Shown here piece by piece: positions 1-64,000 of a stretch of DNA of 64,000 nt. The notes under the pieces were generated by a model, which saw nothing but the letters and a program-made list of their open reading frames with translations, had not been told where the DNA came from and ran no database searches. Made by a program: the position numbers and the translations under genes. The DNA is from Candidatus Aenigmatarchaeota archaeon (GTDB taxonomy: Archaea; Aenigmatarchaeota; Aenigmatarchaeia; QMZP01; QMZT01). The stretch covers positions 832,001-896,000 of the forward strand of contig CAVSBQ010000002.1 of the NCBI GenBank assembly GCA_963726265.1. The letters are read 5' to 3'. Positions within the stretch are counted from its first letter, which is position 1; every line of letters starts with the position of its first letter.

Positions 1-2
1 GG

Positions 3-1310
3 ATGTGCATGGTCGAGAAGATAATCATAGGCAAGGACTGGAAGGACCTGAAGAAGTTCGGGGAGAAAGGGACGGCCTACATAGGCAAGCACATCGTGGG
101 CAAGGGCGAGGAGTCGCACATGACCAACCCAGTTCTCATGGACCTGACCAGGCCGCACATCGTCCTGATATGCGGCAAGCGCGGGACTGGTAAAAGCTAT
201 TCGGCCGGCGTCATAGCCGAGGAGATTTACAAGCTTCCGGACGACATCCGCAGGAACCTCGCGGTCGTCTTCATAGACACCATGGGCATCTACTGGTCCA
301 TGAAGCTTCCGAACGAGAAGGAGGCGGACATACTCAAGGAATGGGGCATGAAACCCGAGGGAATGAACATCAAGCTCTTCGTGCCCAAGGGATACGTGGC
401 CGAATACAAGGAAACGGGGATAAGCGTGGATTACCCGTTCACTATTTCCGTCGCAGAACTGACTGCGGAGGACTGGGCCGTGACCTTCGGCTTCTCGATG
501 ATAGACGAGCACGGCATCCTCCTGGAAAAGATAATGGAGGACGTCGTCGAGAAATGCGGCGAAAAGTTCTCCCTGCGCGACATCATAAACGAGATACAGA
601 AGGACAAGACGACCGAGCAGAAGGTCAGGGACGCGCTCGCGAACAGGTTCATCGCCGCGGAGGGATGGGGCCTGTTCGAGAAAGAAGGGACGCGCATCGA
701 CGAATTCCTCAAGCCGGGCATGCTTTCCATCCTCGACGTCTCGCACTACATGCGCGTTTCCGAGTCTTGGTCGATACGCGCCATGGTCGTCGGCCTGATT
801 TCGAGGAAAATATTCACCCAGCGGCTGATGGCGAGGAAAGCGGAAGAGTATGGCCAGATAACGGGCCAGTTCAAAAAAACGATACCCATGGTCTGGATTA
901 TGATGGACGAGGCGCACCAGTTCGCGCCCAGCGAGGGTTCGACCGCCGCGACCGGACCGCTGCTCACGCTGATAAAGGAAGGCAGGGAGCCGGGCATCTC
1001 GGTCCTCATGATAACCCAGCGGCCAAACAAGCTCCACGAAGACGCGCTCTCGCAGGCGGACATCGTCATCTCGCATCGCCTGACCTCGAAAGCCGATATC
1101 GAAGCGCTTCGTTCGATAATGCAGACCTACATGTTGGAGGACATACAGGACTACCTGAACGACCTGCCGAAAACCAAAGGATCGGCGATACTGCTGGACG
1201 ACAACTCGGAAAGAATGTACCAGATACAAGTCAGGCCGCGCTTCTCCTGGCATGCAGGCGGCTCGCCGATAATCATAAAGGAGAAGTCGCTGATAGGCGG
1301 GGAGAAATAG
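3..1310 (+). CDS. HerA/FtsK-superfamily (DUF87-type) P-loop ATPase
   Basis: Walker A GKRGTGKS, Walker B IMMDEAH, EGR(E)PG arginine finger followed by ITQRP. Confidence 0.85.
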   Translation: MCMVEKIIIGKDWKDLKKFGEKGTAYIGKHIVGKGEESHMTNPVLMDLTRPHIVLICGKRGTGKSYSAGVIAEEIYKLPDDIRRNLAVVFIDTMGIYWSMKLPNEKEADILKEWGMKPEGMNIKLFVPKGYVAEYKETGISVDYPFTISVAELTAEDWAVTFGFSMIDEHGILLEKIMEDVVEKCGEKFSLRDIINEIQKDKTTEQKVRDALANRFIAAEGWGLFEKEGTRIDEFLKPGMLSILDVSHYMRVSESWSIRAMVVGLISRKIFTQRLMARKAEEYGQITGQFKKTIPMVWIMMDEAHQFAPSEGSTAATGPLLTLIKEGREPGISVLMITQRPNKLHEDALSQADIVISHRLTSKADIEALRSIMQTYMLEDIQDYLNDLPKTKGSAILLDDNSERMYQIQVRPRFSWHAGGSPIIIKEKSLIGGEK

Positions 1311-1345
1311 AAACAACCAGATCAAATAAAACAAGCCTGAGATTT

Positions 1346-1777
1346 CTAGTGTTTTTTTTTCTCAAGTGCCTTCGCCAGCTTGTTCATCCGGTTCTCCAGC
1401 TCGATTACCTTCCTTGCCATGTCGCGGTAGTTCCTGTTCATCTTCTTCTCGGTTTCCTTCCTGCTCTGGTGCAGCTTCTCTATGCGGAATTCAGTCTTGT
1501 CCTTGTTCATGCTCGCGATATTGAAGGTCCTCTCGAGGTTCTGCGAAAGCTGGTGCAGCTTCCTGTAGGTGTCGTCCTGGTAGCTCATGAGCCTGCGCTT
1601 GGATATTTCCTCCGCGAGCTTGCCGGAGCCGACCACCACCAGGAAAACGCCCATCACGACGAAGAAATCGACCGACACGACGCCCGCCGACTGGGCCGCC
1701 ACTATGGCCAGGCCCATCAGTGCGAAGAATATCCAGAATATCTTGTCCCAGTGCTTGAACAGGTGCAGGGAAAACAT
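1346..1777 (-). CDS. Hypothetical membrane protein (2 TM helices plus C-terminal coiled coil)
   Basis: Two hydrophobic N-terminal segments, then a charged heptad-rich tail. Confidence 0.7.
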   Translation of the reverse strand: MFSLHLFKHWDKIFWIFFALMGLAIVAAQSAGVVSVDFFVVMGVFLVVVGSGKLAEEISKRRLMSYQDDTYRKLHQLSQNLERTFNIASMNKDKTEFRIEKLHQSRKETEKKMNRNYRDMARKVIELENRMNKLAKALEKKKH

Positions 1778-1902
1778 AGTTAGTAGATGGTTATAAAAAA
1801 TTTAAATCCATATTGTGCTGCCGCGTTTCCGGCGTTCGACGCGCCGCCTTAAAAAGCTTATAAATTGATTGGCGCAATATAGGATAACATTGAGGCGCGA
1901 TT

Positions 1903-2187
1903 ATGAAATTCCCGAAGATGCTAAACACCTACTGCCCGACGTGCAGGAAGCACACGGAGCACACGGTCAAGCAGGCGAAGAGGAAGGGCCGCTCCACCGC
2001 GCACCCGCTGTCGCAGTCGCAGCGAAGGTTCAAGCGCAAGATGGCGGGGTATGGCTCGTTCCCCAGACCGAAGCCGGCAGGCGAGGGCAAGCCGACGAAG
2101 AAGCTCGACCTGCGCCTTATATGCAAGCAGTGCGGCAAGATGCACACGAAAAAGGGCTTCCGCATCAAGAAGTTCGAACTGACTTAA
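1903..2187 (+). CDS. rpl44e: 50S ribosomal protein L44e
   Basis: [35 protein letters not shown] motifs. Confidence 0.95.
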
Positions 2188-2226
2188 GCGGCTGTATCAA
2201 TTGAAATGATTATAAGGTGAAAACGC

Positions 2227-2556
2227 ATGGCGAAGGAAAAGAAGACGAGGAAAAGAGGCAAGCGCGTGCGCAAGGGGCGCAAGCACGAGACCATCAAGGT
2301 CTGGAAGAAATACGAAATCCAGGGCGATACGCTTTCGCGTAAGAACAGCTTCTGCCCGCGCTGCGGCGGGGGCACGTGGCTCTCGAAACAGAAGAACCGC
2401 CTCTACTGCGGCAAGTGCGGCTACACCAGCTTCAGTTCCGCTAGGTCGGCCGAAGCAAAACCAGAAACCAGGCCGGAAGCCAAGGCGGAGCTCAAAGCAG
2501 AAGCAAAGGCCGAAGCGAAGCATGAGGCGAGGCACGCGGCAAAGCACGGAAAATAG
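2227..2556 (+). CDS. rps27ae: 30S ribosomal protein S27ae with Ala/Glu/Lys-rich C-terminal extension
   Basis: FCPRCGGG...RLYCGKCGYT zinc ribbon; GGTGA SD upstream. Confidence 0.93.
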   Translation: MAKEKKTRKRGKRVRKGRKHETIKVWKKYEIQGDTLSRKNSFCPRCGGGTWLSKQKNRLYCGKCGYTSFSSARSAEAKPETRPEAKAELKAEAKAEAKHEARHAAKHGK

Positions 2557-2678
2557 AAAGCGAAGACGTTTCTCCCTTTTCCGAAAACTTTTTATTGCAT
2601 TTTGTCCACATTTAATCAAGTTACACTGGGCATGATTCTGAACAGTTCAGATAAGTTGGGTTAAGCGGAGGTGTTGGT

Positions 2679-3807
2679 ATGAAAATCACGGTTTCTGCGA
2701 TAAAGGCGGACATAGGCAGCATAGGAGGCCACATAAAGCCGAGCGCCAGGGTCATCGATACGGTGCGCGAGTTCATAGCCGAATACGGCAAAGGCATTGT
2801 CACGGATTTCTACGTCAGCCACACGGGCGACGACATAGCGATACTCATGACCCACAAGCTTGGCAGGGAAAACGCCAAAATCCACAAGCTTGCGTGGGAC
2901 GCCTTCAAGGCAGGCACGCAGGTCGCGAAAGACCAGGGGTTATACGGCGCGGGCCAGGACCTGCTCAAGGACTCGTTTTCAGGCAACGTGAAAGGCATGG
3001 GCCCTGCGGTGGCGGAGCTCGAATTCGAAGAGCGCCCGAACGAGCCGTTCCTGTTCTTCGCAGCGGACAAGACCGAGCCGGGCGCGTATAACCTGCCGCT
3101 TTACCTCGCTTTCACGGACCCCATGCACTGCGCTGGCCTTCTGCTGAGCAGCGGGATGGGCAAAGGGTTTCCGCTTCACCATAATGGACGTGGAGCATAC
3201 CAAGGGCGACCGCGTGATCGAGCTGAACTCGCCCGAGGAGATATATCACATCGCCGCGCTTCTGCGCGACAACAACCGCTTCGTCGTCGAGTCCATCCAT
3301 TCGAGAGCGACTAAAGACCAGGCCGCTGCGGTCAGCACGACCCGCCTGCACAACATCGCGGGCAAATACACGGGCAAGGACGACCCGATAATGCTGGTGC
3401 GCGTGCAGAAGGACTTCCCCGCGACGGGCGAAATCCTCTCGCCGTTCACGATTGGCCATTACGTGGCTGGGTTCATGAGGGGTTCGCATAACGGGCCGCT
3501 CATGCCCGTCAAACTGAATTCGACGATTTCGTTCTTCGACGGCCCGCCCATAGTGAGCTGTGCAGCCTTCTGCATCCATGACGGCAAGCTTACCGAGGCC
3601 GCGGACGCGTTCGACCATCCCTACTGGGATTACGTGAGGAGAAGGGTTTCAAAGAAGGCCGAAGAAATCCGCAGGCAGGGCTTCTCAGGTCCCGCGATGC
3701 TGCCCTACAGCGAACTGGAATACGGCGGCATAGTGGAGATAATGAAGGCGCTGGACAAGAAGTTCGCAGTAAGGCCGGAGAAGAAGGAGAAAGCGGGCAG
3801 GAAATAA
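2679..3807 (+). CDS. fbp: Bifunctional fructose-1,6-bisphosphate aldolase/phosphatase (class V); frameshift near 3170
   Basis: KADIGSIGGH, GLYGAGQDLLKDSFSGNVKGMGP, YTGKDDP, MRGSHNGPLMP; split over ORFs 2679-3314 and 3184-3807. Confidence 0.93.
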
Positions 3808-3884
3808 ACTGCAATAAAGCTGCAATTAAAATATAGTAATCGTCAAGTAGTAAATTTATAAAACTTTGCTACATATAATTTAAC

Positions 3885-4388
3885 ATGTTTTTTGGATTGG
3901 CTGGCAGGTTTCCGAAAGTGAAAAAACTATACAGCAATTCCAATGATTCTAACTTCATTTACAACTCCGGCACTGGCGAATTTACATACAGAGTTTCAAG
4001 AGACTGCGGCGGATTCTCTCTCCCCGTGGGACTAGCGCTTAGAAACCATAGTGTTGGAGACGGAAAATATTTTGAAATAAACATAGAGTCACTTTTTGGT
4101 AAAATATATTCCGGGAGCGGATGGATTGATAATGGTGGAAATTTTTGCACTGGAGAAAGAGGTTACATGAAAACTCGTGTGGGAGAGAACAAAGGTTACA
4201 TTCCAATCCGGAGTCGCAGAAAAGACAAGGCAAGAATTGAAAATGCCATGCACCTTATTTTAAAAAGCGATGACTTCAGAAAGGAACTTTGTAAACTGAT
4301 TTCATCTGGCGGCATCAAAGTAGAGCAATTCGATCCGCAGGTGTGGGATTATTTCAGGACGCTTGTCGGAAAACCACGTGGAAAGTGA
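3885..4388 (+). CDS. Hypothetical protein (ORFan, AT-rich)
   Basis: 167-aa ORF behind a TTTATAAA box; resembles the next ORF. Confidence 0.65.
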   Translation: MFFGLAGRFPKVKKLYSNSNDSNFIYNSGTGEFTYRVSRDCGGFSLPVGLALRNHSVGDGKYFEINIESLFGKIYSGSGWIDNGGNFCTGERGYMKTRVGENKGYIPIRSRRKDKARIENAMHLILKSDDFRKELCKLISSGGIKVEQFDPQVWDYFRTLVGKPRGK

Positions 4389-4411
4389 ATAATAGCTAGA
4401 AATGTGAGATT

Positions 4412-4927
4412 ATGAACTTTGGAATCAACAGATTGCCGAAACCGGACAATGCCAAATATCCGGGTAATCTCAATGGCAAGGTATTCACCTTACAGGAAGG
4501 AAGGATATGCTACGATCTTACCATGGGCAGAATACCTGTCCACATGACTTTTCCATGGCGCTACGAAGTCATCGGCAGCCCGACTGTTATATTCGACAGC
4601 TTGGAAATTAATTTTCAGGTCGGAAACAGAATTTATTATGCTAACGGTACGATTGAAATAGACGACGGCATGCCACGTTTCGCACTTGGCGACCTGAAAG
4701 TGAAAAAGATAACCGTAGAAGGAGAAAAACCCCTTTGGAAGGAATACATGATACCCCGACGCAGAGATAAAGTCCGTGATGCTATCATGTCAAATACCAG
4801 TTACATTTTATCTGATTTGCGAAGAAGCACGGAGTTAAAAAAGAGGATATCCGAAACCACGACATCGGAAGGAAGAATGGTAGACAGCTTCAGCGATGCC
4901 ATGAAGCTGCTTTTTTACGCTGACTGA
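4412..4927 (+). CDS. Hypothetical protein (probable paralog of 3885-4388)
   Basis: 171-aa ORF with shared motif order. Confidence 0.65.
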   Translation: MNFGINRLPKPDNAKYPGNLNGKVFTLQEGRICYDLTMGRIPVHMTFPWRYEVIGSPTVIFDSLEINFQVGNRIYYANGTIEIDDGMPRFALGDLKVKKITVEGEKPLWKEYMIPRRRDKVRDAIMSNTSYILSDLRRSTELKKRISETTTSEGRMVDSFSDAMKLLFYAD

Positions 4928-4948
4928 TTTGTTTTTGTGCACAAAAGC

Positions 4949-5464
4949 TTACCTAAGCATCCCCGCTTCATTCTTCAGCTTGCTGAAAATCTGATCGAGC
5001 GTCTGCGGCACGACCTTCGTGTCCGCCACGGACTCCATGAAGCCGCTGTCGCCGCGGAAGCGGGGGACGATATGGATGTGGAGATGCGAGATGGATGCGC
5101 CCGCGACGTCGCCGCCGATGTTGACGCCTATGTTGAAGCCGTCCGGATTCAGGACCGTCCTGAGAAGCCTGACGCATTTCTTTACCATGACGAAGAGCGA
5201 CGCTACTTCGCTGTCCGTAAGCTCTTCAAAAGTTTCCACATGCCTCAGCGGGAGCACCTGCAGATGGCCCGTGTTGTAGGGGAAGATGTTCATCATCACC
5301 AGCAGCTCCTTGTCCCTGTGCAGGATTTTATTCTCGTCCATGTCGCCCTTCGCGAGCCTGCAAAAAATGCATTTGCCATCCCCTTTTCGCTGCTTGTTGT
5401 TTATCCAGGCCATCCTCGATTCGGAGAAAAGGTATTTTTCGTACATGTTATCATCCAGCATCAT
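4949..5464 (-). CDS. HIT-family nucleotide hydrolase
   Basis: CIFC, NIFPYNTGH, AGASISHLHIHIVPR. Confidence 0.92.
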   Translation of the reverse strand: MMLDDNMYEKYLFSESRMAWINNKQRKGDGKCIFCRLAKGDMDENKILHRDKELLVMMNIFPYNTGHLQVLPLRHVETFEELTDSEVASLFVMVKKCVRLLRTVLNPDGFNIGVNIGGDVAGASISHLHIHIVPRFRGDSGFMESVADTKVVPQTLDQIFSKLKNEAGMLR

Positions 5465-6137
5465 GCGCCTGCCTGAAGCCATCCAGCAGGTCGTTTATAG
5501 CGCGTCCAGGTTCCTTCGCCTTCACCACGCCCGACGCGACGAGAATGCCTTTCGCGCCGAGAGCGAGCGCTTTGCGCACGTCCTCGCCATCCTTGACGCC
5601 CGCGCCGCAGAGGACTGGAATACTGGCGATCGCATGAACCTTTTTGACGGCTTCGGTTATCACCTCAGGCCTAGCCTTCGAGACCGAGACGTCGCCTCCG
5701 ATGAGTTCGGGCGGCTCTATCGCTATGTAATCGGGCTTGAGTGAGGCGAGTTCCTTCGCCTTCTCAGGCGACTCGGCGCACATGACGACGCGCAATCCCA
5801 GTTCGTGACATCGCGCCAGCGAACGCTTCGCAGTTTCGAAATCTATGCGCTTCTCGGAATGGTTGAGCAGCGTGCCCTTCGCTCCCGCGGCTTTCGCCGC
5901 CTCGGGAAGCAGCCAGCCCGTGTTTGAGCCGTATTTGACAGGGTCGACGTGCTGCGCGAAGACGGGGATGCGCACGTTTTCCGAGACTAGGCGCAGGTCC
6001 GCCGCCTGGACCGCGAGGATTATTTCAGCTTCGCTGCGGCTCTCCGCGAGCGAGTCACATATTCGAGCAAGAGCCAGCGCATTCCTGGCCGTCGCTTCTT
6101 CATAAGTCTTCAGGTTTATCAGAAGGACAGGTTTCAT
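5451..6137 (-). CDS. tpiA: Triosephosphate isomerase (archaeal type)
   Basis: INLKTY, GTLLNHSE, IAIEPPELIG, LCGAGV, LVASGVVKA; start set at ATG 6137. Confidence 0.95.
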   Translation of the reverse strand: MKPVLLINLKTYEEATARNALALARICDSLAESRSEAEIILAVQAADLRLVSENVRIPVFAQHVDPVKYGSNTGWLLPEAAKAAGAKGTLLNHSEKRIDFETAKRSLARCHELGLRVVMCAESPEKAKELASLKPDYIAIEPPELIGGDVSVSKARPEVITEAVKKVHAIASIPVLCGAGVKDGEDVRKALALGAKGILVASGVVKAKEPGRAINDLLDGFRQAHDAG

Positions 6138-6243
6138 AATCTTAATTGTAGGCGGTGTTTTTATAATTTCCCCGGAAATGTCGAAAACGCAGCTTTTACT
6201 GGCTCCGTAAAATAATTTAAATCTGCGCGCTATAAAAACAACT

Positions 6244-7590
6244 ATGAAAAAGCTGTTAGTGCTGGCTTTAATTCTGGCTTTTGCGTTTTTGCTGAAACCC
6301 GCTGCGGCCGTCCAGGTGGGCGTGTCGCCTTCCCAGGTAGAAACCGAGGTCAACCAGCAGGGCTGGTATACAATACAGGTATATAATGACGGCTACCAGT
6401 CGGGCGAGTTCGTCATCACCGTCCTGGGGCCGCACCTCGAGTGGCTGAACCTCGAAAGATATTATGTCAGCATGAACCCGTCGGAGAGCCGTGAAGTCAA
6501 GATGTATTTTTATCCCAGCCTGGAAGGGACGTATGATTACGAGGTCATGGCCTACTCGAAGAACAACGAGGCGGACATAAATTCCGCGAAGCTGACGCTC
6601 AAGGTCCTGCCTGAAAAGGAGATGAGACTTCTCAGCTTCACTGCCGAGAGGACGGGCAATGATGTTGCCATAAACCTGAAGCTCACGTCGAAGGAGGAGA
6701 GGAGCGTGAAAATACCCTTCGACATAATCGACAACACGGGCAGGACGGTGAAGCTCGTCGAGACGGCGAGGGAGCTTCCGTCAGGCCCGAGCGAAATAAA
6801 GGAAACCGTGTCCGTCTCGGATTTCATCGCGGGCGATTATTACGTCAGGACGGAGATACCCGAATTCGGGGTGAGCGGTCAGGCAGTTTTCAGCATACCG
6901 GCCATAAACAAGGTCGTGACCAAGAAGGAGATAGTTTCGACGCCTTTCGGCCAGCAGGTCGTGATAAGCGTCGTCAATGAAGGCAACACGCCGGTTGACT
7001 ATGACGTCCAGGACAGCCTGCCTTCGAACCAGTATATTGATTTTGTTAACCAGCCCGCGAACACGTATGTCGAGGGCGGCGAGGTGAATTACAACTGGAG
7101 GCTGGAGGGCCTGGCGCCGGGCAAGGGCGCGACAGTGACCTACAACATCAGCCGCCTGCCGCTGCTCGTCAGCTCTTTCATAGTTATTCTGTGCGTCGTT
7201 GTCCTTCTCGGCATGGGCGCGGTCAAGGTGAGGACGCCCAACATAAGGAAGAAGCATATCAAGAAGAGGGGGGAGCACATCATCATCCTCCAGATAAGAG
7301 GCCCGATAACCAGCGGGCTCAAGGGCGTGATAGTGAAGGACATGGTCACGCCGCTGGGCAGAGTGCTGCCCGAATTCAGCGGCCCGAAGCCCGTCGTAAG
7401 GCAGAGCGAATCAGGGACGGAGCTCCTGTGGAACCTCGGCGACATGAAGCCGAGGAGCGAGATATATCTTTCTTACCGCATCCAGCCGCTGGTCGAGGCG
7501 CAGCTCAAGATGCCGAGGGCGTACCTGAGCTACAGGACTGACGAGGACACGAAGATGCGCGTCTTCTCGCGCCAGGTCATCTTGGAGTAA
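6244..7590 (+). CDS. Exported Ig-like/CARDB-like protein with signal peptide, internal TM helix and C-terminal beta domain
   Basis: N-terminal signal peptide, V.NEGN-type strand motifs, one TM segment near residue 310. Confidence 0.7.
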   Translation: MKKLLVLALILAFAFLLKPAAAVQVGVSPSQVETEVNQQGWYTIQVYNDGYQSGEFVITVLGPHLEWLNLERYYVSMNPSESREVKMYFYPSLEGTYDYEVMAYSKNNEADINSAKLTLKVLPEKEMRLLSFTAERTGNDVAINLKLTSKEERSVKIPFDIIDNTGRTVKLVETARELPSGPSEIKETVSVSDFIAGDYYVRTEIPEFGVSGQAVFSIPAINKVVTKKEIVSTPFGQQVVISVVNEGNTPVDYDVQDSLPSNQYIDFVNQPANTYVEGGEVNYNWRLEGLAPGKGATVTYNISRLPLLVSSFIVILCVVVLLGMGAVKVRTPNIRKKHIKKRGEHIIILQIRGPITSGLKGVIVKDMVTPLGRVLPEFSGPKPVVRQSESGTELLWNLGDMKPRSEIYLSYRIQPLVEAQLKMPRAYLSYRTDEDTKMRVFSRQVILE

Positions 7591-7643
7591 GCCCAACCCA
7601 TTTGCTAACTTTTAAATTCTGCCGCGGTTTATAATAGTATTAT

Positions 7644-7780
7644 CCCTCGGTAGCTCAACCTGGAAGAGCGATCGGCTGTAGACTTTCGCGCTGTGACTTA
7701 AAGTCGGTTTTACGAGTGTGTTGGTCGTTCGCAGTCGCTCAGAAACCGATAGGTTGTGAGTTCAAATCTCACCCGGGGGA
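7644..7780 (+). tRNA. tRNA-Tyr(GTA) with 63-nt intron at 37/38 (7682-7744)
   Basis: Acceptor CCCTCGG/CCGGGGG+A with C1:G72, anticodon stem ATCGG/CCGAT, T-loop TTCAAAT, relaxed BHB. Confidence 0.92.
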
Positions 7781-7857
7781 TCCATTTCTTTTTACCGATC
7801 AGGGTTACGCTTAAAAAGGCTTGCCCGCATAATATACTTCAATTTCATGTGATTTTG

Positions 7858-7944
7858 ATGAGCATAAACCTTGCGAGACTGGAGCGAAGGGTTTACCTTT
7901 CGGGCATAGTCTTGGCTATCATGCTTATATTGCTCAGGTTCTAG
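7858..7944 (+). CDS. Putative 28-aa single-TM peptide
   Basis: MSINLARLERRVYLSGIVLAIMLILLRF; GTGAT upstream; hairpin at the stop codon. Confidence 0.45.
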   Translation: MSINLARLERRVYLSGIVLAIMLILLRF

Positions 7945-7996
7945 GCCGGCTAAAACTTCTCGGCCTGGAAAACAAAAGGCACACAGGGGACTACAA

Positions 7997-8098
7997 ATGG
8001 CTCAGGAAACGCCGCACGAAAGCATGAAGGGATGGATGAAAGCCGTTTCTTTAGCCGAAATTATAGTCATCCTGAGCCTCGTCATATTGCTCATCTAG
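7997..8098 (+). CDS. Putative 33-aa single-TM peptide
   Basis: MAQETPHESMKGWMKAVSLAEIIVILSLVILLI; AGGGGA SD-like; GC hairpin overlaps the stop. Confidence 0.5.
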   Translation: MAQETPHESMKGWMKAVSLAEIIVILSLVILLI

Positions 8099-8190
8099 AG
8101 CCGGGAGCGCACCCGGGTCTAGATGGCAACTGTTTCTAAAGAGTCTGGATTCGGGGAAGCTCCTTAGACAAAGCTGGATAGAAGGAGGTA

Positions 8191-8403
8191 ATGAAAATGG
8201 CAGAAAGTAACGAATTCAAAAGCATAGGCCTTAGCGGTCAGGCAGTTCCCGGGCAGGCAGGTGCATCCTGTGTGACTTACCTTAAAGGAAGAAGGTATGT
8301 GTCAGGTTGCGCTGAACCGCAAACGAACGGGAAAATGAGCCTTGACTACTGGTCACAGGTTGTGGATATGATGTTAGCCGGCGGTTCAGGCAACGGGCCA
8401 TAG
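8191..8403 (+). CDS. Small hypothetical protein
   Basis: Strong AAGGAGGT SD directly upstream; no recognisable domain. Confidence 0.4.
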   Translation: MKMAESNEFKSIGLSGQAVPGQAGASCVTYLKGRRYVSGCAEPQTNGKMSLDYWSQVVDMMLAGGSGNGP

Positions 8404-8441
8404 GCCAACATTTATAAATAGCAGCCAACAATAGATTTATC

Positions 8442-8550
8442 GAGCGGCCAAAGTGGAAAGGTTCACCCGTTCCCATTTCGAACACGGAAGTTAAACTTTC
8501 CGGCGGTCTGGATAGTACTCCTGAAAAGGGGGAACTCCAGATAGCTGCTC
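8442..8550 (+). rRNA. rrf: 5S rRNA (stand-alone)
   Basis: CACCCGTTCCCATTTCGAACACGGAAGTTAA core, TAGTACT loop E, terminal stem GAGCGGC/GCTGCTC, TATA at ~8411, T-run downstream. Confidence 0.93.
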
Positions 8551-8710
8551 ACCTCTTTTTGCAGTTTTTCCAGCCTTTTCGCGAATTTAAATATTAGATA
8601 AGATTACAAATAATATCGACCAGCAAAGTATGCAGTTTGACATATGCGAAGCATATGTCTTTCGGCGACATCGAATGACGCATACAGAGTATGCATCCAA
8701 CGAAACATCT

Positions 8711-8821
8711 GCCCTGGTAGTGTAGCGGCCTATCATCTCGGACTGTCACTTCGAGGACCCGGGTTCAAAAGCGCAAGACGCAGATTTCATCTGCGTCCGC
8801 CTGAAACTCCCGGCCAGGGCG
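8711..8821 (+). tRNA. tRNA-Asp(GTC) with non-canonical 38-nt intron at 59/60 (8770-8807)
   Basis: GCCCTGG/CCAGGGC acceptor, CT-GTC-AC loop; TTCA/TGAA central helix with AAA and ACT bulges; splicing restores TTCAAAT. Confidence 0.9.
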
Positions 8822-8870
8822 TAAGCGACCGACAGCTTGGATTTATGTTTCAAGCTGTCCTTCACAACGT

Positions 8871-9013
8871 GGGCCTGTAGCTCAATCGGTAGAGCACCAG
8901 ACTTTTATCTGTCCGGTAAAAGTATGCTGAGGCTTTCGCTTTGCGGCAGCCAATGACAGAACATGGTGCAGAAAGACATCTGGGGGTCGCGGGTTCGATT
9001 CCCGCCGGGCTCA
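8871..9013 (+). tRNA. tRNA-Lys(TTT) with 70-nt intron at 37/38 (8908-8977)
   Basis: CCAGA/TCTGG anticodon stem; strict BHB: CTTT/AAAG helix with TAT and ACA bulges. Confidence 0.92.
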
Positions 9014-9267
9014 TTTTCCTCTTTCGTTGCCAGCTACCGCCGCCAAAACCGCTAAAAAGCCGCGAAAACCGAAAATCGAAAGCCGCCAAACAAGCCACCG
9101 ATAAGTATTTAAAGGCTGAGAACATTTATTTAACTTATCAACTTACACTAAACTATAACTACCATAACCCATGAAATAGCGATTGCATACGCAGGCTGCG
9201 TATATTCATCTCTAAAACTCCGGCCGGCTGTTAAGCCCCGCGAGTTAAGGGTGGTTGCATTAACATT

Positions 9268-9483
9268 TTGGAACATATGCTAGTCCCCAAGTTCAGAGTT
9301 CTTTCTGAAGAGGAGAAAAAGACGATCCTCGAGAAGTTCAGGACAACCCAGGACAAGCTGCCGAAGATTCTGGAGGCGGACCCGATTGTGGCCACACTGG
9401 GCGCGAAAAGGGGCGATCTGCTCGAGATAACCAGGGATTCGGAAGTTGCCGGACAAAGCCTTTATTACAGGGTTGTCGTCTAG
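9268..9483 (+). CDS. rpoH: RNA polymerase subunit H (Rpo5); start uncertain
   Basis: HMLVPK, LPKILEADP, GDLLEITRDS, YYRVV. Confidence 0.95.
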   Translation: MEHMLVPKFRVLSEEEKKTILEKFRTTQDKLPKILEADPIVATLGAKRGDLLEITRDSEVAGQSLYYRVVV

Positions 9484-9496
9484 ACTGGATGGAAGC

Positions 9497-10975
9497 ATGA
9501 TTGTAGCTATCGTAGGCGGTTTCGGGAAGGAGAGAGAGTGGGTCAGGTACCAGATCGAATCCTTCAACAACTTCATAGACTTCGGCCTCCAGAAGATAAT
9601 AAACGAGGTCGGGACGATACGCGTGGCGCAGGACAAGGAGGACCTCAAGATAAAGTTCGGCGAGGTCACGCTGGGGAAGCCCGTCATGCACGAGGCCGAC
9701 GGCTCGAGCCGCGCGATTTACCCCAACGAGGCGAGGATACGCAACCTGAATTACATGGCTCCTATTTTTGTGAAAATAACCCCGATATTCAACGGCGTGC
9801 AGGAGAAGTCCGAGAACGTCCACGTGGGCGACCTGCCTGTCATGGTCAAGTCGAAGATATGCAACCTCACCGGCATAAACGAAGAAGAGCTCGTCGCGGC
9901 GGGCGAGGATCCGACCGACCCGGGGGGCTATTTCGTCGTCAACGGCACTGAACGGGTGCTGGTACTCATAGAGGAAATCTCGTCCAACAAACCGATTTTC
10001 GAGAAGACGGAGGGAGACGGGGTGACGGTGAGGATAAACTCCGAAAGGTCGGGCTTCAAACAGAGGCATCTCGTCGAGATGAAACCCGACGGCGAAATAA
10101 CCATATCCTTCGCGAACATCAAGAAGCTGCCGATTGTCGTCCTCATGAAGGCGCTCGGACTCGAGAATGACAAGGAGCTGTGCGACATGGTCTCGAAGGA
10201 CGAGAAGATACTCAACGAGTTCTACACGAACCTTTACGAGACCGACGTCATAACGACGGAAGAAGCGGTCGATTTCATAGGCAAGAAGCTCAAGGTCACC
10301 AAGGACTACATACAGGAGAGGGTGAACCAGATCCTTGACCGCTACCTGCTGCCCCATCTGGGCCAGGAAGTCGGCGACAGGCTCAGGAAGAGCAAATACC
10401 TGGCGAGAATCATAAGGAAGTGCATCTCAGTCAGGACGGGCATTTCACCCGAGGACGACATAGACCATTATTCGAACAAACGACTCCTGATGTCGGGCGA
10501 ACTGTTCGAGCAGCTGTTCCGCTCCATCCTTCTAGGCCGCTGGGGCCTGATAGCCAAGATGACTTATAATTACCAGAAGCTTGTAAAAAGGGGAAAATTC
10601 CCGTCCGTCCAGTCCATCATAGAAGCGAACACAGTGACGAAGCAGATCCTTTCGTCGCTCGCTACGGGGACATGGATAGGCGGGCGAACCGGCGTATCAC
10701 AGCGGCTTGACAGGAGCTCTTACATCAAGACGGTCTCGCACCTGCGCTCCGTGCTCTCGCCGCTCACACCGACGCAGGAGCACTTCAAGGCAAGGCAGAT
10801 ACACCCGACCGAATGGGGAAGGCTTTGCCCCGCCGAAACGCCGGAAGGAAGCTCAATCGGCCTGAGGAAGCATCTGGCCTTATTGACGGAGATAACGCCC
10901 GGCGTATCGAAAGAGGAAGAGGATGCGATACTTGGCCTTCTGCAGGCCGGCGAAAAACACGGAGGCAAAAAATGA
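9497..10975 (+). CDS. rpoB2: RNA polymerase subunit B'' (Rpo2N)
   Basis: QIESFN, PNEARIRNLNY, DPGGYFVVNGTERV, WGRLCPAETPEG. Confidence 0.95.
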   Translation: MIVAIVGGFGKEREWVRYQIESFNNFIDFGLQKIINEVGTIRVAQDKEDLKIKFGEVTLGKPVMHEADGSSRAIYPNEARIRNLNYMAPIFVKITPIFNGVQEKSENVHVGDLPVMVKSKICNLTGINEEELVAAGEDPTDPGGYFVVNGTERVLVLIEEISSNKPIFEKTEGDGVTVRINSERSGFKQRHLVEMKPDGEITISFANIKKLPIVVLMKALGLENDKELCDMVSKDEKILNEFYTNLYETDVITTEEAVDFIGKKLKVTKDYIQERVNQILDRYLLPHLGQEVGDRLRKSKYLARIIRKCISVRTGISPEDDIDHYSNKRLLMSGELFEQLFRSILLGRWGLIAKMTYNYQKLVKRGKFPSVQSIIEANTVTKQILSSLATGTWIGGRTGVSQRLDRSSYIKTVSHLRSVLSPLTPTQEHFKARQIHPTEWGRLCPAETPEGSSIGLRKHLALLTEITPGVSKEEEDAILGLLQAGEKHGGKK

Positions 10976-12774
10976 AGGGCAAACTTGACGCTGACATATA
11001 TTACAACGGCGATTTCATAGGCACCACGGACAAGCCGGAGGAACTCGTGGCGGAAATAAGGAAGAAGAGGAGGCACGGCCTCATCTCCGACCAGCTCAAC
11101 ATCTCCTTCCACTCGGAGTTCAACGAGATAAGAATCAACACGGATTCCGGCCGCGCGAGAAGGCCGCTGGTCGTCGTCGAGGACGGCAAGGCGAAGCTGA
11201 CGATGGAGCACGTAGAAAAGCTCGACAAGGGCAAGATAACGTGGAGCTACCTCGTGAAGCACGGCATAATAGAATACGTCGATGCCGAAGAGGAAGAGAA
11301 CAGCTATATCGCGATAGACCCTACAAAGGTAACGAAGGAGCACACTCATGCTGAGATCAACCCCATCCTCATACTTGGCATTTCCGCGAGCCTCACGCCT
11401 TATCCGGAATACAACCGAGGCGACCGCGTCAACTACGGGGCGAAGATGGTCGGCCAGGCAATCGGAGCGCCGATAGACAACTTCCACGTCAGGACGGACA
11501 CGAAGTTCAACGTCCTGACCTATGCGCAGATGCCGCTGGTCGAGACGGCGACGGACAAAATCCTGCGTCAACATCCCTACGGCCAGAACATCGTCGTCGC
11601 GGTGATGTGCTGGGACGGCTTCAACATGAACGACGCCGTCGTCCTGAACAAAGCTTCCGTCGATAGGGGCATGTTCCGCTCATTCTATTTCCGCACGTAT
11701 GAAACCATCCGCAAGCGCTACTGGGGAGGCCAGGAAGACGTCATAAGCCTGCCCGAGCCTGGCATAAAGGGCTACAGGGGCGAGGATGCTTACAAGGAAA
11801 TCCCTGAAGACGGCATAATAAATCCCGAGACGCATGTCGAATCCGATTCGGTCCTCATAGGCAAGATATCGCCGCTGCGTTTCCTCACCGGAGGCGATTT
11901 CACGACGGACATCGAGAACAAGCGCGAGTCATCCGTAACGATACGCTACGGCGAACGCGGCATCGTCGACAGGGTGCTCATATCAGAAACCGGAAGCGGC
12001 GAGCAGCTGTTCAAGATAAGGACCAGGGACGAGAGGACGCCCGAGCTCGGCGACAAGTTCGCGACGAGGCATGGACAAAAGGGAGTGACCGCGCTGCTCG
12101 TGGCCCAGGAGGACATGCCCTTCACCAAGGAGGGCATAGTGCCCGACATCGTCTTCAATCCGCATGGTATCCCGTCGCGTATGACCGTGAGCCAACTGCT
12201 TGAACTCCTCGCGGGCAAATACGGCTCGATAGCGGGAACGAAAATCGACTCGTCCGCGTTCTCCGGCATGAAAGAGGAATTCATAAGGAAGGAGATGAAG
12301 AAGCTGGGCTTCCGCGACGACGGCAAGGAGACGCTTTACGACGGACGAACCGGCAAGAAGTTCCAGGTCATGATTTTCACAGGCATCGCATACTACATGA
12401 AGCTCGACCACATGGTCGCGGACAAGATACACGCGCGCTCGAAAGGGCCGGTCACACTGCTTACGAGACAGCCGACCGAGGGCCGTTCGAAGCGCGGCGG
12501 GCTTCGCCTCGGAGAGATGGAGCAGCAGTGCCTGGTCGGGCATGGCGCCGCGCTGACGCTGAAGGAGCGCTTCAACTCCGACGAGACGTCGCTGCCCATA
12601 TGCCAGTCATGCGGCCTCATAGCGATATACGACAAGACGAAGAACAAGACGTTCTGCCCCATATGCAAGGATTCGAAAATCCTCTGGGTTTCGACGTCAT
12701 ACGCGTTCAAGCTCACGATGGACGAGCTGAAATCGATAGGCGTCTACCCGAGGCTCAACGTGATTGAGATTTAG
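10972..12774 (+). CDS. rpoB1: RNA polymerase subunit B' (Rpo2C)
   Basis: GDKFATRHGQKG, NPHGIPSRMT, RQPTEGRSKRGGLRLGEME. Confidence 0.96.
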   Translation: MKGKLDADIYYNGDFIGTTDKPEELVAEIRKKRRHGLISDQLNISFHSEFNEIRINTDSGRARRPLVVVEDGKAKLTMEHVEKLDKGKITWSYLVKHGIIEYVDAEEEENSYIAIDPTKVTKEHTHAEINPILILGISASLTPYPEYNRGDRVNYGAKMVGQAIGAPIDNFHVRTDTKFNVLTYAQMPLVETATDKILRQHPYGQNIVVAVMCWDGFNMNDAVVLNKASVDRGMFRSFYFRTYETIRKRYWGGQEDVISLPEPGIKGYRGEDAYKEIPEDGIINPETHVESDSVLIGKISPLRFLTGGDFTTDIENKRESSVTIRYGERGIVDRVLISETGSGEQLFKIRTRDERTPELGDKFATRHGQKGVTALLVAQEDMPFTKEGIVPDIVFNPHGIPSRMTVSQLLELLAGKYGSIAGTKIDSSAFSGMKEEFIRKEMKKLGFRDDGKETLYDGRTGKKFQVMIFTGIAYYMKLDHMVADKIHARSKGPVTLLTRQPTEGRSKRGGLRLGEMEQQCLVGHGAALTLKERFNSDETSLPICQSCGLIAIYDKTKNKTFCPICKDSKILWVSTSYAFKLTMDELKSIGVYPRLNVIEI

Positions 12775-12812
12775 AAGTGATGATAAGCAGATTAAATACT
12801 GAAAAATGATGA

Positions 12813-15329
12813 ATGGTGAATAATATGACTACCGAGCTGTCAAAGATAAGTTCAATCGACTTTGGCATACTTTCGCCGAGCATGGTCAAGTCTCTGGCTA
12901 CCGTAAGGATCGTAACTTCGGATCTTTACGACGCGGACGGCTACCCGGTTGACGGCGGCGCAATGGACCCGAGGATGGGCGTAGTCGACCCGGGGCTCCG
13001 CTGCAGGACGTGCGGCGGGACGATAGGCGACTGCCCTGGCCACTTCGGCTACGTCGAGCTCGCCAGGCCGGCCATACACGTCATGTATAGTAAGCAGATT
13101 TACCAGTTGCTGAAAGCGACGTGCTCTAAATGCGGGAGGCTTTTGAATAAAACTCCGCGCTCGCTGGACCAGGTTTCCAAGGCGCCTCTCAGGAAATGCC
13201 CGCACTGCGACAAGCAGGGAGGCAAGGTCAGCTTCGTCAAGCCCTACACGTATTATTACGGCAAGGAAGAGCTCAACCCCATGCAGATAAGGGAGTGGTT
13301 CGAGAGGGTAAAGGACGAGGACCTGCAGAAAATCGGCTTCCGAGGAGGACGGCCTGAATGGCTCATACTCACGCTTTTCCCCATCCCTCCGGTCACCATG
13401 AGACCGAGCATTACTCTAGAGACTGGAGAGCGCTCCGAAGACGACCTGACCCACAAGCTGGTCGACATAGTCAGGATAAACCAGTCGCTGAAAGAAAACA
13501 TAGACATCGGCGCGCCCGAGTTCATCCTCAACGACCTTTGGGAGCTTTTGCAGTATCACGTTTCCACGTATTTCGACAACGAGCTGACCGGCGTTCCGCA
13601 GGCGAGGCATCGTTCCGGCCGACCGTTAAAAGGGATAATACAGAGGCTCAAGGCGAAGGAAGGCCGCATACGAGGAAACCTGCTCGGCAAGAGGGTGAAC
13701 TATTCCTCGCGCACGGTCATTTCGCCCGACCCGACGCTCTCGATAAACGAGGTCGGCATACCAGCAGAAGAAGTCGCGAAGGAGCTCACGATTCCCGAGA
13801 CCATCACGCAGCTCAACATCAAGGACATAAAGGAGCTGATAAAGGACGGCAGGGTCAACTACATAACCAGGCCGGACGGCAGGAAGATAAAGGTCACGGA
13901 CGAGAACAGGAAGGACATAACGGGCAACATAGCCGCCGGATGGGGCGTGGACAGGCAGCTGAAGGACGGCGATGTAGTCCTGTTCAACCGCCAGCCCTCG
14001 CTGCACAGGGTCTCCATCATGGTCCATCGCGTAAAGGTAATGCCTTACAGGACGTTCCGCATGAACCCGAGCGTATGCGCTCCTTACAATGCGGATTTCG
14101 ACGGCGACGAGATGAACGTCCACGCGTTACAATCTGAAGAAGCGCAGGTCGAGGCGTCCATGCTGATGGAGGTCAAGAACAACATAATCTCGCCGAGGTT
14201 CGGAGGCCCGCTTGTCGGGCTCGACCTCGACCACATTTCAGGCATGTATCTGCTGACGAAGAAGGAAACCGTGCTCAGCAGGAGGGAGACGTCCGAGCTT
14301 TTTTCAAGGGCGTCGATAGACATAGAGCTGCCGGACAAGGACAAGTTCACGGGCAAGGAAATCGTGAGCCTGCTGCTGCCCAAGGGCCTGAACATGGACT
14401 TCAAAGCGAATGCCTGCAAAGAATGCGACAGGTGCTCCAAGGAGGAGTGCAAGCACGACATGTGGGTTTCGATAAAGAACGGCGAGCTGAAGAGCGGCGT
14501 GATAGACACGAGGGCGGTAGGCGCCTTCAAGGGAAAAATGCTCAACAAGGTGAGGCGCCTCGTCACGGATGACGAGCTCAAGAATTTCATAGACAACTTC
14601 GGCCGGCTCGGCGCTTCGTATCTCATGATGAGAGGCTTCTCCATAGGCATATCCGACCTCGACGTCCCGCCGAGAATCGGGAAGGTGATAGAGGAGGAGA
14701 TAGAGAAGGCGACGAAGGACTCGGACAAGCTCGTCGACAAGTTCGGCGAGGGCAAGCTGAAGGTCCTGCCGGGCATGACGCCCGAGGAGTCGCTGGAGAC
14801 CCAGATACTTTCAACGCTCGCTGAGGGCCTGAACAGGGTCAGCGACATCATGATAAAGAACATCAGGCCGAGCGACATCATCTACATGGCGGAATCGGGA
14901 GCGAAGGGCTCGAACATCAACACGACCCAGATGTCCGCATGCGTCGGCTCCGAAACCATCCTAGGCAAGCGCATACAGAGGGGCTATCTCGGACGAACGA
15001 CGACGCATTTCAAGGTCGGCGATTTGTCGGCCGGGACGAGAGGCTTCGTTGCGAGGGGTTTCAAGCAGGGGCTGACGCCCTTCGAGTTCTTCTGGAACGT
15101 CATGAACGGACGAGAAGGACTGATGGACAAGTCGCTGCGAACCAGAAAATCCGGATACATGCAGCGCCGCCTCATGAACTCGCTGCAGGACCTCAAGGTA
15201 TGCAATGACATGAGCGTGCGCGACTCGAACGGCAACATCATACAGTTCGTCGTCGGCGAGGACGCGATTGACCCCACCAAATCGGACTGGGGCAAGCTCA
15301 ACTGGATAGACTACGTGGAACATGGCTAA
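12813..15329 (+). CDS. rpoA1: RNA polymerase subunit A' (Rpo1N)
   Basis: Catalytic YNADFDGDEMN, CPGHFG, FNRQPSLH. Confidence 0.97.
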   Translation: MVNNMTTELSKISSIDFGILSPSMVKSLATVRIVTSDLYDADGYPVDGGAMDPRMGVVDPGLRCRTCGGTIGDCPGHFGYVELARPAIHVMYSKQIYQLLKATCSKCGRLLNKTPRSLDQVSKAPLRKCPHCDKQGGKVSFVKPYTYYYGKEELNPMQIREWFERVKDEDLQKIGFRGGRPEWLILTLFPIPPVTMRPSITLETGERSEDDLTHKLVDIVRINQSLKENIDIGAPEFILNDLWELLQYHVSTYFDNELTGVPQARHRSGRPLKGIIQRLKAKEGRIRGNLLGKRVNYSSRTVISPDPTLSINEVGIPAEEVAKELTIPETITQLNIKDIKELIKDGRVNYITRPDGRKIKVTDENRKDITGNIAAGWGVDRQLKDGDVVLFNRQPSLHRVSIMVHRVKVMPYRTFRMNPSVCAPYNADFDGDEMNVHALQSEEAQVEASMLMEVKNNIISPRFGGPLVGLDLDHISGMYLLTKKETVLSRRETSELFSRASIDIELPDKDKFTGKEIVSLLLPKGLNMDFKANACKECDRCSKEECKHDMWVSIKNGELKSGVIDTRAVGAFKGKMLNKVRRLVTDDELKNFIDNFGRLGASYLMMRGFSIGISDLDVPPRIGKVIEEEIEKATKDSDKLVDKFGEGKLKVLPGMTPEESLETQILSTLAEGLNRVSDIMIKNIRPSDIIYMAESGAKGSNINTTQMSACVGSETILGKRIQRGYLGRTTTHFKVGDLSAGTRGFVARGFKQGLTPFEFFWNVMNGREGLMDKSLRTRKSGYMQRRLMNSLQDLKVCNDMSVRDSNGNIIQFVVGEDAIDPTKSDWGKLNWIDYVEHG

Positions 15330-15334
15330 GGTGC

Positions 15335-17938
15335 ATGATTATGGAAAAAATGCCTATTAAGATCAGGGAAGAAGTGGACGAATACTGCAAGCGCAAGGGC
15401 TACAACGACGAGAAACGCAGGCAGATAATGGAAAAGGTCAGGCATTTCTACAAGAACGCGATGTACGATCCCGAAGAGGCAGTCGGAGTCGTCAGCGCGC
15501 AGTCGCTTTCAGAACCCGCGACGCAGATGTCGGTCTCGCCGCATGAAAAGATAGTTCTCAAAAAAGACGGAGTCACAGCGGTGGTACGCATGGGGGAATT
15601 CGTGGACGGGATGATAGAAAGGACGGGATACGCTGAAAACGGCTGGGACGTGTGCGACCTCTCTTCTTATGACATCCGCGTTCCGAGCATAACCAGCGAT
15701 GAAAAGATAGAATGGAAGCGCGTGCTGGAATGCAGCAGGCATGAGGCGCCTCGTCATCTTATAAGAATTGCCTTGTCGTCGGGCAGGGAGATAACGGCGA
15801 CTGATTCGCATTCGTTCGTCGTGAGAAAAGACAACAAAATCGTTCCGGTTAGCGGCGCGGATCTTAGGCGGGGCGAAAGGCTGCCAGTCATCAGGCACCT
15901 GAGGGACAACTGCACCCGCTGCCTCAGGCTGGAGACGCTCGTGGATACTGCCGGCGCCAGGAAAAGCATGCCGCCCCAGCTCATGCTGGATGAAGCCTTG
16001 GGCTGGATGATGGGGGCATACCTGGCAGAGGGGAACTCCACCAAATATTATACGTCACTTTCAAACGTCAGCCCGGAATTCCTTTCTCAGGTAAGGCAGT
16101 TCGCTGAAAAATACGGCTTTACCCACAACGAATACGACAATACACGCGGCTTCGCCATGGGCCATGACATAAGGATAAATTCCATGCTTCTGTCCAGATT
16201 GTTCGCAAAAACGTGCGGGACGGGCTCGGCGAACAAAAAAATACCCCACTTCGCTTACGGAGCGGCCGAGGAATTTGTTTCAGGCCTGCTGAGAGGCTAC
16301 TTCGACGGTGACGGAAGCGTTTCAGTTCAAAGGAAAATGATAAGGGCTTCGTCGAATTCGGAGGAGCTCATAGACGGCGTAGCGCTTCTCCTCTCGCGTT
16401 TCGGGATTTTCGCAACGAAGCAAAGAGGAAAGCAGTTTTCGCTTATCATAACATACAAATACGCAAAAACGTTCAGGAAAAAGATAGGCTTTTCCATAAA
16501 CTCCAAGCAGGAAAAGCTGAGGCAGCTGGATGATTCCGGCTTCAGGCCCAAACAGGATTTCACGGACATGGTTTCGGGTTACGGAAACCTGTTCATGGAC
16601 GTTGCGAAAAGAATCGGATACCCGACAAGATACGTGAACAACTTCACCAAGAGGGGCAGGATAGGCAGGGAGACGCTTTTGAAATACACGGGCATTTTTG
16701 AGCGCGAAGCGGCGAAAAAGGGGACGGACATCGAAAAGGAAATTTTCATGCTCAGACAGATGGCAAACGCCGATGTCGTATGGGACGAAATCGTAAAAAT
16801 AGAAAAGGTGAAGCCGCCTTCGCAGCACGTCTACGATCTGACAGTCGAGGGGACGGAAACCTTCGCCACTTTTGAAGGCGTTATCACCCACAACACCATG
16901 CGAACATACCACTTCGCAGGAACGGCGGGCATTCAGGTCACGCTGGGTCTTCCCAGGCTCGCCGAGATTTTCGACGCCAAGAAGGAGCCGGAGACGCCGA
17001 GCATGAGCATATACCTCCTGCCCGAGCAGAACAAGGAGGAGAAGGCCATAGAAATCGCGAAGAAGATAAAGGAAGTGAAGCTGCGCGACTTCGTCCTGAG
17101 CGACGTCATAGACCTGATAAACCTGACCATCTCATGCGCGCTCGACGTCGAGAAGCTGAAGAAGTTCGACCTCGACCCCAAGGAGCTGACCAAGCACGTC
17201 AAGCTGAAGAACATCGACGTCGAAGTCAAGGGAAAGGAGCTCATAGTTTCATCCAAGAAGGCGGAAAACATGAACCTGCACAAGCTCAAATACAAGCTGC
17301 TCGAATCGCACATAAAGGGCGTGAAGAACATATCGCACGTCATAGTCAGCAAGGAGGGAAGCGGCGAGTGGCTCATCTCGACGCTGGGCTCGAACCTGCG
17401 CAAGGTCCTGGCCATCGAAGGCGTCGACACGGCGAGGACGACGTGCAACAATCCCTTCGAGATATGCGACGTCTTCGGCATCGAGGCCGCGAGGAACTCG
17501 ATAATAAAGGAAGCGGTCGAGACCATAAGCGAGCAGGGCCTCGGGGTCGACATACGCTACGTTTGCATCCTGGCCGACCTGATGACCTCGAACGGCAGGA
17601 TAATGGGCATCGGAAGGTATGGCATCGCAGGCAACAAGGACTCCGTTCTGGCAAGGATGGCCTTCGAGGAGACGAAGAAGCACATCATCTCAGCGGCAAT
17701 CGAAGGCATGCGCGACCCGCTGAAAGGGCATGTCGAGAACATCATCATGAACCAGGTCATACCCATGGGAACCGGGGCGTTCACGCTCGTCGGCAGGATG
17801 CCGGAAATAAAGAAAGAGGAAACGCCGGCCGAGGAAGAAGAGAAGGCCGTGAAGAAGGAAAAGCCAAGGCAAGCGAAAAAGGAAGCCGCGAAAAAGACGA
17901 AGGAAAAGAAGAAAAGCGCTGCCAGGAAAAAGCAATAA
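15335..17938 (+). CDS. rpoA2: RNA polymerase subunit A'' (Rpo1C), intein-containing
   Basis: AQSLSEPATQM|TMRTYHFAG extein junction, TLGLPRL, LARMAFE. Confidence 0.95.
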   Translation: MIMEKMPIKIREEVDEYCKRKGYNDEKRRQIMEKVRHFYKNAMYDPEEAVGVVSAQSLSEPATQMSVSPHEKIVLKKDGVTAVVRMGEFVDGMIERTGYAENGWDVCDLSSYDIRVPSITSDEKIEWKRVLECSRHEAPRHLIRIALSSGREITATDSHSFVVRKDNKIVPVSGADLRRGERLPVIRHLRDNCTRCLRLETLVDTAGARKSMPPQLMLDEALGWMMGAYLAEGNSTKYYTSLSNVSPEFLSQVRQFAEKYGFTHNEYDNTRGFAMGHDIRINSMLLSRLFAKTCGTGSANKKIPHFAYGAAEEFVSGLLRGYFDGDGSVSVQRKMIRASSNSEELIDGVALLLSRFGIFATKQRGKQFSLIITYKYAKTFRKKIGFSINSKQEKLRQLDDSGFRPKQDFTDMVSGYGNLFMDVAKRIGYPTRYVNNFTKRGRIGRETLLKYTGIFEREAAKKGTDIEKEIFMLRQMANADVVWDEIVKIEKVKPPSQHVYDLTVEGTETFATFEGVITHNTMRTYHFAGTAGIQVTLGLPRLAEIFDAKKEPETPSMSIYLLPEQNKEEKAIEIAKKIKEVKLRDFVLSDVIDLINLTISCALDVEKLKKFDLDPKELTKHVKLKNIDVEVKGKELIVSSKKAENMNLHKLKYKLLESHIKGVKNISHVIVSKEGSGEWLISTLGSNLRKVLAIEGVDTARTTCNNPFEICDVFGIEAARNSIIKEAVETISEQGLGVDIRYVCILADLMTSNGRIMGIGRYGIAGNKDSVLARMAFEETKKHIISAAIEGMRDPLKGHVENIIMNQVIPMGTGAFTLVGRMPEIKKEETPAEEEEKAVKKEKPRQAKKEAAKKTKEKKKSAARKKQ
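15530..16894 (+). mobile_element. Intein (455 aa) with LAGLIDADG homing endonuclease
   Basis: N-terminal Ser, block B ITATDSH, motifs GAYLAEG and RGYFDGDG, VYDLTV, C-terminal HN followed by Thr. Confidence 0.95.
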
Positions 17939-17986
17939 GGCTTAAATATATTGGCTTCTAAACATATTCATATTTCAGGTGTCGAT

Positions 17987-18532
17987 ATGCTTAAGGAAGA
18001 ACTGGAAATCCCGCAGGGGCTTGAAGCGAGGTTCGCAAAAGACAGCCTTTTCATCAAAGGCAGCAAGGGCGAGCTCATCAAGGAGTTCAGGCACCCGCTG
18101 GTCAGCGTGAAGGTCGAAGGCGGCAAAATCATCATCGCCTCGGAGAACGAAAGGAAAAAGGTCAAGGCCATAATCGGCACCTGGGCCGTCATAACCAGGA
18201 ACATGTTCACCGGCGTCACGCAAGGATGGAAGGGCGAGATGAAGCTCGTCTATTCCCACTTCCCGATAAAGCTCAAGCTCGAGGGGAGCAAGCTTCTCAT
18301 AGAGAATTTCCTCGGCGAGAGGAGCGCGAGAAAGGCCACGCTCCCGCCAAACGTGAAAGTGGAGATAGACAAGAACGTCATTTATGTTTCCGGCTTGGAC
18401 AAGGAGCTCGTAGGCCAGGCCTGCTCGCGCATAGAGCAGGCGACGAGGATAAAGGGCTATGACAAACGCGTCTTCCAGGACGGCCTTTACATAACAAGCA
18501 AGCCGCTTCCGGAGGGAGAGCATGAAAAGTAA
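17987..18532 (+). CDS. rpl6: 50S ribosomal protein L6
   Basis: YSHFPI, IENFLGE, DKRVFQDGLYI. Confidence 0.95.
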   Translation: MLKEELEIPQGLEARFAKDSLFIKGSKGELIKEFRHPLVSVKVEGGKIIIASENERKKVKAIIGTWAVITRNMFTGVTQGWKGEMKLVYSHFPIKLKLEGSKLLIENFLGERSARKATLPPNVKVEIDKNVIYVSGLDKELVGQACSRIEQATRIKGYDKRVFQDGLYITSKPLPEGEHEK

Positions 18533-18911
18533 GGAACAGCTTCTCGAATTGAGGAAGAAGATGAAGAAGAAGAGGCCGTCTTTTAAACGCCAGGAATGGT
18601 TCAGGAAGAAGGAAAGGCTCGGCGAGAAGTGGAGGAAGCCGAGGGGCATCCATTCCAAGCTCCGCGAGCACAGGATAGCAAGAGGAGCGCTGCCTCATGC
18701 GGGATACGGCTCTCCTGCCGCTGTGCGCGGGCTGGACAGGCAGGGTTACAGGGAAGTCATCGTCAGGAACGTGCATGACATACAGAAGATAAGCCACAAA
18801 GAGGAAATAGCGATAATAGCGAGCGGCGTGGGCAAGAGGAAACGCCTTGAAATCCTGGAATTCGCCATGAAAAACAATATAAGAGTCGGCAACAAAAGTA
18901 AATTTGTATGA
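18522..18911 (+). CDS. rpl32e: 50S ribosomal protein L32e
   Basis: FKRQE, WRKPRGIHSK, GYGSP. Confidence 0.95.
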   Translation: MKSKEQLLELRKKMKKKRPSFKRQEWFRKKERLGEKWRKPRGIHSKLREHRIARGALPHAGYGSPAAVRGLDRQGYREVIVRNVHDIQKISHKEEIAIIASGVGKRKRLEILEFAMKNNIRVGNKSKFV

Positions 18912-18986
18912 CCGGTTTTTTGCGTTACGCGGTCGGCCGGCAAACCGGGATTTGAGGGTTTTGGGCATATAGAGGTTTGGGATAGC

Positions 18987-19142
18987 ATGATATTCGAATA
19001 CAACTGCCCCAGTTGCGGGGCGCACGGAAAGCTGTGGAACAGGAAGCCGGAGGCCTTCATCTGCCCGAAGTGCTCGACCGTTTTCTCGAAATTCGGCATA
19101 GTCTTCGAGCCGCCTGAAGAAGACGGCGAAGTCTGGACCTGA
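18987..19142 (+). CDS. Small zinc-ribbon protein (51 aa, below ORF-track cutoff)
   Basis: MIFEYNCPSCG...FICPKCST; GAGGT SD upstream. Confidence 0.75.
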   Translation: MIFEYNCPSCGAHGKLWNRKPEAFICPKCSTVFSKFGIVFEPPEEDGEVWT

Positions 19143-19190
19143 TGCAGGTTTCCCATTTTTTCGCTTTTTCGCAAAAGTAGAATTAGCAGG

Positions 19191-20144
19191 CTACAGGCCG
19201 CCGAAGACTTCCTGCTCCGGGTATATGACTATGCCTTCCTTGTCGACTATCTGCATGGCCACCACTTTCTTGATGTGCTTCGTGCCGCGGAGTTTGAGTA
19301 TCTCTATCGCGTTCTCGCGGACGTCGCCCTTGCGGATGTTGTAGAGCACGACGACGCCGTCGGCCAGGAATTCCTCCACGCCCGTCGGGCTGAACGTTTC
19401 GGGAATCTGCTTCGTCTCGGCTATGAGGAACGACGTCGTCCCGATCCGCTCGAAATACCTGAATAATTGTTCGACGTAACTCCTGTACTGCCAGCTCTTG
19501 CCAAGGAAATACGACGCTATCGAGCTCAGCGAATCAAGGACGATGATGTCCGGCATGAAGCCTTCCGGCAGGAGAACAGGCTCTATTTCTATGAGCAGTT
19601 CCCCCCGTTCCTTGGCCAGCATGGCCTCGACAGAGCGCGCGATCTCGTAGGAATTCATCCTCCTTATCAGGAGATTCCCCTTCTTTTCGAGCTCTTCTGC
19701 GTTCCAGCCGAAGTCGTTCATGTGTTTGCGCAAGCGGACCTCGGATTCCTCGAAGGACATGTATAAGCATTTCTTGCCGTTTTTCGCGGAGTTGGCAAGT
19801 ATCTGCAGGCACATGATTGTTTTGCCCGAGCCGGCTCCGCCGGCAATCAGGATGGCTGACCCCTTGGGTATGCCGTTCTCGATGAGCTGGTCAAAGCCCA
19901 CTATGCCGGTTTTAATGAAAGCGGTTTCCTTTTCCTGCGTTTTCTTCTTATCCTCCGCCTTCTCGATATGTTCTGGCTTTTGAGCCGGCTTAGCAATGGG
20001 CTTCGGCTTCTCGGCATGTTGTGGCTTTTCAGCGGCCAGCGGCTTTGCCTTTTCAGCAGCCTTCTCAGCGGGTTTTTCATGTTTCGGATGGCCTTTAGGC
20101 CTTTCACGCGCGGCCTTCCTGCCTATCCCTTTCCTTACAGCCAT
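19191..20144 (-). CDS. KaiC/RAD55-like ATPase with Lys/Glu/Pro-rich N-terminal extension
   Basis: TGIVGFD, GGAGSGKT, SFEE, IVLDS, ADGV, LKLRGT. Confidence 0.9.
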   Translation of the reverse strand: MAVRKGIGRKAARERPKGHPKHEKPAEKAAEKAKPLAAEKPQHAEKPKPIAKPAQKPEHIEKAEDKKKTQEKETAFIKTGIVGFDQLIENGIPKGSAILIAGGAGSGKTIMCLQILANSAKNGKKCLYMSFEESEVRLRKHMNDFGWNAEELEKKGNLLIRRMNSYEIARSVEAMLAKERGELLIEIEPVLLPEGFMPDIIVLDSLSSIASYFLGKSWQYRSYVEQLFRYFERIGTTSFLIAETKQIPETFSPTGVEEFLADGVVVLYNIRKGDVRENAIEILKLRGTKHIKKVVAMQIVDKEGIVIYPEQEVFGGL

Positions 20145-20268
20145 ACATGAAGTTATTGAATTGTTTGCTAATAAAATTTTGTAAAAACGGGCCGGTTTAC
20201 CCAAAAGCGGCAAAAGGGGATAAAAAACTGCCGAAAAGGTTTAAATATTTTACCTAAAAATATAACTT

Positions 20269-20601
20269 ATGGCCGAAATACGCTCGATTGACGTGAAAAG
20301 GAGCGAAATATCGGTGAACCTGAAGATATCCAAGGCCGAATACGACATGATAAGCAATACGACCTCCGACCTTCTCCTCATACCGACGAGCCAGAGTTTC
20401 CTCAGCCACTCGCTGACCACGGGCAAGCTCGGCAACAGCAACAGGATAATGCTGCCGAAAAAAATACTGGAGAAGCTCGAAATAAAGGAGATGGACAAGA
20501 AGGTCCCCGCAAAGACGTTCAAGATGGACGACGAGATTTTCCTCCTGATAAAGCTGAAAAAGTCGACCTTCGGCATACCCGTGTTTAAAGATACGGAGTG
20601 A
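20269..20601 (+). CDS. Hypothetical protein with AbrB/MazE-like swapped-hairpin motif
   Basis: GKLGNSNRIMLPKKILEKLEI. Confidence 0.55.
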   Translation: MAEIRSIDVKRSEISVNLKISKAEYDMISNTTSDLLLIPTSQSFLSHSLTTGKLGNSNRIMLPKKILEKLEIKEMDKKVPAKTFKMDDEIFLLIKLKKSTFGIPVFKDTE

Positions 20602-20630
20602 GTGAAACTAAAAAATAGTCGAGAGGTGGA

Positions 20631-21302
20631 ATGATGTTCGTGACGACCGGCATAAAAAGGATGGACAAGCTGCTTGGAGGCGGCTTCCCGACAAAAACTA
20701 CAGTCCTCGTTTCAGGAGGGCCGGGCTCGGGCAAGACGCTCTTCGCGCTGAACTTCCTGATGGAAGGCGTGCTGAAAAAGGAGAAATGCTGCTACGTCTC
20801 GCTGAACGAGACGAAAGACGAGCTGCTTCGCGCATGCAAGGGCATAGAGGCGCTGAGCCACGCGGAGAAGTTCCTTGGCAAGAACCTGGCCATAGAGCAC
20901 ATACCGCTCGGCGAGAACATAACCATGAAGAAGTTCATAAACATAATCGCCGCTTACCCGAAAATCGACAGGCTGGTCATAGACAACGTGAACAAGCTGC
21001 TCATATTCGCCGAGAACGACCGCTCATACAGGGTCCATCTTTCCGAACTGGTGAAGAGCCTGAGGTCAACGGGCTGCGCCCTGCTGATTTGCGAAACGAA
21101 GGGCGAGAGCATAGACACGGGCAACGGCGAATCATTCGAATGCGACGGCGTGCTTTCGCTTTCGTTCCTTGAGCTGGAAGAGAAACCCATGAGGACGCTC
21201 ACATTCCACAAGATGCGCTATGCGAACTTCGACCCAAAAGTGCCGCATGAGTTCGTTATAGATGAAAAGGACCTTAAACTCACAGAAACGAAAATAATAT
21301 GA
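20631..21302 (+). CDS. KaiC/RAD55-like ATPase (single domain)
   Basis: TGIKRMDKLLGGG, GGPGSGKT, LVIDN, CDGV, HKMR. Confidence 0.9.
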   Translation: MMFVTTGIKRMDKLLGGGFPTKTTVLVSGGPGSGKTLFALNFLMEGVLKKEKCCYVSLNETKDELLRACKGIEALSHAEKFLGKNLAIEHIPLGENITMKKFINIIAAYPKIDRLVIDNVNKLLIFAENDRSYRVHLSELVKSLRSTGCALLICETKGESIDTGNGESFECDGVLSLSFLELEEKPMRTLTFHKMRYANFDPKVPHEFVIDEKDLKLTETKII

Positions 21303-22370
21303 AGCTTGCAGAGGCCTTCAGAAGGAATCTTATAGAAACTGCAAAGGGCGCTTTTTTGAACAAGTTCAGGATAAAGGCCAGAAGGGACGTTCTTTTTTTC
21401 GAGGACATACTCATCGCCTATGCCAAGGAGTGCGAAAGGCTCGGCTTCGGAAAAGCAATAGAGGAAAGCGGCATGAAGTGGGGCGCCCTGCTGCTCAAGG
21501 TTCCTATGCCTTCTGCCCTGAAAAGCCTGCCGCCGGCCTTCCTGCTGAACAGCATCCTTGGAAAGATTTTCGTGAACCTCGGCCTCATGGACGACATACG
21601 CGTGTCCGAAAGCGGGGCGAGGCTCGTTCCTGAAGGTGAAAAACGAATCCTTTTCGAATAATTATGAAGGCAACGTCTTCCTCCGGGGGCTGCACAGGGG
21701 CTTCCTGAGCCAGCTTTACGGCATTCGCCTCGACGCTGCCGGGGTTTTCAGGGACAGGGCTTATTTCGTTTATGAATATGCAAAAAGAAACGAACCCTTC
21801 CATATCGCATCCAAATCCAAGGCAAAATACAACGAGCTGAACGCGATGCCCGAAGACGTAGGGTTTACCATAAAGGATGCGCTTAAAACCGGCATGCTCA
21901 GGCTGAGCGGCGCAAACAGGCTTTATTTCAGGGGCAGGGTCCTGAACCCGCTCGAGAACACGATATTCCACCTGCTGGGAAACATGCAGCTTCCCATGGA
22001 CAGGCTTGCTGAAGTTTCGCAGGCGTTTTTCAGCCAGATACTGGAAGCCGGCTCGGGCAGGGACGACAGGCTGGTTCTCCTTAAAAACCTCCTGCAGCTC
22101 ATGGGCTGGGGCAATGTAGGCATGATCGCCAAAAAAGAAGCGGTGACGGTGAGCATAAAAAATCCGCCTTACGGCTTCCAGGCGGAAAAGGACAACTGGG
22201 AATTCGTAATCGGAACGATCCTCGGCTTCATGCGGACGATAGACAAAAGGTTCTCGCTGAAAAAAGTGGAGGAGTCACGAAGGATGGTTTCAGTTACATT
22301 CTCCCTTCAGCAAGGAGCAGTTGTAGTCCCCGCATCCCGAGAATTTCCTCCTTGTCATGCAGCCGCCTGA
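21299..22370 (+). CDS. Tandem V4R-like ligand-binding domain protein; frameshift near 21620
   Basis: Two repeats: NLGLM...KNESF...GLHRGFL and LMGWG...KNPPY...GTILGFM; split over ORFs 21299-21661 and 21636-22370. Confidence 0.55.
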
Positions 22371-23375
22371 GCATTTTTCAGAGGCTTTGCACGATGCGCA
22401 GGCAGGCGGCGCGGCTACCGAGGCAGAGAACTGTTTTATCTTCGACAGATGGAATTCGAAGAGCTTGCCTGCCGCCCTGTTATCGGCTTCATTATCGAAA
22501 ACGTTGTACATGGGCGTTCTCTGCGTCACGCATGGGAACACGTCGCCGCTGCTCGATATGGTCATGAAGGCACCCCTCGCCGCGGTGCAGAAGCCGCCTG
22601 AAACCTCGAGGCCTGTCCTGAAGCCGTTCGGGAAAAGCGGCTCGCCGGATTCGATTCTCCTAGCCCCGTTTTTTCGCGCGAACCCGGCCAGTTTTTTCAG
22701 GGTTTTTATGTAGTCCGACGGCAGAAGGCTCATGTTGCTCGCCGCGGTGCCTGACGGCGTTATGTCCCATACCCTCGACCTGTCTATCCCAAGGCTCCTC
22801 GCGAACCTGAATATGGCGAATATCTCCTTCTCGGTTTCCCTGGTTATCACGGTCTGCGAGACCGTGGTCATGCCCGCGGCCTTGGCGTTCTTCAGCGCCT
22901 GGACAGCCCTCTCGAATGATTTTTCCATGCCCCTTATGCGGTCATGCCTCCCTGCCTCTAGGCTGTCTATGTTTATCTGCACCTGGGAAAGGCCGGCGCG
23001 GCTGAGATCCTGCGCCATTTTCCTGTCGAGAATGTAGCCGTTCGTGTTCATGTGGACGACGAAGCCGTTTTCCTTGGCGAGCCTTACCGCGTATTTTATG
23101 TGCGGATAAACCGTCGGCTCGCCGCCGGAAAAGGTTATCTGCCTGACGCCGTTCGCTTTAAGCAAAGTAATCAGCCTCTTCAGGTTTTCAGGGCTCATGT
23201 GATGGCTCAGGCCCGAGCCTTTGCCTGCTGCGGCGTAACACCATATGCAGTTGAGGTTGCACGAGTTCGTGACCTCGATCACTGCCCACGCGGTCTTCCC
23301 GTGCTTTTTGTAGTGCTTGACCTTTTCAACGGCATCGTTATCATTCCAGTCAAACGTCACTACGCACATCCACAC
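22290..23375 (-). CDS. Radical SAM protein with SPASM domain
   Basis: CNLNCIWC, FSGGEP, NTNG, C...GDVFPC, CASCKASEKCSGGC. Confidence 0.93.
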   Translation of the reverse strand: MWMCVVTFDWNDNDAVEKVKHYKKHGKTAWAVIEVTNSCNLNCIWCYAAAGKGSGLSHHMSPENLKRLITLLKANGVRQITFSGGEPTVYPHIKYAVRLAKENGFVVHMNTNGYILDRKMAQDLSRAGLSQVQINIDSLEAGRHDRIRGMEKSFERAVQALKNAKAAGMTTVSQTVITRETEKEIFAIFRFARSLGIDRSRVWDITPSGTAASNMSLLPSDYIKTLKKLAGFARKNGARRIESGEPLFPNGFRTGLEVSGGFCTAARGAFMTISSSGDVFPCVTQRTPMYNVFDNEADNRAAGKLFEFHLSKIKQFSASVAAPPACASCKASEKCSGGCMTRRKFSGCGDYNCSLLKGECN

Positions 23376-24178
23376 ACCCCGCTGAGGTTCATCGCTATCG
23401 CGAAGACCTGGAAGAAAATGAATGACGCAAGCATCGAAAACCTTGTTTTTTTGTGATCATCCATGCGCAGGAAAAACGAGACCATGAGCATGAACGGGAC
23501 GAGCGCGTAAAGAGACGCATAGCCCAGCAGCAGCACGGCCGCGGAGAAAAGCGCGCTTATGGCGTAAACGGTCCCTTTCGCCGCGCCGACGCCGAAAACA
23601 AGCGGGATGGTCCTCACCTTCGCCGTTCTGTCGCCTTCGCAGCCCCTTATGTCGCCCAGCAGGTTGAGCGTGAAGCCGAAAATGAAAATGAAGGGAAGGT
23701 GGGCCACGGCCCCCGCTCCGATTTCGCGCGATGCCGCCGCGCCTGCAAGGAACGTGAGCGCTATAGTCAGCCCGGTGAAAACGTTTTTTGCTATGAAAAT
23801 TCCCTTTATCCTCGCCCCGGAATAAAGAACGCCCATCAGCATGAGGAGAAGGTAAAGCGACGTGGAGGCGAAAGAAAGAGCGAAGGACAGGCCAAGGCCC
23901 GTCAGGAAAAGCATGAGAATGATGACCTTGCCTGGCGCTTCGTTGACAACGAAATAGTTGAGCCTCCTGTTGTTCACCCCGTCCTCCTTCCTGTCCGTCA
24001 CGTGATTATAGGCGTAGCTGGCCGCCGTGCCGAGAAATATGGCGGCGAAAAGATAAAGGATTCTCACGTCGATAAAATTAAACAAGGCGTAGCCTGCGAT
24101 GGATATTCCTGTCACGAAAAAGCAGGTTTCAACCCTTATGAACGAAAGGAACTCGGCCAGAAGCCTCTTGTTGCCCAT
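23360..24178 (-). CDS. UbiA-family prenyltransferase
   Basis: NHVTDRKEDGVN and GDIRGCEGD Asp-rich motifs, multiple TM helices. Confidence 0.88.
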   Translation of the reverse strand: MGNKRLLAEFLSFIRVETCFFVTGISIAGYALFNFIDVRILYLFAAIFLGTAASYAYNHVTDRKEDGVNNRRLNYFVVNEAPGKVIILMLFLTGLGLSFALSFASTSLYLLLMLMGVLYSGARIKGIFIAKNVFTGLTIALTFLAGAAASREIGAGAVAHLPFIFIFGFTLNLLGDIRGCEGDRTAKVRTIPLVFGVGAAKGTVYAISALFSAAVLLLGYASLYALVPFMLMVSFFLRMDDHKKTRFSMLASFIFFQVFAIAMNLSGVCGCA

Positions 24179-24220
24179 CCGTTTATATATTATTATCTTT
24201 TCTGTATATAAATCATTCAA

Positions 24221-24232
24221 ATGTTTAAACAT
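24221..24232. promoter_or_regulatory. Palindrome ATGTTTAAACAT, candidate operator (second copy at 32848-32859)
   Basis: Perfect 12-bp palindrome between two divergent TATA boxes. Confidence 0.45.
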
Positions 24233-24276
24233 GATTTAATTAAATTTATAAATACGGTCCGCCAATTACTCTTATT

Positions 24277-24828
24277 ATGGCGCTCGACCTGCTCAGCGAG
24301 ATAGCGAACAACAAATTCCTCCTGATACTCATGGAGGAAAGGGAATACCTGTCGAAACTCGAGGAGATAATGAAGTCCGCCGAAAAGACCAAGACCAGGA
24401 TATGCTACGTGTGCCTGAACAAGCCATACGATGATGTGGTGAAAGACCTGAAAAACAAGGGGATAAAGACAGCGGATTTCTTCTTCATAGACGTTCTCAC
24501 CTCGCATTACAGGGAAGCGGCGTCCGCCGCGAACTGCATCTTCCTGCGCTCGCCCAACGACCTCGCGGCCATGAGGATCGCCATCAAAAAGGCCGTGGAC
24601 GATAAAAAGTGCAGCGTCATCCTTTTCGACACGATTTCCACGCTCCTGATTTACCAGCAGACTTCTTCAGTCATAAAATTCACTCACAATCTCCTTTCGG
24701 ATAACGTGAAGGAAGACGTCAAGAAGCTGTTCATACTGCTTAAGCACGACACAGTCTCCGCAGAGGAAAGCGAAAAGCTCGGCAAGGACCTCGGCATGTT
24801 CGCGGACAAGACGCTTGACATGAAATGA
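24277..24828 (+). CDS. Degenerate KaiC/RecA-fold protein lacking Walker A (DUF835-like)
   Basis: CYVCLNKPY, FFIDV, ILFDTISTLLIY, MFADK. Confidence 0.75.
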   Translation: MALDLLSEIANNKFLLILMEEREYLSKLEEIMKSAEKTKTRICYVCLNKPYDDVVKDLKNKGIKTADFFFIDVLTSHYREAASAANCIFLRSPNDLAAMRIAIKKAVDDKKCSVILFDTISTLLIYQQTSSVIKFTHNLLSDNVKEDVKKLFILLKHDTVSAEESEKLGKDLGMFADKTLDMK

Positions 24829-24884
24829 GCGCGGCGGCAGGCCTGAACGGCCGCCGCACATTATATTAATAAGAAAGACCCAAT

Positions 24885-25265
24885 ATGATAAATATGGCCA
24901 AGAAAAGGATAATGGTCGTTGACGACGAGGATAGCCTGAGGGAACTAATCAGGGCAATCCTCGAGGCCGAAGGTTATGACGTCACGACTGCGGAAGACGG
25001 CAACGACTGCCTGAAGAAACTGAAAACAATGAAGCCCGACCTTGTACTCCTCGACATGATGATGCCGGGCATGAGCGGCAGGGAAGTGTGCGAAAGCATA
25101 AGGAAAGACCCCAAGATCAAGAACCTGAAAGTCGCTTTCCTCACCGTCGCCAAGTTTTCCGAGTCTGGCAAGGGAGTCCTCGGCCAGATGAAGGTCCTCG
25201 ACTACATAACCAAGCCATTCGATAACGACGACCTGGTAAAAAGGGTAAAGAAGATGGTCGGTTAG
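24885..25265 (+). CDS. Stand-alone response regulator receiver
   Basis: VVDD, LLDMMMPGMSG, FLT, YITKPF. Confidence 0.95.
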   Translation: MINMAKKRIMVVDDEDSLRELIRAILEAEGYDVTTAEDGNDCLKKLKTMKPDLVLLDMMMPGMSGREVCESIRKDPKIKNLKVAFLTVAKFSESGKGVLGQMKVLDYITKPFDNDDLVKRVKKMVG

Positions 25266-25311
25266 TTTTTACTTTTTATTCAGGCCGCATAAATTAATAT
25301 TATTGACTCTT

Positions 25312-25512
25312 ATGACTCTCAAGGAAGAAGCCAAGGAATTACTGAACAGGCTGCTTGGCTCCGTGGTTTCGGAACAGGTTGACGGTTTTGATGACCCTGA
25401 AAAATACCCGAAGGACTTCCTAGACGAGTGCGGGGATTTCCTCGGGAAGTTCATAGGCCAGGACGCGGCCAAGAAGAAGCTCGAGCCGCTTTACAAAAAA
25501 TATATAAAATGA
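25312..25512 (+). CDS. Small helical hypothetical protein
   Basis: 66-aa ORF between the receiver and the membrane protein. Confidence 0.6.
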   Translation: MTLKEEAKELLNRLLGSVVSEQVDGFDDPEKYPKDFLDECGDFLGKFIGQDAAKKKLEPLYKKYIK

Positions 25513-25524
25513 CGTGGTGGAAGA

Positions 25525-26340
25525 ATGAAAATCAAAAACTTGCATCTGGGACTTTTGGCGTTTGCCGTGCTTTTTTTCGCAAACCTTGCAATTTTTTATT
25601 ACGGCCCGGCGATGGAAAATTTCTACATAATAGCTGATTACTGGGTCATGATACTGGCGCTCCTCGCGGCGGCATCGGGCTTCTTTGCATACAGGATGCA
25701 CGGCCTCGGCAGCGTCCAGGGAAAGGCGCTTTTCCTTATCGCAACGGGGACGCTTTTCTGGGCGCTGGGGGAGCTTGCGTGGGGCAGCTATGAAATATTC
25801 CTTGGCATGGAAAAGCCGGTCGCTTCAATCGCCGACGTGTTCTGGTTCATAGGCTACGGCTTTTTCTTCTGGGGGCTGTTCTTCATAACCAGGCTCTCGG
25901 CCGCGCCCCTCGGCAGGAAAAAACTCGCTCTTGTGCCTCTGGTCATCCTGATATGCTCGGTGATGATATACATATCCTTTCCCACCATAACAGACGCTGG
26001 AATGGCTTTGATTGAAAAAACAGCGACCGCCGGCTACGTCCTGGGCGACATGCTCCTGCTCGTTTCGCTGGCAATTACCATTACGTATCTTCTCGGCAGC
26101 AAGCTCATCAAACCCTGGAGCATAATTTTCATTGGGCTGATCCTCAGCACATTAGCTGATATATTTTACACGTATTTCATCGGCTCATACGAAACCGGGA
26201 ACCTGATAGACATACTCTGGAACGTGGACTACATTCTCATGGGCTTCGGCTTCTTCTATTACAGGGAAACCATAAAGGGGATATTCGCATCGGCAAAGGA
26301 AACGATGTCAGCCAAAACCAAGGAAAGCAAGAAAGCTTGA
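25525..26340 (+). CDS. Multi-TM membrane protein (membrane sensor-like, no output domain)
   Basis: About 8 TM helices, W.LGE..W and PVASIADVFW motifs. Confidence 0.7.
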   Translation: MKIKNLHLGLLAFAVLFFANLAIFYYGPAMENFYIIADYWVMILALLAAASGFFAYRMHGLGSVQGKALFLIATGTLFWALGELAWGSYEIFLGMEKPVASIADVFWFIGYGFFFWGLFFITRLSAAPLGRKKLALVPLVILICSVMIYISFPTITDAGMALIEKTATAGYVLGDMLLLVSLAITITYLLGSKLIKPWSIIFIGLILSTLADIFYTYFIGSYETGNLIDILWNVDYILMGFGFFYYRETIKGIFASAKETMSAKTKESKKA

Positions 26341-26374
26341 AAAACTGCCAACCATCCAGCCCCCCCCCCCAGGC

Positions 26375-28078
26375 CTAGAATCTGGTCCCTTTGGCGGTGA
26401 TTTTCTTCGATCTTTCAAGCACTTCCTCCGCCTTCGCCTTTTCGTCCTTTATTGCGGACCCTGTAACGTTTTTCACGGGCAGGGTGAAGTGGAACTCGCT
26501 TCCCTTGCCATGCTCGCTGCTGAACCAGATTTTACCTCCGAGGGCATTGACGAATTCCTGGCATAGCGAGAGCCCGAGCCCGACGCCTCCTGCCGACCTT
26601 GTATAGGACGAGTCGACCTGGTAGAACCTCTCGAATATCTGCGCGTGATGCTCTTTTGCGATGCCTATGCCGGTGTCCTTGACCATGAAATGAACGTTTT
26701 CTTTCTCCCTGAAAACCTTGACCGTTATCTTGCCGGAAGGCGTATACTTCACCGAGTTGTTTATCAGGTTTATCATAATCTCCATGAGCTTTTCCCTGTC
26801 CGTTGTTATTTTCGGCAGGCCTTTCTCCATGTCGTATTCCGAAGCGAGGCCCTTCTGCTTCATCTGCACGTTCATCTCCTTCTGGATGCCATCCATGAAT
26901 TCACTGAGGTCGATTTCTTCTATTGCCAGCTTGAGGGTGCCTAAGTCGATTCTGGACAGGTCGAGTATGTCCGTGACGAGCTTTGCCAGCCTATCGGTTT
27001 CATGGTCCATTATATTGAGGTATTTGTTCCTCTTTTCCACATCCTTTATGATGGCCTTGTTCTGGAGCAGCTGCGAGAAGCCGTGTATCGACGTCAGCGG
27101 GGTTTTCAGCTCGTGCGCCGCTATGGAGATGAACTGGTCCTTCTTTATGTCCGTCTCTTTCAGCTTGAGCAGGCTTTCCGTGAGCTCTTCCTGCGTTTTT
27201 ATGAGCTCCCTGTTGGCGTCGTCCATGTCGTCCATCATGTTGAGAATCGCGGTTTTCATGTCTGTAAGATCCTTTATCTTCTCATCCAGTTCCTTGGTTC
27301 TGTCGACAACCTTTTGCTCCAGCTCCTCCTGGTGTTTTTTAATCTGGTTCTGGTAAATTTTCAAATCCTGCGTCATCTGGTTGAAGGTTCGTGATAAGTT
27401 CCCTATCTCATCGCGCGATTTGATATCAACATTGTAATCCAAATCGCTCTTCGCGATAGCCTCGACACCTTTGCTGATTTTCATGATCGGCTTTATGATT
27501 ATCATTCTCAGAAAAAAGAAGAGCACCATGATGAATAAGACCATCAGCATGAAATATCCTATCGTGAGGGTGCTTACAGCCGACAGTATTTTTTTGTCGA
27601 CGTTTTCCATCGTGAAGTCCAGCTGCACGGTGCCGATGACCTGGCCGGACAGGTGGAGGGGCGATACGATTTTAAGGACTCTTGAGGAGTCCCTGTTGTA
27701 AATGCTCGTTATCAGGATTTTTTTTTCATACGCCTCGAAATTTTCGGGGTCGGGTTCTGCGTCAACCTTCCTTGGGTCGTTTGATACGTAATTCACCAGC
27801 CCGTCTTTGCCCGGCATTACGTAGGTTATATCGATAATTTCAGGATCCAGCCACATGAGCTTTTGTATTCCCGACATCAGCTCGTCCTTTTTCTGCAGGC
27901 CTTCAGCGCTTTTTATGCCCGCTTCCAGCGAATACGTGGTCGATTTCGCCCTCTCTATGAAGTAGTTTGTCAGGTCCGTTTCATAACTGCTGATATTGTT
28001 GGACAGAATGATGATAAAAAGGAGTAAAAAAAGCAAAGTAACTACTCCTATTATCTTTAGCGTTATGTTTATTTTCAT
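26375..28078 (-). CDS. Membrane sensor histidine kinase (2 TM, extracellular domain, HAMP, HisKA, HATPase)
   Basis: SRDEIG.L..TFNQM, AHELKTPL, NLINNSVKY, DTGIGI, GVGLGL. Confidence 0.95.
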   Translation of the reverse strand: MKINITLKIIGVVTLLFLLLFIIILSNNISSYETDLTNYFIERAKSTTYSLEAGIKSAEGLQKKDELMSGIQKLMWLDPEIIDITYVMPGKDGLVNYVSNDPRKVDAEPDPENFEAYEKKILITSIYNRDSSRVLKIVSPLHLSGQVIGTVQLDFTMENVDKKILSAVSTLTIGYFMLMVLFIMVLFFFLRMIIIKPIMKISKGVEAIAKSDLDYNVDIKSRDEIGNLSRTFNQMTQDLKIYQNQIKKHQEELEQKVVDRTKELDEKIKDLTDMKTAILNMMDDMDDANRELIKTQEELTESLLKLKETDIKKDQFISIAAHELKTPLTSIHGFSQLLQNKAIIKDVEKRNKYLNIMDHETDRLAKLVTDILDLSRIDLGTLKLAIEEIDLSEFMDGIQKEMNVQMKQKGLASEYDMEKGLPKITTDREKLMEIMINLINNSVKYTPSGKITVKVFREKENVHFMVKDTGIGIAKEHHAQIFERFYQVDSSYTRSAGGVGLGLSLCQEFVNALGGKIWFSSEHGKGSEFHFTLPVKNVTGSAIKDEKAKAEEVLERSKKITAKGTRF

Positions 28079-28870
28079 TTACTTGAACCACTTGTCTTTG
28101 ATTTCCTGCAGCCTGCCGCTCATTTTCATTTCGCTTATTATGTTGTCTATTTTGTCCATCAGGGCCCCGTTTCCGAGCTTGGTCACGACACCGTAGTATT
28201 CCTGCGTGAAAGGCTCGCCGACGATTTTTAGCGTGGGGTTGCTCTTGACTACGCCAACTACCCCGACATAATCCTGAACGCCGGCATCGATTTTTCCGTT
28301 CACCAGGTCCTGCGTTATTGTGTCGGAACCATCGTAACTCGTCACCATGGACGGATCAATGCCCTCGATTGCCAATACAGCCTTTTCGCCAGTCGTTCCA
28401 TTCAGCACTCCTACTTTTTTGTTATTAAGGTCACCGGGCGTCTTTATGGCAGCAGTTTCGCTTCTTGTATATATCACCTGCCCGCCGTCGAAATACGGAG
28501 CGCTGAAAAGCATCTGCTGCGAGCGCTCCTGCGTAATCGTTATGGAAGAGACCAGTATGTCCACGTCACCGCTTTTCACCGACGAGAACATGTTCGGGAA
28601 CGACATCTCCCTGAATTCTGCTGCAATCCCTATTTTTGATGCAATTTCCTTTGCCAAGTCTATGTCGAACCCCACAAGGTTTCCTGATGCATCATGGAAA
28701 GTCATTGACGGAATGTCACCGAACGTTCCTACTATCAGCTTTCCGCTGTCCTTCACACTCTTCAGCGACAGATCGCCTGCCTGATCCATGGGCTGCGTGC
28801 AGCCGGACGCGAAAACGGCCAGCAGCATCATAATGGCAAACAGCCCAAACATTCCCCTTTTATTTTTCAT
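28079..28870 (-). CDS. Family-3 (polar amino acid) solute-binding lipoprotein
   Basis: Lipobox-like ASGC, GFDID, ITITQERS, FSAPY, GEPFT. Confidence 0.92.
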   Translation of the reverse strand: MKNKRGMFGLFAIMMLLAVFASGCTQPMDQAGDLSLKSVKDSGKLIVGTFGDIPSMTFHDASGNLVGFDIDLAKEIASKIGIAAEFREMSFPNMFSSVKSGDVDILVSSITITQERSQQMLFSAPYFDGGQVIYTRSETAAIKTPGDLNNKKVGVLNGTTGEKAVLAIEGIDPSMVTSYDGSDTITQDLVNGKIDAGVQDYVGVVGVVKSNPTLKIVGEPFTQEYYGVVTKLGNGALMDKIDNIISEMKMSGRLQEIKDKWFK

Positions 28871-28993
28871 ATTTCACAACACCCCCAATCATTCCAGCCA
28901 CTTATTCTTGATTTCATCCAGTTTCCCGTCCCTTTTCATTTCCCTGAGTATTCTGTTTATCTCATCCATGAGCGCGTTGTTGCCGAGTTTGGT
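28759..28993. repeat. 235-bp direct repeat, copy 1
   Basis: Identical by eye to 29563-29797 (offset 804). Confidence 0.9.
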
Positions 28994-29674
28994 TGCAATG
29001 CCGTAATATTCACTGGTGAAAGGTTCGCCCACTATTTTGAGCGAAGGTTCTTGTTTTGCATATCCCGATGCTCCTATCAAATCCGTGACCATTGCATCCA
29101 ATTTGCCTCCAATGAGGTTGTTGATAATTTCTGTATATGAATTGTATGATGTTATTGTTTGCGGTTCGGCATACATCATTGCAGCTTCTTTGCAAGTAGT
29201 TCCATTAAGAACTCCTATTTTTTTACCTCTCAAATTTTCCGGAGAAGTTATTTCGTTGTTATCTTTTCTGGTCATTATGACTTGTCCGGCATCCAAATAA
29301 GGGGAGCTGAACAGCATCTGTTGCGAACGTTCCTGGGTTATGGTTATGGCGGATATTATGATGTCAACGTCGCCCGCTTTCACATTATCGAAAAGATCAC
29401 CCCAACTTATTATACTGAGTTCAGGCTGGACGTCGAGTTTCAAAGCTATGTCATTGGCGACATCGACATCGAAACCAACTAATTTTCCCGAGCCATCATA
29501 AAGCCTCATCGGCGGAAAGTCCGGGTCGATGCCAATCATGATTCTGCCTCTGTCTTTCACGTTCTTCAGCGACAGATCGCCTGCCTGATCCATGGGCTGC
29601 GTGCAGCCGGACGCGAAAACGGCCAGCAGCATCATAATGGCAAACAGCCCAAACATTCCCCTTTTATTTTTCAT
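28889..29674 (-). CDS. Family-3 solute-binding lipoprotein (middle copy)
   Basis: Same motifs; N-terminus identical to 28079-28870, C-terminus identical to 29693-30499. Confidence 0.92.
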   Translation of the reverse strand: MKNKRGMFGLFAIMMLLAVFASGCTQPMDQAGDLSLKNVKDRGRIMIGIDPDFPPMRLYDGSGKLVGFDVDVANDIALKLDVQPELSIISWGDLFDNVKAGDVDIIISAITITQERSQQMLFSSPYLDAGQVIMTRKDNNEITSPENLRGKKIGVLNGTTCKEAAMMYAEPQTITSYNSYTEIINNLIGGKLDAMVTDLIGASGYAKQEPSLKIVGEPFTSEYYGIATKLGNNALMDEINRILREMKRDGKLDEIKNKWLE

Positions 29675-29797
29675 ATTTCACAACACCCCCAATCATTCCA
29701 GCCACTTATTCTTGATTTCATCCAGTTTCCCGTCCCTTTTCATTTCCCTGAGTATTCTGTTTATCTCATCCATGAGCGCGTTGTTGCCGAGTTTGGT
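29563..29797. repeat. 235-bp direct repeat, copy 2
   Basis: Identical by eye to 28759-28993. Confidence 0.9.
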
Positions 29798-30499
29798 CGC
29801 CATGCCGTAGAACTCCTGGGTGAAAGGCTCCCCTGCAATTTTTAGCGACTGGTCCCTTTTCACAAGGTCCGTCGCAAGGACGTAGTCCGCTACCATGGCG
29901 TCTATAGTGCCTGATTTCAGGTCGTATAATATGCCGCTTTGAGGATTTCCTTCCGGAACATCAAAACCGTCATATGGCATGGCAGTAGCCCCGTATTTTT
30001 CCGCCTCGTCTATGCTAGTAGTTTCCTTCTGAGCCCCGACTTTCCTGCCTTTTAGGTCTTCTGGAGTTTTTATTTCATTATTGCTGTTCTTAACCACGAT
30101 TGTTTGGCCTGCATTGAAGTAAGGGGAACTGAAGAGCATCCTTTCAGACCTCTCTGGCGTTATGGTTATGGATGCAATGGCGATGTCGATATCGCCATTC
30201 TCCACGGCCTTGAACAGTTCATCCCAGGCATAATCGACGAATTGAATTTCAACACCCATCGAGGCGGCGATTTCCCTGATTATATCGACGTCCAAACCCA
30301 CTACCTGGCCTTTCTCGTCATAAAATTCCATCGGCTCATAAGGTATGTCGCTGCCCACGACGAGCTTCCCGCTCGCCTTGACATTCGATAGCGACGCATC
30401 CGTTGATCCGCCAGGAGCGTTAGTCGTGCATCCTGAAATCGCGACTACCAAAAACAAAGCTGTTAAAATGGCCACTGCACCACGTTTTTCATTTGACAT
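29693..30499 (-). CDS. Family-3 solute-binding lipoprotein
   Basis: ISGC lipobox-like, YEPMEF, GLDVD, ITITPERS. Confidence 0.92.
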   Translation of the reverse strand: MSNEKRGAVAILTALFLVVAISGCTTNAPGGSTDASLSNVKASGKLVVGSDIPYEPMEFYDEKGQVVGLDVDIIREIAASMGVEIQFVDYAWDELFKAVENGDIDIAIASITITPERSERMLFSSPYFNAGQTIVVKNSNNEIKTPEDLKGRKVGAQKETTSIDEAEKYGATAMPYDGFDVPEGNPQSGILYDLKSGTIDAMVADYVLATDLVKRDQSLKIAGEPFTQEFYGMATKLGNNALMDEINRILREMKRDGKLDEIKNKWLE

Positions 30500-30519
30500 A
30501 CACAACCCCAATTATCGCT

Positions 30520-32224
30520 TTAACTTCCAGTTTTATTTTTTTTAAGCTGGCTTTCAAGCTCGTTTATCCTTTTCTTCAGCTCGACCATTTTGAGTTCCCT
30601 GCCGACTGAAAGCTTGTTGATTTTTTCGAGTTCTTCCGTCCTTTTTATTATCTCCTCACCGGCCTTTTTCCTTTCCGTGATGTCCTTCATGGTGCCTAGC
30701 ATGCGGAACGCCTTGCCTTCGGCGTTTTTCAGGACCGTGCCGCTGTTTTCCATGTAAATGTAATTGCCGTCTTTGCGCATGAACCTGTATTCGGCATCGT
30801 ATTTCGTGCCTTCCTTCAGCGCCTTTTCGAGAAGGGACAAGGCCGTTTCGCGGTCATCCGGATGGATAGCGTCTCCCCATTCCTTTATGCCCATTTTCTG
30901 GAATTCGTCGAAGCCGTAGCCGGTCAGGCTGGTTATTGCGCCCAGCCATTTAATCCTCCCGGAAGCTACGTCGTAATCATAGATTATCTGGCCCGTCTGC
31001 TCGGCGGCAATCCTGTAGGTGTTCTCGTTTTCGAAAATCACGTTCTGCACTTTCTTCTGCTCCGTGATGTCCCTGAATATTCCCTGAAGCAATTTTTTAC
31101 CCTCTGTTTCAATCAGGTTGGCTTTTATCGTAACGTCCTTTAATTTCCCGTTTTTGGTGATAACGTGCGTTTCCAGTGCCTGGCCTCTGGCCTCTGTGAG
31201 ATGCTTTCTGAAGGTTTCGCTGAATTGCCCTTCGATACCTTCCGGTGGGTGGAGTATCTTCTGGTGCTGCCCAATGAGCTCTGCCTTGCTCCTCCCGACC
31301 AGTTCCGTTGCTGCGCGGTTGCAGTTGACAATTATCCCCGTTTTCGCATCGGCTATGACAATGGCGTCAAGCGCCTCCTCGAACTGTATCCTGTATCTTT
31401 TCTCGCTCTCCCTCAATTTCTCTTCGGCTTTCTTCCGCTCGGTTATGTCGCGGCCAGTGACCAATATCCCTACCGTTTTACCCTTTTCACGGACAGGAAC
31501 TGAGCCTTCATCAACTTCCAGATATCTAATTTCCCCTGATTTTGTTTTGATTTCGAGCTCTATCTTCTTCTGGGGTTGGCCGAGGAATTCCTTCGTCAGG
31601 ACATAAAAGGCGGTTTTTATGGAATTCTTTGTCAGGAAACTGGCAATCGACTTGCCTACCATCTCATTCTCTGCATAGCCGCTGGCCTCAAAGGCCCTCT
31701 TGTTGGCGAACAATATCCTCCCCGTTTTATCCAAAATGAGCATGATGTCCCTCATGCTTTCCGAGATAAACCTGTATCTTTCTTCCCTTTCCCTCAATTT
31801 CTCCCCTGTTTTTTCCCTCTCGGTGACGTCGCTGCCGACGTCAAGGACTTTGGTCACCCTGCCGTTCTCCCTGATGGGTATGCCTATAAGCTCGAGAAGC
31901 AGATCCCTGCCGCCTTTAAGCTTGATGGTATAGATCGTCTTTTCCGTCACCTTCCCCTGCAGGTTCTTCCTGAATTCCAGGAATGCCCTTATCAGATCCT
32001 TTTTGCCGAGCAGGCCGATTTCGGAGAATTTTTTGCCGATGACGTCTTTGGCTTTCAGGCCTGTCAGCTTCTCCGTATACTCATTGGCTTCCAGAATCCT
32101 GCCGCCCCTGTCGATGGTGAAAGCCACGAAAGGCAGGTTCTCAAAAATAGTCTTGTAAGCCTCACCGCCATTCCCGCTTGGTTCGTCTCGGATTTACCTT
32201 CCTTCGAAGTATCATACGCCCCAT
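30520..32224 (-). CDS. Multi-PAS/PAC protein without catalytic output; probable frameshift near 32180
   Basis: Four PAS units ending DVTE/DITE; C-terminal VGRELKMVELKK; ATG at 32224 overlaps the upstream TAA but is out of frame. Confidence 0.85.
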
Positions 32225-32793
32225 TACCCCATCTCGACGACCTTGTCCACGAACATGCTGAGGTCCTTGGTCATCTCGGTTTTCACGTCGTCCTTCAGCG
32301 CCATCAGGACGCCCTTCGAGCCGAGGGAGCGGAAAACGGATATTATCGAGTGCACGAACCTGGTAACCACAGACGACTCTTCGTATATCAGCAGCGTGGA
32401 CAGCGAATCGAAAATCGTTATGCCCGGCTTGTTGGCCTCCAGGAGTTTTTTCATGGCGATGTTCATCTCGGTCAGCGCTTTCGGAGACGAGACGCAAACG
32501 ACCTTTCCGCCTGCCTCTGTCCCCGACGGACTCTTGGTCACGCAGTCTATGAAGCAGAATTTGCTGGTGTCGATTTTGCTCTTCTCGAAGTTTTTCATCA
32601 GGGTCGTGTATGGCTTGTTCGCCGAAACGTAGCATACCTTTTCGCTGAGGCTAGCCGCTATACCGGCGATGTCGTTTATTTTTTCCGAATACTTCTCGTT
32701 GGGCACAAGGACCAGTATTATGTCGTTGTCCTTTATCGCCTTTTTTGTGTCTTCCTTCTCGATTCTGTCCTTTGTCCCGGCATCCTTGATTAT
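32224..32793 (-). CDS. Degenerate KaiC/RecA-fold protein, paralog of 24277-24828; start codon uncertain
   Basis: CYVSANKPY, FCFIDC, IFDSLSTLLIY, MFVDK. Confidence 0.75.
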   Translation of the reverse strand: MIKDAGTKDRIEKEDTKKAIKDNDIILVLVPNEKYSEKINDIAGIAASLSEKVCYVSANKPYTTLMKNFEKSKIDTSKFCFIDCVTKSPSGTEAGGKVVCVSSPKALTEMNIAMKKLLEANKPGITIFDSLSTLLIYEESSVVTRFVHSIISVFRSLGSKGVLMALKDDVKTEMTKDLSMFVDKVVEMG

Positions 32794-32857
32794 AAGCCCA
32801 CCCCAATTTAATAAATTGATTCGGTCGGTTATAAACTTAACAAGAAAATGTTTAAAC

Positions 32858-33166
32858 ATGGACGCGAAAAGGGAAAAGGTCTACGCATTTCTCAGGAAAG
32901 TTCCGTCAGGAAAAATAACAACTTACGGAGAGCTCGCGAAAGCCGCAGGCACACATCCGCGCGCAGTGGCGATGTTCATGAAACACAACCAGGACCCTGT
33001 CAATATCCCATGCTACAAAGTGATAAGGTCAGACGGTTCTCTCGGCGGCTATTCGGGCCGCGGCGGCGTTAAAAGGAAGGCGGCGCTTCTGAAGAAGGAT
33101 GGCATAGCAGTAAAAAACGGCAAAATAGAGCTCAAAAAACATCTCCACCGCTTCTCAAAATCTTAA
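32858..33166 (+). CDS. ogt: O6-methylguanine-DNA methyltransferase family protein (C-terminal domain only)
   Basis: VPSGKITTYGELA, PRAV, IPCYKVI, LGGYS. Confidence 0.85.
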   Translation: MDAKREKVYAFLRKVPSGKITTYGELAKAAGTHPRAVAMFMKHNQDPVNIPCYKVIRSDGSLGGYSGRGGVKRKAALLKKDGIAVKNGKIELKKHLHRFSKS

Positions 33167-33190
33167 AAATCCCAGTTTCAATTCTTAACC

Positions 33191-33579
33191 ATGAAAGCCG
33201 GCATCGAAGGTCCCGAAAAAGGACGTTATCCTCTTTGTCGTGCAGGAGGTCATGCAGAAGCATAGGGAAGTCGAATCGCTGCGTGAGTTCACTGAGCTCG
33301 TCAACATGCGCCTGAAGATGGTCGACTCGAAACTTTCCGTTTCAGGCGCGCGCCTGAGGAGCATATTTATCAAGGATGCACGGCACAAAGCTGGTGACGG
33401 AGACGCGCATGGGCGGCAAGACCGAGAAATGCCCCTCATGTTACTCGAGCCTTAAAAAAATCTACACGAAGAACCTGAAAGGCAGGAAAATCCTCTACAA
33501 GATGATGTGCCAGAGATGCGGTTATTCCGGAGTCAACGGAAAGTTCGCACCGAAAAGATACAAGTTCGTAAAGGCATAA
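33191..33579 (+). CDS. Hypothetical protein with C-terminal zinc ribbon; two probable frameshifts
   Basis: Fragments 33240-33455 and 33376-33579 (CPSC...CQRCGY). Confidence 0.55.
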
Positions 33580-33590
33580 CACGAGGGTTT

Positions 33591-34602
33591 CTACCTGTAA
33601 ATGACCCTGACCTTCTTCAGCTCTTTGATGTTCCTCGCGCCGACCAGGAACATGGCATCCTCCAGCTGCGAGATGACTTTTTCCAGATGCGCTTTCACGC
33701 CCTGCCACGACTCGTTCGCCGGCTTCAGCAGGGGCAGCGCCATGCCAGCGAGGTCTGCGCCCATCGCAATCGCTTTAGCGACTTCGACGCCGTTGCGTAT
33801 CCCGCCTGAAGCGATTATAGGGACTTTCACCGAGCGCGCGACGTCTCTCAGCGCCTCCGCCGTTGGGATGCCCCACTCCTCGATGTGGCTGACATCTTCT
33901 TTCGTTCTATGCCCGTCGACCTTGACCCATGACGTCCCGCCCGCGCCCGCGATGTCTATCGCCTTCACGCCAGCGAGGACCAGGCGCCTCGAGAGCTCGC
34001 CGGAAATCCCGCAGCCCGTTTCCTTCGCTATCACCGGGACCCTGGACTTCCTGCATATCTTCCTGATTTCCTCATAAACGCCCTTCCACGCCTTGTCGCC
34101 TTCCTGCTGCGCGAGCTCCTGCGCGACGTTCAGATGGATCGCAAGGCCGTCCGCCTTTATAGAGTCCACGAGCGAGGCGATTCTTTCCAGCTTCGTATTG
34201 CCTGAGTTGCGCGGCACCGATGTTGCCGAGAAGGAAGATGCTCGGCGCGACGTCGCGGACGAGATAGGTCCTCGTCGTCTTCGCGTCCTCCAGCATCGCG
34301 CGCTGCGAGCCGACGCCCATGCCTATGCCTAACGCTTCCGCCGCCTTCGCGAGATTCCTGTTTATGCGTTCGCCATTCGCCGTCCCGCCCGTGATAGCCT
34401 CGATGAAAAGCGGCGCTGAAAATCTCTTGCCGAGAAACACAGTCTTCGTGTTGATTTCATCCCTGCTGATTTCAGGGAGCGCCTTATGCTCGAGCTCGAC
34501 GTGCTCGAAGCCGTTCGATTTCGCGAATTCGACGTCCTCCTCCAGGCATATGCGTATGTGGTCGTCCTTCCTCGACTTCGTCACGGCTTTCGCAGAAGAC
34601 AT
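33591..34602 (-). CDS. fni: Type 2 isopentenyl-diphosphate isomerase; frameshift near 34200
   Basis: RKDDHI, AITGG, GSQR, HLN.AQE, KETGCG, GAGGTSW, ASGGIR. Confidence 0.93.
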
Positions 34603-34623
34603 GATAATCATTATCCTATTATT

Positions 34624-35403
34624 CTATTTTCCGTTTATAACGGTTCCCAGGCCCTTTTCACCCAGAAGCGAGCGCCTGAGAAGGCCGGGCTTCAGGCCGT
34701 TTATTATCTCGACCTCGGTTCCCATGGCAAGCGCCATCCTGACTTTCTGCATCATCCCTCCGGTCACGTCGGCGATCCCGTCCGAGGAAGAAAGCGACTC
34801 GGCTATTTCCCTGAAGTTTTTCCTGTCAATCGCCCTTATTTTTTCGCCGAGCGGGCCGAGCACACCATCCGTTTTTCCTGCCATTATTATCCTTTCCGGC
34901 TTCAGCTTCCTCGCGAGGAAGCGCAGTATCTCCTCGGTCGAGATTATGCAGCAGCCCTTCGCCTCGTCGAGGCACGCGTCGCCGTATGGGACGGGTATCG
35001 CGCCTTTCGCGAGCAGGGTCTCGAGCGGCCTGGTATGCCATTCCCTTATGCTGTCGTTCTTCGCGAAGCAGGACGCGGATGGCTGTATCGAAACGGCGTT
35101 CTCGCCTGCCTCGAGCAGCGATGATACGATAATCCTGTTGAGCTTCGCGGCGTCGTCCTGGACTCTGGCGAAGCCCTCCCAGCTCTTGCTGTTTATGACG
35201 CCTTTGTGGGTCTGGTATTTGCTGGCCGAGACGTGCGGGAAGCTGCCGCCGCCGTGGCCGACGAGAAGCGCGAACTTCCTTTGCGCTCGCGCTTCGCGTA
35301 TCTCCCTGCAAAGGCGTTTTATCACATCGTATCTCGCGGTATACGGCTTCGACTTGTCCGTTATCAGCGAGCCGCCCAGCTTGACGAATATCAGATTTTT
35401 CAT
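34624..35403 (-). CDS. ipk: Isopentenyl phosphate kinase
   Basis: KLGGSLITDK, HGGGSFPH, DVTGGM..K. Confidence 0.92.
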   Translation of the reverse strand: MKNLIFVKLGGSLITDKSKPYTARYDVIKRLCREIREARAQRKFALLVGHGGGSFPHVSASKYQTHKGVINSKSWEGFARVQDDAAKLNRIIVSSLLEAGENAVSIQPSASCFAKNDSIREWHTRPLETLLAKGAIPVPYGDACLDEAKGCCIISTEEILRFLARKLKPERIIMAGKTDGVLGPLGEKIRAIDRKNFREIAESLSSSDGIADVTGGMMQKVRMALAMGTEVEIINGLKPGLLRRSLLGEKGLGTVINGK

Positions 35404-35448
35404 AGTTAAAATTGCAAACCTTTATTTAAATTTGAAACAAGTACTCTC

Positions 35449-35793
35449 ATGGACGCGAAAAGGGAATGCCTCATTTCACTGAATGCGTATCACAGGCTTT
35501 ATCCGGGCAGCTTCTTCGGCAGGCCGCTGAAAGCGAGAGAGCTCAGGGACGCGGGAAACTCGCTCGTTTTCGCCGGTTTCGGGGCGCTCGCGCCGCTTGC
35601 AAAAGAAAATAAGGATTTCTTCGTCATACTGCGGCTTATAGACCAGAACGTCGAGGACTTTTTCTGCATGCTCGCCTCGGGAGACATGAAGCTTTTCGCG
35701 TGCAGGTTTGACGATGCGAAGAAAGCCGCTGACAAAAAAGCGCTTGAGAAGTTCGGGAAATATTACATGGAAGAGAAGAAGAAGCTTCGCTGA
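35449..35793 (+). CDS. Hypothetical protein
   Basis: 114-aa ORF with upstream TTTAAA box. Confidence 0.55.
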   Translation: MDAKRECLISLNAYHRLYPGSFFGRPLKARELRDAGNSLVFAGFGALAPLAKENKDFFVILRLIDQNVEDFFCMLASGDMKLFACRFDDAKKAADKKALEKFGKYYMEEKKKLR

Positions 35794-35806
35794 ACTTCGC
35801 TGCTCG

Positions 35807-36373
35807 CTACGCCCATCTTTTGTAGATTTTGTTTTCAATCCCGAGCGAGTCCAGCGTCTTGCCTATTATGTGGTTTACCATTTCGTCTATGCCTTTGGGC
35901 TTTGAATACAAGGTGAGGATCGGCGGCAGTATCACCCCGCCAGCCAGCGTGACGCGGCGCATGTTCTCTATGTGTATCAGGCTCAGCGGCGTTTCCCTCG
36001 CCACGAGCACGAGCTTCCTCCGTTCTTTCAGGCACACATCCGCTGCTCGTAACATCAGGTTGTCCGAATATCCCGAAGCGACGCCGGCGAGCGTCTTCAT
36101 GCTGCACGGGATTATCACCATGCCTTTCGTTTTGAAGGAGCCGGATGCAATGGCAGCAAACATGTCATTATAGCCATAAACCTTCGTGGCGAGCTTTTCA
36201 ACAGCCTTTATGCTATAGTCCGTCTCGTGCTCTATCAGCTTCTTCGCCGTGTCGCTTATCACCAGATGCGTCTCGATGTCCAGTCTCTTTAGCGTTTCGA
36301 GAAAACGTATTCCCAGAAGCGAGCCGGAGCTGCCAGAAATGCCTACGATAACCTTCTCCTTCGCTTCACGCAT
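35807..36373 (-). CDS. ubiX: Flavin prenyltransferase UbiX
   Basis: GISGSSG, ASGS, PCSMKTL, RAADVCLKERR, RETP. Confidence 0.95.
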   Translation of the reverse strand: MREAKEKVIVGISGSSGSLLGIRFLETLKRLDIETHLVISDTAKKLIEHETDYSIKAVEKLATKVYGYNDMFAAIASGSFKTKGMVIIPCSMKTLAGVASGYSDNLMLRAADVCLKERRKLVLVARETPLSLIHIENMRRVTLAGGVILPPILTLYSKPKGIDEMVNHIIGKTLDSLGIENKIYKRWA

Positions 36374-36764
36374 GTTCAACTGTTCCTTTCTCGGCATCGA
36401 CTTTCAGCCTGTCGCCCGTCTTTATTTTGTCAATGTCTATCTGGTCGACGCAGGGTATGCCGGCGAGAATGACGCCTGTCGCGACTATCGTCTCCGTCTC
36501 CCTGTTGATTATCGCCTTCGGCGCGACGCCATTCTTCTTCAGGCCGTAAATGACGTACGACCCTACGGTCGAGCCCTTGCCGTTGGGAAAGACGAGAATC
36601 TTGCCCTTCACATTCTGCCCTTCGAGCTCGTGGCCTTTCTCTATCACGATGCCGGTCTTCGCATCGATGCCGCCGTAGAAGCCAAGCGGCGTTTTCGAGA
36701 CTATCGCCTCGCCTTCGGCCTTGCCCGGCGATATGCTCCGTCCCTTCATAACTTCTTTGGTCAT
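36366..36764 (-). CDS. Phosphomevalonate dehydratase small subunit (AcnX swivel, DUF126)
   Basis: GGIDAKTG, GKGSTVGS; pathway context. Confidence 0.88.
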   Translation of the reverse strand: MTKEVMKGRSISPGKAEGEAIVSKTPLGFYGGIDAKTGIVIEKGHELEGQNVKGKILVFPNGKGSTVGSYVIYGLKKNGVAPKAIINRETETIVATGVILAGIPCVDQIDIDKIKTGDRLKVDAEKGTVEHA

Positions 36765-36823
36765 AACAATCACCAACCTTTATGCATCATCCATTCCTTC
36801 GAAAGACACATATTTCATATGTG

Positions 36824-38002
36824 TCATCCCTTTATCAAATCGTCTATGTTTTTGAACACGACGCTCTGCTTGCAGAAGCCCGGAAGATAATTCCCGGCCT
36901 TCCCCGAATCCACGCCAGTCGTCTTGAAGCCCATCTGTTCTATGGGAGAAACGACCATGCACGTGTCCGCGACGATTTTACCGCCCGCCTTCTCGATTAT
37001 CGTCGTCAGGCCCATTCTAGTCGCGGCGTCCTTCATCACGCGCGACGTGCAGATCCACAGCGGCTTCTTCAGATGTTTACCTTCAAGCTTTTTGGATATG
37101 CTTATTATTTCCCTGAGCGACGCGTGCGGGCAGCCGATGACTACGAGGTCCGGATCCTTGCCCGTGTTGAGCTTCGCATACGCCTCCTTCAATTCCTTCT
37201 CGCCTACCTCTATGGTCTCGAGACCTTTCGTGTCCATCGCATTCGCCTCAGGCGTCATGCCGTCTATATGATAAAGAGCCACCGCTCCGCTGGCCGCCAT
37301 CGCCGCTCCGAATGCTTTAAGGTTATCAGTGTTCGCGTTCTTGATGCCGGTGAAATAAGGGATTTTGCTGCCCGCGATTTTTCCTACATGAGAGCCGAGC
37401 GCGCCGAAATCGGAATTGAACTCGAGCTTAGCGTCGACCTTCACCAGCAGCTGCGGCTTCCTGTTCTCGTCGAGATGCAGGCCATAGTTCGGGGTGAAGC
37501 CGCATATCGCCGCTGCGAGGGCGGATGGCCCGCCTTCGCGGTTCGTCCTCGCGCCTATCACGGAATTCGAGAATGACACGGCAGAGCTTTCAGACCACGC
37601 GATGTGCTCGCGGAACCTTGGCAAATTACCGGCGAGATAAGGAGTGCACGTCGCTGACATGACTATGCCCATCTTCTCGAAAGCGTCCATTATCTTCTTC
37701 TGCATCCTCGCGAAATCCTCCGGGAAACCCATCTCCTTCCAGCTTTCCATGTCCATGCCGGCCGGGTTCAGGAACGTCAGAATCCTGACCTTCGCACCTT
37801 TGTTCGCGATGTCCTCGAGGAATTCGAGGCCGGGGTCGCCTATGGATTTGTAAGACACGCCCGCGACCTGCGCGGAGCCGATTTCGATCATTTTATCGGC
37901 CTTGTAAATCTCGCCAAGGCGCACGAGCAGGCGCATTTGTCTCTCGACGACTTCACCATGCGTTCCGTTGAGCATCTTCTCCTGTTCTTTAGTGAGATAC
38001 AT
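36824..38002 (-). CDS. Phosphomevalonate dehydratase large subunit (AcnX catalytic, DUF521)
   Basis: AGVSY, TCTPY, WSESSA, GARTNRE, GCPH, DTCMVV. Confidence 0.9.
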   Translation of the reverse strand: MYLTKEQEKMLNGTHGEVVERQMRLLVRLGEIYKADKMIEIGSAQVAGVSYKSIGDPGLEFLEDIANKGAKVRILTFLNPAGMDMESWKEMGFPEDFARMQKKIMDAFEKMGIVMSATCTPYLAGNLPRFREHIAWSESSAVSFSNSVIGARTNREGGPSALAAAICGFTPNYGLHLDENRKPQLLVKVDAKLEFNSDFGALGSHVGKIAGSKIPYFTGIKNANTDNLKAFGAAMAASGAVALYHIDGMTPEANAMDTKGLETIEVGEKELKEAYAKLNTGKDPDLVVIGCPHASLREIISISKKLEGKHLKKPLWICTSRVMKDAATRMGLTTIIEKAGGKIVADTCMVVSPIEQMGFKTTGVDSGKAGNYLPGFCKQSVVFKNIDDLIKG

Positions 38003-38012
38003 AATTCACCCC

Positions 38013-38336
38013 TCAGATTTTATTTTCGATTATTTTGCAGTTCTTCTTGAGCATCTCTATTTCTTTTTTACTCGCGTTGTTGACATGAATCCCGGCTATG
38101 CACACGACAGGCGCTTTCGTTTTCCTGCATTTCCTTTCCGCGATGGGCTTGGCGACAAGCCAGTCGTAGTGGCCTTTCCTGCTGACCACTTTCGCCGGTT
38201 TTCCTGGTGCGCACACGACGACGCAGCCTATGTGCGTCCTCTCGCCGCCGCCCAGAAAGAGCACGATGTCGCGCCCCTGCCTCTCTTCTTTCAGCCACAC
38301 TTTGTATTTGCCCTTTCCTGCAGTCAGCATGCGCAT
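38013..38336 (-). CDS. LpdD-like/PAC4-like small protein (putative prenylated-FMN chaperone)
   Basis: GGGERTHIG, GH.D, AGIHVNNAS motif set; lies between ubiD and acnX. Confidence 0.6.
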   Translation of the reverse strand: MRMLTAGKGKYKVWLKEERQGRDIVLFLGGGERTHIGCVVVCAPGKPAKVVSRKGHYDWLVAKPIAERKCRKTKAPVVCIAGIHVNNASKKEIEMLKKNCKIIENKI

Positions 38337-39620
38337 CTACTCCACCAGGTAATCCTCAAAATTTATCTTCATCGGCAGCTCGGGCCTGCTGAAGTCCTTG
38401 CCCTTCGAGACGAGCGGCTTGGTCAGGTCGAAGCCGACCTTCGTCGTCTCGCGCGTGGCCATGTCAGACGAAGGGTCGAGCGACGAGCCCTTCTCTTTCG
38501 TCTTTACTATCATGTTCTTGTCTGCTTGAAAGCGAGTAGCCATGGCCCATTCGATTTCGCTCGGGTTCTCGATGTCTATGTCGCCATCGACGATGAAAAC
38601 GTGCTTCATCGATGCGTGGCCCTTGAACGCGGCTTCGATTGCTTTGCGTCCGTCGTCGTCGTGCTTCTTGTGAATCTTGACCGCGCCGTGCAGCCACGAG
38701 CATCCGCCGGGAGTTATGTAGACGTCGAGGCATTCGCATACCTTGTTGACCTCGCGGAAAATCGTCGGCTCGCGCGGCATGCCCATGAGAATCTTGTGCT
38801 CCAGGTCGCCGGGCAGCAGCGCATGGAAAAGCGCTCCCTTGCGCGCATAGATTTTCTTGACGCGCACGACCGACTGCTTGCGGACGATGTCGAAAGTCTC
38901 GGTCAGGTCGAGGAACGGCCCTTCGTCCGCGAGCTCGCCGGTGAATTCGCATATCATGACTATTTCGCTTTCCGGGACGATGTGCCCGTCCAGTTCGACG
39001 ACGTATCGTCTCATGCAGCGCGTTCGCAATCGCCAGCTCGTTCTTGCCCAGCTCCGCGGATATCGCCGCGCCGATAAGGACGGTCGTCGGATTGCCTATG
39101 CAGAAGGCGAATTCCTTCAGCCCGCGTTTCTGGTATTCATTCAGATGGCGTTCCAGGATGCGCAGCACCATTTTGTCCTTGCCGATAATCATTGCCCGAT
39201 GATAGGACGCGTTTGTGCCATACTCGTTGTCCTTCGCGACCGCGATGCCGGACGCGATGTAAGGCCCGCCATCCTTTGGGTAGTAGGTCAGAATCGGCAG
39301 CTTGGAAAGGTCGCATTCAAGTTCCTCATATGCCGCTTTCGCGATCTTTACGGCGGCTCCTTCGGATGGTCTATCGCATGCGTCAGCTTCGCTATCAGCT
39401 CCTTCTTGTCGATCCCGAGGCCGAGGCAAACCAGGTCGCGCGTCGAGCAGACGTTCGATACGACGGGCATGCTGTGGCCTTTCACGTGCTCGAAAAGCAC
39501 GGGCTTGCCATTGAGCTTCTTGACTATGGTCGATATCTCGTATTTGGTGTCGACCGGCTTCTTGATTCTCGTAAGCATACCTTTCTTGTCCAGCAAATCA
39601 ACAAATTCCCTCATGTTCAT
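38337..39620 (-). CDS. ubiD: UbiD-family decarboxylase (anhydromevalonate phosphate decarboxylase); frameshifts near 39350 and 39015
   Basis: DGGPYI, NASYHR, EGPF.D, GGCSWLH, EWAMATRFQ, GSSLDPS across three ORFs. Confidence 0.9.
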
Positions 39621-39788
39621 CAAAATCACCTTAACCCTTTCAGGCTTTTCAGCCATCCGAATCCGATATTCATAGCCTTAATAGAGAAATTGGGTTTTTA
39701 TTTTAAATTGTTAACAGACGCCAATCGTCGAGTTCTGGGTCTATTTTAAAGTATTTAAATACAAATTAGCTATTAAATAGTAATAATT

Positions 39789-40859
39789 ATGACGATAATA
39801 CTACCTTCCCACGATGAAAGCGTTATGCCGCTTACCTTAGGTCATGTTCTCAGGACTCCTAGCGAAGACTGGCCAAACTACGGCATAAGATGGGATACGC
39901 CAACGGACTTCCAAAGGCTCGTTGAGTGGAGCAGGGGCGAATACATGAGGGAATGGGCTCAGGGAGATCCGACGCAAATAGAAGTTGTTGCAGAGGCTTC
40001 GAAAAGAGCTTTCAGCGGTAATGACAACAACCAGATTCTGAGAGAAAAGACGGGCGAAGTCGTTGCTAAACATCTTGAGATGCAGACGCAAAGCGGCAAA
40101 AGAGTTTTTTATGTCCTTGATGTCGGCGCGGGCGCCGGAGATTCTTTCATAACATTTTTGGACAAAGTCCCGAAAGACTTCAAAGGTGAAATAACTGCTG
40201 TGCTTCTGGACCCGGCCGCAAAGCCACTGGGCAAAGCTGCTGAAAGGGTTGCTGGACGCGGAATCAAATACGTGATGCTTGAAGGAAGACAGGACCAGAT
40301 ACCGGAGCTGTTTGCAAAATACCTTGATGGTAAGAAAATGTCAGCCGTTTTACAGGTTGGTTCTATACATCATGATTGCAACATCCCATTCCAGCATTTT
40401 TTTAATGTAATCGAAGATGACGGCATATTCGCATCCGGCGACTGGCATCCGCAGACGTGGCAGAATCCTGCTTACGTATTGAAAATGCTGGAAACAAACT
40501 GGCCGGAACATGAACAGGCAATAGCACATTTCAAGAAAGTTTATGGTGTAAAAAATTCATCTTTACCGCGCGACGCCAAAGACAAGCAGGCGTGCAAGGA
40601 TATATTCAGATTCTGGAAAGCTTACCACGATGGCCTGAGAGAAAGGGGAAGAGATCATGGCTCAAACAGCATATGGCCGTTTGAATCGCATCAGGACTTC
40701 AGGAGATATATTGAGAAAATGAAGGCCGCTGGATTTTCGACTGACGTTGATGGTTATCTTGGCGAGCTTCTGCATGAAACAGGAACTGCAAACCCTCAAA
40801 GTTTCTACAAAAACAGTACTGTTATAATGGGAACATACGGACACAGGTTATCGGTTTGA
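39789..40859 (+). CDS. Class I SAM-dependent methyltransferase-like protein
   Basis: VLDVGAGAG, LLDP, SIHH. Confidence 0.75.
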   Translation: MTIILPSHDESVMPLTLGHVLRTPSEDWPNYGIRWDTPTDFQRLVEWSRGEYMREWAQGDPTQIEVVAEASKRAFSGNDNNQILREKTGEVVAKHLEMQTQSGKRVFYVLDVGAGAGDSFITFLDKVPKDFKGEITAVLLDPAAKPLGKAAERVAGRGIKYVMLEGRQDQIPELFAKYLDGKKMSAVLQVGSIHHDCNIPFQHFFNVIEDDGIFASGDWHPQTWQNPAYVLKMLETNWPEHEQAIAHFKKVYGVKNSSLPRDAKDKQACKDIFRFWKAYHDGLRERGRDHGSNSIWPFESHQDFRRYIEKMKAAGFSTDVDGYLGELLHETGTANPQSFYKNSTVIMGTYGHRLSV

Positions 40860-40864
40860 AATAA

Positions 40865-41797
40865 TCAGACGCCGATTTCCGTCTTAAGCGTCCTGTAGCC
40901 TTTCGCTTCTATCGCCTTCGCGACCTTATCCTGCGTGGCCTTGCCGGGCGTAAGGATGATAACGTAGCCACCGCGTCCTGTGCCTGTTATTTTCGCTCCA
41001 GCAGCGCCGTTCGCCCTGGCAACGTTTATGATTTCCTCTGCCTGCCTGCATGAAAGGTTCATTTCCCTGAGCAGGTGGTGGTTCTCGTCCATGAGCTTGC
41101 CGAGTTTTTGTATGTCACCGCTCTCAAGGACGCCTCTCGCTTCCTTCACGATTTTCACGTAATCGCTGAATAGCTTCTCGTATTTCTTCGGGTCCGCTTC
41201 CTTCGCCTTTTTCACGTCCTCGACGACGAGCTTCGTCTCCTGGGAGATGCCAGTGTTGCCGAGCACGATTTCGATGGAATGTCTCGCCTTTATCAGCTCC
41301 ATCCTGTTCTCGCCGCCTTTGAAATTCTTCTCGAACCACAGCAGGCCGCCGAAGGTCGCGCAGGTATTATCGATTCCGGAAGGCGTGCCTGCCGAACCTT
41401 TCTCGCCTTCGTAGGATATCCTGTTCACCTGCTCGTCGTCCAGGCCGAGTTTGAAATATTCCGAGAACGCGCGGGCGATGGACGTCGCCATAGCCGCGCT
41501 CGCCCCTATGCCGCTCGTGCAGAAAAGGTTGCCAGAAAGCGTGATTTTCATCGGCGTTTTAACAGGGTCGATTTTCATGAAGTCGAAAATGAGCTTCATG
41601 GAGCGCTCCATCTCGTCCTTCTTCATCATCTTGTAGCCGTCTGTCGCCGGCCGCTTGTCCACGAGCTCGAATTTCTTCGCCTTCTCGATATTCGCGATGG
41701 TTTTATCGCCTATCGCCGAAGCTATCGCTGGCAGGCCATACACCACGAAATGCTCTCCGAACAAAATGATTTTTCCGAAACCATAACCTTCTGCCAT
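40865..41797 (-). CDS. mvk: Mevalonate kinase
   Basis: GKIILFGEHFVVYG, SGIGASAA, PSGIDN, KITGTGRGG. Confidence 0.95.
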   Translation of the reverse strand: MAEGYGFGKIILFGEHFVVYGLPAIASAIGDKTIANIEKAKKFELVDKRPATDGYKMMKKDEMERSMKLIFDFMKIDPVKTPMKITLSGNLFCTSGIGASAAMATSIARAFSEYFKLGLDDEQVNRISYEGEKGSAGTPSGIDNTCATFGGLLWFEKNFKGGENRMELIKARHSIEIVLGNTGISQETKLVVEDVKKAKEADPKKYEKLFSDYVKIVKEARGVLESGDIQKLGKLMDENHHLLREMNLSCRQAEEIINVARANGAAGAKITGTGRGGYVIILTPGKATQDKVAKAIEAKGYRTLKTEIGV

Positions 41798-41880
41798 GAC
41801 ATCACCCCATCAGAGATATGTTAATGCACAATATTTCAAATATTTAAGCACGCAGTTTAAAAATAACTAATTGTGATTTC

Positions 41881-42057
41881 ATGGTTGCGGTAACGGACAA
41901 AAACAAGTGCCTGAGATGCGGCGGATGTGTGGCGGTGTGCTCGAAGCTCGCGCTGAACCTGACGGAGCACGGCATAACCTGCGACGCGAAGAGATGCATC
42001 AACTGCGCGGCCTGCGTGAACTTCTGCCCTGTCGAGGCCATGAGCCTGAAGAAGTAG
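41881..42057 (+). CDS. 2[4Fe-4S] ferredoxin (58 aa, below ORF-track cutoff)
   Basis: CLRCGGCVAVC and CINCAACVNFCP. Confidence 0.92.
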   Translation: MVAVTDKNKCLRCGGCVAVCSKLALNLTEHGITCDAKRCINCAACVNFCPVEAMSLKK

Positions 42058-42101
42058 GCGAATAGGCAAGCTTATTTTAAATTACAAACGAAGAATTCTA
42101 C

Positions 42102-42512
42102 ATGATGCGCAAAGTGCTCGTGGGCGGCGTTTTCAACATCGTCCATCCAGGCCACGTCTTCTTCCTGAAGAAAGCGAAGGAGCTCGGCGATTATCTCGTC
42201 GTGGTGATAGCGAATGACAAGACCGCCGCCAGGACGAAGCAATACGCCGTGCGCGGCCAGGAGGAAAGGAAGCGGGACGTCGAGAAACTGGGCATAGCCA
42301 ACAAGGTCGTGATAGGCGACGCAAGCGACTTCATGAAGGTCGTCCGGGAAGAGAAGCCGGACATAATAGCGCTCGGCTACGACCAGAGGATGAACGAATA
42401 CGAGCTGAAATGGATGCTCGCGCAGAGCGGCGTAAGGTGCGCGATATTCAGGATAAAGCAGAACCTGAGGGGTTACAAGACAAGCAGACTTATAAAAAAG
42501 AACAAAAAATAG
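42102..42512 (+). CDS. ribL: FAD synthase (cytidylyltransferase family)
   Basis: GGVFNIVHPGH, PDIIALGYDQ, YKTS. Confidence 0.8.
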   Translation: MMRKVLVGGVFNIVHPGHVFFLKKAKELGDYLVVVIANDKTAARTKQYAVRGQEERKRDVEKLGIANKVVIGDASDFMKVVREEKPDIIALGYDQRMNEYELKWMLAQSGVRCAIFRIKQNLRGYKTSRLIKKNKK

Positions 42513-42520
42513 CAAGAGAT

Positions 42521-42601
42521 TTACATGTTCTCTTCTTCTTCCTCTGATGGATCTTCGTCATCAAAGGGTTTTTCAGGAAAATCGTCGTCATCAAAGCGCA
42601 A
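42521..42601 (-). CDS. Putative 26-aa highly acidic micro-protein
   Basis: TTG start after GGTGA SD; (M)RFDDDDFPEKPFDDEDPSEEEEENM. Confidence 0.4.
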   Translation of the reverse strand: MRFDDDDFPEKPFDDEDPSEEEEENM

Positions 42602-42685
42602 ACAAATCACCCAAATTTATTTAATATTGAACGGCATGGGTATTTAAGATTTTTGATTGTCTAGTCTCGCTTGTCGCAGAGCCGC

Positions 42686-43075
42686 TTATCTCGCCTGCTT
42701 TATCATTTTCCTGCTGCCTATTTCCCAGTATTCGACTTCCCCGCCCGCCTGGACCCTGTCCTTCAAGTCGGCAGGTATTTCGACCTCGAACATCGAGTAG
42801 TCCTCAAGGTCCATGAGCTGTGCCATGTTGCCCGTTATCGACACGACCTGTGCCCCCCTTTTCAGGATTATGGGGATGCTGCACGCAGCCGACGTGGGCT
42901 TCATGAGAGTTCGCTTTTTATCGTCGAACACGCCGACTGCTTCGACTCTCGCTTTAGTCGCGCCGTGCTTTCCGGGTTTTGACGTAGCTGTCTTCGTGAC
43001 CTTGCACGGCTCGCCGTCTATCATCACATATGACCCGGGTTTCAAATCCTTTACTACTCCTACCTTTTCCGCCAT
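42686..43075 (-). CDS. eif5a: Translation factor aIF5A
   Basis: Hypusine motif SKPGKHG. Confidence 0.95.
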   Translation of the reverse strand: MAEKVGVVKDLKPGSYVMIDGEPCKVTKTATSKPGKHGATKARVEAVGVFDDKKRTLMKPTSAACSIPIILKRGAQVVSITGNMAQLMDLEDYSMFEVEIPADLKDRVQAGGEVEYWEIGSRKMIKQAR

Positions 43076-43303
43076 GAACAACCCTCACCTTTTTAATGTA
43101 GTTATTATTGTAATGTTATTATAATAAATAATTTTGCCAGGCTGGCCTTCCTGCGTTTCTCCGGCATCGTCCCGCGAGAACAGGCATAATGTAACCACTT
43201 GGCAAAAGTGAATATATACACTGAAATATCGAAATCTTTATAAAGGAGTAAACTATAAGATATATTAACGTTTGGACTTATATAATCACTTGAAGGGAGT
43301 AAA

Positions 43304-44266
43304 ATGCCCGCAAAAATGCCTGCAAAACATGACGAAAAAAAGCAAAAATGCCCTGAGTGCAATTCTACTAACCTGAAATATGATTCTTCCAGAGGTGAAA
43401 TGACGTGCGCGGATTGCGGCCTCGTCATTAATTCTTCTATGATCGACACGACCCAGGAATGGAGAGCGTTCGACGACAGCCAGCGCTCGCGACGTGTGAG
43501 AACGGGCGCTCCGCTGACGGTGACGAAGCACGACCAGGGCCTGACGACTGAGATAGGCAAGGGGCGCGGCGAGCTGTTCAAGGTCGCGGCGAAAAAGCGC
43601 GCGCAATATTACAGGCTTTCCAAGTGGCACAAGAGGCTGATAAAATCGAAAGACCGCAACTTGTCCTTCGCGTTCTCCGAGTTGCAGAGGCTCATTTCTT
43701 ACCTGAACCTTTCGCAAGCGGTCCACGAGAAGGTCGCGAAGCTTTACGAAAGGGCGGTTGAGAAAGGTCTCGTCCGCGGACGCTCGACCGAGTCGATAAT
43801 AGCCGCGCTGCTCTACACTACCTGTAGAGAGGAAGGCGCTCCGCGAACGCTGGACGAGATTTCCAAGGCTTCAGGCATCCCCAAGAGGGACATAGGAAAA
43901 ACGTATCGTTATATTTCAAGGAAGCTCGACATCCGCATACTTCCCGCGAAACCCCAGGATTACATACCGAGATTCGGCTCGCTTCTTGGCCTCGACGAAA
44001 TTATCCAGGTGAAGGCGGTCAAGGTCCTCGACGAGGCGATGAAGCACGACGTGACGAGCGGGAAAGGTCCGATCGGCGTCGCGGCTGCGGCGTTGTACAT
44101 CGCTGCGGTCCTCGAAGGCAAGAAAAAGACGCAGCGCGAGGTCGCGGATGCGATAGGCGTGACCGAAGTCACAATTCGAAATCGTTACAAGGAAATAGTC
44201 GAGCGCCTCGGCATAAAGGACGAGGTCGAGGAAAAGGTCAAGGAAGACGAGGAACTGCTCGATTAA
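43304..44266 (+). CDS. tfb: Transcription initiation factor IIB
   Basis: CPEC/CADC zinc ribbon, EWRAF, RGRS, VTEVTIRNRY. Confidence 0.96.
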   Translation: MPAKMPAKHDEKKQKCPECNSTNLKYDSSRGEMTCADCGLVINSSMIDTTQEWRAFDDSQRSRRVRTGAPLTVTKHDQGLTTEIGKGRGELFKVAAKKRAQYYRLSKWHKRLIKSKDRNLSFAFSELQRLISYLNLSQAVHEKVAKLYERAVEKGLVRGRSTESIIAALLYTTCREEGAPRTLDEISKASGIPKRDIGKTYRYISRKLDIRILPAKPQDYIPRFGSLLGLDEIIQVKAVKVLDEAMKHDVTSGKGPIGVAAAALYIAAVLEGKKKTQREVADAIGVTEVTIRNRYKEIVERLGIKDEVEEKVKEDEELLD

Positions 44267-44278
44267 ACTCGTTCGCCC

Positions 44279-45352
44279 CTAATTATTCTTGCGTCTTAAA
44301 ATTCCGGCAATTTCCCTTACAGTGGCGTCTGTTTTTACTGCCGTAAGGCACATGTGCGTCCTGGACGCCTCGAAGCCCTTTGACCTCAGGCTTTCTATGA
44401 TATCATCGATTTTCGGAGGGCTCGCCTTCAGCGACTGCGCCACCATGTGCACGTCGTAATAGAAAGGATGGTCTATCTCCTCCGCAGAAAGTTTTATCTC
44501 TTTTTCGCCCTGGAATTCGAACGACTCCAGCAAACGTTTGCAGAACTCGCGATCCTGGATTTCCCCGGTCCATAGCGGGCCGATGTGCTTCATTTCGCTT
44601 CTGCAGTTATCGCAGCGGCTCTCTACGCCGATTTTTTTGTTGTGGCATTTCGGGCAGTACGAGACCATGCTTATCTTTGCCATTCCCTTTTCAGCGCCAT
44701 ACGAAACCCTTCCGATAACGCGGAAGTAATGGTTCGCGTGCGAATACAGGGGCTCGAAGCTCATGTCGTGCGTCGCGAGGTTCTTGATAATAGAGGTTAT
44801 CAGGACGCGGATGCCCAGTTCTTTCGGGAAGTCGGTTTCCGTCACGAACACGCCGTAGCGCCTGAAGCACGCGGAAGCGAACTTCCCTGACAGCGCGCCC
44901 GAGTCCGTCGCGGTCACGCCGAGCAGCGAGGCCTTCCTGAGTGAATAAGAGACGCTTCTCAGGAACTTGATGGGCGAGCCGAACGGGTCGATGTCAACGA
45001 AATTGAACCTTCTTTTTTCGAGGAAAAGCTCGTTCGCGTCCTTGCTGGAGATTTCGTAAGATGACTTCTTTATTTTGTTAAGCGCGAGATTCTTGCGGAG
45101 AAGCTTTATGGCGGCAGGGCTGACATCGTTGAACATAACGCTGGCGACGCCCGCTTCCTTTAACAGGCGAATTCCGCGCACGCCTGTCGCCGCGAGCGGG
45201 TCGAGAACGTCTTTCGCCCCGGCGAGCCTGACGATTGCGACGGTCACGTTCCTCTGGTGCTCCATCGCCGGGTTGTAGAACGTCTCCGACGCCTTCGTCA
45301 GCGATTCGTCGGGAACGTAAAGTTTCGCTTTTCCTTCTACGGTCTTTTTCAT
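44279..45352 (-). CDS. trm1: tRNA (guanine-26-N2)-dimethyltransferase
   Basis: FYNP, ATGVRGIR, DIDPFGSP, TATD, GPLW. Confidence 0.93.
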   Translation of the reverse strand: MKKTVEGKAKLYVPDESLTKASETFYNPAMEHQRNVTVAIVRLAGAKDVLDPLAATGVRGIRLLKEAGVASVMFNDVSPAAIKLLRKNLALNKIKKSSYEISSKDANELFLEKRRFNFVDIDPFGSPIKFLRSVSYSLRKASLLGVTATDSGALSGKFASACFRRYGVFVTETDFPKELGIRVLITSIIKNLATHDMSFEPLYSHANHYFRVIGRVSYGAEKGMAKISMVSYCPKCHNKKIGVESRCDNCRSEMKHIGPLWTGEIQDREFCKRLLESFEFQGEKEIKLSAEEIDHPFYYDVHMVAQSLKASPPKIDDIIESLRSKGFEASRTHMCLTAVKTDATVREIAGILRRKNN

Positions 45353-45395
45353 AGGAAATTTTTGAAAGCAGACAATAAAAACATAAAAAGAAAGA

Positions 45396-45469
45396 TGGGG
45401 CAAGTGGGATTTGAACCCACGACCTATCGGTCTTCAGCCGAGCGCTCTCCCGGGCTGAGCTATTGCCCC
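45396..45469 (-). tRNA. tRNA-Phe(GAA)
   Basis: Cloverleaf GGGGCAA...CT GAA GA...TTCAAAT...TTGCCCCA. Confidence 0.95.
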
Positions 45470-45506
45470 CCGTATAACCATAATATTCTGGCAGGCAATT
45501 TAAAAA

Positions 45507-45785
45507 TCAATACGTGACCACTTTTATGCTGCGGTCTTCCTGCTGTATCTTGTATATCTTGCCCGCCCTGAACCTGCCTATGACGCTTTCCAGCGCCTTT
45601 TCCATTTCCTGGTAATGCTCGGGGCACAAATAGAGCGAAATTATGTCCCTTTTCTTGGCCGTGTGCATGTCTATCTGGTATATCAGCATCTCCTTCGACG
45701 GCTTCCTGCCGCATTCCCTGAAGTTGCAGCTCGTCCTGAGAAGGCGGATGTTGCAGTGCCTGTCGACAAGCTCGAAGAGCTCCAT
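45507..45785 (-). CDS. Hypothetical protein, possible Zn-binding
   Basis: CNFREC...LCPEH. Confidence 0.6.
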   Translation of the reverse strand: MELFELVDRHCNIRLLRTSCNFRECGRKPSKEMLIYQIDMHTAKKRDIISLYLCPEHYQEMEKALESVIGRFRAGKIYKIQQEDRSIKVVTY

Positions 45786-45916
45786 GTTAAGTTATTGGGC
45801 TAAAGCTTGAAAAACGTTTCAGAAGCAGCAGGCTGACGCAGGCTTGCCTGCGCTTAAATCGATTGAAACAGGCAGGGCCTGTTTCTTTCGCTCGTCACGT
45901 CCCGGGCAGGGAACGA

Positions 45917-45988
45917 CGTCCCGAGCAGGGTTCGAACCTGCGACCTATCGGTTAACAGCCGATCGCTCTACCACTGAGCTATCGGGAC
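45917..45988 (-). tRNA. tRNA-Asn(GTT)
   Basis: Cloverleaf GTCCCGA...CT GTT AA...TTCGAAC...TCGGGACG. Confidence 0.95.
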
Positions 45989-46051
45989 AATACTAAAGTT
46001 TAACCAGCGCCAGAAATAAAAAGGTTTTTCATTCCCTTTGCAAAATCCTTT

Positions 46052-47161
46052 CTAAGGCAAGAAGTCCTGCTGCCTGATTTTTTCGGGCAGGTATGTCTCG
46101 GAGATGAACCTTATCCCCTTCGCCGACAGCGCTTCTAACTCGAGCTTGTAGCCGAAATGTAGCATGTTCTTGAGCTCCTTCTGCCATTCCTTGGGCTTGA
46201 ACCAGACGTATTGCATGAGCTCTTTCGTGCGCTTGATGTCGAGGTTGTTCATCTTTATCGTGACGTTGTGAGGTATGCCGAATTTTTCGACGTCGAGCGT
46301 CGTGAGCCCGATGTATTTCGCGTCAGGCGTGCCCAGCCGGTCTGACAGGAAGGAAAGATTGATGGAGCCCTGCTTGATGACCGAGTAAATATAATAGCCG
46401 TAGCAGTCGGCGTCGCACAGCACGTATACGGGCAGCTTGTGTTCAATATGGAGCCGGTTGACGAGGCGGCGCGTCCCGCGCGCGGGCTGGCCCTTGCCGG
46501 TTATGATGAGGCAGTTGTGCTTCTTCCAGAACTTGTCTTCATTGAGGCGCTGCCAGACGGCGTCTTTCTCTATGACCAGGACGTAGTCTGCCTTGACGTC
46601 CTCGAACCGGATGATGTCGCTCTCGACGTTGCTCGGGATCGCCCAGCCGGAGCTGCCCATCTTGGCGCAGTTTATCCTGTCGCCCATGTCGTTTAGGACG
46701 ACGTTGCCCGCCATGTAGCCCTTGCGATCGGCCTTGAGGCTGAGGTTTTCCCTGAGCGTGTTGAGCATCGCCTCAAGGTCCTCGATGACGGGGTCGCTCT
46801 CGTCCTGCTCCTCGAACGTGTTTTCCCTCGTCCCTGGAATTGTGCGCTTGAGCGCGTAGTAAAGGTCACGAATCGACGTGGTAACGCCCTGCCTGCGTAT
46901 GTTCTTGCATTCCGCGGCGACCATCAGCGTCTGCATGAACTTCTTGGTGTGCGCGGCGTTCAGGTAGAAGCGCTCGCTCTTCTTTTCGCCCAGCTGGATA
47001 AGGCCGTTCTTCTCGTCAAAATATATGTTCGAGAGTGACCTGACCGGCAGCTCTAGCTTTGGGTTTTCCTGCCTTTCTATCTGGCGCAGGACGTTCTTTC
47101 CCAGTTCCTGCAGCTTTTGCGCTTCCTTCCTTTCCTTCTCCGCCTTCGCTTTCTCCATCAT
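46052..47161 (-). CDS. top6A: DNA topoisomerase VI subunit A
   Basis: RDLYY, IEKDA, GKGQP, DAD.YG, ELEAL. Confidence 0.95.
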
Positions 47162-48728
47162 CTTCCTCCGTTATTTTATGCCTTTTCGAATTTATGAGCT
47201 CGAAAATCTCCTGCTTTATTTTCTCCTTGTTCTCTTCAGTGAGCTCTGAAATAGCATTCGCAGTCTCGTCCGCATAGCGCTCGAAGGTCTGCATCCTCTG
47301 CTGGTGGTATTCGCTTTTGCGCTTACCGGAAAGGTAAAGCCCCAGCTTACGCGAGCATTCCTGCAGCGCTAGTTTTATTTCCTTGATTATGACCGGATAA
47401 CTCGCGATTGCCTCCTTCGATTCGGAGGTGAACGGCACCCACACTGAAAACAGGTGGACGAATATCGCGACCGGCTCGGGGTTCTCGGCCGAGGTCTTCA
47501 TGAAATTCGCGAGGCCGTATCTCCTCCATTCGATGTCAGAAATCGACTTCGTGATAGCGCAATCCCCTTGCTGATATAACAGCGGCACGCGGTTCGCGAA
47601 CCTCATGACTTTCGGCTCCGTGATCGCGCCTGCGTAGGCGATGCCCACCTCGACTTGGAAGGGCCATCCCCTGTAGACCTCGGGAGGCCTGGTCACGGCA
47701 TCGACCCACTCCGGCCTGAATTCCTTTTCGAGGCTTTTCTTGATGACGTCCTCGCCGAGAGGCGACAGGCAGTCCGTCGGCGGCTTGAGCAGCTTCACGC
47801 CCTTTATGACCTCCACGATCCTGCGCGCCTCCTCGTCCGTGATTCTCCGCGGCTTCCTCGTCTCCTCTATGACCGCCCGCGTGCATATGTCCTTCGCCGT
47901 AACCCTTCCGACCTTGGTGAACTCGCTGGTCAGGAAGCTGGCGAAGGTCCGCGCCTTCGTGTCGCGAAGCATGCGGGTGAAAACGCCGAACTCGACGCCG
48001 TGCAGGTGTGGCATTATCTCCTTCGGCTCGCGCGGCAGGTGGCCGACCGCGTTCTCGTACACGCTTTCCACGCCGTCCGGCGCCACGAAAGTTATCTTCG
48101 CGTGCGGGTTCACTATCGCGGTCTGCCTTATGTATTCGGGTATCGACTGCCTGTAATCCCTGTAAATGCCCTCGGTCATGAACCTCAGCGCAACGCCGGT
48201 CGCGAATCTCATTTTGGCCCCCTGCAGGCTGTCTTTTTCCGTGGTGGAGCTTTCAACTATGATGGGCTCGTTCTTGCGCACGTCTATCTTTATCTTGTAC
48301 TGGTGCAGCTTTCCGTTGCCTGTCGAGCTGAATATTTCGAGCGGCTCCCCGGTAGTAAGCTGCGTGTAAAGCGTCGCAGCGGAGACGCCTATGCCTTGCT
48401 GGCCGCGGCTCTGGCGGAGCCTGTGGAACTTCGAGCCGTAGAGCAGCTTCCCGAAAATCCTGGGTATCTGCTTCTCGACGATGCCGGGCCCGTTGTCCTC
48501 GATTATTATCTCGTATTTCTCGGGGGCGAGCTCCTTCACGCTCACGAAAATTTCCGGCAGCATGCCCGCCTCTTCGGTCGCGTCGAGCGCGTTGTCGACG
48601 CCTTCCTTGACTATCATGAGAAGCGCTTTCGCCTTGTTGTCGTAGCCGAGGAGATGGCGGTTCTTCTCGAAGAACTCGGATACCGAAATCTCGCGCTGCT
48701 CCTTGGCCATGTCTTCAGCTTTCTTCAT
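47016..48728 (-). CDS. top6B: DNA topoisomerase VI subunit B (C-terminus overlaps top6A)
   Basis: [37 protein letters not shown]. Confidence 0.95.
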
Positions 48729-49210
48729 CCTTCCCTTCCTCAAGGCAGCGATACACGTAAGCGTGCGTTTTCCCTTTTATCAGCAGGCCTATCGCCTCAT
48801 TCGCTCTCTCGACTTCGTCCCACTTGCCTATTATGGAGATCGTTTTTCCGTAAACGCAGATGTCCGTCTTGGTCAGCGTCTCGATGGTGTGCCTGCTTTT
48901 GCCGTCCCTGCCTATGATTCTTGCTATTGTCCTTTTCATCTGCTTCTCGCTCTCGTCGCCGAGGCTTATCACGTCGAGGCGGAAATCGTCATGCAGGAGC
49001 TTCAGCGCCTTATCTGGCGGCGAAGCCGCGGCCTATCGCCTTCACTATCTCCTTCGCCTTCAGCACGTCGAGCGCCTCGCCATCGATTTCGACGTCGTCG
49101 CCGACCGTGAGCGAGGTGTGAGTCTTTTTCTCGAGCTCCTTTTTTACCGAGCCGTTCTTCCCTATAAGCGCGCCCTTCCTCTGCTCCGGGATTCTGACAA
49201 GCTCAATCAT
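48715..49210 (-). CDS. KH-domain RNA-processing protein (Dim2/Pno1-like); frameshift near 49020
   Basis: LIGKNG, AIGRGF, RIIGRDG, G..HA.VY. Confidence 0.88.
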
Positions 49211-49298
49211 GGGCCATCATAAGAGAATTTTAATAACAGCATAACTTAAATGTTTCACCGTCTGGGCGGCGTTTTCATGAAGCATGACGGCTGTAAAA

Positions 49299-49610
49299 TC
49301 AGATGCCGGAGATGATGCCCCTCTTCCTCAGCCATTCTATCTCGGCGAACCTGTATTTCCATATCACGTTGCCTTTCTCGTCGCTCTCGACTTCCCACGG
49401 CTGGACCAGGACGACGTCCCCGGGCCTTATCCACTGCTTCCGTTTGAACTTGCCCGAGACCCTGCACATGCGCGTCTTCTTGTCGCTGCACTTTATCCTG
49501 AACCTGCCAGCGCCAAGCATTTCCTCGACGACGCCGAGTACTTCGCGCCCTCTCGGAGTCCTGACCCTGACGACTTCAGGAGCCTGCTCGTGCCCGTGAT
49601 GGTAGGCCAT
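49299..49610 (-). CDS. eif1a: Translation initiation factor aIF1A
   Basis: MLGAGR, WIRPGDVVLVQPW. Confidence 0.95.
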   Translation of the reverse strand: MAYHHGHEQAPEVVRVRTPRGREVLGVVEEMLGAGRFRIKCSDKKTRMCRVSGKFKRKQWIRPGDVVLVQPWEVESDEKGNVIWKYRFAEIEWLRKRGIISGI

Positions 49611-49692
49611 AATAAGTATTCGCCGGCTGTATTAAAAGATTGCACGTCTCGAGCGCATTGCAGTTCAGTAAATTTTCACGTTCTCCTGCATC

Positions 49693-51231
49693 TCAGTAAA
49701 GATAGCCGAGCTCGAGGATGATTTTCACGTTCTCCTGCATCTCGTTGCCGAGCGATTTGTAGATGTAGGAAGACGCTGGTTTCTTTATTTCAGCCTTCGC
49801 GAGCCTGTGCTCGCTGCCCGCGGCCCACGCCACGAGCGCCTTTACCAGCGTGGCGTAGTCGTCGCTGAGCTGGGTCGCATTGGAAAGCCACGCGGTCCTG
49901 CCGCTGCCTATGCCTTCTATGTTGTAGTTTATCACGCACGCAGGCAGGCCGCTCGCCTTCTGCACGAGGAGCATCTTGTTCTGGTTGCCGCTGATCTGGG
50001 TGACGTTCTCGTTCACGAGGAAGCTGGCGAATTCCCTCCTTTCAGGCTCCGTCACCCTTACGTTGTCCACGTAGGCTTTCCCGCACCTGTTGGAAAGGCT
50101 CATGTTCGACTGGTCGAGCCCTGCCGCCTGCGCCGACGCGGCCATTTTGCCGTCGACGTAAAGCTTCATGCTGCCGTATTCCGCGGTTATTTTCACGTGT
50201 TTCCATGTCAGTGACGCGACGAGGACGGATGTGTTCGAACCCGTTGAGCCAAGCGGCGGGGAGCGGTAGAATGAAGTGTATCCCGTCGTCCTGTTGGTCG
50301 AGAGCGAAGCTAAATAAGCATAGCCGCCACCCTTGGCGAAGCCCACGAGCAGGTAAGCGCCGTTCTCAAGGTAAACGTCGAAGTCTATTTCCCCGCTTGC
50401 GAAGGAGTCATAGAACCTGGTGAAAATGAAGGAGTTGTCTTCCCCTGCGTTGCAGCCTTCGCCCGCCAGCTCGAGCGCGGGCGGCGTGCTGCCGACTGCG
50501 GCGATGTCCGCGTCTCCGGCCCACTGGCCCGTGTTGCCGAAGTTGTCGTAGAACAGTGGTACGTGGATGAAGCGCTCGTAGATGACGTTGGCCTCCCTGC
50601 CGTCCTGCATGGCCGCGTCCGGGAATATTATGCCCGTGCTGTCCGAGACAGTTAAACCTGAATCCAGGCCGAACACCGTTTCCTGCACACTATCAATCAC
50701 GTTCAGGTCCGCTATCTCGACCACGCCTTTGTTGTGGCCCAGGAAATTCCTGAGCGCTGCCTGCGTCGCAGCAGGGGTCAGGTCCTCGTAGCCGCGGACA
50801 AGAGTTACGTCGAAATCCAGCGAGAACAGTTCGCTGGCGCTCCCGACTTTCACCACTTCAAAAGTGGTTTTCCTGCCGTTTATGGCAAACCATCCGGGCG
50901 AAAGCATGCTGTTCACCTCTGCGAACTCACTGTCGCTGCAGAGGCAGCCAAGCTTTATCTCCGGCTTGATGGCGTTCTGGAGCGTCACCGCGTATATCAC
51001 GTTCTCCGGCAGCGTGCGGTTAAGCTCCGCGTCGACCTCGGTTTTGTTGAACCAGTCAATCCCCTTGGCGTCAAGCGCGCGGAGCGCGTCGTCCGCCATC
51101 ATGCCGAGCTTGGTCTTCTGCCAGTCCGTCGCCGGCCCAGGGATGGAGGCGAACTGGCTGAAAACGAAGAACAGGAGGACGATGATGAGCAGTATCTCGA
51201 CGATGTGCATGAAGCCCTTCATCTTTGCCAT
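49693..51231 (-). CDS. Pilin-like exported protein (class III signal peptide) with inserted ConA/LamG-like domain
   Basis: MAKMKG|FMHIVEILLII; WKHVKI...LYVDG...YVDNVRV. Confidence 0.6.
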   Translation of the reverse strand: MAKMKGFMHIVEILLIIVLLFFVFSQFASIPGPATDWQKTKLGMMADDALRALDAKGIDWFNKTEVDAELNRTLPENVIYAVTLQNAIKPEIKLGCLCSDSEFAEVNSMLSPGWFAINGRKTTFEVVKVGSASELFSLDFDVTLVRGYEDLTPAATQAALRNFLGHNKGVVEIADLNVIDSVQETVFGLDSGLTVSDSTGIIFPDAAMQDGREANVIYERFIHVPLFYDNFGNTGQWAGDADIAAVGSTPPALELAGEGCNAGEDNSFIFTRFYDSFASGEIDFDVYLENGAYLLVGFAKGGGYAYLASLSTNRTTGYTSFYRSPPLGSTGSNTSVLVASLTWKHVKITAEYGSMKLYVDGKMAASAQAAGLDQSNMSLSNRCGKAYVDNVRVTEPERREFASFLVNENVTQISGNQNKMLLVQKASGLPACVINYNIEGIGSGRTAWLSNATQLSDDYATLVKALVAWAAGSEHRLAKAEIKKPASSYIYKSLGNEMQENVKIILELGYLY

Positions 51232-51319
51232 AAGCCCAACCCGAGCCGCATAGCCCAACGGAGCGCAAGCCAAAACAGCGGAACTCAATTTATTATTAAT
51301 GCGGTTTACATTATAAAAC

Positions 51320-52714
51320 ATGGACCTGAAATCCGTTTTCTCCTATCTGGGCTTCGTCCTCGTCGCGCTCGCGGTCTCGATGCTCATTCCCTTTTTCGCG
51401 AGCTTCGTATTCGACGACGGCGTCTACATCCCGTTCCTGCTCGGCGCCTTCATCTCTTTCGTCATCGGCATAATCCTGATAAAGAGGTTCAGGCGCGAAA
51501 CTCTCACGCTCGGCGCGGCCATGGTGCTCGCTGGGCTTTCGTTCCTCGTGGTTTCGCTCCTGGGCACCGTCGTCTACCTCGACCACATGCAGCCGCTGGA
51601 CGCGCTCTTCGAATCGGTTTCCGGCTTCACGACAACCGGCTTCACCACCGTCGCTCCGGAAACGCTGCCATACTCCATCCTGCTCTGGCGCTCGCTGACC
51701 CAGTGGCTCGGCGGGCTGGGAACGCTGGTCATGATAATCCTCCTCTTGTCCTCGCCGGGGCTGTCCGTCTACTACATGTATAAGGCGGAGGCGAAGACGT
51801 TCAAACTGGAAGCCAACGTCCTGCGCAGCGCGAAAAAGATATTCACGATCTACGGCGTTTACACGCTCGCGGGCATAGTGCTCTTCATGCTCGCCGGCAT
51901 GCCAGCCTTCGACTCGCTCAACCATTCGCTCACCGCGGTATCGTCGGGCGGCTTCTCGGTGAAGAACGGCTCGCTCGGCTACTACTCGAGCTTCATGATA
52001 GAAATCGTCGCCATCATCCTCATGATAATCGGCGCGACCTCGATTTTCATCCACACGAAGCTCTTCGAGGGAAAGCTGAAGATATATCTCAGGAACAGCG
52101 AGGCGCAGCTGTTCTGGCTTTTCACGGTGATTTTTTCAGTGCTGCTGACGCTCTCATTCCTCCCGCTTGCGGACCCGGTCAGGAGCGGCGTGTTCCACAC
52201 CTTCTCCGCGCTCACGTCGAACGCCTTCAGCCTCGGCGTCGCCAGCTACCCCGAGCTTTCGAAATTCATCCTGGTCATGGCCATGCTCATAGGCGGCTGC
52301 GCCGGCTCGCTCGCGGGCGGCCTGCGTCTGGTGAGGGTCGGCATCCTCGGCAAGGCGGTCACGTGGATAAGCAAGAAGATATTCTATCCGACCTCGGCGG
52401 TCGTGCCGTTCAAGTTCGGCAGGAAGACCATAGACGACCAGGAGTTGACCATCATCTCGCTGTTCTCTTTCACCTATCTCATCATACTCGTCATCTCGTC
52501 GATGCTGTTCAGCTTCATGGGCTATGCGCCGGCGGATGCGTTCTTCGTTTCCGCGTCGGCTGAAGGGAACGTCGGCCTCACTACAATCAGCGTCGCGGCG
52601 ATGAACCCTGCTGGAAAGGTTTTGCTGATGATAGACATGCTGCTCGGCCGCCTGGAAATCCTGCCGTTCTTCGTCCTGTTCTTCGTGATTTATTCCAGAC
52701 TAAAGTTCAGATGA
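51320..52714 (+). CDS. trkH: Trk potassium uptake membrane protein
   Basis: FESVSGFTTTGF, QWLGGLG, SSGGFS, GRLEI. Confidence 0.93.
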   Translation: MDLKSVFSYLGFVLVALAVSMLIPFFASFVFDDGVYIPFLLGAFISFVIGIILIKRFRRETLTLGAAMVLAGLSFLVVSLLGTVVYLDHMQPLDALFESVSGFTTTGFTTVAPETLPYSILLWRSLTQWLGGLGTLVMIILLLSSPGLSVYYMYKAEAKTFKLEANVLRSAKKIFTIYGVYTLAGIVLFMLAGMPAFDSLNHSLTAVSSGGFSVKNGSLGYYSSFMIEIVAIILMIIGATSIFIHTKLFEGKLKIYLRNSEAQLFWLFTVIFSVLLTLSFLPLADPVRSGVFHTFSALTSNAFSLGVASYPELSKFILVMAMLIGGCAGSLAGGLRLVRVGILGKAVTWISKKIFYPTSAVVPFKFGRKTIDDQELTIISLFSFTYLIILVISSMLFSFMGYAPADAFFVSASAEGNVGLTTISVAAMNPAGKVLLMIDMLLGRLEILPFFVLFFVIYSRLKFR

Positions 52715-52765
52715 AGAATGTGCTTAAGAGAAATTTCAGCGTAGTGAGCCAGCGAAAGGTTTATA

Positions 52766-52803
52766 TATCACTTATAGTGATAATATTATCATAAAAAGTG
52801 ATA
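52766..52803. promoter_or_regulatory. Twin inverted-repeat operators TATCA-N7-TGATA upstream of the MNT-HEPN pair
   Basis: 52766-52782 and 52787-52803, overlapping the TATA region and abutting the start codon. Confidence 0.7.
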
Positions 52804-52805
52804 AT

Positions 52806-53393
52806 ATGAAACTCGAGCTAAAAATAGTGGATTTGCTGGCCAGAGACATAGAAAAGAAATTTACAATTAATGAGATAGCAAAAGCTCTGGAAGAGTACTA
52901 TTCCTTTGTCCACAGAACTGTCAATAAGCTAAACAAAGACGATGTAATAATCAAAGAAAAAGCTGGCAAATCCTATCTTTGCTCATTGAATGTGACGAAT
53001 GAGAAAACAATGGCATTAATGCAGTTAAGCGAAATTGAAAAAAGGGGTGAATTTTTAAGCCAGAATAAAGAGTTGAAGCTAATTTTGGAGGATTTTGTCA
53101 AAGCCGCAGAAACGCAGGTTGATGCAATTTCTATCGTTCTGTTCGGGTCTTATGCCAAAGGCACAGCAACAAAGGAAAGCGATATTGATATCTTGCTGAT
53201 AAGCAGAGGCAAGGCAGGAATTGACAAAATAACAAAAGGTATGTATGCAAAATACGGAAAGGAGATTAGCACAATAATAATGACCCCCGATGACTTCAAA
53301 AAACAGAAAGATAAGGCTGTAATCAAAGAGATTATAAACAACCATTACATACTCTACGGGGTAGAGAAACTTGTAAACATGGTGTTCAAATGA
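52806..53393 (+). CDS. wHTH + minimal nucleotidyltransferase (MNT) antitoxin-like protein
   Basis: N-terminal HTH; LFGSYAKG...SDIDIL. Confidence 0.88.
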   Translation: MKLELKIVDLLARDIEKKFTINEIAKALEEYYSFVHRTVNKLNKDDVIIKEKAGKSYLCSLNVTNEKTMALMQLSEIEKRGEFLSQNKELKLILEDFVKAAETQVDAISIVLFGSYAKGTATKESDIDILLISRGKAGIDKITKGMYAKYGKEISTIIMTPDDFKKQKDKAVIKEIINNHYILYGVEKLVNMVFK

Positions 53394-53956
53394 GAGCGAA
53401 AGACATAATCACAAGGGCGATGAAGCGGGCCAAAGAAGAAAGAGGCCTTAGAGTGTCAAGGCCAAACGATTATCTAAGCGATGGCCATATCAAGAAAGCA
53501 GACCACAATCTGATTGTTATGACGGATTTGAACAGGCTCGGGCATGAGGATTGGGTCGTAATTTCTGCCTATTATGCAATGTACCAGTCTGCTACGGCAT
53601 TGCTTGCAAAAATAGGGCTGGAAAGCAAGGATCACGCCACAACCGCGGCCGTTCTGGAATACCTTTTCGGCGAGCAGATAAGCAAAGAACTGATAGGAAA
53701 GTTCAACGAGTTGAAAGAAAGGATTGAAACAATAACCATGGATGAAAAATACATCGACTATTTGTGGAAAACCAAGAGAGCAAGGGAAACTGCGCAATAC
53801 GGCATTTCCATAAGCCACAAAGAAACTGATACCATTATGAGAAACGCAAGGGAGTTTGTGAGCAAGATAAAGCTGATGTTAAGTGAACTGAACGAAAAGC
53901 TGGTTGCGATTATCGGCAAGGAGATAGAGGAATTGGAAGAGATATCAAGAAAATGA
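53390..53956 (+). CDS. HEPN-domain protein
   Basis: AYYAMY, SKDH, RETAQY; ATGA overlap with MNT. Confidence 0.85.
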   Translation: MRAKDIITRAMKRAKEERGLRVSRPNDYLSDGHIKKADHNLIVMTDLNRLGHEDWVVISAYYAMYQSATALLAKIGLESKDHATTAAVLEYLFGEQISKELIGKFNELKERIETITMDEKYIDYLWKTKRARETAQYGISISHKETDTIMRNAREFVSKIKLMLSELNEKLVAIIGKEIEELEEISRK

Positions 53957-54040
53957 AGAATTCTAAGAAGACCCGGAAAATCATTTTTCTGTATATGCGA
54001 GCCCACGAATTTATGTTAACAACTCCTTGCTGTTCTTTAG

Positions 54041-54784
54041 TCATTCAACTATGCGCAGCAGTTCCGCGAGGTCCTTTATCACGGCATCCGGCTTCTCGCT
54101 GCCCTTCAGCTCGAAGCTGTAGCTCCTCCAGCTGGCGCTTTCATCTTTCGGCCGCTCGAGCATGACCGCCTTCATGCCAAGCGCCTTCGCCGGCCTTATG
54201 TCCCTCTCCGGGTCGTCGCCGACGTAGAGAACGCGTTCTTTCGGCACGTCAAGCGCGCGCAGCATGTACCTGAATATCTGCGGGTCGGGCTTTTCTATCC
54301 CGAACCTTTTTGAGGCGATTATCCTGTCGAAAAACTTCGCCAGTCCCGTCCACTGCATCTGCGCGTTCAGCGTGTCGACCCTCTCGTTGGAGAGGATGAT
54401 AAGCTTTTTCTTCCGTTGCTTCAGTTCCGCGAGCAGCTCCCTGACCTTCACCAGGCTCTTGTCGTTTCTGAGGACGTATTTCAGGCCGCTCCTGTAGGCG
54501 ACGAGCAGCTGCTGGCTTATCTTCGACCTGTCGTTCTTCTTCACCCCAAGCGCTTCCAGCGTCGCTTTTATCAGCGGCAGCTCCTGCGCGAAATGCGAGC
54601 AGAACGGGTAGTTGAGATTCCTGTTGACCTCCGCCCACGCCTCGACGAACTTCTTACCAGCGACTTCGTAGCCGTTAGCTTCCATGATCCTGACGAAGTC
54701 GTTCGCCTTAAGCTCCATCACTCTCGGGAAGGGGTCGCTGACCAGCGTGTTGCCGTAGTCGAAGCCTATGCCGTCGATTTTCAT
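54041..54784 (-). CDS. HAD-superfamily hydrolase
   Basis: FDYGNTL, LSN, EKPDP.IF, VGDDPERD. Confidence 0.9.
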   Translation of the reverse strand: MKIDGIGFDYGNTLVSDPFPRVMELKANDFVRIMEANGYEVAGKKFVEAWAEVNRNLNYPFCSHFAQELPLIKATLEALGVKKNDRSKISQQLLVAYRSGLKYVLRNDKSLVKVRELLAELKQRKKKLIILSNERVDTLNAQMQWTGLAKFFDRIIASKRFGIEKPDPQIFRYMLRALDVPKERVLYVGDDPERDIRPAKALGMKAVMLERPKDESASWRSYSFELKGSEKPDAVIKDLAELLRIVE

Positions 54785-54820
54785 GAGTAGGTTTTATTTT
54801 CATGCCTTTAAAATATTCCC

Positions 54821-55420
54821 ATGGCGCAGGCTTTGCTCAAAATCTACAATTCGCTGCTGAACGACTACGGCCGCCAGGCATGGTGGCCGACGCATCGCAG
54901 TTTCCAGCCGAAAGAATGGGAGATATGCGTCGGCGCGATTCTCACCCAGAACACGAACTGGAGGAACGTCGAGAAGGCGCTCGACGTCCTTTTAGAAAAT
55001 AAAATCATTTCCCCGGAAAAAACCCTTGGGATAAAAACCGAAGAACTCGAAAAACACATCAGGTCTAGCGGCTTCTACAGGCAGAAGGCCATTCGCCTTC
55101 GAACGCTCGCGCAGTTCATCCTCTCATTCGGCAGCTTTTCTGAATTCAACAAAAAAGTTAAGAGGGAAGAGCTGCTGAAGGTGAAAGGCATCGGCCCCGA
55201 GACCTGCGATTCAATCCTGCTATACGCCTGCAACAGGCCGTTCTTCGTCATCGACGCCTACACCAGGCGCTTCGTGCGCTCGCTCGGCATGAAGACAAAG
55301 CAGACAAAGGCGGGCGGGGATTACGAAAGCCTGCGCAGCCATTTCGAGGCGCGCCTCCCGCGCGACGTCGCGCTCTACAAGGAGTTCCATGCCCTGATCG
55401 TGGAATGGGGGAAGCGGTAA
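54821..55420 (+). CDS. HhH-GPD endonuclease III-related protein
   Basis: GAILTQNTNW, KGIGPETCDSILLYA, VIDAYT. Confidence 0.9.
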   Translation: MAQALLKIYNSLLNDYGRQAWWPTHRSFQPKEWEICVGAILTQNTNWRNVEKALDVLLENKIISPEKTLGIKTEELEKHIRSSGFYRQKAIRLRTLAQFILSFGSFSEFNKKVKREELLKVKGIGPETCDSILLYACNRPFFVIDAYTRRFVRSLGMKTKQTKAGGDYESLRSHFEARLPRDVALYKEFHALIVEWGKR

Positions 55421-55478
55421 AATTATAATACCATTAGAAGGTAGTAAAAGCTTTAAAACCAGAAAAACAATTAAAAAC

Positions 55479-56927
55479 ATGAAGGTTTACGATGCTCTGA
55501 AGAAAAGGTATAAAAGCAGAGTTTTGCCGGTGCTGGGAGGTTTAGGCCTGCTGGCAATCGCGGCAGTCCCAGCTTCTGCAGGAGATGGCCCGGATAACTT
55601 ATACGGGGAAAGATTTTACGATGACCTTGTTAACACGAAGCCGACAACTGAGCATGCAAGTAAACCGGCGGAATATGCTGCCGAAATAAAGGATGCCAGC
55701 AAACACAGAAAAACGCCAAAAAGGACCCTTTCCATTAACTTGACGCAAAACCCCCTAAAAGATTCCGAATCGCTTTCAGACTGCTGGTACGCATCCAACC
55801 AGATTTTAGGAGAGGGCAATGATTATCTGGGCGAAAAACTGGGACTCGACAAAAACCTGCTGGGCAGGCTTGGCCTTGCGGCAGGAGCCCTGTGGGGGTC
55901 GCATGTTTCTTCTTATTATGCCCATGAAACAGCCCACGATATAGATTTGGAGAGGCGTGGCATAAACCCGGGAATCGATATAGACTTATCGGACTGGGGA
56001 GGTTTTTTTGCACCCCGCTACAGGCAAAAACCCATTGGTTTCGAAAATTACATAAAATTGGATGACGACGCTATTTTCAGGATAACGGTCAACGGGCTTA
56101 ACCAGGACGAGCTTAATGCGAAAAGGGGATGGGAACAGTCCATGCTGAAGGGCGAGCTTAGTTTTTGTGACAGCCTTTCCCACCTTCGGTCAAAACTTGA
56201 AGATGTGGTTTACATACTGGGCGTAGGCCTTGCAGAACAAAGGTTCGATGCGATATTCAGCGAACTGCCTTCCCGGTATATGTTCGCCGATTACCATCAA
56301 AAAGGCATCAAGACCGACCCGGACATCTACACAGGTCTTCTCCAGTCCAGAGGCATAAATCTCACCAAGAAAGGTTATCTGATACAGGCCTTGGCGGCTG
56401 ATATTTTGTCTTACCCGACATGGGAAAGCCTTGGGTCTGTTTTCAGGTATCTGACTAAAGGGGAAAGGACCGGCAAGCCGTTCACGTTAAAACTGGCTGA
56501 CGGCCTTGAAATAACGCCTCCTCTTTTCAGTCTATACTTGACGCCGCTGGGAAGCGTCTGCGAAGCCAGTTCGATGTTCAACCCGGGCGGTAAAAATCCC
56601 TTTAAATTTTCTCTCGGGACTGATCTCGATTTTATCGGGAAAGGAAAGGTCGATCTCCTGAGAATAGGGGGCCAGCTGTACGGCGTCGATTTTCCGCTCG
56701 GGGTTAAGGTCAGCCCGTTCGCTCACGTGAACCTGCAAAAGTCATCTTTATCGCCTGACGGATTTTCAGCCGGGTTTGAGGCTTCTGTCACTCTAGCCAA
56801 AAAAATAAGGCTGCGCGGAAAGGCGGAGATGTGGAGTAGAGACCTGATAAAAAGCATGGTAGTTGAAGGCAAAAGGAGCGGCTTCAAGCTAGCGCTAGGT
56901 TTAGAAGCGGGCATCTGGAGCGATTGA
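55479..56927 (+). CDS. Exported hypothetical protein with HExxH motif and beta-strand-rich C-terminus
   Basis: Signal peptide ending ASA, HETAH, alternating strands at the C-terminus. Confidence 0.6.
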   Translation: MKVYDALKKRYKSRVLPVLGGLGLLAIAAVPASAGDGPDNLYGERFYDDLVNTKPTTEHASKPAEYAAEIKDASKHRKTPKRTLSINLTQNPLKDSESLSDCWYASNQILGEGNDYLGEKLGLDKNLLGRLGLAAGALWGSHVSSYYAHETAHDIDLERRGINPGIDIDLSDWGGFFAPRYRQKPIGFENYIKLDDDAIFRITVNGLNQDELNAKRGWEQSMLKGELSFCDSLSHLRSKLEDVVYILGVGLAEQRFDAIFSELPSRYMFADYHQKGIKTDPDIYTGLLQSRGINLTKKGYLIQALAADILSYPTWESLGSVFRYLTKGERTGKPFTLKLADGLEITPPLFSLYLTPLGSVCEASSMFNPGGKNPFKFSLGTDLDFIGKGKVDLLRIGGQLYGVDFPLGVKVSPFAHVNLQKSSLSPDGFSAGFEASVTLAKKIRLRGKAEMWSRDLIKSMVVEGKRSGFKLALGLEAGIWSD

Positions 56928-57009
56928 AAGCGCATGTGCCGGGCAATATAGTTATTTTTACATCGTTGAAATTAACAATCTAATAAATAATCGAGACTAA
57001 TAGTAAATC

Positions 57010-60000
57010 ATGGGGAAAAAGCATTCGCCTTTCCTGTTTTTGACCGTCTCGGTCTCGATTTGCGTATTATTCCTTTTATCAAACGCTTCCCCAGTTTGGG
57101 CAGATGCAGGAACCCCCTGTACTATAAATACAAATTGCTGGGATTCAGCAACGGATAACGATGGGGGTATCGCTCCAAAAACACAAGGGGTTTGCAAAGA
57201 ATATCATGACACTTGTGTAGATAAAAAATGCAAGGGAGAATTTACTACTGTGAATTTTCCTGATAGCTGTCAAAGCAGTGTCAACTTGTATGAATATTAT
57301 CCAAGTGGTATCTATTGCAGCTACGTAGGGTCACTTTGTAATGATTTTGATAATACACCTGCTTGCGGAGGAAGTGGCAATCCATGTCCGGGATGTTTTT
57401 ATTACGACTGGTCCTGCACAGGAAGCGGCACAGTTAGCAACCCCGGTTACTGCGACGATACCGCAATTAATCCCGACACCCCGCCATCAACTTACTGCAC
57501 ATCTTGCGGTAAACCCTGGGGCATCGGGGGCGAGGGTGCGGGTGCTTCTGCATGCTGCGGAGACGACAGCAGCGAGAACGTATTAACATGCACCGCAACC
57601 ACTCTTATTGCATGGAAGACATCGAGCTGCGATGGCAGGACCGCCTGCTGCAACCCGAGCACCGACTGCAACACCGACGACAATTGCTACGCTACAGGAT
57701 CCGACTACCAGGTCTCAAGCGGGGTTGACCAGTGGGCGTATTGCGGCAGCGGCCATACGTGGTATGATTGCGACAATTACCCGACTAGTTGTTCTGTATG
57801 CGGCTATGCCAGTACAACATGCGGCGAGGCACTCAGTGAGTGCAGCAAAGGGCAGACGGAGTGCTGCGGGGATGATGAAAATGAATATAAAAATACATGC
57901 AACACTGTCTCCACTGTTGACTGGACCTGCAGCGTAACAGCATGCTGTAATCCCAGCACGGACTGCGTCCAGCCTGATTACACCTGCAGCAATACTCAGG
58001 AAGCCCATAAAACCCAGACAAGCGGCAATGACATGTGGGCGTATTGCGGCAGTGATATAAAATGGCATGACTGCGATACCTATTACTCTGATTGCGGGGC
58101 AAGCGTATGCGGAAGCGCCAGCGGGGTAAAATGCGGAGAGACTTTCGATGAGTGTGTCAAGGGACAGACGGAGTGCTGCGGCGACGATTCAACTGAGGAT
58201 TATGCATACTGTCAAAAGGATTCTGCTATCACCTGGTCATGCAGCAGCTCCGACACTGCCTGCTGTAACAACCCTTCCAACTGCGTCGACCCCACTGATC
58301 CTACATGCCATACAAGCAGCAGGGGGCATGATGTTGACGCTTCGTCCTCAATAGACAACTACGCCTACTGCGACGGCTCTACGCAGCCCGGGACATGGAA
58401 GGACTGCGATAGTTATCCAACGTCTGTGGGCTGCAACTGCGCCCAGCAGGCGGCAATAAGATGCGGAGAATCAGGTTTCGGGGAATGTAATTTGGGCGAG
58501 ATGGAATGCTGCGGCGACGACTCGGGAGAGAATTACAGGTATTGCGAGGCCGCGGCTGGCTTCCCTGCTGTTGCCGGCGACTGCGCCTCCAGCGACAGCG
58601 CATGCTGCAACTCGGCGACTGACTGCGTCACGACAGACGGCAGCACATGCGTGACCAGCGGTAGCACTTCCGTCGACGGCGACGGCAACGGGGACAACGA
58701 CTACTGCAATGCAGGGACGTGGTATGACTGCAGCGACGCCACCAACAACCAGTGCCCGGTGGGATACATGTGCAGCGTTTCTGATGACTGCGTCCTTGAT
58801 ACGACGCCGCCAACGGTCTCGGTCAGCGGAGCCCCGGCGAGCTGGCAGAAGACCGACGCGACCGCAAGCGTCGTATGCAGCGATTCCTACAGCGGCTGCG
58901 ACGTCACGAGCTACAAACTACTCACATACGCTTCAAACCCAGGCTCATGCCCCACCACCTACAGCAGCTACACCCTGACCAGCCCGCAGACCGTCTCCAG
59001 CCACGTCTGGGTATGCGCGGCCGCTAAGGATAACGCGGGCAATGACGGGTTTTCAAGCCCGACGGAATTCAAGGTAGACAAGACGCTGCCAGTCACAAGC
59101 ATAACCTGCAACGGGGCGGCCTGCGCATCTTCATGGTATACGGCGAACGTCGCCATCGTGCTTTCATGCACTGACACCGGAGGCAGCGGATGCGCATCGA
59201 CTTACTATTGCGTGGACCAGAGCGACGCCTGCACACCCTCGACGGCGTATTCATCTTCATTTGCCGTCTCCACAGAGGGGACGAATTACGTGAGGTATTA
59301 TTCGACGGACGCCGCGACGAATGCAGAGGCGGTCAAATCGCAGACGGTCCGCCTAGACAAGTCAGCTCCGACCGTATCGGTCAGCGGAGCCCCATCGAAT
59401 TGGCAGAACACGGACGCCAGCGCAGCGGTCTCATGCTCAGACCCTTACAGCGGCTGCGACGCAGCGACGTACAGGCTGAGAAGCTCTTCATCAAACCCCG
59501 GCGCGTGCTCGCAGACATACGCTGATTACACGCTCACCAGCCCCCAGACAATTTCAAGCCACCAGTGGCTCTGCGCCGCGGCGAAGGACGCCGCGAGCAA
59601 TACAGGGTTTTCAACACCATCCGAATTCAGGATCGACAAGATAAACCCGGTCGCCTCCATAACCGACGAGTCGACAATCTGGATTAGTTCTGACGTGATA
59701 ACCCTCAGCTGCACGGACACCGGCGACTCTGCCTGCGTGACGACGAAATGGTATTATTTCGACGCGGACGGCGTCTGCGCGACGACGAAGGCGAGTTACA
59801 CGCTTTCCACCACGGCCGCGACCATAACGGTTAACACGAACCACAACGACTGGCTGTGCCTGTGGGTCGAGGACAATGCAGGCAACCACGACACCGACGT
59901 CTCCTCGCAGTTGCTCGTCGACGTCAACGCGCCATCCACGGTTATAGACGAGGACGGAGGCGACTACACCGGCTACAACGTGACGGCATTCAACCTCACG

Positions 60001-62501
60001 TGCTCCGATACGGGCGGCTCGGGCTGCAACAAGACTTACTATAAAATTGTGAACGCCACCGACAGCTGCGGCACAACGGGCTTCACCGTCGTCAGCGCGG
60101 GTTTTGTCAAGGACAACGTGACCTGCCCCTTCGGCCAGACTTGCGACCTCAAGGTATGCTATTATTCTAATGACCGCGCGAACAATTTCGAGACGCTGAA
60201 GCAGAGCAACTCCTTCCATCTGAAAACGAACGCCTGCCAGGGAAAGCAGTGCGGAGACGCATGTTTATACACCCAGGGCATATGCGACGGGCCTGACGGC
60301 AACTGTTACGCCAGCGGAGGATGCAGGCTCGCTTGCACAGCGCCTTCGCCGGGAACAGGGAACGAGAGGATATGGGTCACTTCCGCCTGCGGCAGGACGG
60401 GCTCCTACAAGTGCGCTGCGTCCTCAATCTGCAGCAACAGCCTCGTCTCATGCTCGGTCGGCGGCTCATCCGCGCCTGTCACTGGCGACTGGGTTTCATA
60501 TTCCTATCCGACCGGCTCATACGGAACAGGAGGCTCGTTCAGCATAGCGCTTTCCGGCGTCAGCAAGAGCCCGCTGGGCTTCACCATACTTTCCGAATGC
60601 GCCGTGGTCAAATCCAACGGCAGCGTCGTCTATTTTGACAACTGGGGCACCAACGTGCTGTTCTCATATACCGTGAGGCCGGAAGACCCGGAGGGCATGT
60701 GGACCGTCGACTATTGCGGGCTGTGGTCGGACTTCGAGGGCAACGGCGGTTGGCTGCTGAAGCGCAACGACACGAACTACCAGTTCGCTGTGGACAAGTC
60801 GCCGCCTTCCATCACCATAAACCGGCCGAAAACGAATGACGTTTATTCGGCTGACTTCACGGCGAACGCCACGGTCAGTGACACGTACTCGTCGATTGAC
60901 AAGGTATTCTATCGCTGGGAAAACACCACCAGCACCGGCGCCTGGGTAGGGATGGCGCTCAGCGGCGGCGAATACACCGCTAACTTCGACGTCGATGTGA
61001 TGGCCGACGGCGTGTATTCGGTAAGGGTCAGGGCGAACGATTCCGTCGGCAACTCCGGCAACGCCTCGGTAAGCAACGTCAGGATAGACAGGCAAGCTCC
61101 GGACATAACCATCTTCAGCCCTGCGTCAGGCTGGCACAACGCCAACTTCAGCGTGACGGCCAGGGTCACGGACAACGATGCGGTCGACCACGTCCGCTAC
61201 CGCTGGGAAAACCTCACGAACTCCGGTCCCTGGAACAAAATGAGCCAGGACGCTTCCGGCAATTACACAGGCGATTTTTAACGTGCATTCCGTCTCGTCG
61301 GGCAACTACACGGTGAAGGTATGGGCCAACGACACCAAGGAACAACATCGCCGAAAAAACGGTGGACAGGGTGGGCATCGATTACGTCGCCCCCGCTTCA
61401 GCAATGACGAAGCCCGTTCCCAACACCTTCGTGATGAGCAGCGTCTTCAACATCTCATGGACAGGAAGCGACAGCCACAGCGGGGTGAAATGCTATTACG
61501 TGACTTACAAGTATTGCGACAACGGCAACTACTACTGCCCCAATGAGCAATACAACGTCAGCTTCCCGGGAGGCAGGTGTACGACTCTGACGCAATACGA
61601 GTTCAACCCGTCCAACGAGCTTTCGTGGGTGCAGGACTTCAACAACTACACGTTCTTCTTCAAGGCCGTCGCTTTGGACAACGCCGGCAACTACGAATCC
61701 AAGGCGGTCTGGGAGACCAACATCACGATTTACATACCCAAGCTCGTGACCTTCGCGACCATAGAAAACACGACCAAGAACAGCATCAGGAACGGAGGCA
61801 AGGTCGCGACCAACAGGACCGTCGTCATATCTGTTAATGCTAAGGCCGACGTGACCGGCGTACTCAACATAACAGTCTACTATTCCAAGCACGCGGTCGG
61901 CGCGGCCCCGTCGGCTTGGACGCCCGTCTCCTGCCTCAACATCAGGGAGTGCAACGCCTCCATACAGATGAACCTGACCGCTGCGCAGGAAAGGATGGAG
62001 GTCTCCTATTACATCCGGGCGGAAAACGCCAGCATGACCGAATTCCTGCCGCCCAACGCCCCGGCCGGCTACTTCTACTACACGGTCTACCTGCATCCCA
62101 TATGCAACTTCCTCGTGATGGAGGAAGTGAGGGCGATTCTCGGTTCCAACGAACTGGTAGGCATCGAGGTAAGGAACATCCAGGACAGCTACGACAACGT
62201 CACCCTGTGGTTGATGCCCGCCTTCGCAAGGTTCGTGGAGACGGACTCGCAGAAGCTTACCGTGGCCCTGAACCCCTCGGAAGACAGGCTCATCTACGCG
62301 CGCCTCGTCCCGTCCGCGGACGACTTCATGCTCACCCTGGTCGGCAACGAGTCGCAGGCAGACCCCGAGCTTTACGACGAGGACTCAGTGCGCGTCATCC
62401 TCGGCTTCCCGCCCAACTTCTCCGAGCTCAGCGATTTCGCAGCAATAGTGCTGGTCCTGCTGGCGGGAATGCTATACTTCATATTCTTCAAGAAGGACTG
62501 A
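57010..62501 (+). CDS. Giant Cys-rich cell-surface protein with Ig-like repeats and C-terminal TM anchor; frameshifts near 61280 and 61340
   Basis: Signal peptide, four CCGDD repeats, D..PP/D.AGN Ig-like units, terminal TM plus KK. Confidence 0.8.
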
Positions 62502-62571
62502 AAGAAGGCCTGTTTTTGAAAATCCAAAGGAACATATATTATTAAAAATCTTCCTGCATATCTTATCTATT

Positions 62572-62850
62572 ATGAAGATTCTGGAGTATAAAGGATTTAG
62601 AATATGCAGGGACTCGTCTCCGTACGCAGGACAAAAAAGCCTTGAAAAACCGCCTTATTCCTTTCACGTAGACAAGAATAGCGTGCTGCATATACATAGA
62701 AAAATCGATGACATGGTGCTTCAGATGGCCGAACATCCCATAAAAGAGATAAATGTCTCGGACAAAAAGGAAATAAGAATAATAATTGACCAGCACGAGA
62801 GCGACCTGAGAAGCCTTTTGCAGCCTGATTGTGTGGCGGCAGTAGCTTAG
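62572..62850 (+). CDS. Hypothetical protein
   Basis: 92-aa ORF, AT-rich, TATA-like sequence upstream. Confidence 0.5.
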   Translation: MKILEYKGFRICRDSSPYAGQKSLEKPPYSFHVDKNSVLHIHRKIDDMVLQMAEHPIKEINVSDKKEIRIIIDQHESDLRSLLQPDCVAAVA

Positions 62851-62873
62851 AAATTCAGGATTCTATCCTGAGC

Positions 62874-63878
62874 CTAGAACTCAACCCTGAACCTCAAAAA
62901 CCCGGCTATCCCTCCGATGTGCAGGAACTGCTCCCCGAGCTCGTGGTCTGCTGCTATTATGACGACTGCGCCTGCCATCTTCTCCTCCTCGTCCATCAGC
63001 CGCTCGAACTCGTTCACCTTCTCCTGCGCCACGAAAAGCGTCTCGACCGCGCCCATGCGAATCGCCTTTTCCGTCTCTTTCGCTCCGTACACGACGAGCC
63101 CGTCCGTCTTCATGCGCTTCAGGATTTCGTTGACGTACCCGGCTTCCCTGGCCACGCGCGTCTCCCTGAGAAGCCTGTTCGCCGACTTCTTGAGGACCTC
63201 CTGCACGCCGTTCATGCCCGTCGCGCTCGCATGCTCGATTATGATTTTCCTCGCCAACTCTTTGTCCTTCGCAGTCACGTACCGCAGCAAATTCTCGCGC
63301 TCGAAGCCCGGCCCCGCCACGACGATGGTCTGCACCTCCTGGCCCCTGAGATACGAGATTATCTTGTCGTAATACTTTTCCATGTTCTCGCGGTCGTAGT
63401 TCTCTATCCGCGCCTTCATCTCCACGCCCGACTCGCGGAGGACTGCGAAGTCCGCTTCTTCCCTGTCGAGCACGCATACCATGAAATTCGCTTTCGCCAC
63501 CTTCGCCTTCTCCAGCCTGTCGAGCTGGTGCGCCTTCCAGCGCTTCTTCTGCACCGTCACCACCGAGCCCGCCTCGACCTGAAGCGAATGGTAGGAGTTC
63601 ATGGGGACGTCTTCCGGCCCAGCCACAATCGGCCCGCTCAGCCTGAGCACGCCCGAATCGCGGTGGAACTCCATCTTCTCGAGTTTGATGGTCAGCATCA
63701 TCGGCTTCTTATCGCCGTATTCGTATTCCCCACCTCGTTTGACCGAGGCCTTGCGGAAGGTCCTGGAGGTAACCATGTCGCCAACTTCGAGCACGCGCTC
63801 CAGATGCCACATGTCTTCCGGCGACTCCACCTGGACCTTGACCTTCTGTTCCCTCATGTCCCTGTTCAGGATTTTCAT
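62874..63878 (-). CDS. pelA: mRNA surveillance protein pelota
   Basis: EDMWHL, YHSL, AGPGF, YG..E, GGIAGFLRF. Confidence 0.95.
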   Translation of the reverse strand: MKILNRDMREQKVKVQVESPEDMWHLERVLEVGDMVTSRTFRKASVKRGGEYEYGDKKPMMLTIKLEKMEFHRDSGVLRLSGPIVAGPEDVPMNSYHSLQVEAGSVVTVQKKRWKAHQLDRLEKAKVAKANFMVCVLDREEADFAVLRESGVEMKARIENYDRENMEKYYDKIISYLRGQEVQTIVVAGPGFERENLLRYVTAKDKELARKIIIEHASATGMNGVQEVLKKSANRLLRETRVAREAGYVNEILKRMKTDGLVVYGAKETEKAIRMGAVETLFVAQEKVNEFERLMDEEEKMAGAVVIIAADHELGEQFLHIGGIAGFLRFRVEF

Positions 63879-64000
63879 GAGTCCACTACACCTTTCTATT
63901 CCATTTCGACTAAAATACGCAGATTATTATGTGGTTTTAGCATCATTCGTCCATTTCAGCCAAGAAAGCATCGATAATTTTTATACGGGAGGGCTCCGTG

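Follow-up and report, generated by a model that had tools for sequence, protein, structure and literature searches.

What does an island of signalling genes do in a tiny, symbiont-type archaeon? In the window, which is the whole stretch of 64,000 nucleotides analysed here, ORF coordinates and Pfam/NCBIfam profile searches place 16 close-packed genes at 19191-32859, and all 16 match the coordinates, order and strands given in a preliminary description of this DNA. The domain names proposed there were mostly matched by Pfam as well, the exceptions being the V4R-like and AbrB-like genes, a count of transmembrane segments, and the scores of the degenerate KaiC genes. The arrangement exceeds what chance would produce, because the same gene set is found in dozens of genomes. 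With modest confidence, we interpret it as a signalling island centred on KaiC, spread over several operons and conserved among Aenigmatarchaeota-type archaea, made of two coupled modules and holding a pherotype-like cassette for signal synthesis and sensing, with a wiring read from genomic context. Module A (19191-24232) has the following features:

19191-20213, minus strand: g1, single-domain KaiC-like ATPase (Pfam KaiC PF06745, 2.8e-54)
20269-20601, plus strand: g2, 110-aa AbrB/SpoVT-like protein, candidate DNA-binding output (PF04014, 18 bits against a cut-off of 24.7)
20631-21302, plus strand: g3, 223-aa single-domain KaiC-like ATPase (Pfam KaiC PF06745, 4.2e-36)
21303-24175, no strand assigned: hypervariable block of g45, g6 and g7, between conserved g3 and g8, bounded by the edges of DNA similarity
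21299-22370, plus strand: g45, predicted tandem V4R/Bet3/H-NOX-fold protein, 356 aa without an extra base, first gene of the hypervariable block
22290-23375, minus strand: g6, radical SAM protein (PF04055, 1.3e-33, and Fer4_12), part of the block
23360-24232, minus strand: g7, UbiA-family membrane prenyltransferase (PF01040, 1.6e-21, 77 bits against a cut-off of 34.2), part of the block

The g1 protein has a Walker A motif (GGAGSGKT) and a Walker B motif (alignment A2), as well as an N-terminal tail of about 90 aa rich in Lys, Pro, Ala and Glu; in g3 both motifs are intact, and alignments A4 and A6 show no variation in GGPG(S/T)GKT or in the Walker B Asp. The g1 and g2 genes are divergent, with a spacer of 55 nt, and a g1 orthologue (54-83% identity) adjoins g2 in relatives. 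The g2 gene opens the g2-g3-g45 operon, in which the g3 stop overlaps the g45 start (ATGA), and adjoins g3 in 65 of the 67 loci anchored on g3. Foldseek searches with the AF2 model of g2 (pLDDT 87) gave C56/C68, MazE, VapB and AbrB as best matches (E 0.3-2.3, TM 0.4-0.6). The earlier AbrB-like label is weak, both PF04014 and Foldseek remaining below every threshold.

In the window, the tandem V4R gene is broken into two ORFs (21299-21661 and 21636-22370), a split that is an assembly artefact caused by one extra base at 21626-21629. This base is absent from the contigs of all four public runs, and once it is removed the frame stays open for 356 aa; in addition, all 14 relatives that carry g45 have it as one uninterrupted ORF (334-346 aa), and it is unsplit in every other full-length match of a wider search. 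Neither Pfam, its V4R family included, nor a sequence search against solved chains returned a match for g45, and it is the fold of the AF2 model (pLDDT 93.6, pTM 0.92) that suggests a V4R-like assignment. The model matched BcsD (Z 9.7), the V4R protein MJ1460 (8.9), PoxR (8.7) and Bet3 (8.1) in VIA, and TPC6/Bet3 in Foldseek (E 8.5e-4), while H-NOX folds were also among the structure matches. These matches are moderate (Z 8-10, Foldseek E about 1e-3; according to the VIA guidance, Z below 8 can reflect a common arrangement) and concern the N-terminal half of the protein, whose order of helices and strands is repeated by the C-terminal half of the model. The g45 family comprises 251 cluster representatives at E<=1e-3.

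Downstream of g45 lie the enzymes. The g6 protein has a Cys-rich, SPASM-like C-terminal region, its top NCBIfam rows are of the SPASM type (GeoRSP, NirJ2, AhbD; all far under their cut-offs), and it co-varies with g45 when identities are compared between loci; the genome has four UbiA paralogues, g7 among them. In all 45 testable loci, meaning those in which g45 is followed by 3 kb or more of sequence, a UbiA gene follows g45 at a distance of 4 kb or less, and it is convergent in 44 of them. AbrB-like, KaiC and tandem-V4R genes facing a UbiA prenyltransferase are, in other words, the fixed core in all 45. Partner enzymes elsewhere are polyprenyl-synthetase-like, homocitrate-synthase/HMGL-like, an aminotransferase or a methyltransferase.

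The most informative feature of the island, absent from the preliminary description, is that this block is exchanged. DNA similarity to same-genus relatives ends at 21302-21306 and restarts at 24175-24220, and loci L022 and L025, when compared with each other, break at the same edges as the window: they match at 91% as far as the final base of g3, lose similarity for about 2.8 kb and match again at 88.6% at g8. Identities are incongruent across the genes of the compared loci, being 92% for g1, 93% for g3, 90% for g8 and 97% for the receiver (REC), and 39%, 49% and 51% for g45, g6 and g7, in L022 and L025; 98% for g3, 95% for g2 and 38% for g45 in L027 and L029; and 84% for g3, 76% for g45 and 86% for g6 in L024 and L027. 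Such breakpoints indicate that the tandem-V4R, radical-SAM and UbiA genes are replaced as a block between near-identical frames. Beyond the block lies Module B (24277-32859):

24277-24828, plus strand: g8, inactivated KaiC (iKaiC), 183 aa, heading the g8-g9-g10-g11 operon
24885-25265, plus strand: g9, stand-alone receiver (PF00072, 3.4e-29)
25303-25512, plus strand: g10, 69-aa soluble protein that co-occurs with g11
25525-26340, plus strand: g11, 271-aa polytopic membrane protein
26375-28078, minus strand: g12, sensor histidine kinase, HAMP-HisKA-HATPase (Pfam)
28079-28870, 28889-29674 and 29693-30511, minus strand: g13-g15, three tandem SBP_bac_3 lipoprotein-like paralogues (PF00497, 1e-37 to 2e-43)
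30520-32127, minus strand: g16, output-less protein with four PAS domains (Pfam, NCBIfam)
32224-32859, minus strand: g17, second inactivated KaiC (DUF7504, 29.5 bits against 27), heading the g17-g16-SBP-HK operon

Module B is the only two-component system found in this 88%-complete genome: profile searches returned g9 as its sole REC and g12 as its sole HisKA. The DD, D, T and K positions of g9, read by eye, and the H, N and G boxes of the kinase are present. That the receiver has no effector domain, as described earlier, was confirmed, and its likely output is the adjacent inactivated KaiC; at least 36 genomes have a REC no more than 1 kb from an iKaiC, three carry the two as a fusion, and the iKaiC fused to REC in L018 is of the g8 type. 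Homologues of g8 occur in 66 of 201 sampled genomes of the phylum. In Pfam its matches to KaiC, DUF835 and DUF7504 are weak and all under the cut-off, and neither g8 nor g17 has a Walker A/P-loop in alignment A2. Both genes named degenerate KaiC have no more than a weak match to KaiC (22 bits against a cut-off of 26.6).

On the sensor side, g12 consists of a TM segment, an outer domain of about 150 aa, a second TM segment, HAMP, a coiled coil, HisKA and HATPase. Its conservation is limited to the cytoplasmic half in most relatives, and the outer domain aligns in just the two genomes that have SBP_bac_3 genes as well. The g13-g15 proteins have an SGC lipobox-like motif and are mosaic, neighbours being identical over stretches at the N- or C-terminus. 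All three resemble dedicated sensors, because a profile search found no BPD_transp_1 permease in the 88%-complete genome and because the kinase outer domain co-varies with the type of binding protein; in relatives this slot is taken by PF04392 or SBP_bac_5 proteins, or by Cache-HAMP proteins. The C-terminus of g16 is a conserved coiled-coil tail (about residues 484-535), whose motif is common to 20 PAS-only or HAMP-only proteins in these loci and recurs in 51 database proteins, all of them lacking a kinase domain. The preliminary description had read the locus as an integrated circuit in which extracellular and intracellular sensing converge on KaiC-like switches. Neighbourhood conservation, the effector-less receiver and the binding proteins as sensors support part of this reading, which nonetheless missed the exchanged block and took in an SBP/PAS sensor part that is variable, not conserved. 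Its label of an undescribed system is plausible.

What the analysis demonstrates is the gene content, its conservation, the exchange of the block and the single-copy status of the two-component system in this genome; in the mechanism that we propose, we infer all binding and phosphotransfer steps, the enzyme product and the output. Module A combines, in one operon, the AbrB-like protein, a live KaiC ATPase and the tandem V4R/Bet3-fold protein, with a second live KaiC encoded divergently, and this operon faces UbiA and a partner enzyme, here radical-SAM/SPASM-like. The cassette enzymes would make a prenylated small molecule, the cognate V4R protein would bind it, and binding would tune the KaiC ATPase and, through KaiC, the AbrB-like regulator. 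We regard such sensing by the V4R protein, with signalling through KaiC, as a real possibility that falls a little short of probable, and the further step, in which the product is an exchanged, pherotype-like signal, as rather doubtful. In Module B, the lipoprotein-type binding proteins would signal outside solutes to the kinase, the kinase would phosphorylate the stand-alone receiver, and the receiver would act on the adjacent inactivated KaiC, which may in turn modulate live KaiC hexamers; the PAS-only sensor with its coiled-coil tail and the second inactivated KaiC could add an intracellular input. Adjacency and gene fusions are what suggest a convergence of these inputs on the KaiC ATPases.

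It could be argued that these are independent neighbouring operons, co-located by the shared ancestry of close genomes. Related genomes are in fact non-independent samples, most of those sampled come from one phylum, and flanking housekeeping genes are syntenic within the genus too. Neighbourhood conservation in DPANN and other archaea, which the preliminary description proposed to check, was nevertheless clear: whether the anchor was an inactivated KaiC or the active KaiC g3, the other island genes were recovered around it. Twenty loci picked solely by g8/g17 matches contained full-length g2 in 15, g45 in 14 and REC in 18 (tblastn), and the 67 loci anchored on g3, many of them cut by contig ends and including the genomes of the first 20, contained g2 in 65, g45 in 54, a g7-type UbiA in 43, REC in 32 and the kinase in 27. 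Among genomes holding both, g45 and iKaiC lie within 5 kb on one contig in 21. The set stays together in spite of changes of order and orientation, persists down to 47-55% g3 identity, and is also present in records titled Hydrothermarchaeum, Altiarchaeota, Iainarchaeum and Micrarchaeota. One gene order (families f1, f3 and f4) shows the strongest link between the two modules; in more distant loci, g2-g3-g45-UbiA persists together with receivers and kinases, often without a g8-type iKaiC. As the iKaiC-REC fusions also speak against independence, and the UbiA association in every testable locus is hard to ascribe to inertia, we give very little credence to mere neighbourhood, and hold it highly probable that the island is a single functionally linked unit.

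A different function for that unit is a more serious contender, if still an unlikely one: the g45-g6-g7 genes could be a variable isoprenoid lipid or envelope cassette, swapped for surface diversity like O-antigen-type loci, in which the V4R protein carries substrate or product, KaiC and the AbrB-like protein handle or regulate the pathway, no signal is sensed, and the two-component system merely controls envelope composition. The invariant UbiA link, the nature of the partner enzymes in other loci and a Bet3/V4R fold known from hydrophobic-ligand binders are all compatible with it, and replacement of an enzyme and binder block within conserved flanks is equally expected where an envelope-lipid pathway varies and has a carrier protein of its own. 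On the other hand, the genes with which g45 shares its transcript and its translational coupling are those of a KaiC ATPase and a putative regulator, and not the enzyme genes; two signalling modules flank the block, and Pfam found no glycosyltransferase, flippase or exporter within it; with four UbiA paralogues in the genome, g7 need not be a housekeeping lipid enzyme. Hypervariable blocks in conserved frames are also typical of conflict systems, and g6 has a generic PADLOC match to prokaryotic viperin models (9.7e-25), which would suit a defence or antagonism locus pairing a hypervariable small-molecule weapon with cognate protection and using KaiC as NTPase sensor. That match, however, extends no further than the shared radical-SAM core (the NCBIfam viperin model scores 75 bits, its cut-off being 180), the remaining PADLOC matches reflect generic P-loop or receiver similarity, and neither Pfam nor NCBIfam nor PADLOC revealed a nuclease, toxin or abortive-infection effector domain, making defence highly unlikely in our view.

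The signalling island that we favour has several partial parallels. Archaeal KaiC-like ATPases reportedly serve as "signal transduction hubs", with KaiC as signal integrator, a role that it would share here. Unlike such hubs, the island is a defined, conserved 16-gene set with a core invariably tied to UbiA, and its sensor and enzyme block swaps between near-identical frames. Single-domain KaiC-like ATPases with inactivated KaiC, receivers, kinases and small-molecule-binding domains are common to both (citations in PMC5847659). Table 2 of that paper (Galperin et al. 2018) gives REC-DUF835(iKaiC), iKaiC-REC and MEDS-REC response regulators from Methanosarcinaceae, Methanomicrobia, Thermoplasmata and Nitrososphaera relatives, the lineages in the table not including DPANN. 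Those regulators likewise couple a receiver to a presumed output of inactivated KaiC type, in line with the weak DUF835 match of g8 and the three fused relatives, whereas in the window the two are separate, adjacent genes.

Members of the V4R, PoxR, Bet3, BcsD and H-NOX families bind phenols, heme, acyl chains or glucan. The predicted N-terminal half of g45 folds like MJ1460 (2oso), the PoxR and DmpR sensor domains (5fru, 6iy8), TRAPP Bet3 (3cue, 6aq3) and BcsD (8poc), but g45 is a stand-alone tandem of two domains (335-356 aa) outside Pfam V4R, and is encoded after a KaiC ATPase where some V4R binders are fused to a sigma-54 activator. In the Bacillus comQXP polymorphism, close relatives differ, as a block, in a prenyl-transferring enzyme and the receptor that goes with it, while the signalling genes downstream are conserved. 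The island resembles these ComQXPA pherotypes (PMC4008528, PMC4408185) in its varying block of enzyme and candidate receptor within a conserved signalling frame, a likeness of genes, not of an exported product. Its candidate receptor is a soluble V4R-fold protein and not a kinase, and its prenyl-transferring enzyme is of the membrane-bound UbiA type and has a radical-SAM partner; moreover, no precursor peptide gene fits within the block, because the block genes abut or overlap, and the analogy with ComX is therefore only partial. LuxP-LuxQ and TorT-TorS are binding-protein-dependent sensor kinases, and the island, too, places binding-protein genes beside a kinase gene, with no transporter found, and has a kinase outer domain that co-varies with the type of binding protein; it differs from them in its three mosaic SBP_bac_3 paralogues and in the PF04392, SBP_bac_5 or Cache-HAMP proteins of its relatives.

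Among the smaller genes, g10 had no match in Pfam or NCBIfam, and its orthologues (54-77% identity) occur in 5 of the 20 loci. The g11 protein, without a match in Pfam, is polytopic as described earlier, with a crude hydropathy scan giving about 7-8 hydrophobic segments against the eight then proposed; its nearest named Atlas clusters, MASE3 and HisKA_7TM at 0.78-0.79, are a lead only. Relatives of g17 align only from residue 15-47 on, and its upstream part overlaps a conserved Ogt-like gene at 32669-33166; the true start of g17 probably lies downstream of 32859.

The island, at 19191-32859, comprises 16 genes in five transcription units, with spacers that are very short or overlapping, in a genome of 1.13 Mb that is 88% complete. 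The preliminary description had counted 15 genes plus one, which was right, and its domain assignments (two KaiC-like ATPases, a radical SAM enzyme, UbiA, a receiver, a HAMP-HisKA-HATPase kinase, three SBP_bac_3 proteins and a four-PAS protein) are upheld by Pfam and NCBIfam. In the Atlas, the neighbours of the membrane protein g11 are clusters without a name, the closest named ones (0.78-0.79) being a lead only. The borders of the island are the following:

One side: gene for ribosomal protein L6, and a 142-aa ORF without assignment
Other side: 32669-33166, Ogt-like gene

Both g1 and g3, with 184 and 125 bits respectively on Pfam PF06745 (cut-off 26.6), are KaiC/RecA-superfamily ATPases, and carry GGxG(S/T)GKT and the Walker B Asp in our alignments. 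Neither is a circadian KaiC of the cyanobacterial kind, which has two domains in ~500 aa and scores at or above the equivalog cut-off (NF006799 / TIGR02655), as both are single-domain and score 135 and 83 bits, respectively, versus the required 408. Two further KaiC-derived proteins of the island, g8 and g17, have no P-loop: they align to g1 and g3 with Walker A absent, and are thus inactivated KaiCs (iKaiCs) that retain a KaiC-like core. In profile searches, g17 reaches DUF7504 (29.5 bits, above the cut-off of 27), and g8 stays under the cut-offs of both DUF835 (25.3 vs 33.1) and KaiC (22 vs 26.6). Because the longest ORF for g17 (32224-32859) overlaps the conserved Ogt-like gene by ~190 nt, and because the alignment of relatives to g17 begins only at residue 15-47, the true start of this gene, judged from sequence, probably lies further downstream.

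The label of AbrB-like given earlier to g2 holds only in part. All the top Foldseek rows obtained with its model (pLDDT 87) are of the C56/C68, MazE, VapB and AbrB types; against the label, these rows are weak (E 0.3-2.3), and the score on SpoVT/AbrB PF04014 is 18 bits, under the cut-off of 24.7. A profile of g2 found no relative among solved chains, and the protein is best regarded as a candidate rather than an established DNA binder. By eye, the N-terminal ~90 residues of g1 (19941-20213) form a Lys/Pro/Ala/Glu-rich, probably disordered tail, which in an orthologue of g1 is similar in composition and different in sequence, and this Lys-rich tail is conceivably a second candidate nucleic-acid-binding element in the island.

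Homologues of the g8 iKaiC were found in 66 of the 201 genomes sampled from the phylum, often with a second iKaiC paralogue 2-18 kb from the first. Around the iKaiCs of 20 relatives' regions, which were picked solely by matches to g8 or g17 and hence left the remaining genes unselected, the other island genes recur in altered order and orientation. Independent anchoring on the active KaiC g3, with one genome per species, returned 67 loci, many of which end at contig edges, and among which the genomes of the 20 iKaiC regions are represented again. Of these loci, 65 have g2, 54 g45, 43 a g7-type UbiA, 32 the receiver (REC), 30 g1, 27 the kinase and 22 g8. The closest relatives are mostly labelled Candidatus Aenigmatarchaeota, and the deposited labels of the genomes with g3 loci include Altiarchaeota/Altiarchaeales (5), Iainarchaeum (3), and Micrarchaeota, Nanohalarchaeota, Bathyarchaeota and Hydrothermarchaeum profundi (1 each). 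The gene-neighbourhood conservation across DPANN and other archaea on which the preliminary description had staked its proposal is therefore borne out, as the set recurs around the iKaiCs (20 regions) as well as around g3 (67 loci).

In the window, g45 is spread over two frames, as ORFs of 120 and 244 aa, while it is one ORF of 334-346 aa in all 14 relatives having the gene, and a profile search over the 201 genomes found it split in the genome of the window only. One base at 21626-21629 is missing from the contigs of all four public runs inspected, which come from four studies, and once this extra base is removed, the reading frame continues without interruption over 356 aa (21299-22370). Since the gene is a single ORF in relatives and the base is absent from the public runs, the split is not a feature of the gene and reflects either a fault of the assembly or variation between strains. 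At E<=1e-3, a search of 1.84 billion proteins gave 251 cluster representatives of the family. The earlier assignment of g45 as V4R-like stands at the level of fold and not at that of sequence: Pfam, V4R PF02830 included, matched neither the fragments of the window nor five full-length orthologues, and a profile search against solved chains gave nothing useful (best row TCA17, E 0.11). An AlphaFold model of a same-genus orthologue (pLDDT 93.6, pTM 0.92), however, places the N-terminal half close to BcsD (Z 9.7), the V4R protein MJ1460 (8.9, with 126 residues superposed at an rmsd of 4.1), PoxR (8.7) and Bet3 (8.1), as well as to H-NOX, upon comparison with solved folds by VIA, and the top Foldseek rows all belong to the V4R/Bet3/H-NOX group (TPC6/Bet3, E 8.5e-4). 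In the C-terminal half of the model, the secondary-structure elements repeat the order of the N-terminal half. Based on this predicted structure, g45 is a member of the V4R/Bet3/H-NOX fold superfamily, with similarity over a whole domain, and with a putative role in ligand binding. A complex prediction for g3 and g45, performed with the proteins of the relative's locus L001, scored 0.00, which is evidence neither way.

The genes next to g45 encode enzymes. With 77 bits on UbiA PF01040 (cut-off 34.2) and ~8-9 hydrophobic segments, g7 is a UbiA prenyltransferase that reaches none of the NCBIfam equivalog cut-offs, and g6 has a radical-SAM core (PF04055, 117 bits) whose best named SPASM families are all far under their cut-offs (GeoRSP 129 vs 400, NirJ2 125 vs 500, and AhbD 109 vs 500 bits). 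Of the 54 g45-bearing loci, 45 extend for 3 kb or more past g45, and all of these 45 have a UbiA-family gene within 4 kb downstream of g45, which is convergent in 44. The enzyme that accompanies UbiA, in turn, varies from locus to locus:

Enzyme accompanying the UbiA-family gene, by number of loci
Radical SAM: 14
HMGL/homocitrate-synthase-like, frequently accompanied by another UbiA, an aminotransferase or a methyltransferase: 21
Both radical SAM and HMGL/homocitrate-synthase-like: 2
Polyprenyl-synthetase-like: 4
None recognised: 4

Pairwise identities are clearly incongruent across the genes of the island. The identity of g45, g6 and g7 of the window to their relatives is flat (~31-47%, 44-54% and 27-51%, respectively) no matter if that of g3 is as high as 87% or as low as 47%, and in the nine pairs of loci, out of 1378, in which g3 is at least 85% identical, the median identity of g45 is 43% (range 38-87). 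Pairs of relatives' loci illustrate both divergence and retention of these genes:

Identity (%) between pairs of relatives' loci
L027 and L029: g3 98, g2 95; g45 38
L022 and L025: g3 93, g2 90, g1 92, g8 90, REC 97; g45 39, g6 49, g7 51
L024 and L027: g3 84, g2 76; g45 76, g6 86
L028 and L031: g3 86, g2 79; g45 77, g6 83, g7 83

In nucleotide sequence, L022 and L025 share 91.2% identity along 10.7 kb that end with the final base of g3, past which there is a single 614-nt match at 65%, and from the start of g8 the identity is 88.6% again; the DNA of the window has the same edges, at 21302-21306 and 24175-24220. Taken together, the incongruent identities and the shared DNA edges indicate that g45, g6 and g7 are replaced as a unit within a conserved frame, and in these alignments the three genes behave as a cassette in which the putative binder co-varies with the enzymes.

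The two-component module has HisKA (7.5e-19) and HATPase_c (7.6e-32) in the kinase g12, and REC (3.4e-29) in g9, as scored with Pfam; by eye, the H, N and G boxes of the kinase are present, as are the acidic pocket, phospho-acceptor Asp, Thr and Lys of the receiver. Genome-wide, REC and HisKA have a single match each in this 88%-complete assembly, and HATPase_c has three, among them topoisomerase VI B. No BPD_transp_1 permease was found in it, an absence that such completeness does not prove, and the three SBP_bac_3 proteins have a lipobox-like SGC motif. At the same position relatives carry PF04392 or SBP_bac_5 proteins, or Cache-HAMP or HAMP-only proteins; the outer domain of g12 aligns in two genomes only, which also have SBP_bac_3 genes, and the closest relative by g3 identity has neither. 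According to our reading of coordinate tables, at least 36 of the 66 genomes with an iKaiC have a REC no more than 1 kb away from it, and in three of them (G031, which contains locus L018, G043 and G019) the two are fused. Table 2 of PMC5847659 gives REC-iKaiC architectures from other archaea. The C-terminal ~50 residues of the PAS protein g16 (30520-30680) form a coiled-coil tail, ELERF.KL.VGRELRM.ELKKRI..LE, which closes every output-less sensor of the island type (PAS-only, HAMP-only and Cache-HAMP; 20 proteins, spread over 15 of the 21 regions that were compared, with the relatives' loci L001-L018 among them) and is found in 51 database proteins, none of which has a kinase domain; a Pfam scan of the tail gave chance coiled-coil rows only. 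We also considered g16 as a LOV-type photosensor, and rejected it as no NCRFL-type cysteine motif was seen by eye.

How these parts might work together can be proposed as follows. The enzymes of the cassette, g6 and g7, would make a prenylated compound, which the cognate tandem-V4R protein g45 would bind, and such binding may tune the KaiC g3, perhaps also g1, and via them the AbrB-like regulator. The binding proteins would act on the kinase g12, and this in turn on the receiver g9, the iKaiC g8 and the live KaiC, with the PAS protein g16 and the iKaiC g17 adding internal input. That the island is mostly a series of independent operons set side by side was rejected in view of the recurring gene set and the presence of UbiA next to g45 in 45 of 45 loci, and chance juxtaposition is excluded by the conservation of the set, its fixed core and the exchange of the block. 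The closest analogy in logic, which is analogy only and not membership, would be the ComQXPA pherotype locus of Bacillus. In ComQXPA, the signal-making enzyme and the receptor are polymorphic as a block within a conserved frame, as is the case for the island block if its signal and receptor roles are as we infer; the island, however, has no counterpart of the precursor peptide, as the genes of 21299-24232 leave no space for one, and its variable binder is a V4R-fold protein, whereas the ComQXPA receptor is a kinase and its signal is secreted. It is possible, even if we consider it rather unlikely, that the island is an archaeal counterpart of pherotype communication, where a lineage-specific prenylated signal made by UbiA and radical SAM would be perceived by a co-exchanged tandem-V4R receptor and read out by KaiC and the AbrB-like regulator instead of a kinase, with the sole two-component system feeding the KaiC hub through iKaiC adaptors. 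The main rival to the mechanism proposed above is a variable isoprenoid-lipid pathway for which the V4R protein would be the carrier. A defence system has no specific support, as PADLOC-DB matches are generic only (P-loop, radical-SAM core and receiver).

A 2017 study reportedly put forward the idea of archaeal signalling centred on KaiC, in which iKaiC and V4R are its partners, and to our knowledge the notion of KaiC-like ATPases as native archaeal signalling hubs has hardly been tested. We found no description of the cassette in the literature covered, which leaves out most subscription journals, and as far as our searches reach, the defined island, its invariant coupling to UbiA prenyltransferases and the pherotype-like exchange of sensor and enzymes are new. 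With few parts, in a 1.1-Mb genome with one kinase and one receiver, the island is a tractable test case for KaiC, and the different sensor-plus-enzyme cassettes in near-identical frames are natural swap experiments that could tell which parts must match. Should the cassette both produce and perceive a lineage-specific isoprenoid, it would amount to a new type of archaeal chemical signalling and offer a handle on partner sensing in DPANN, and if the pherotype reading were true, kin or host recognition in a DPANN symbiont could be mediated in this way; if the cassette serves lipid handling instead, it would point to a hitherto unknown means by which archaea control their isoprenoid chemistry.

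A few minor observations pertain to the window and to the relatives. The RNA polymerase Rpb1-domain-5 gene at 15335-17938 has an intein bearing a LAGLIDADG endonuclease domain, which is present in the window and not in same-genus relatives, because the ~1.4-kb stretch at 15529-16895 has no counterpart in them. A ~1,400-aa protein with Laminin_G_3 and NPCBM-associated domains (cluster c11), not found in the island of the window, adjoins the g17-type iKaiC in six of the 20 relatives' regions (L004, L005, L006, L008, L018 and L020). The SBP genes at 28079-30511 are mosaics, in that ~37 residues at the N-terminal end are identical in g13 and g14, and ~35-40 at the C-terminal end in g14 and g15; these identical ends, as opposed to ligand-binding cores that are 45-60% identical among the three, suggest gene conversion between tandem paralogues. 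Relatives also have a third kind of iKaiC-containing protein, of ~330-347 aa and with an extra part that has no assignment (loci L007 and L018, cluster c35; genomes G029, G031, G067, G104 and G143).
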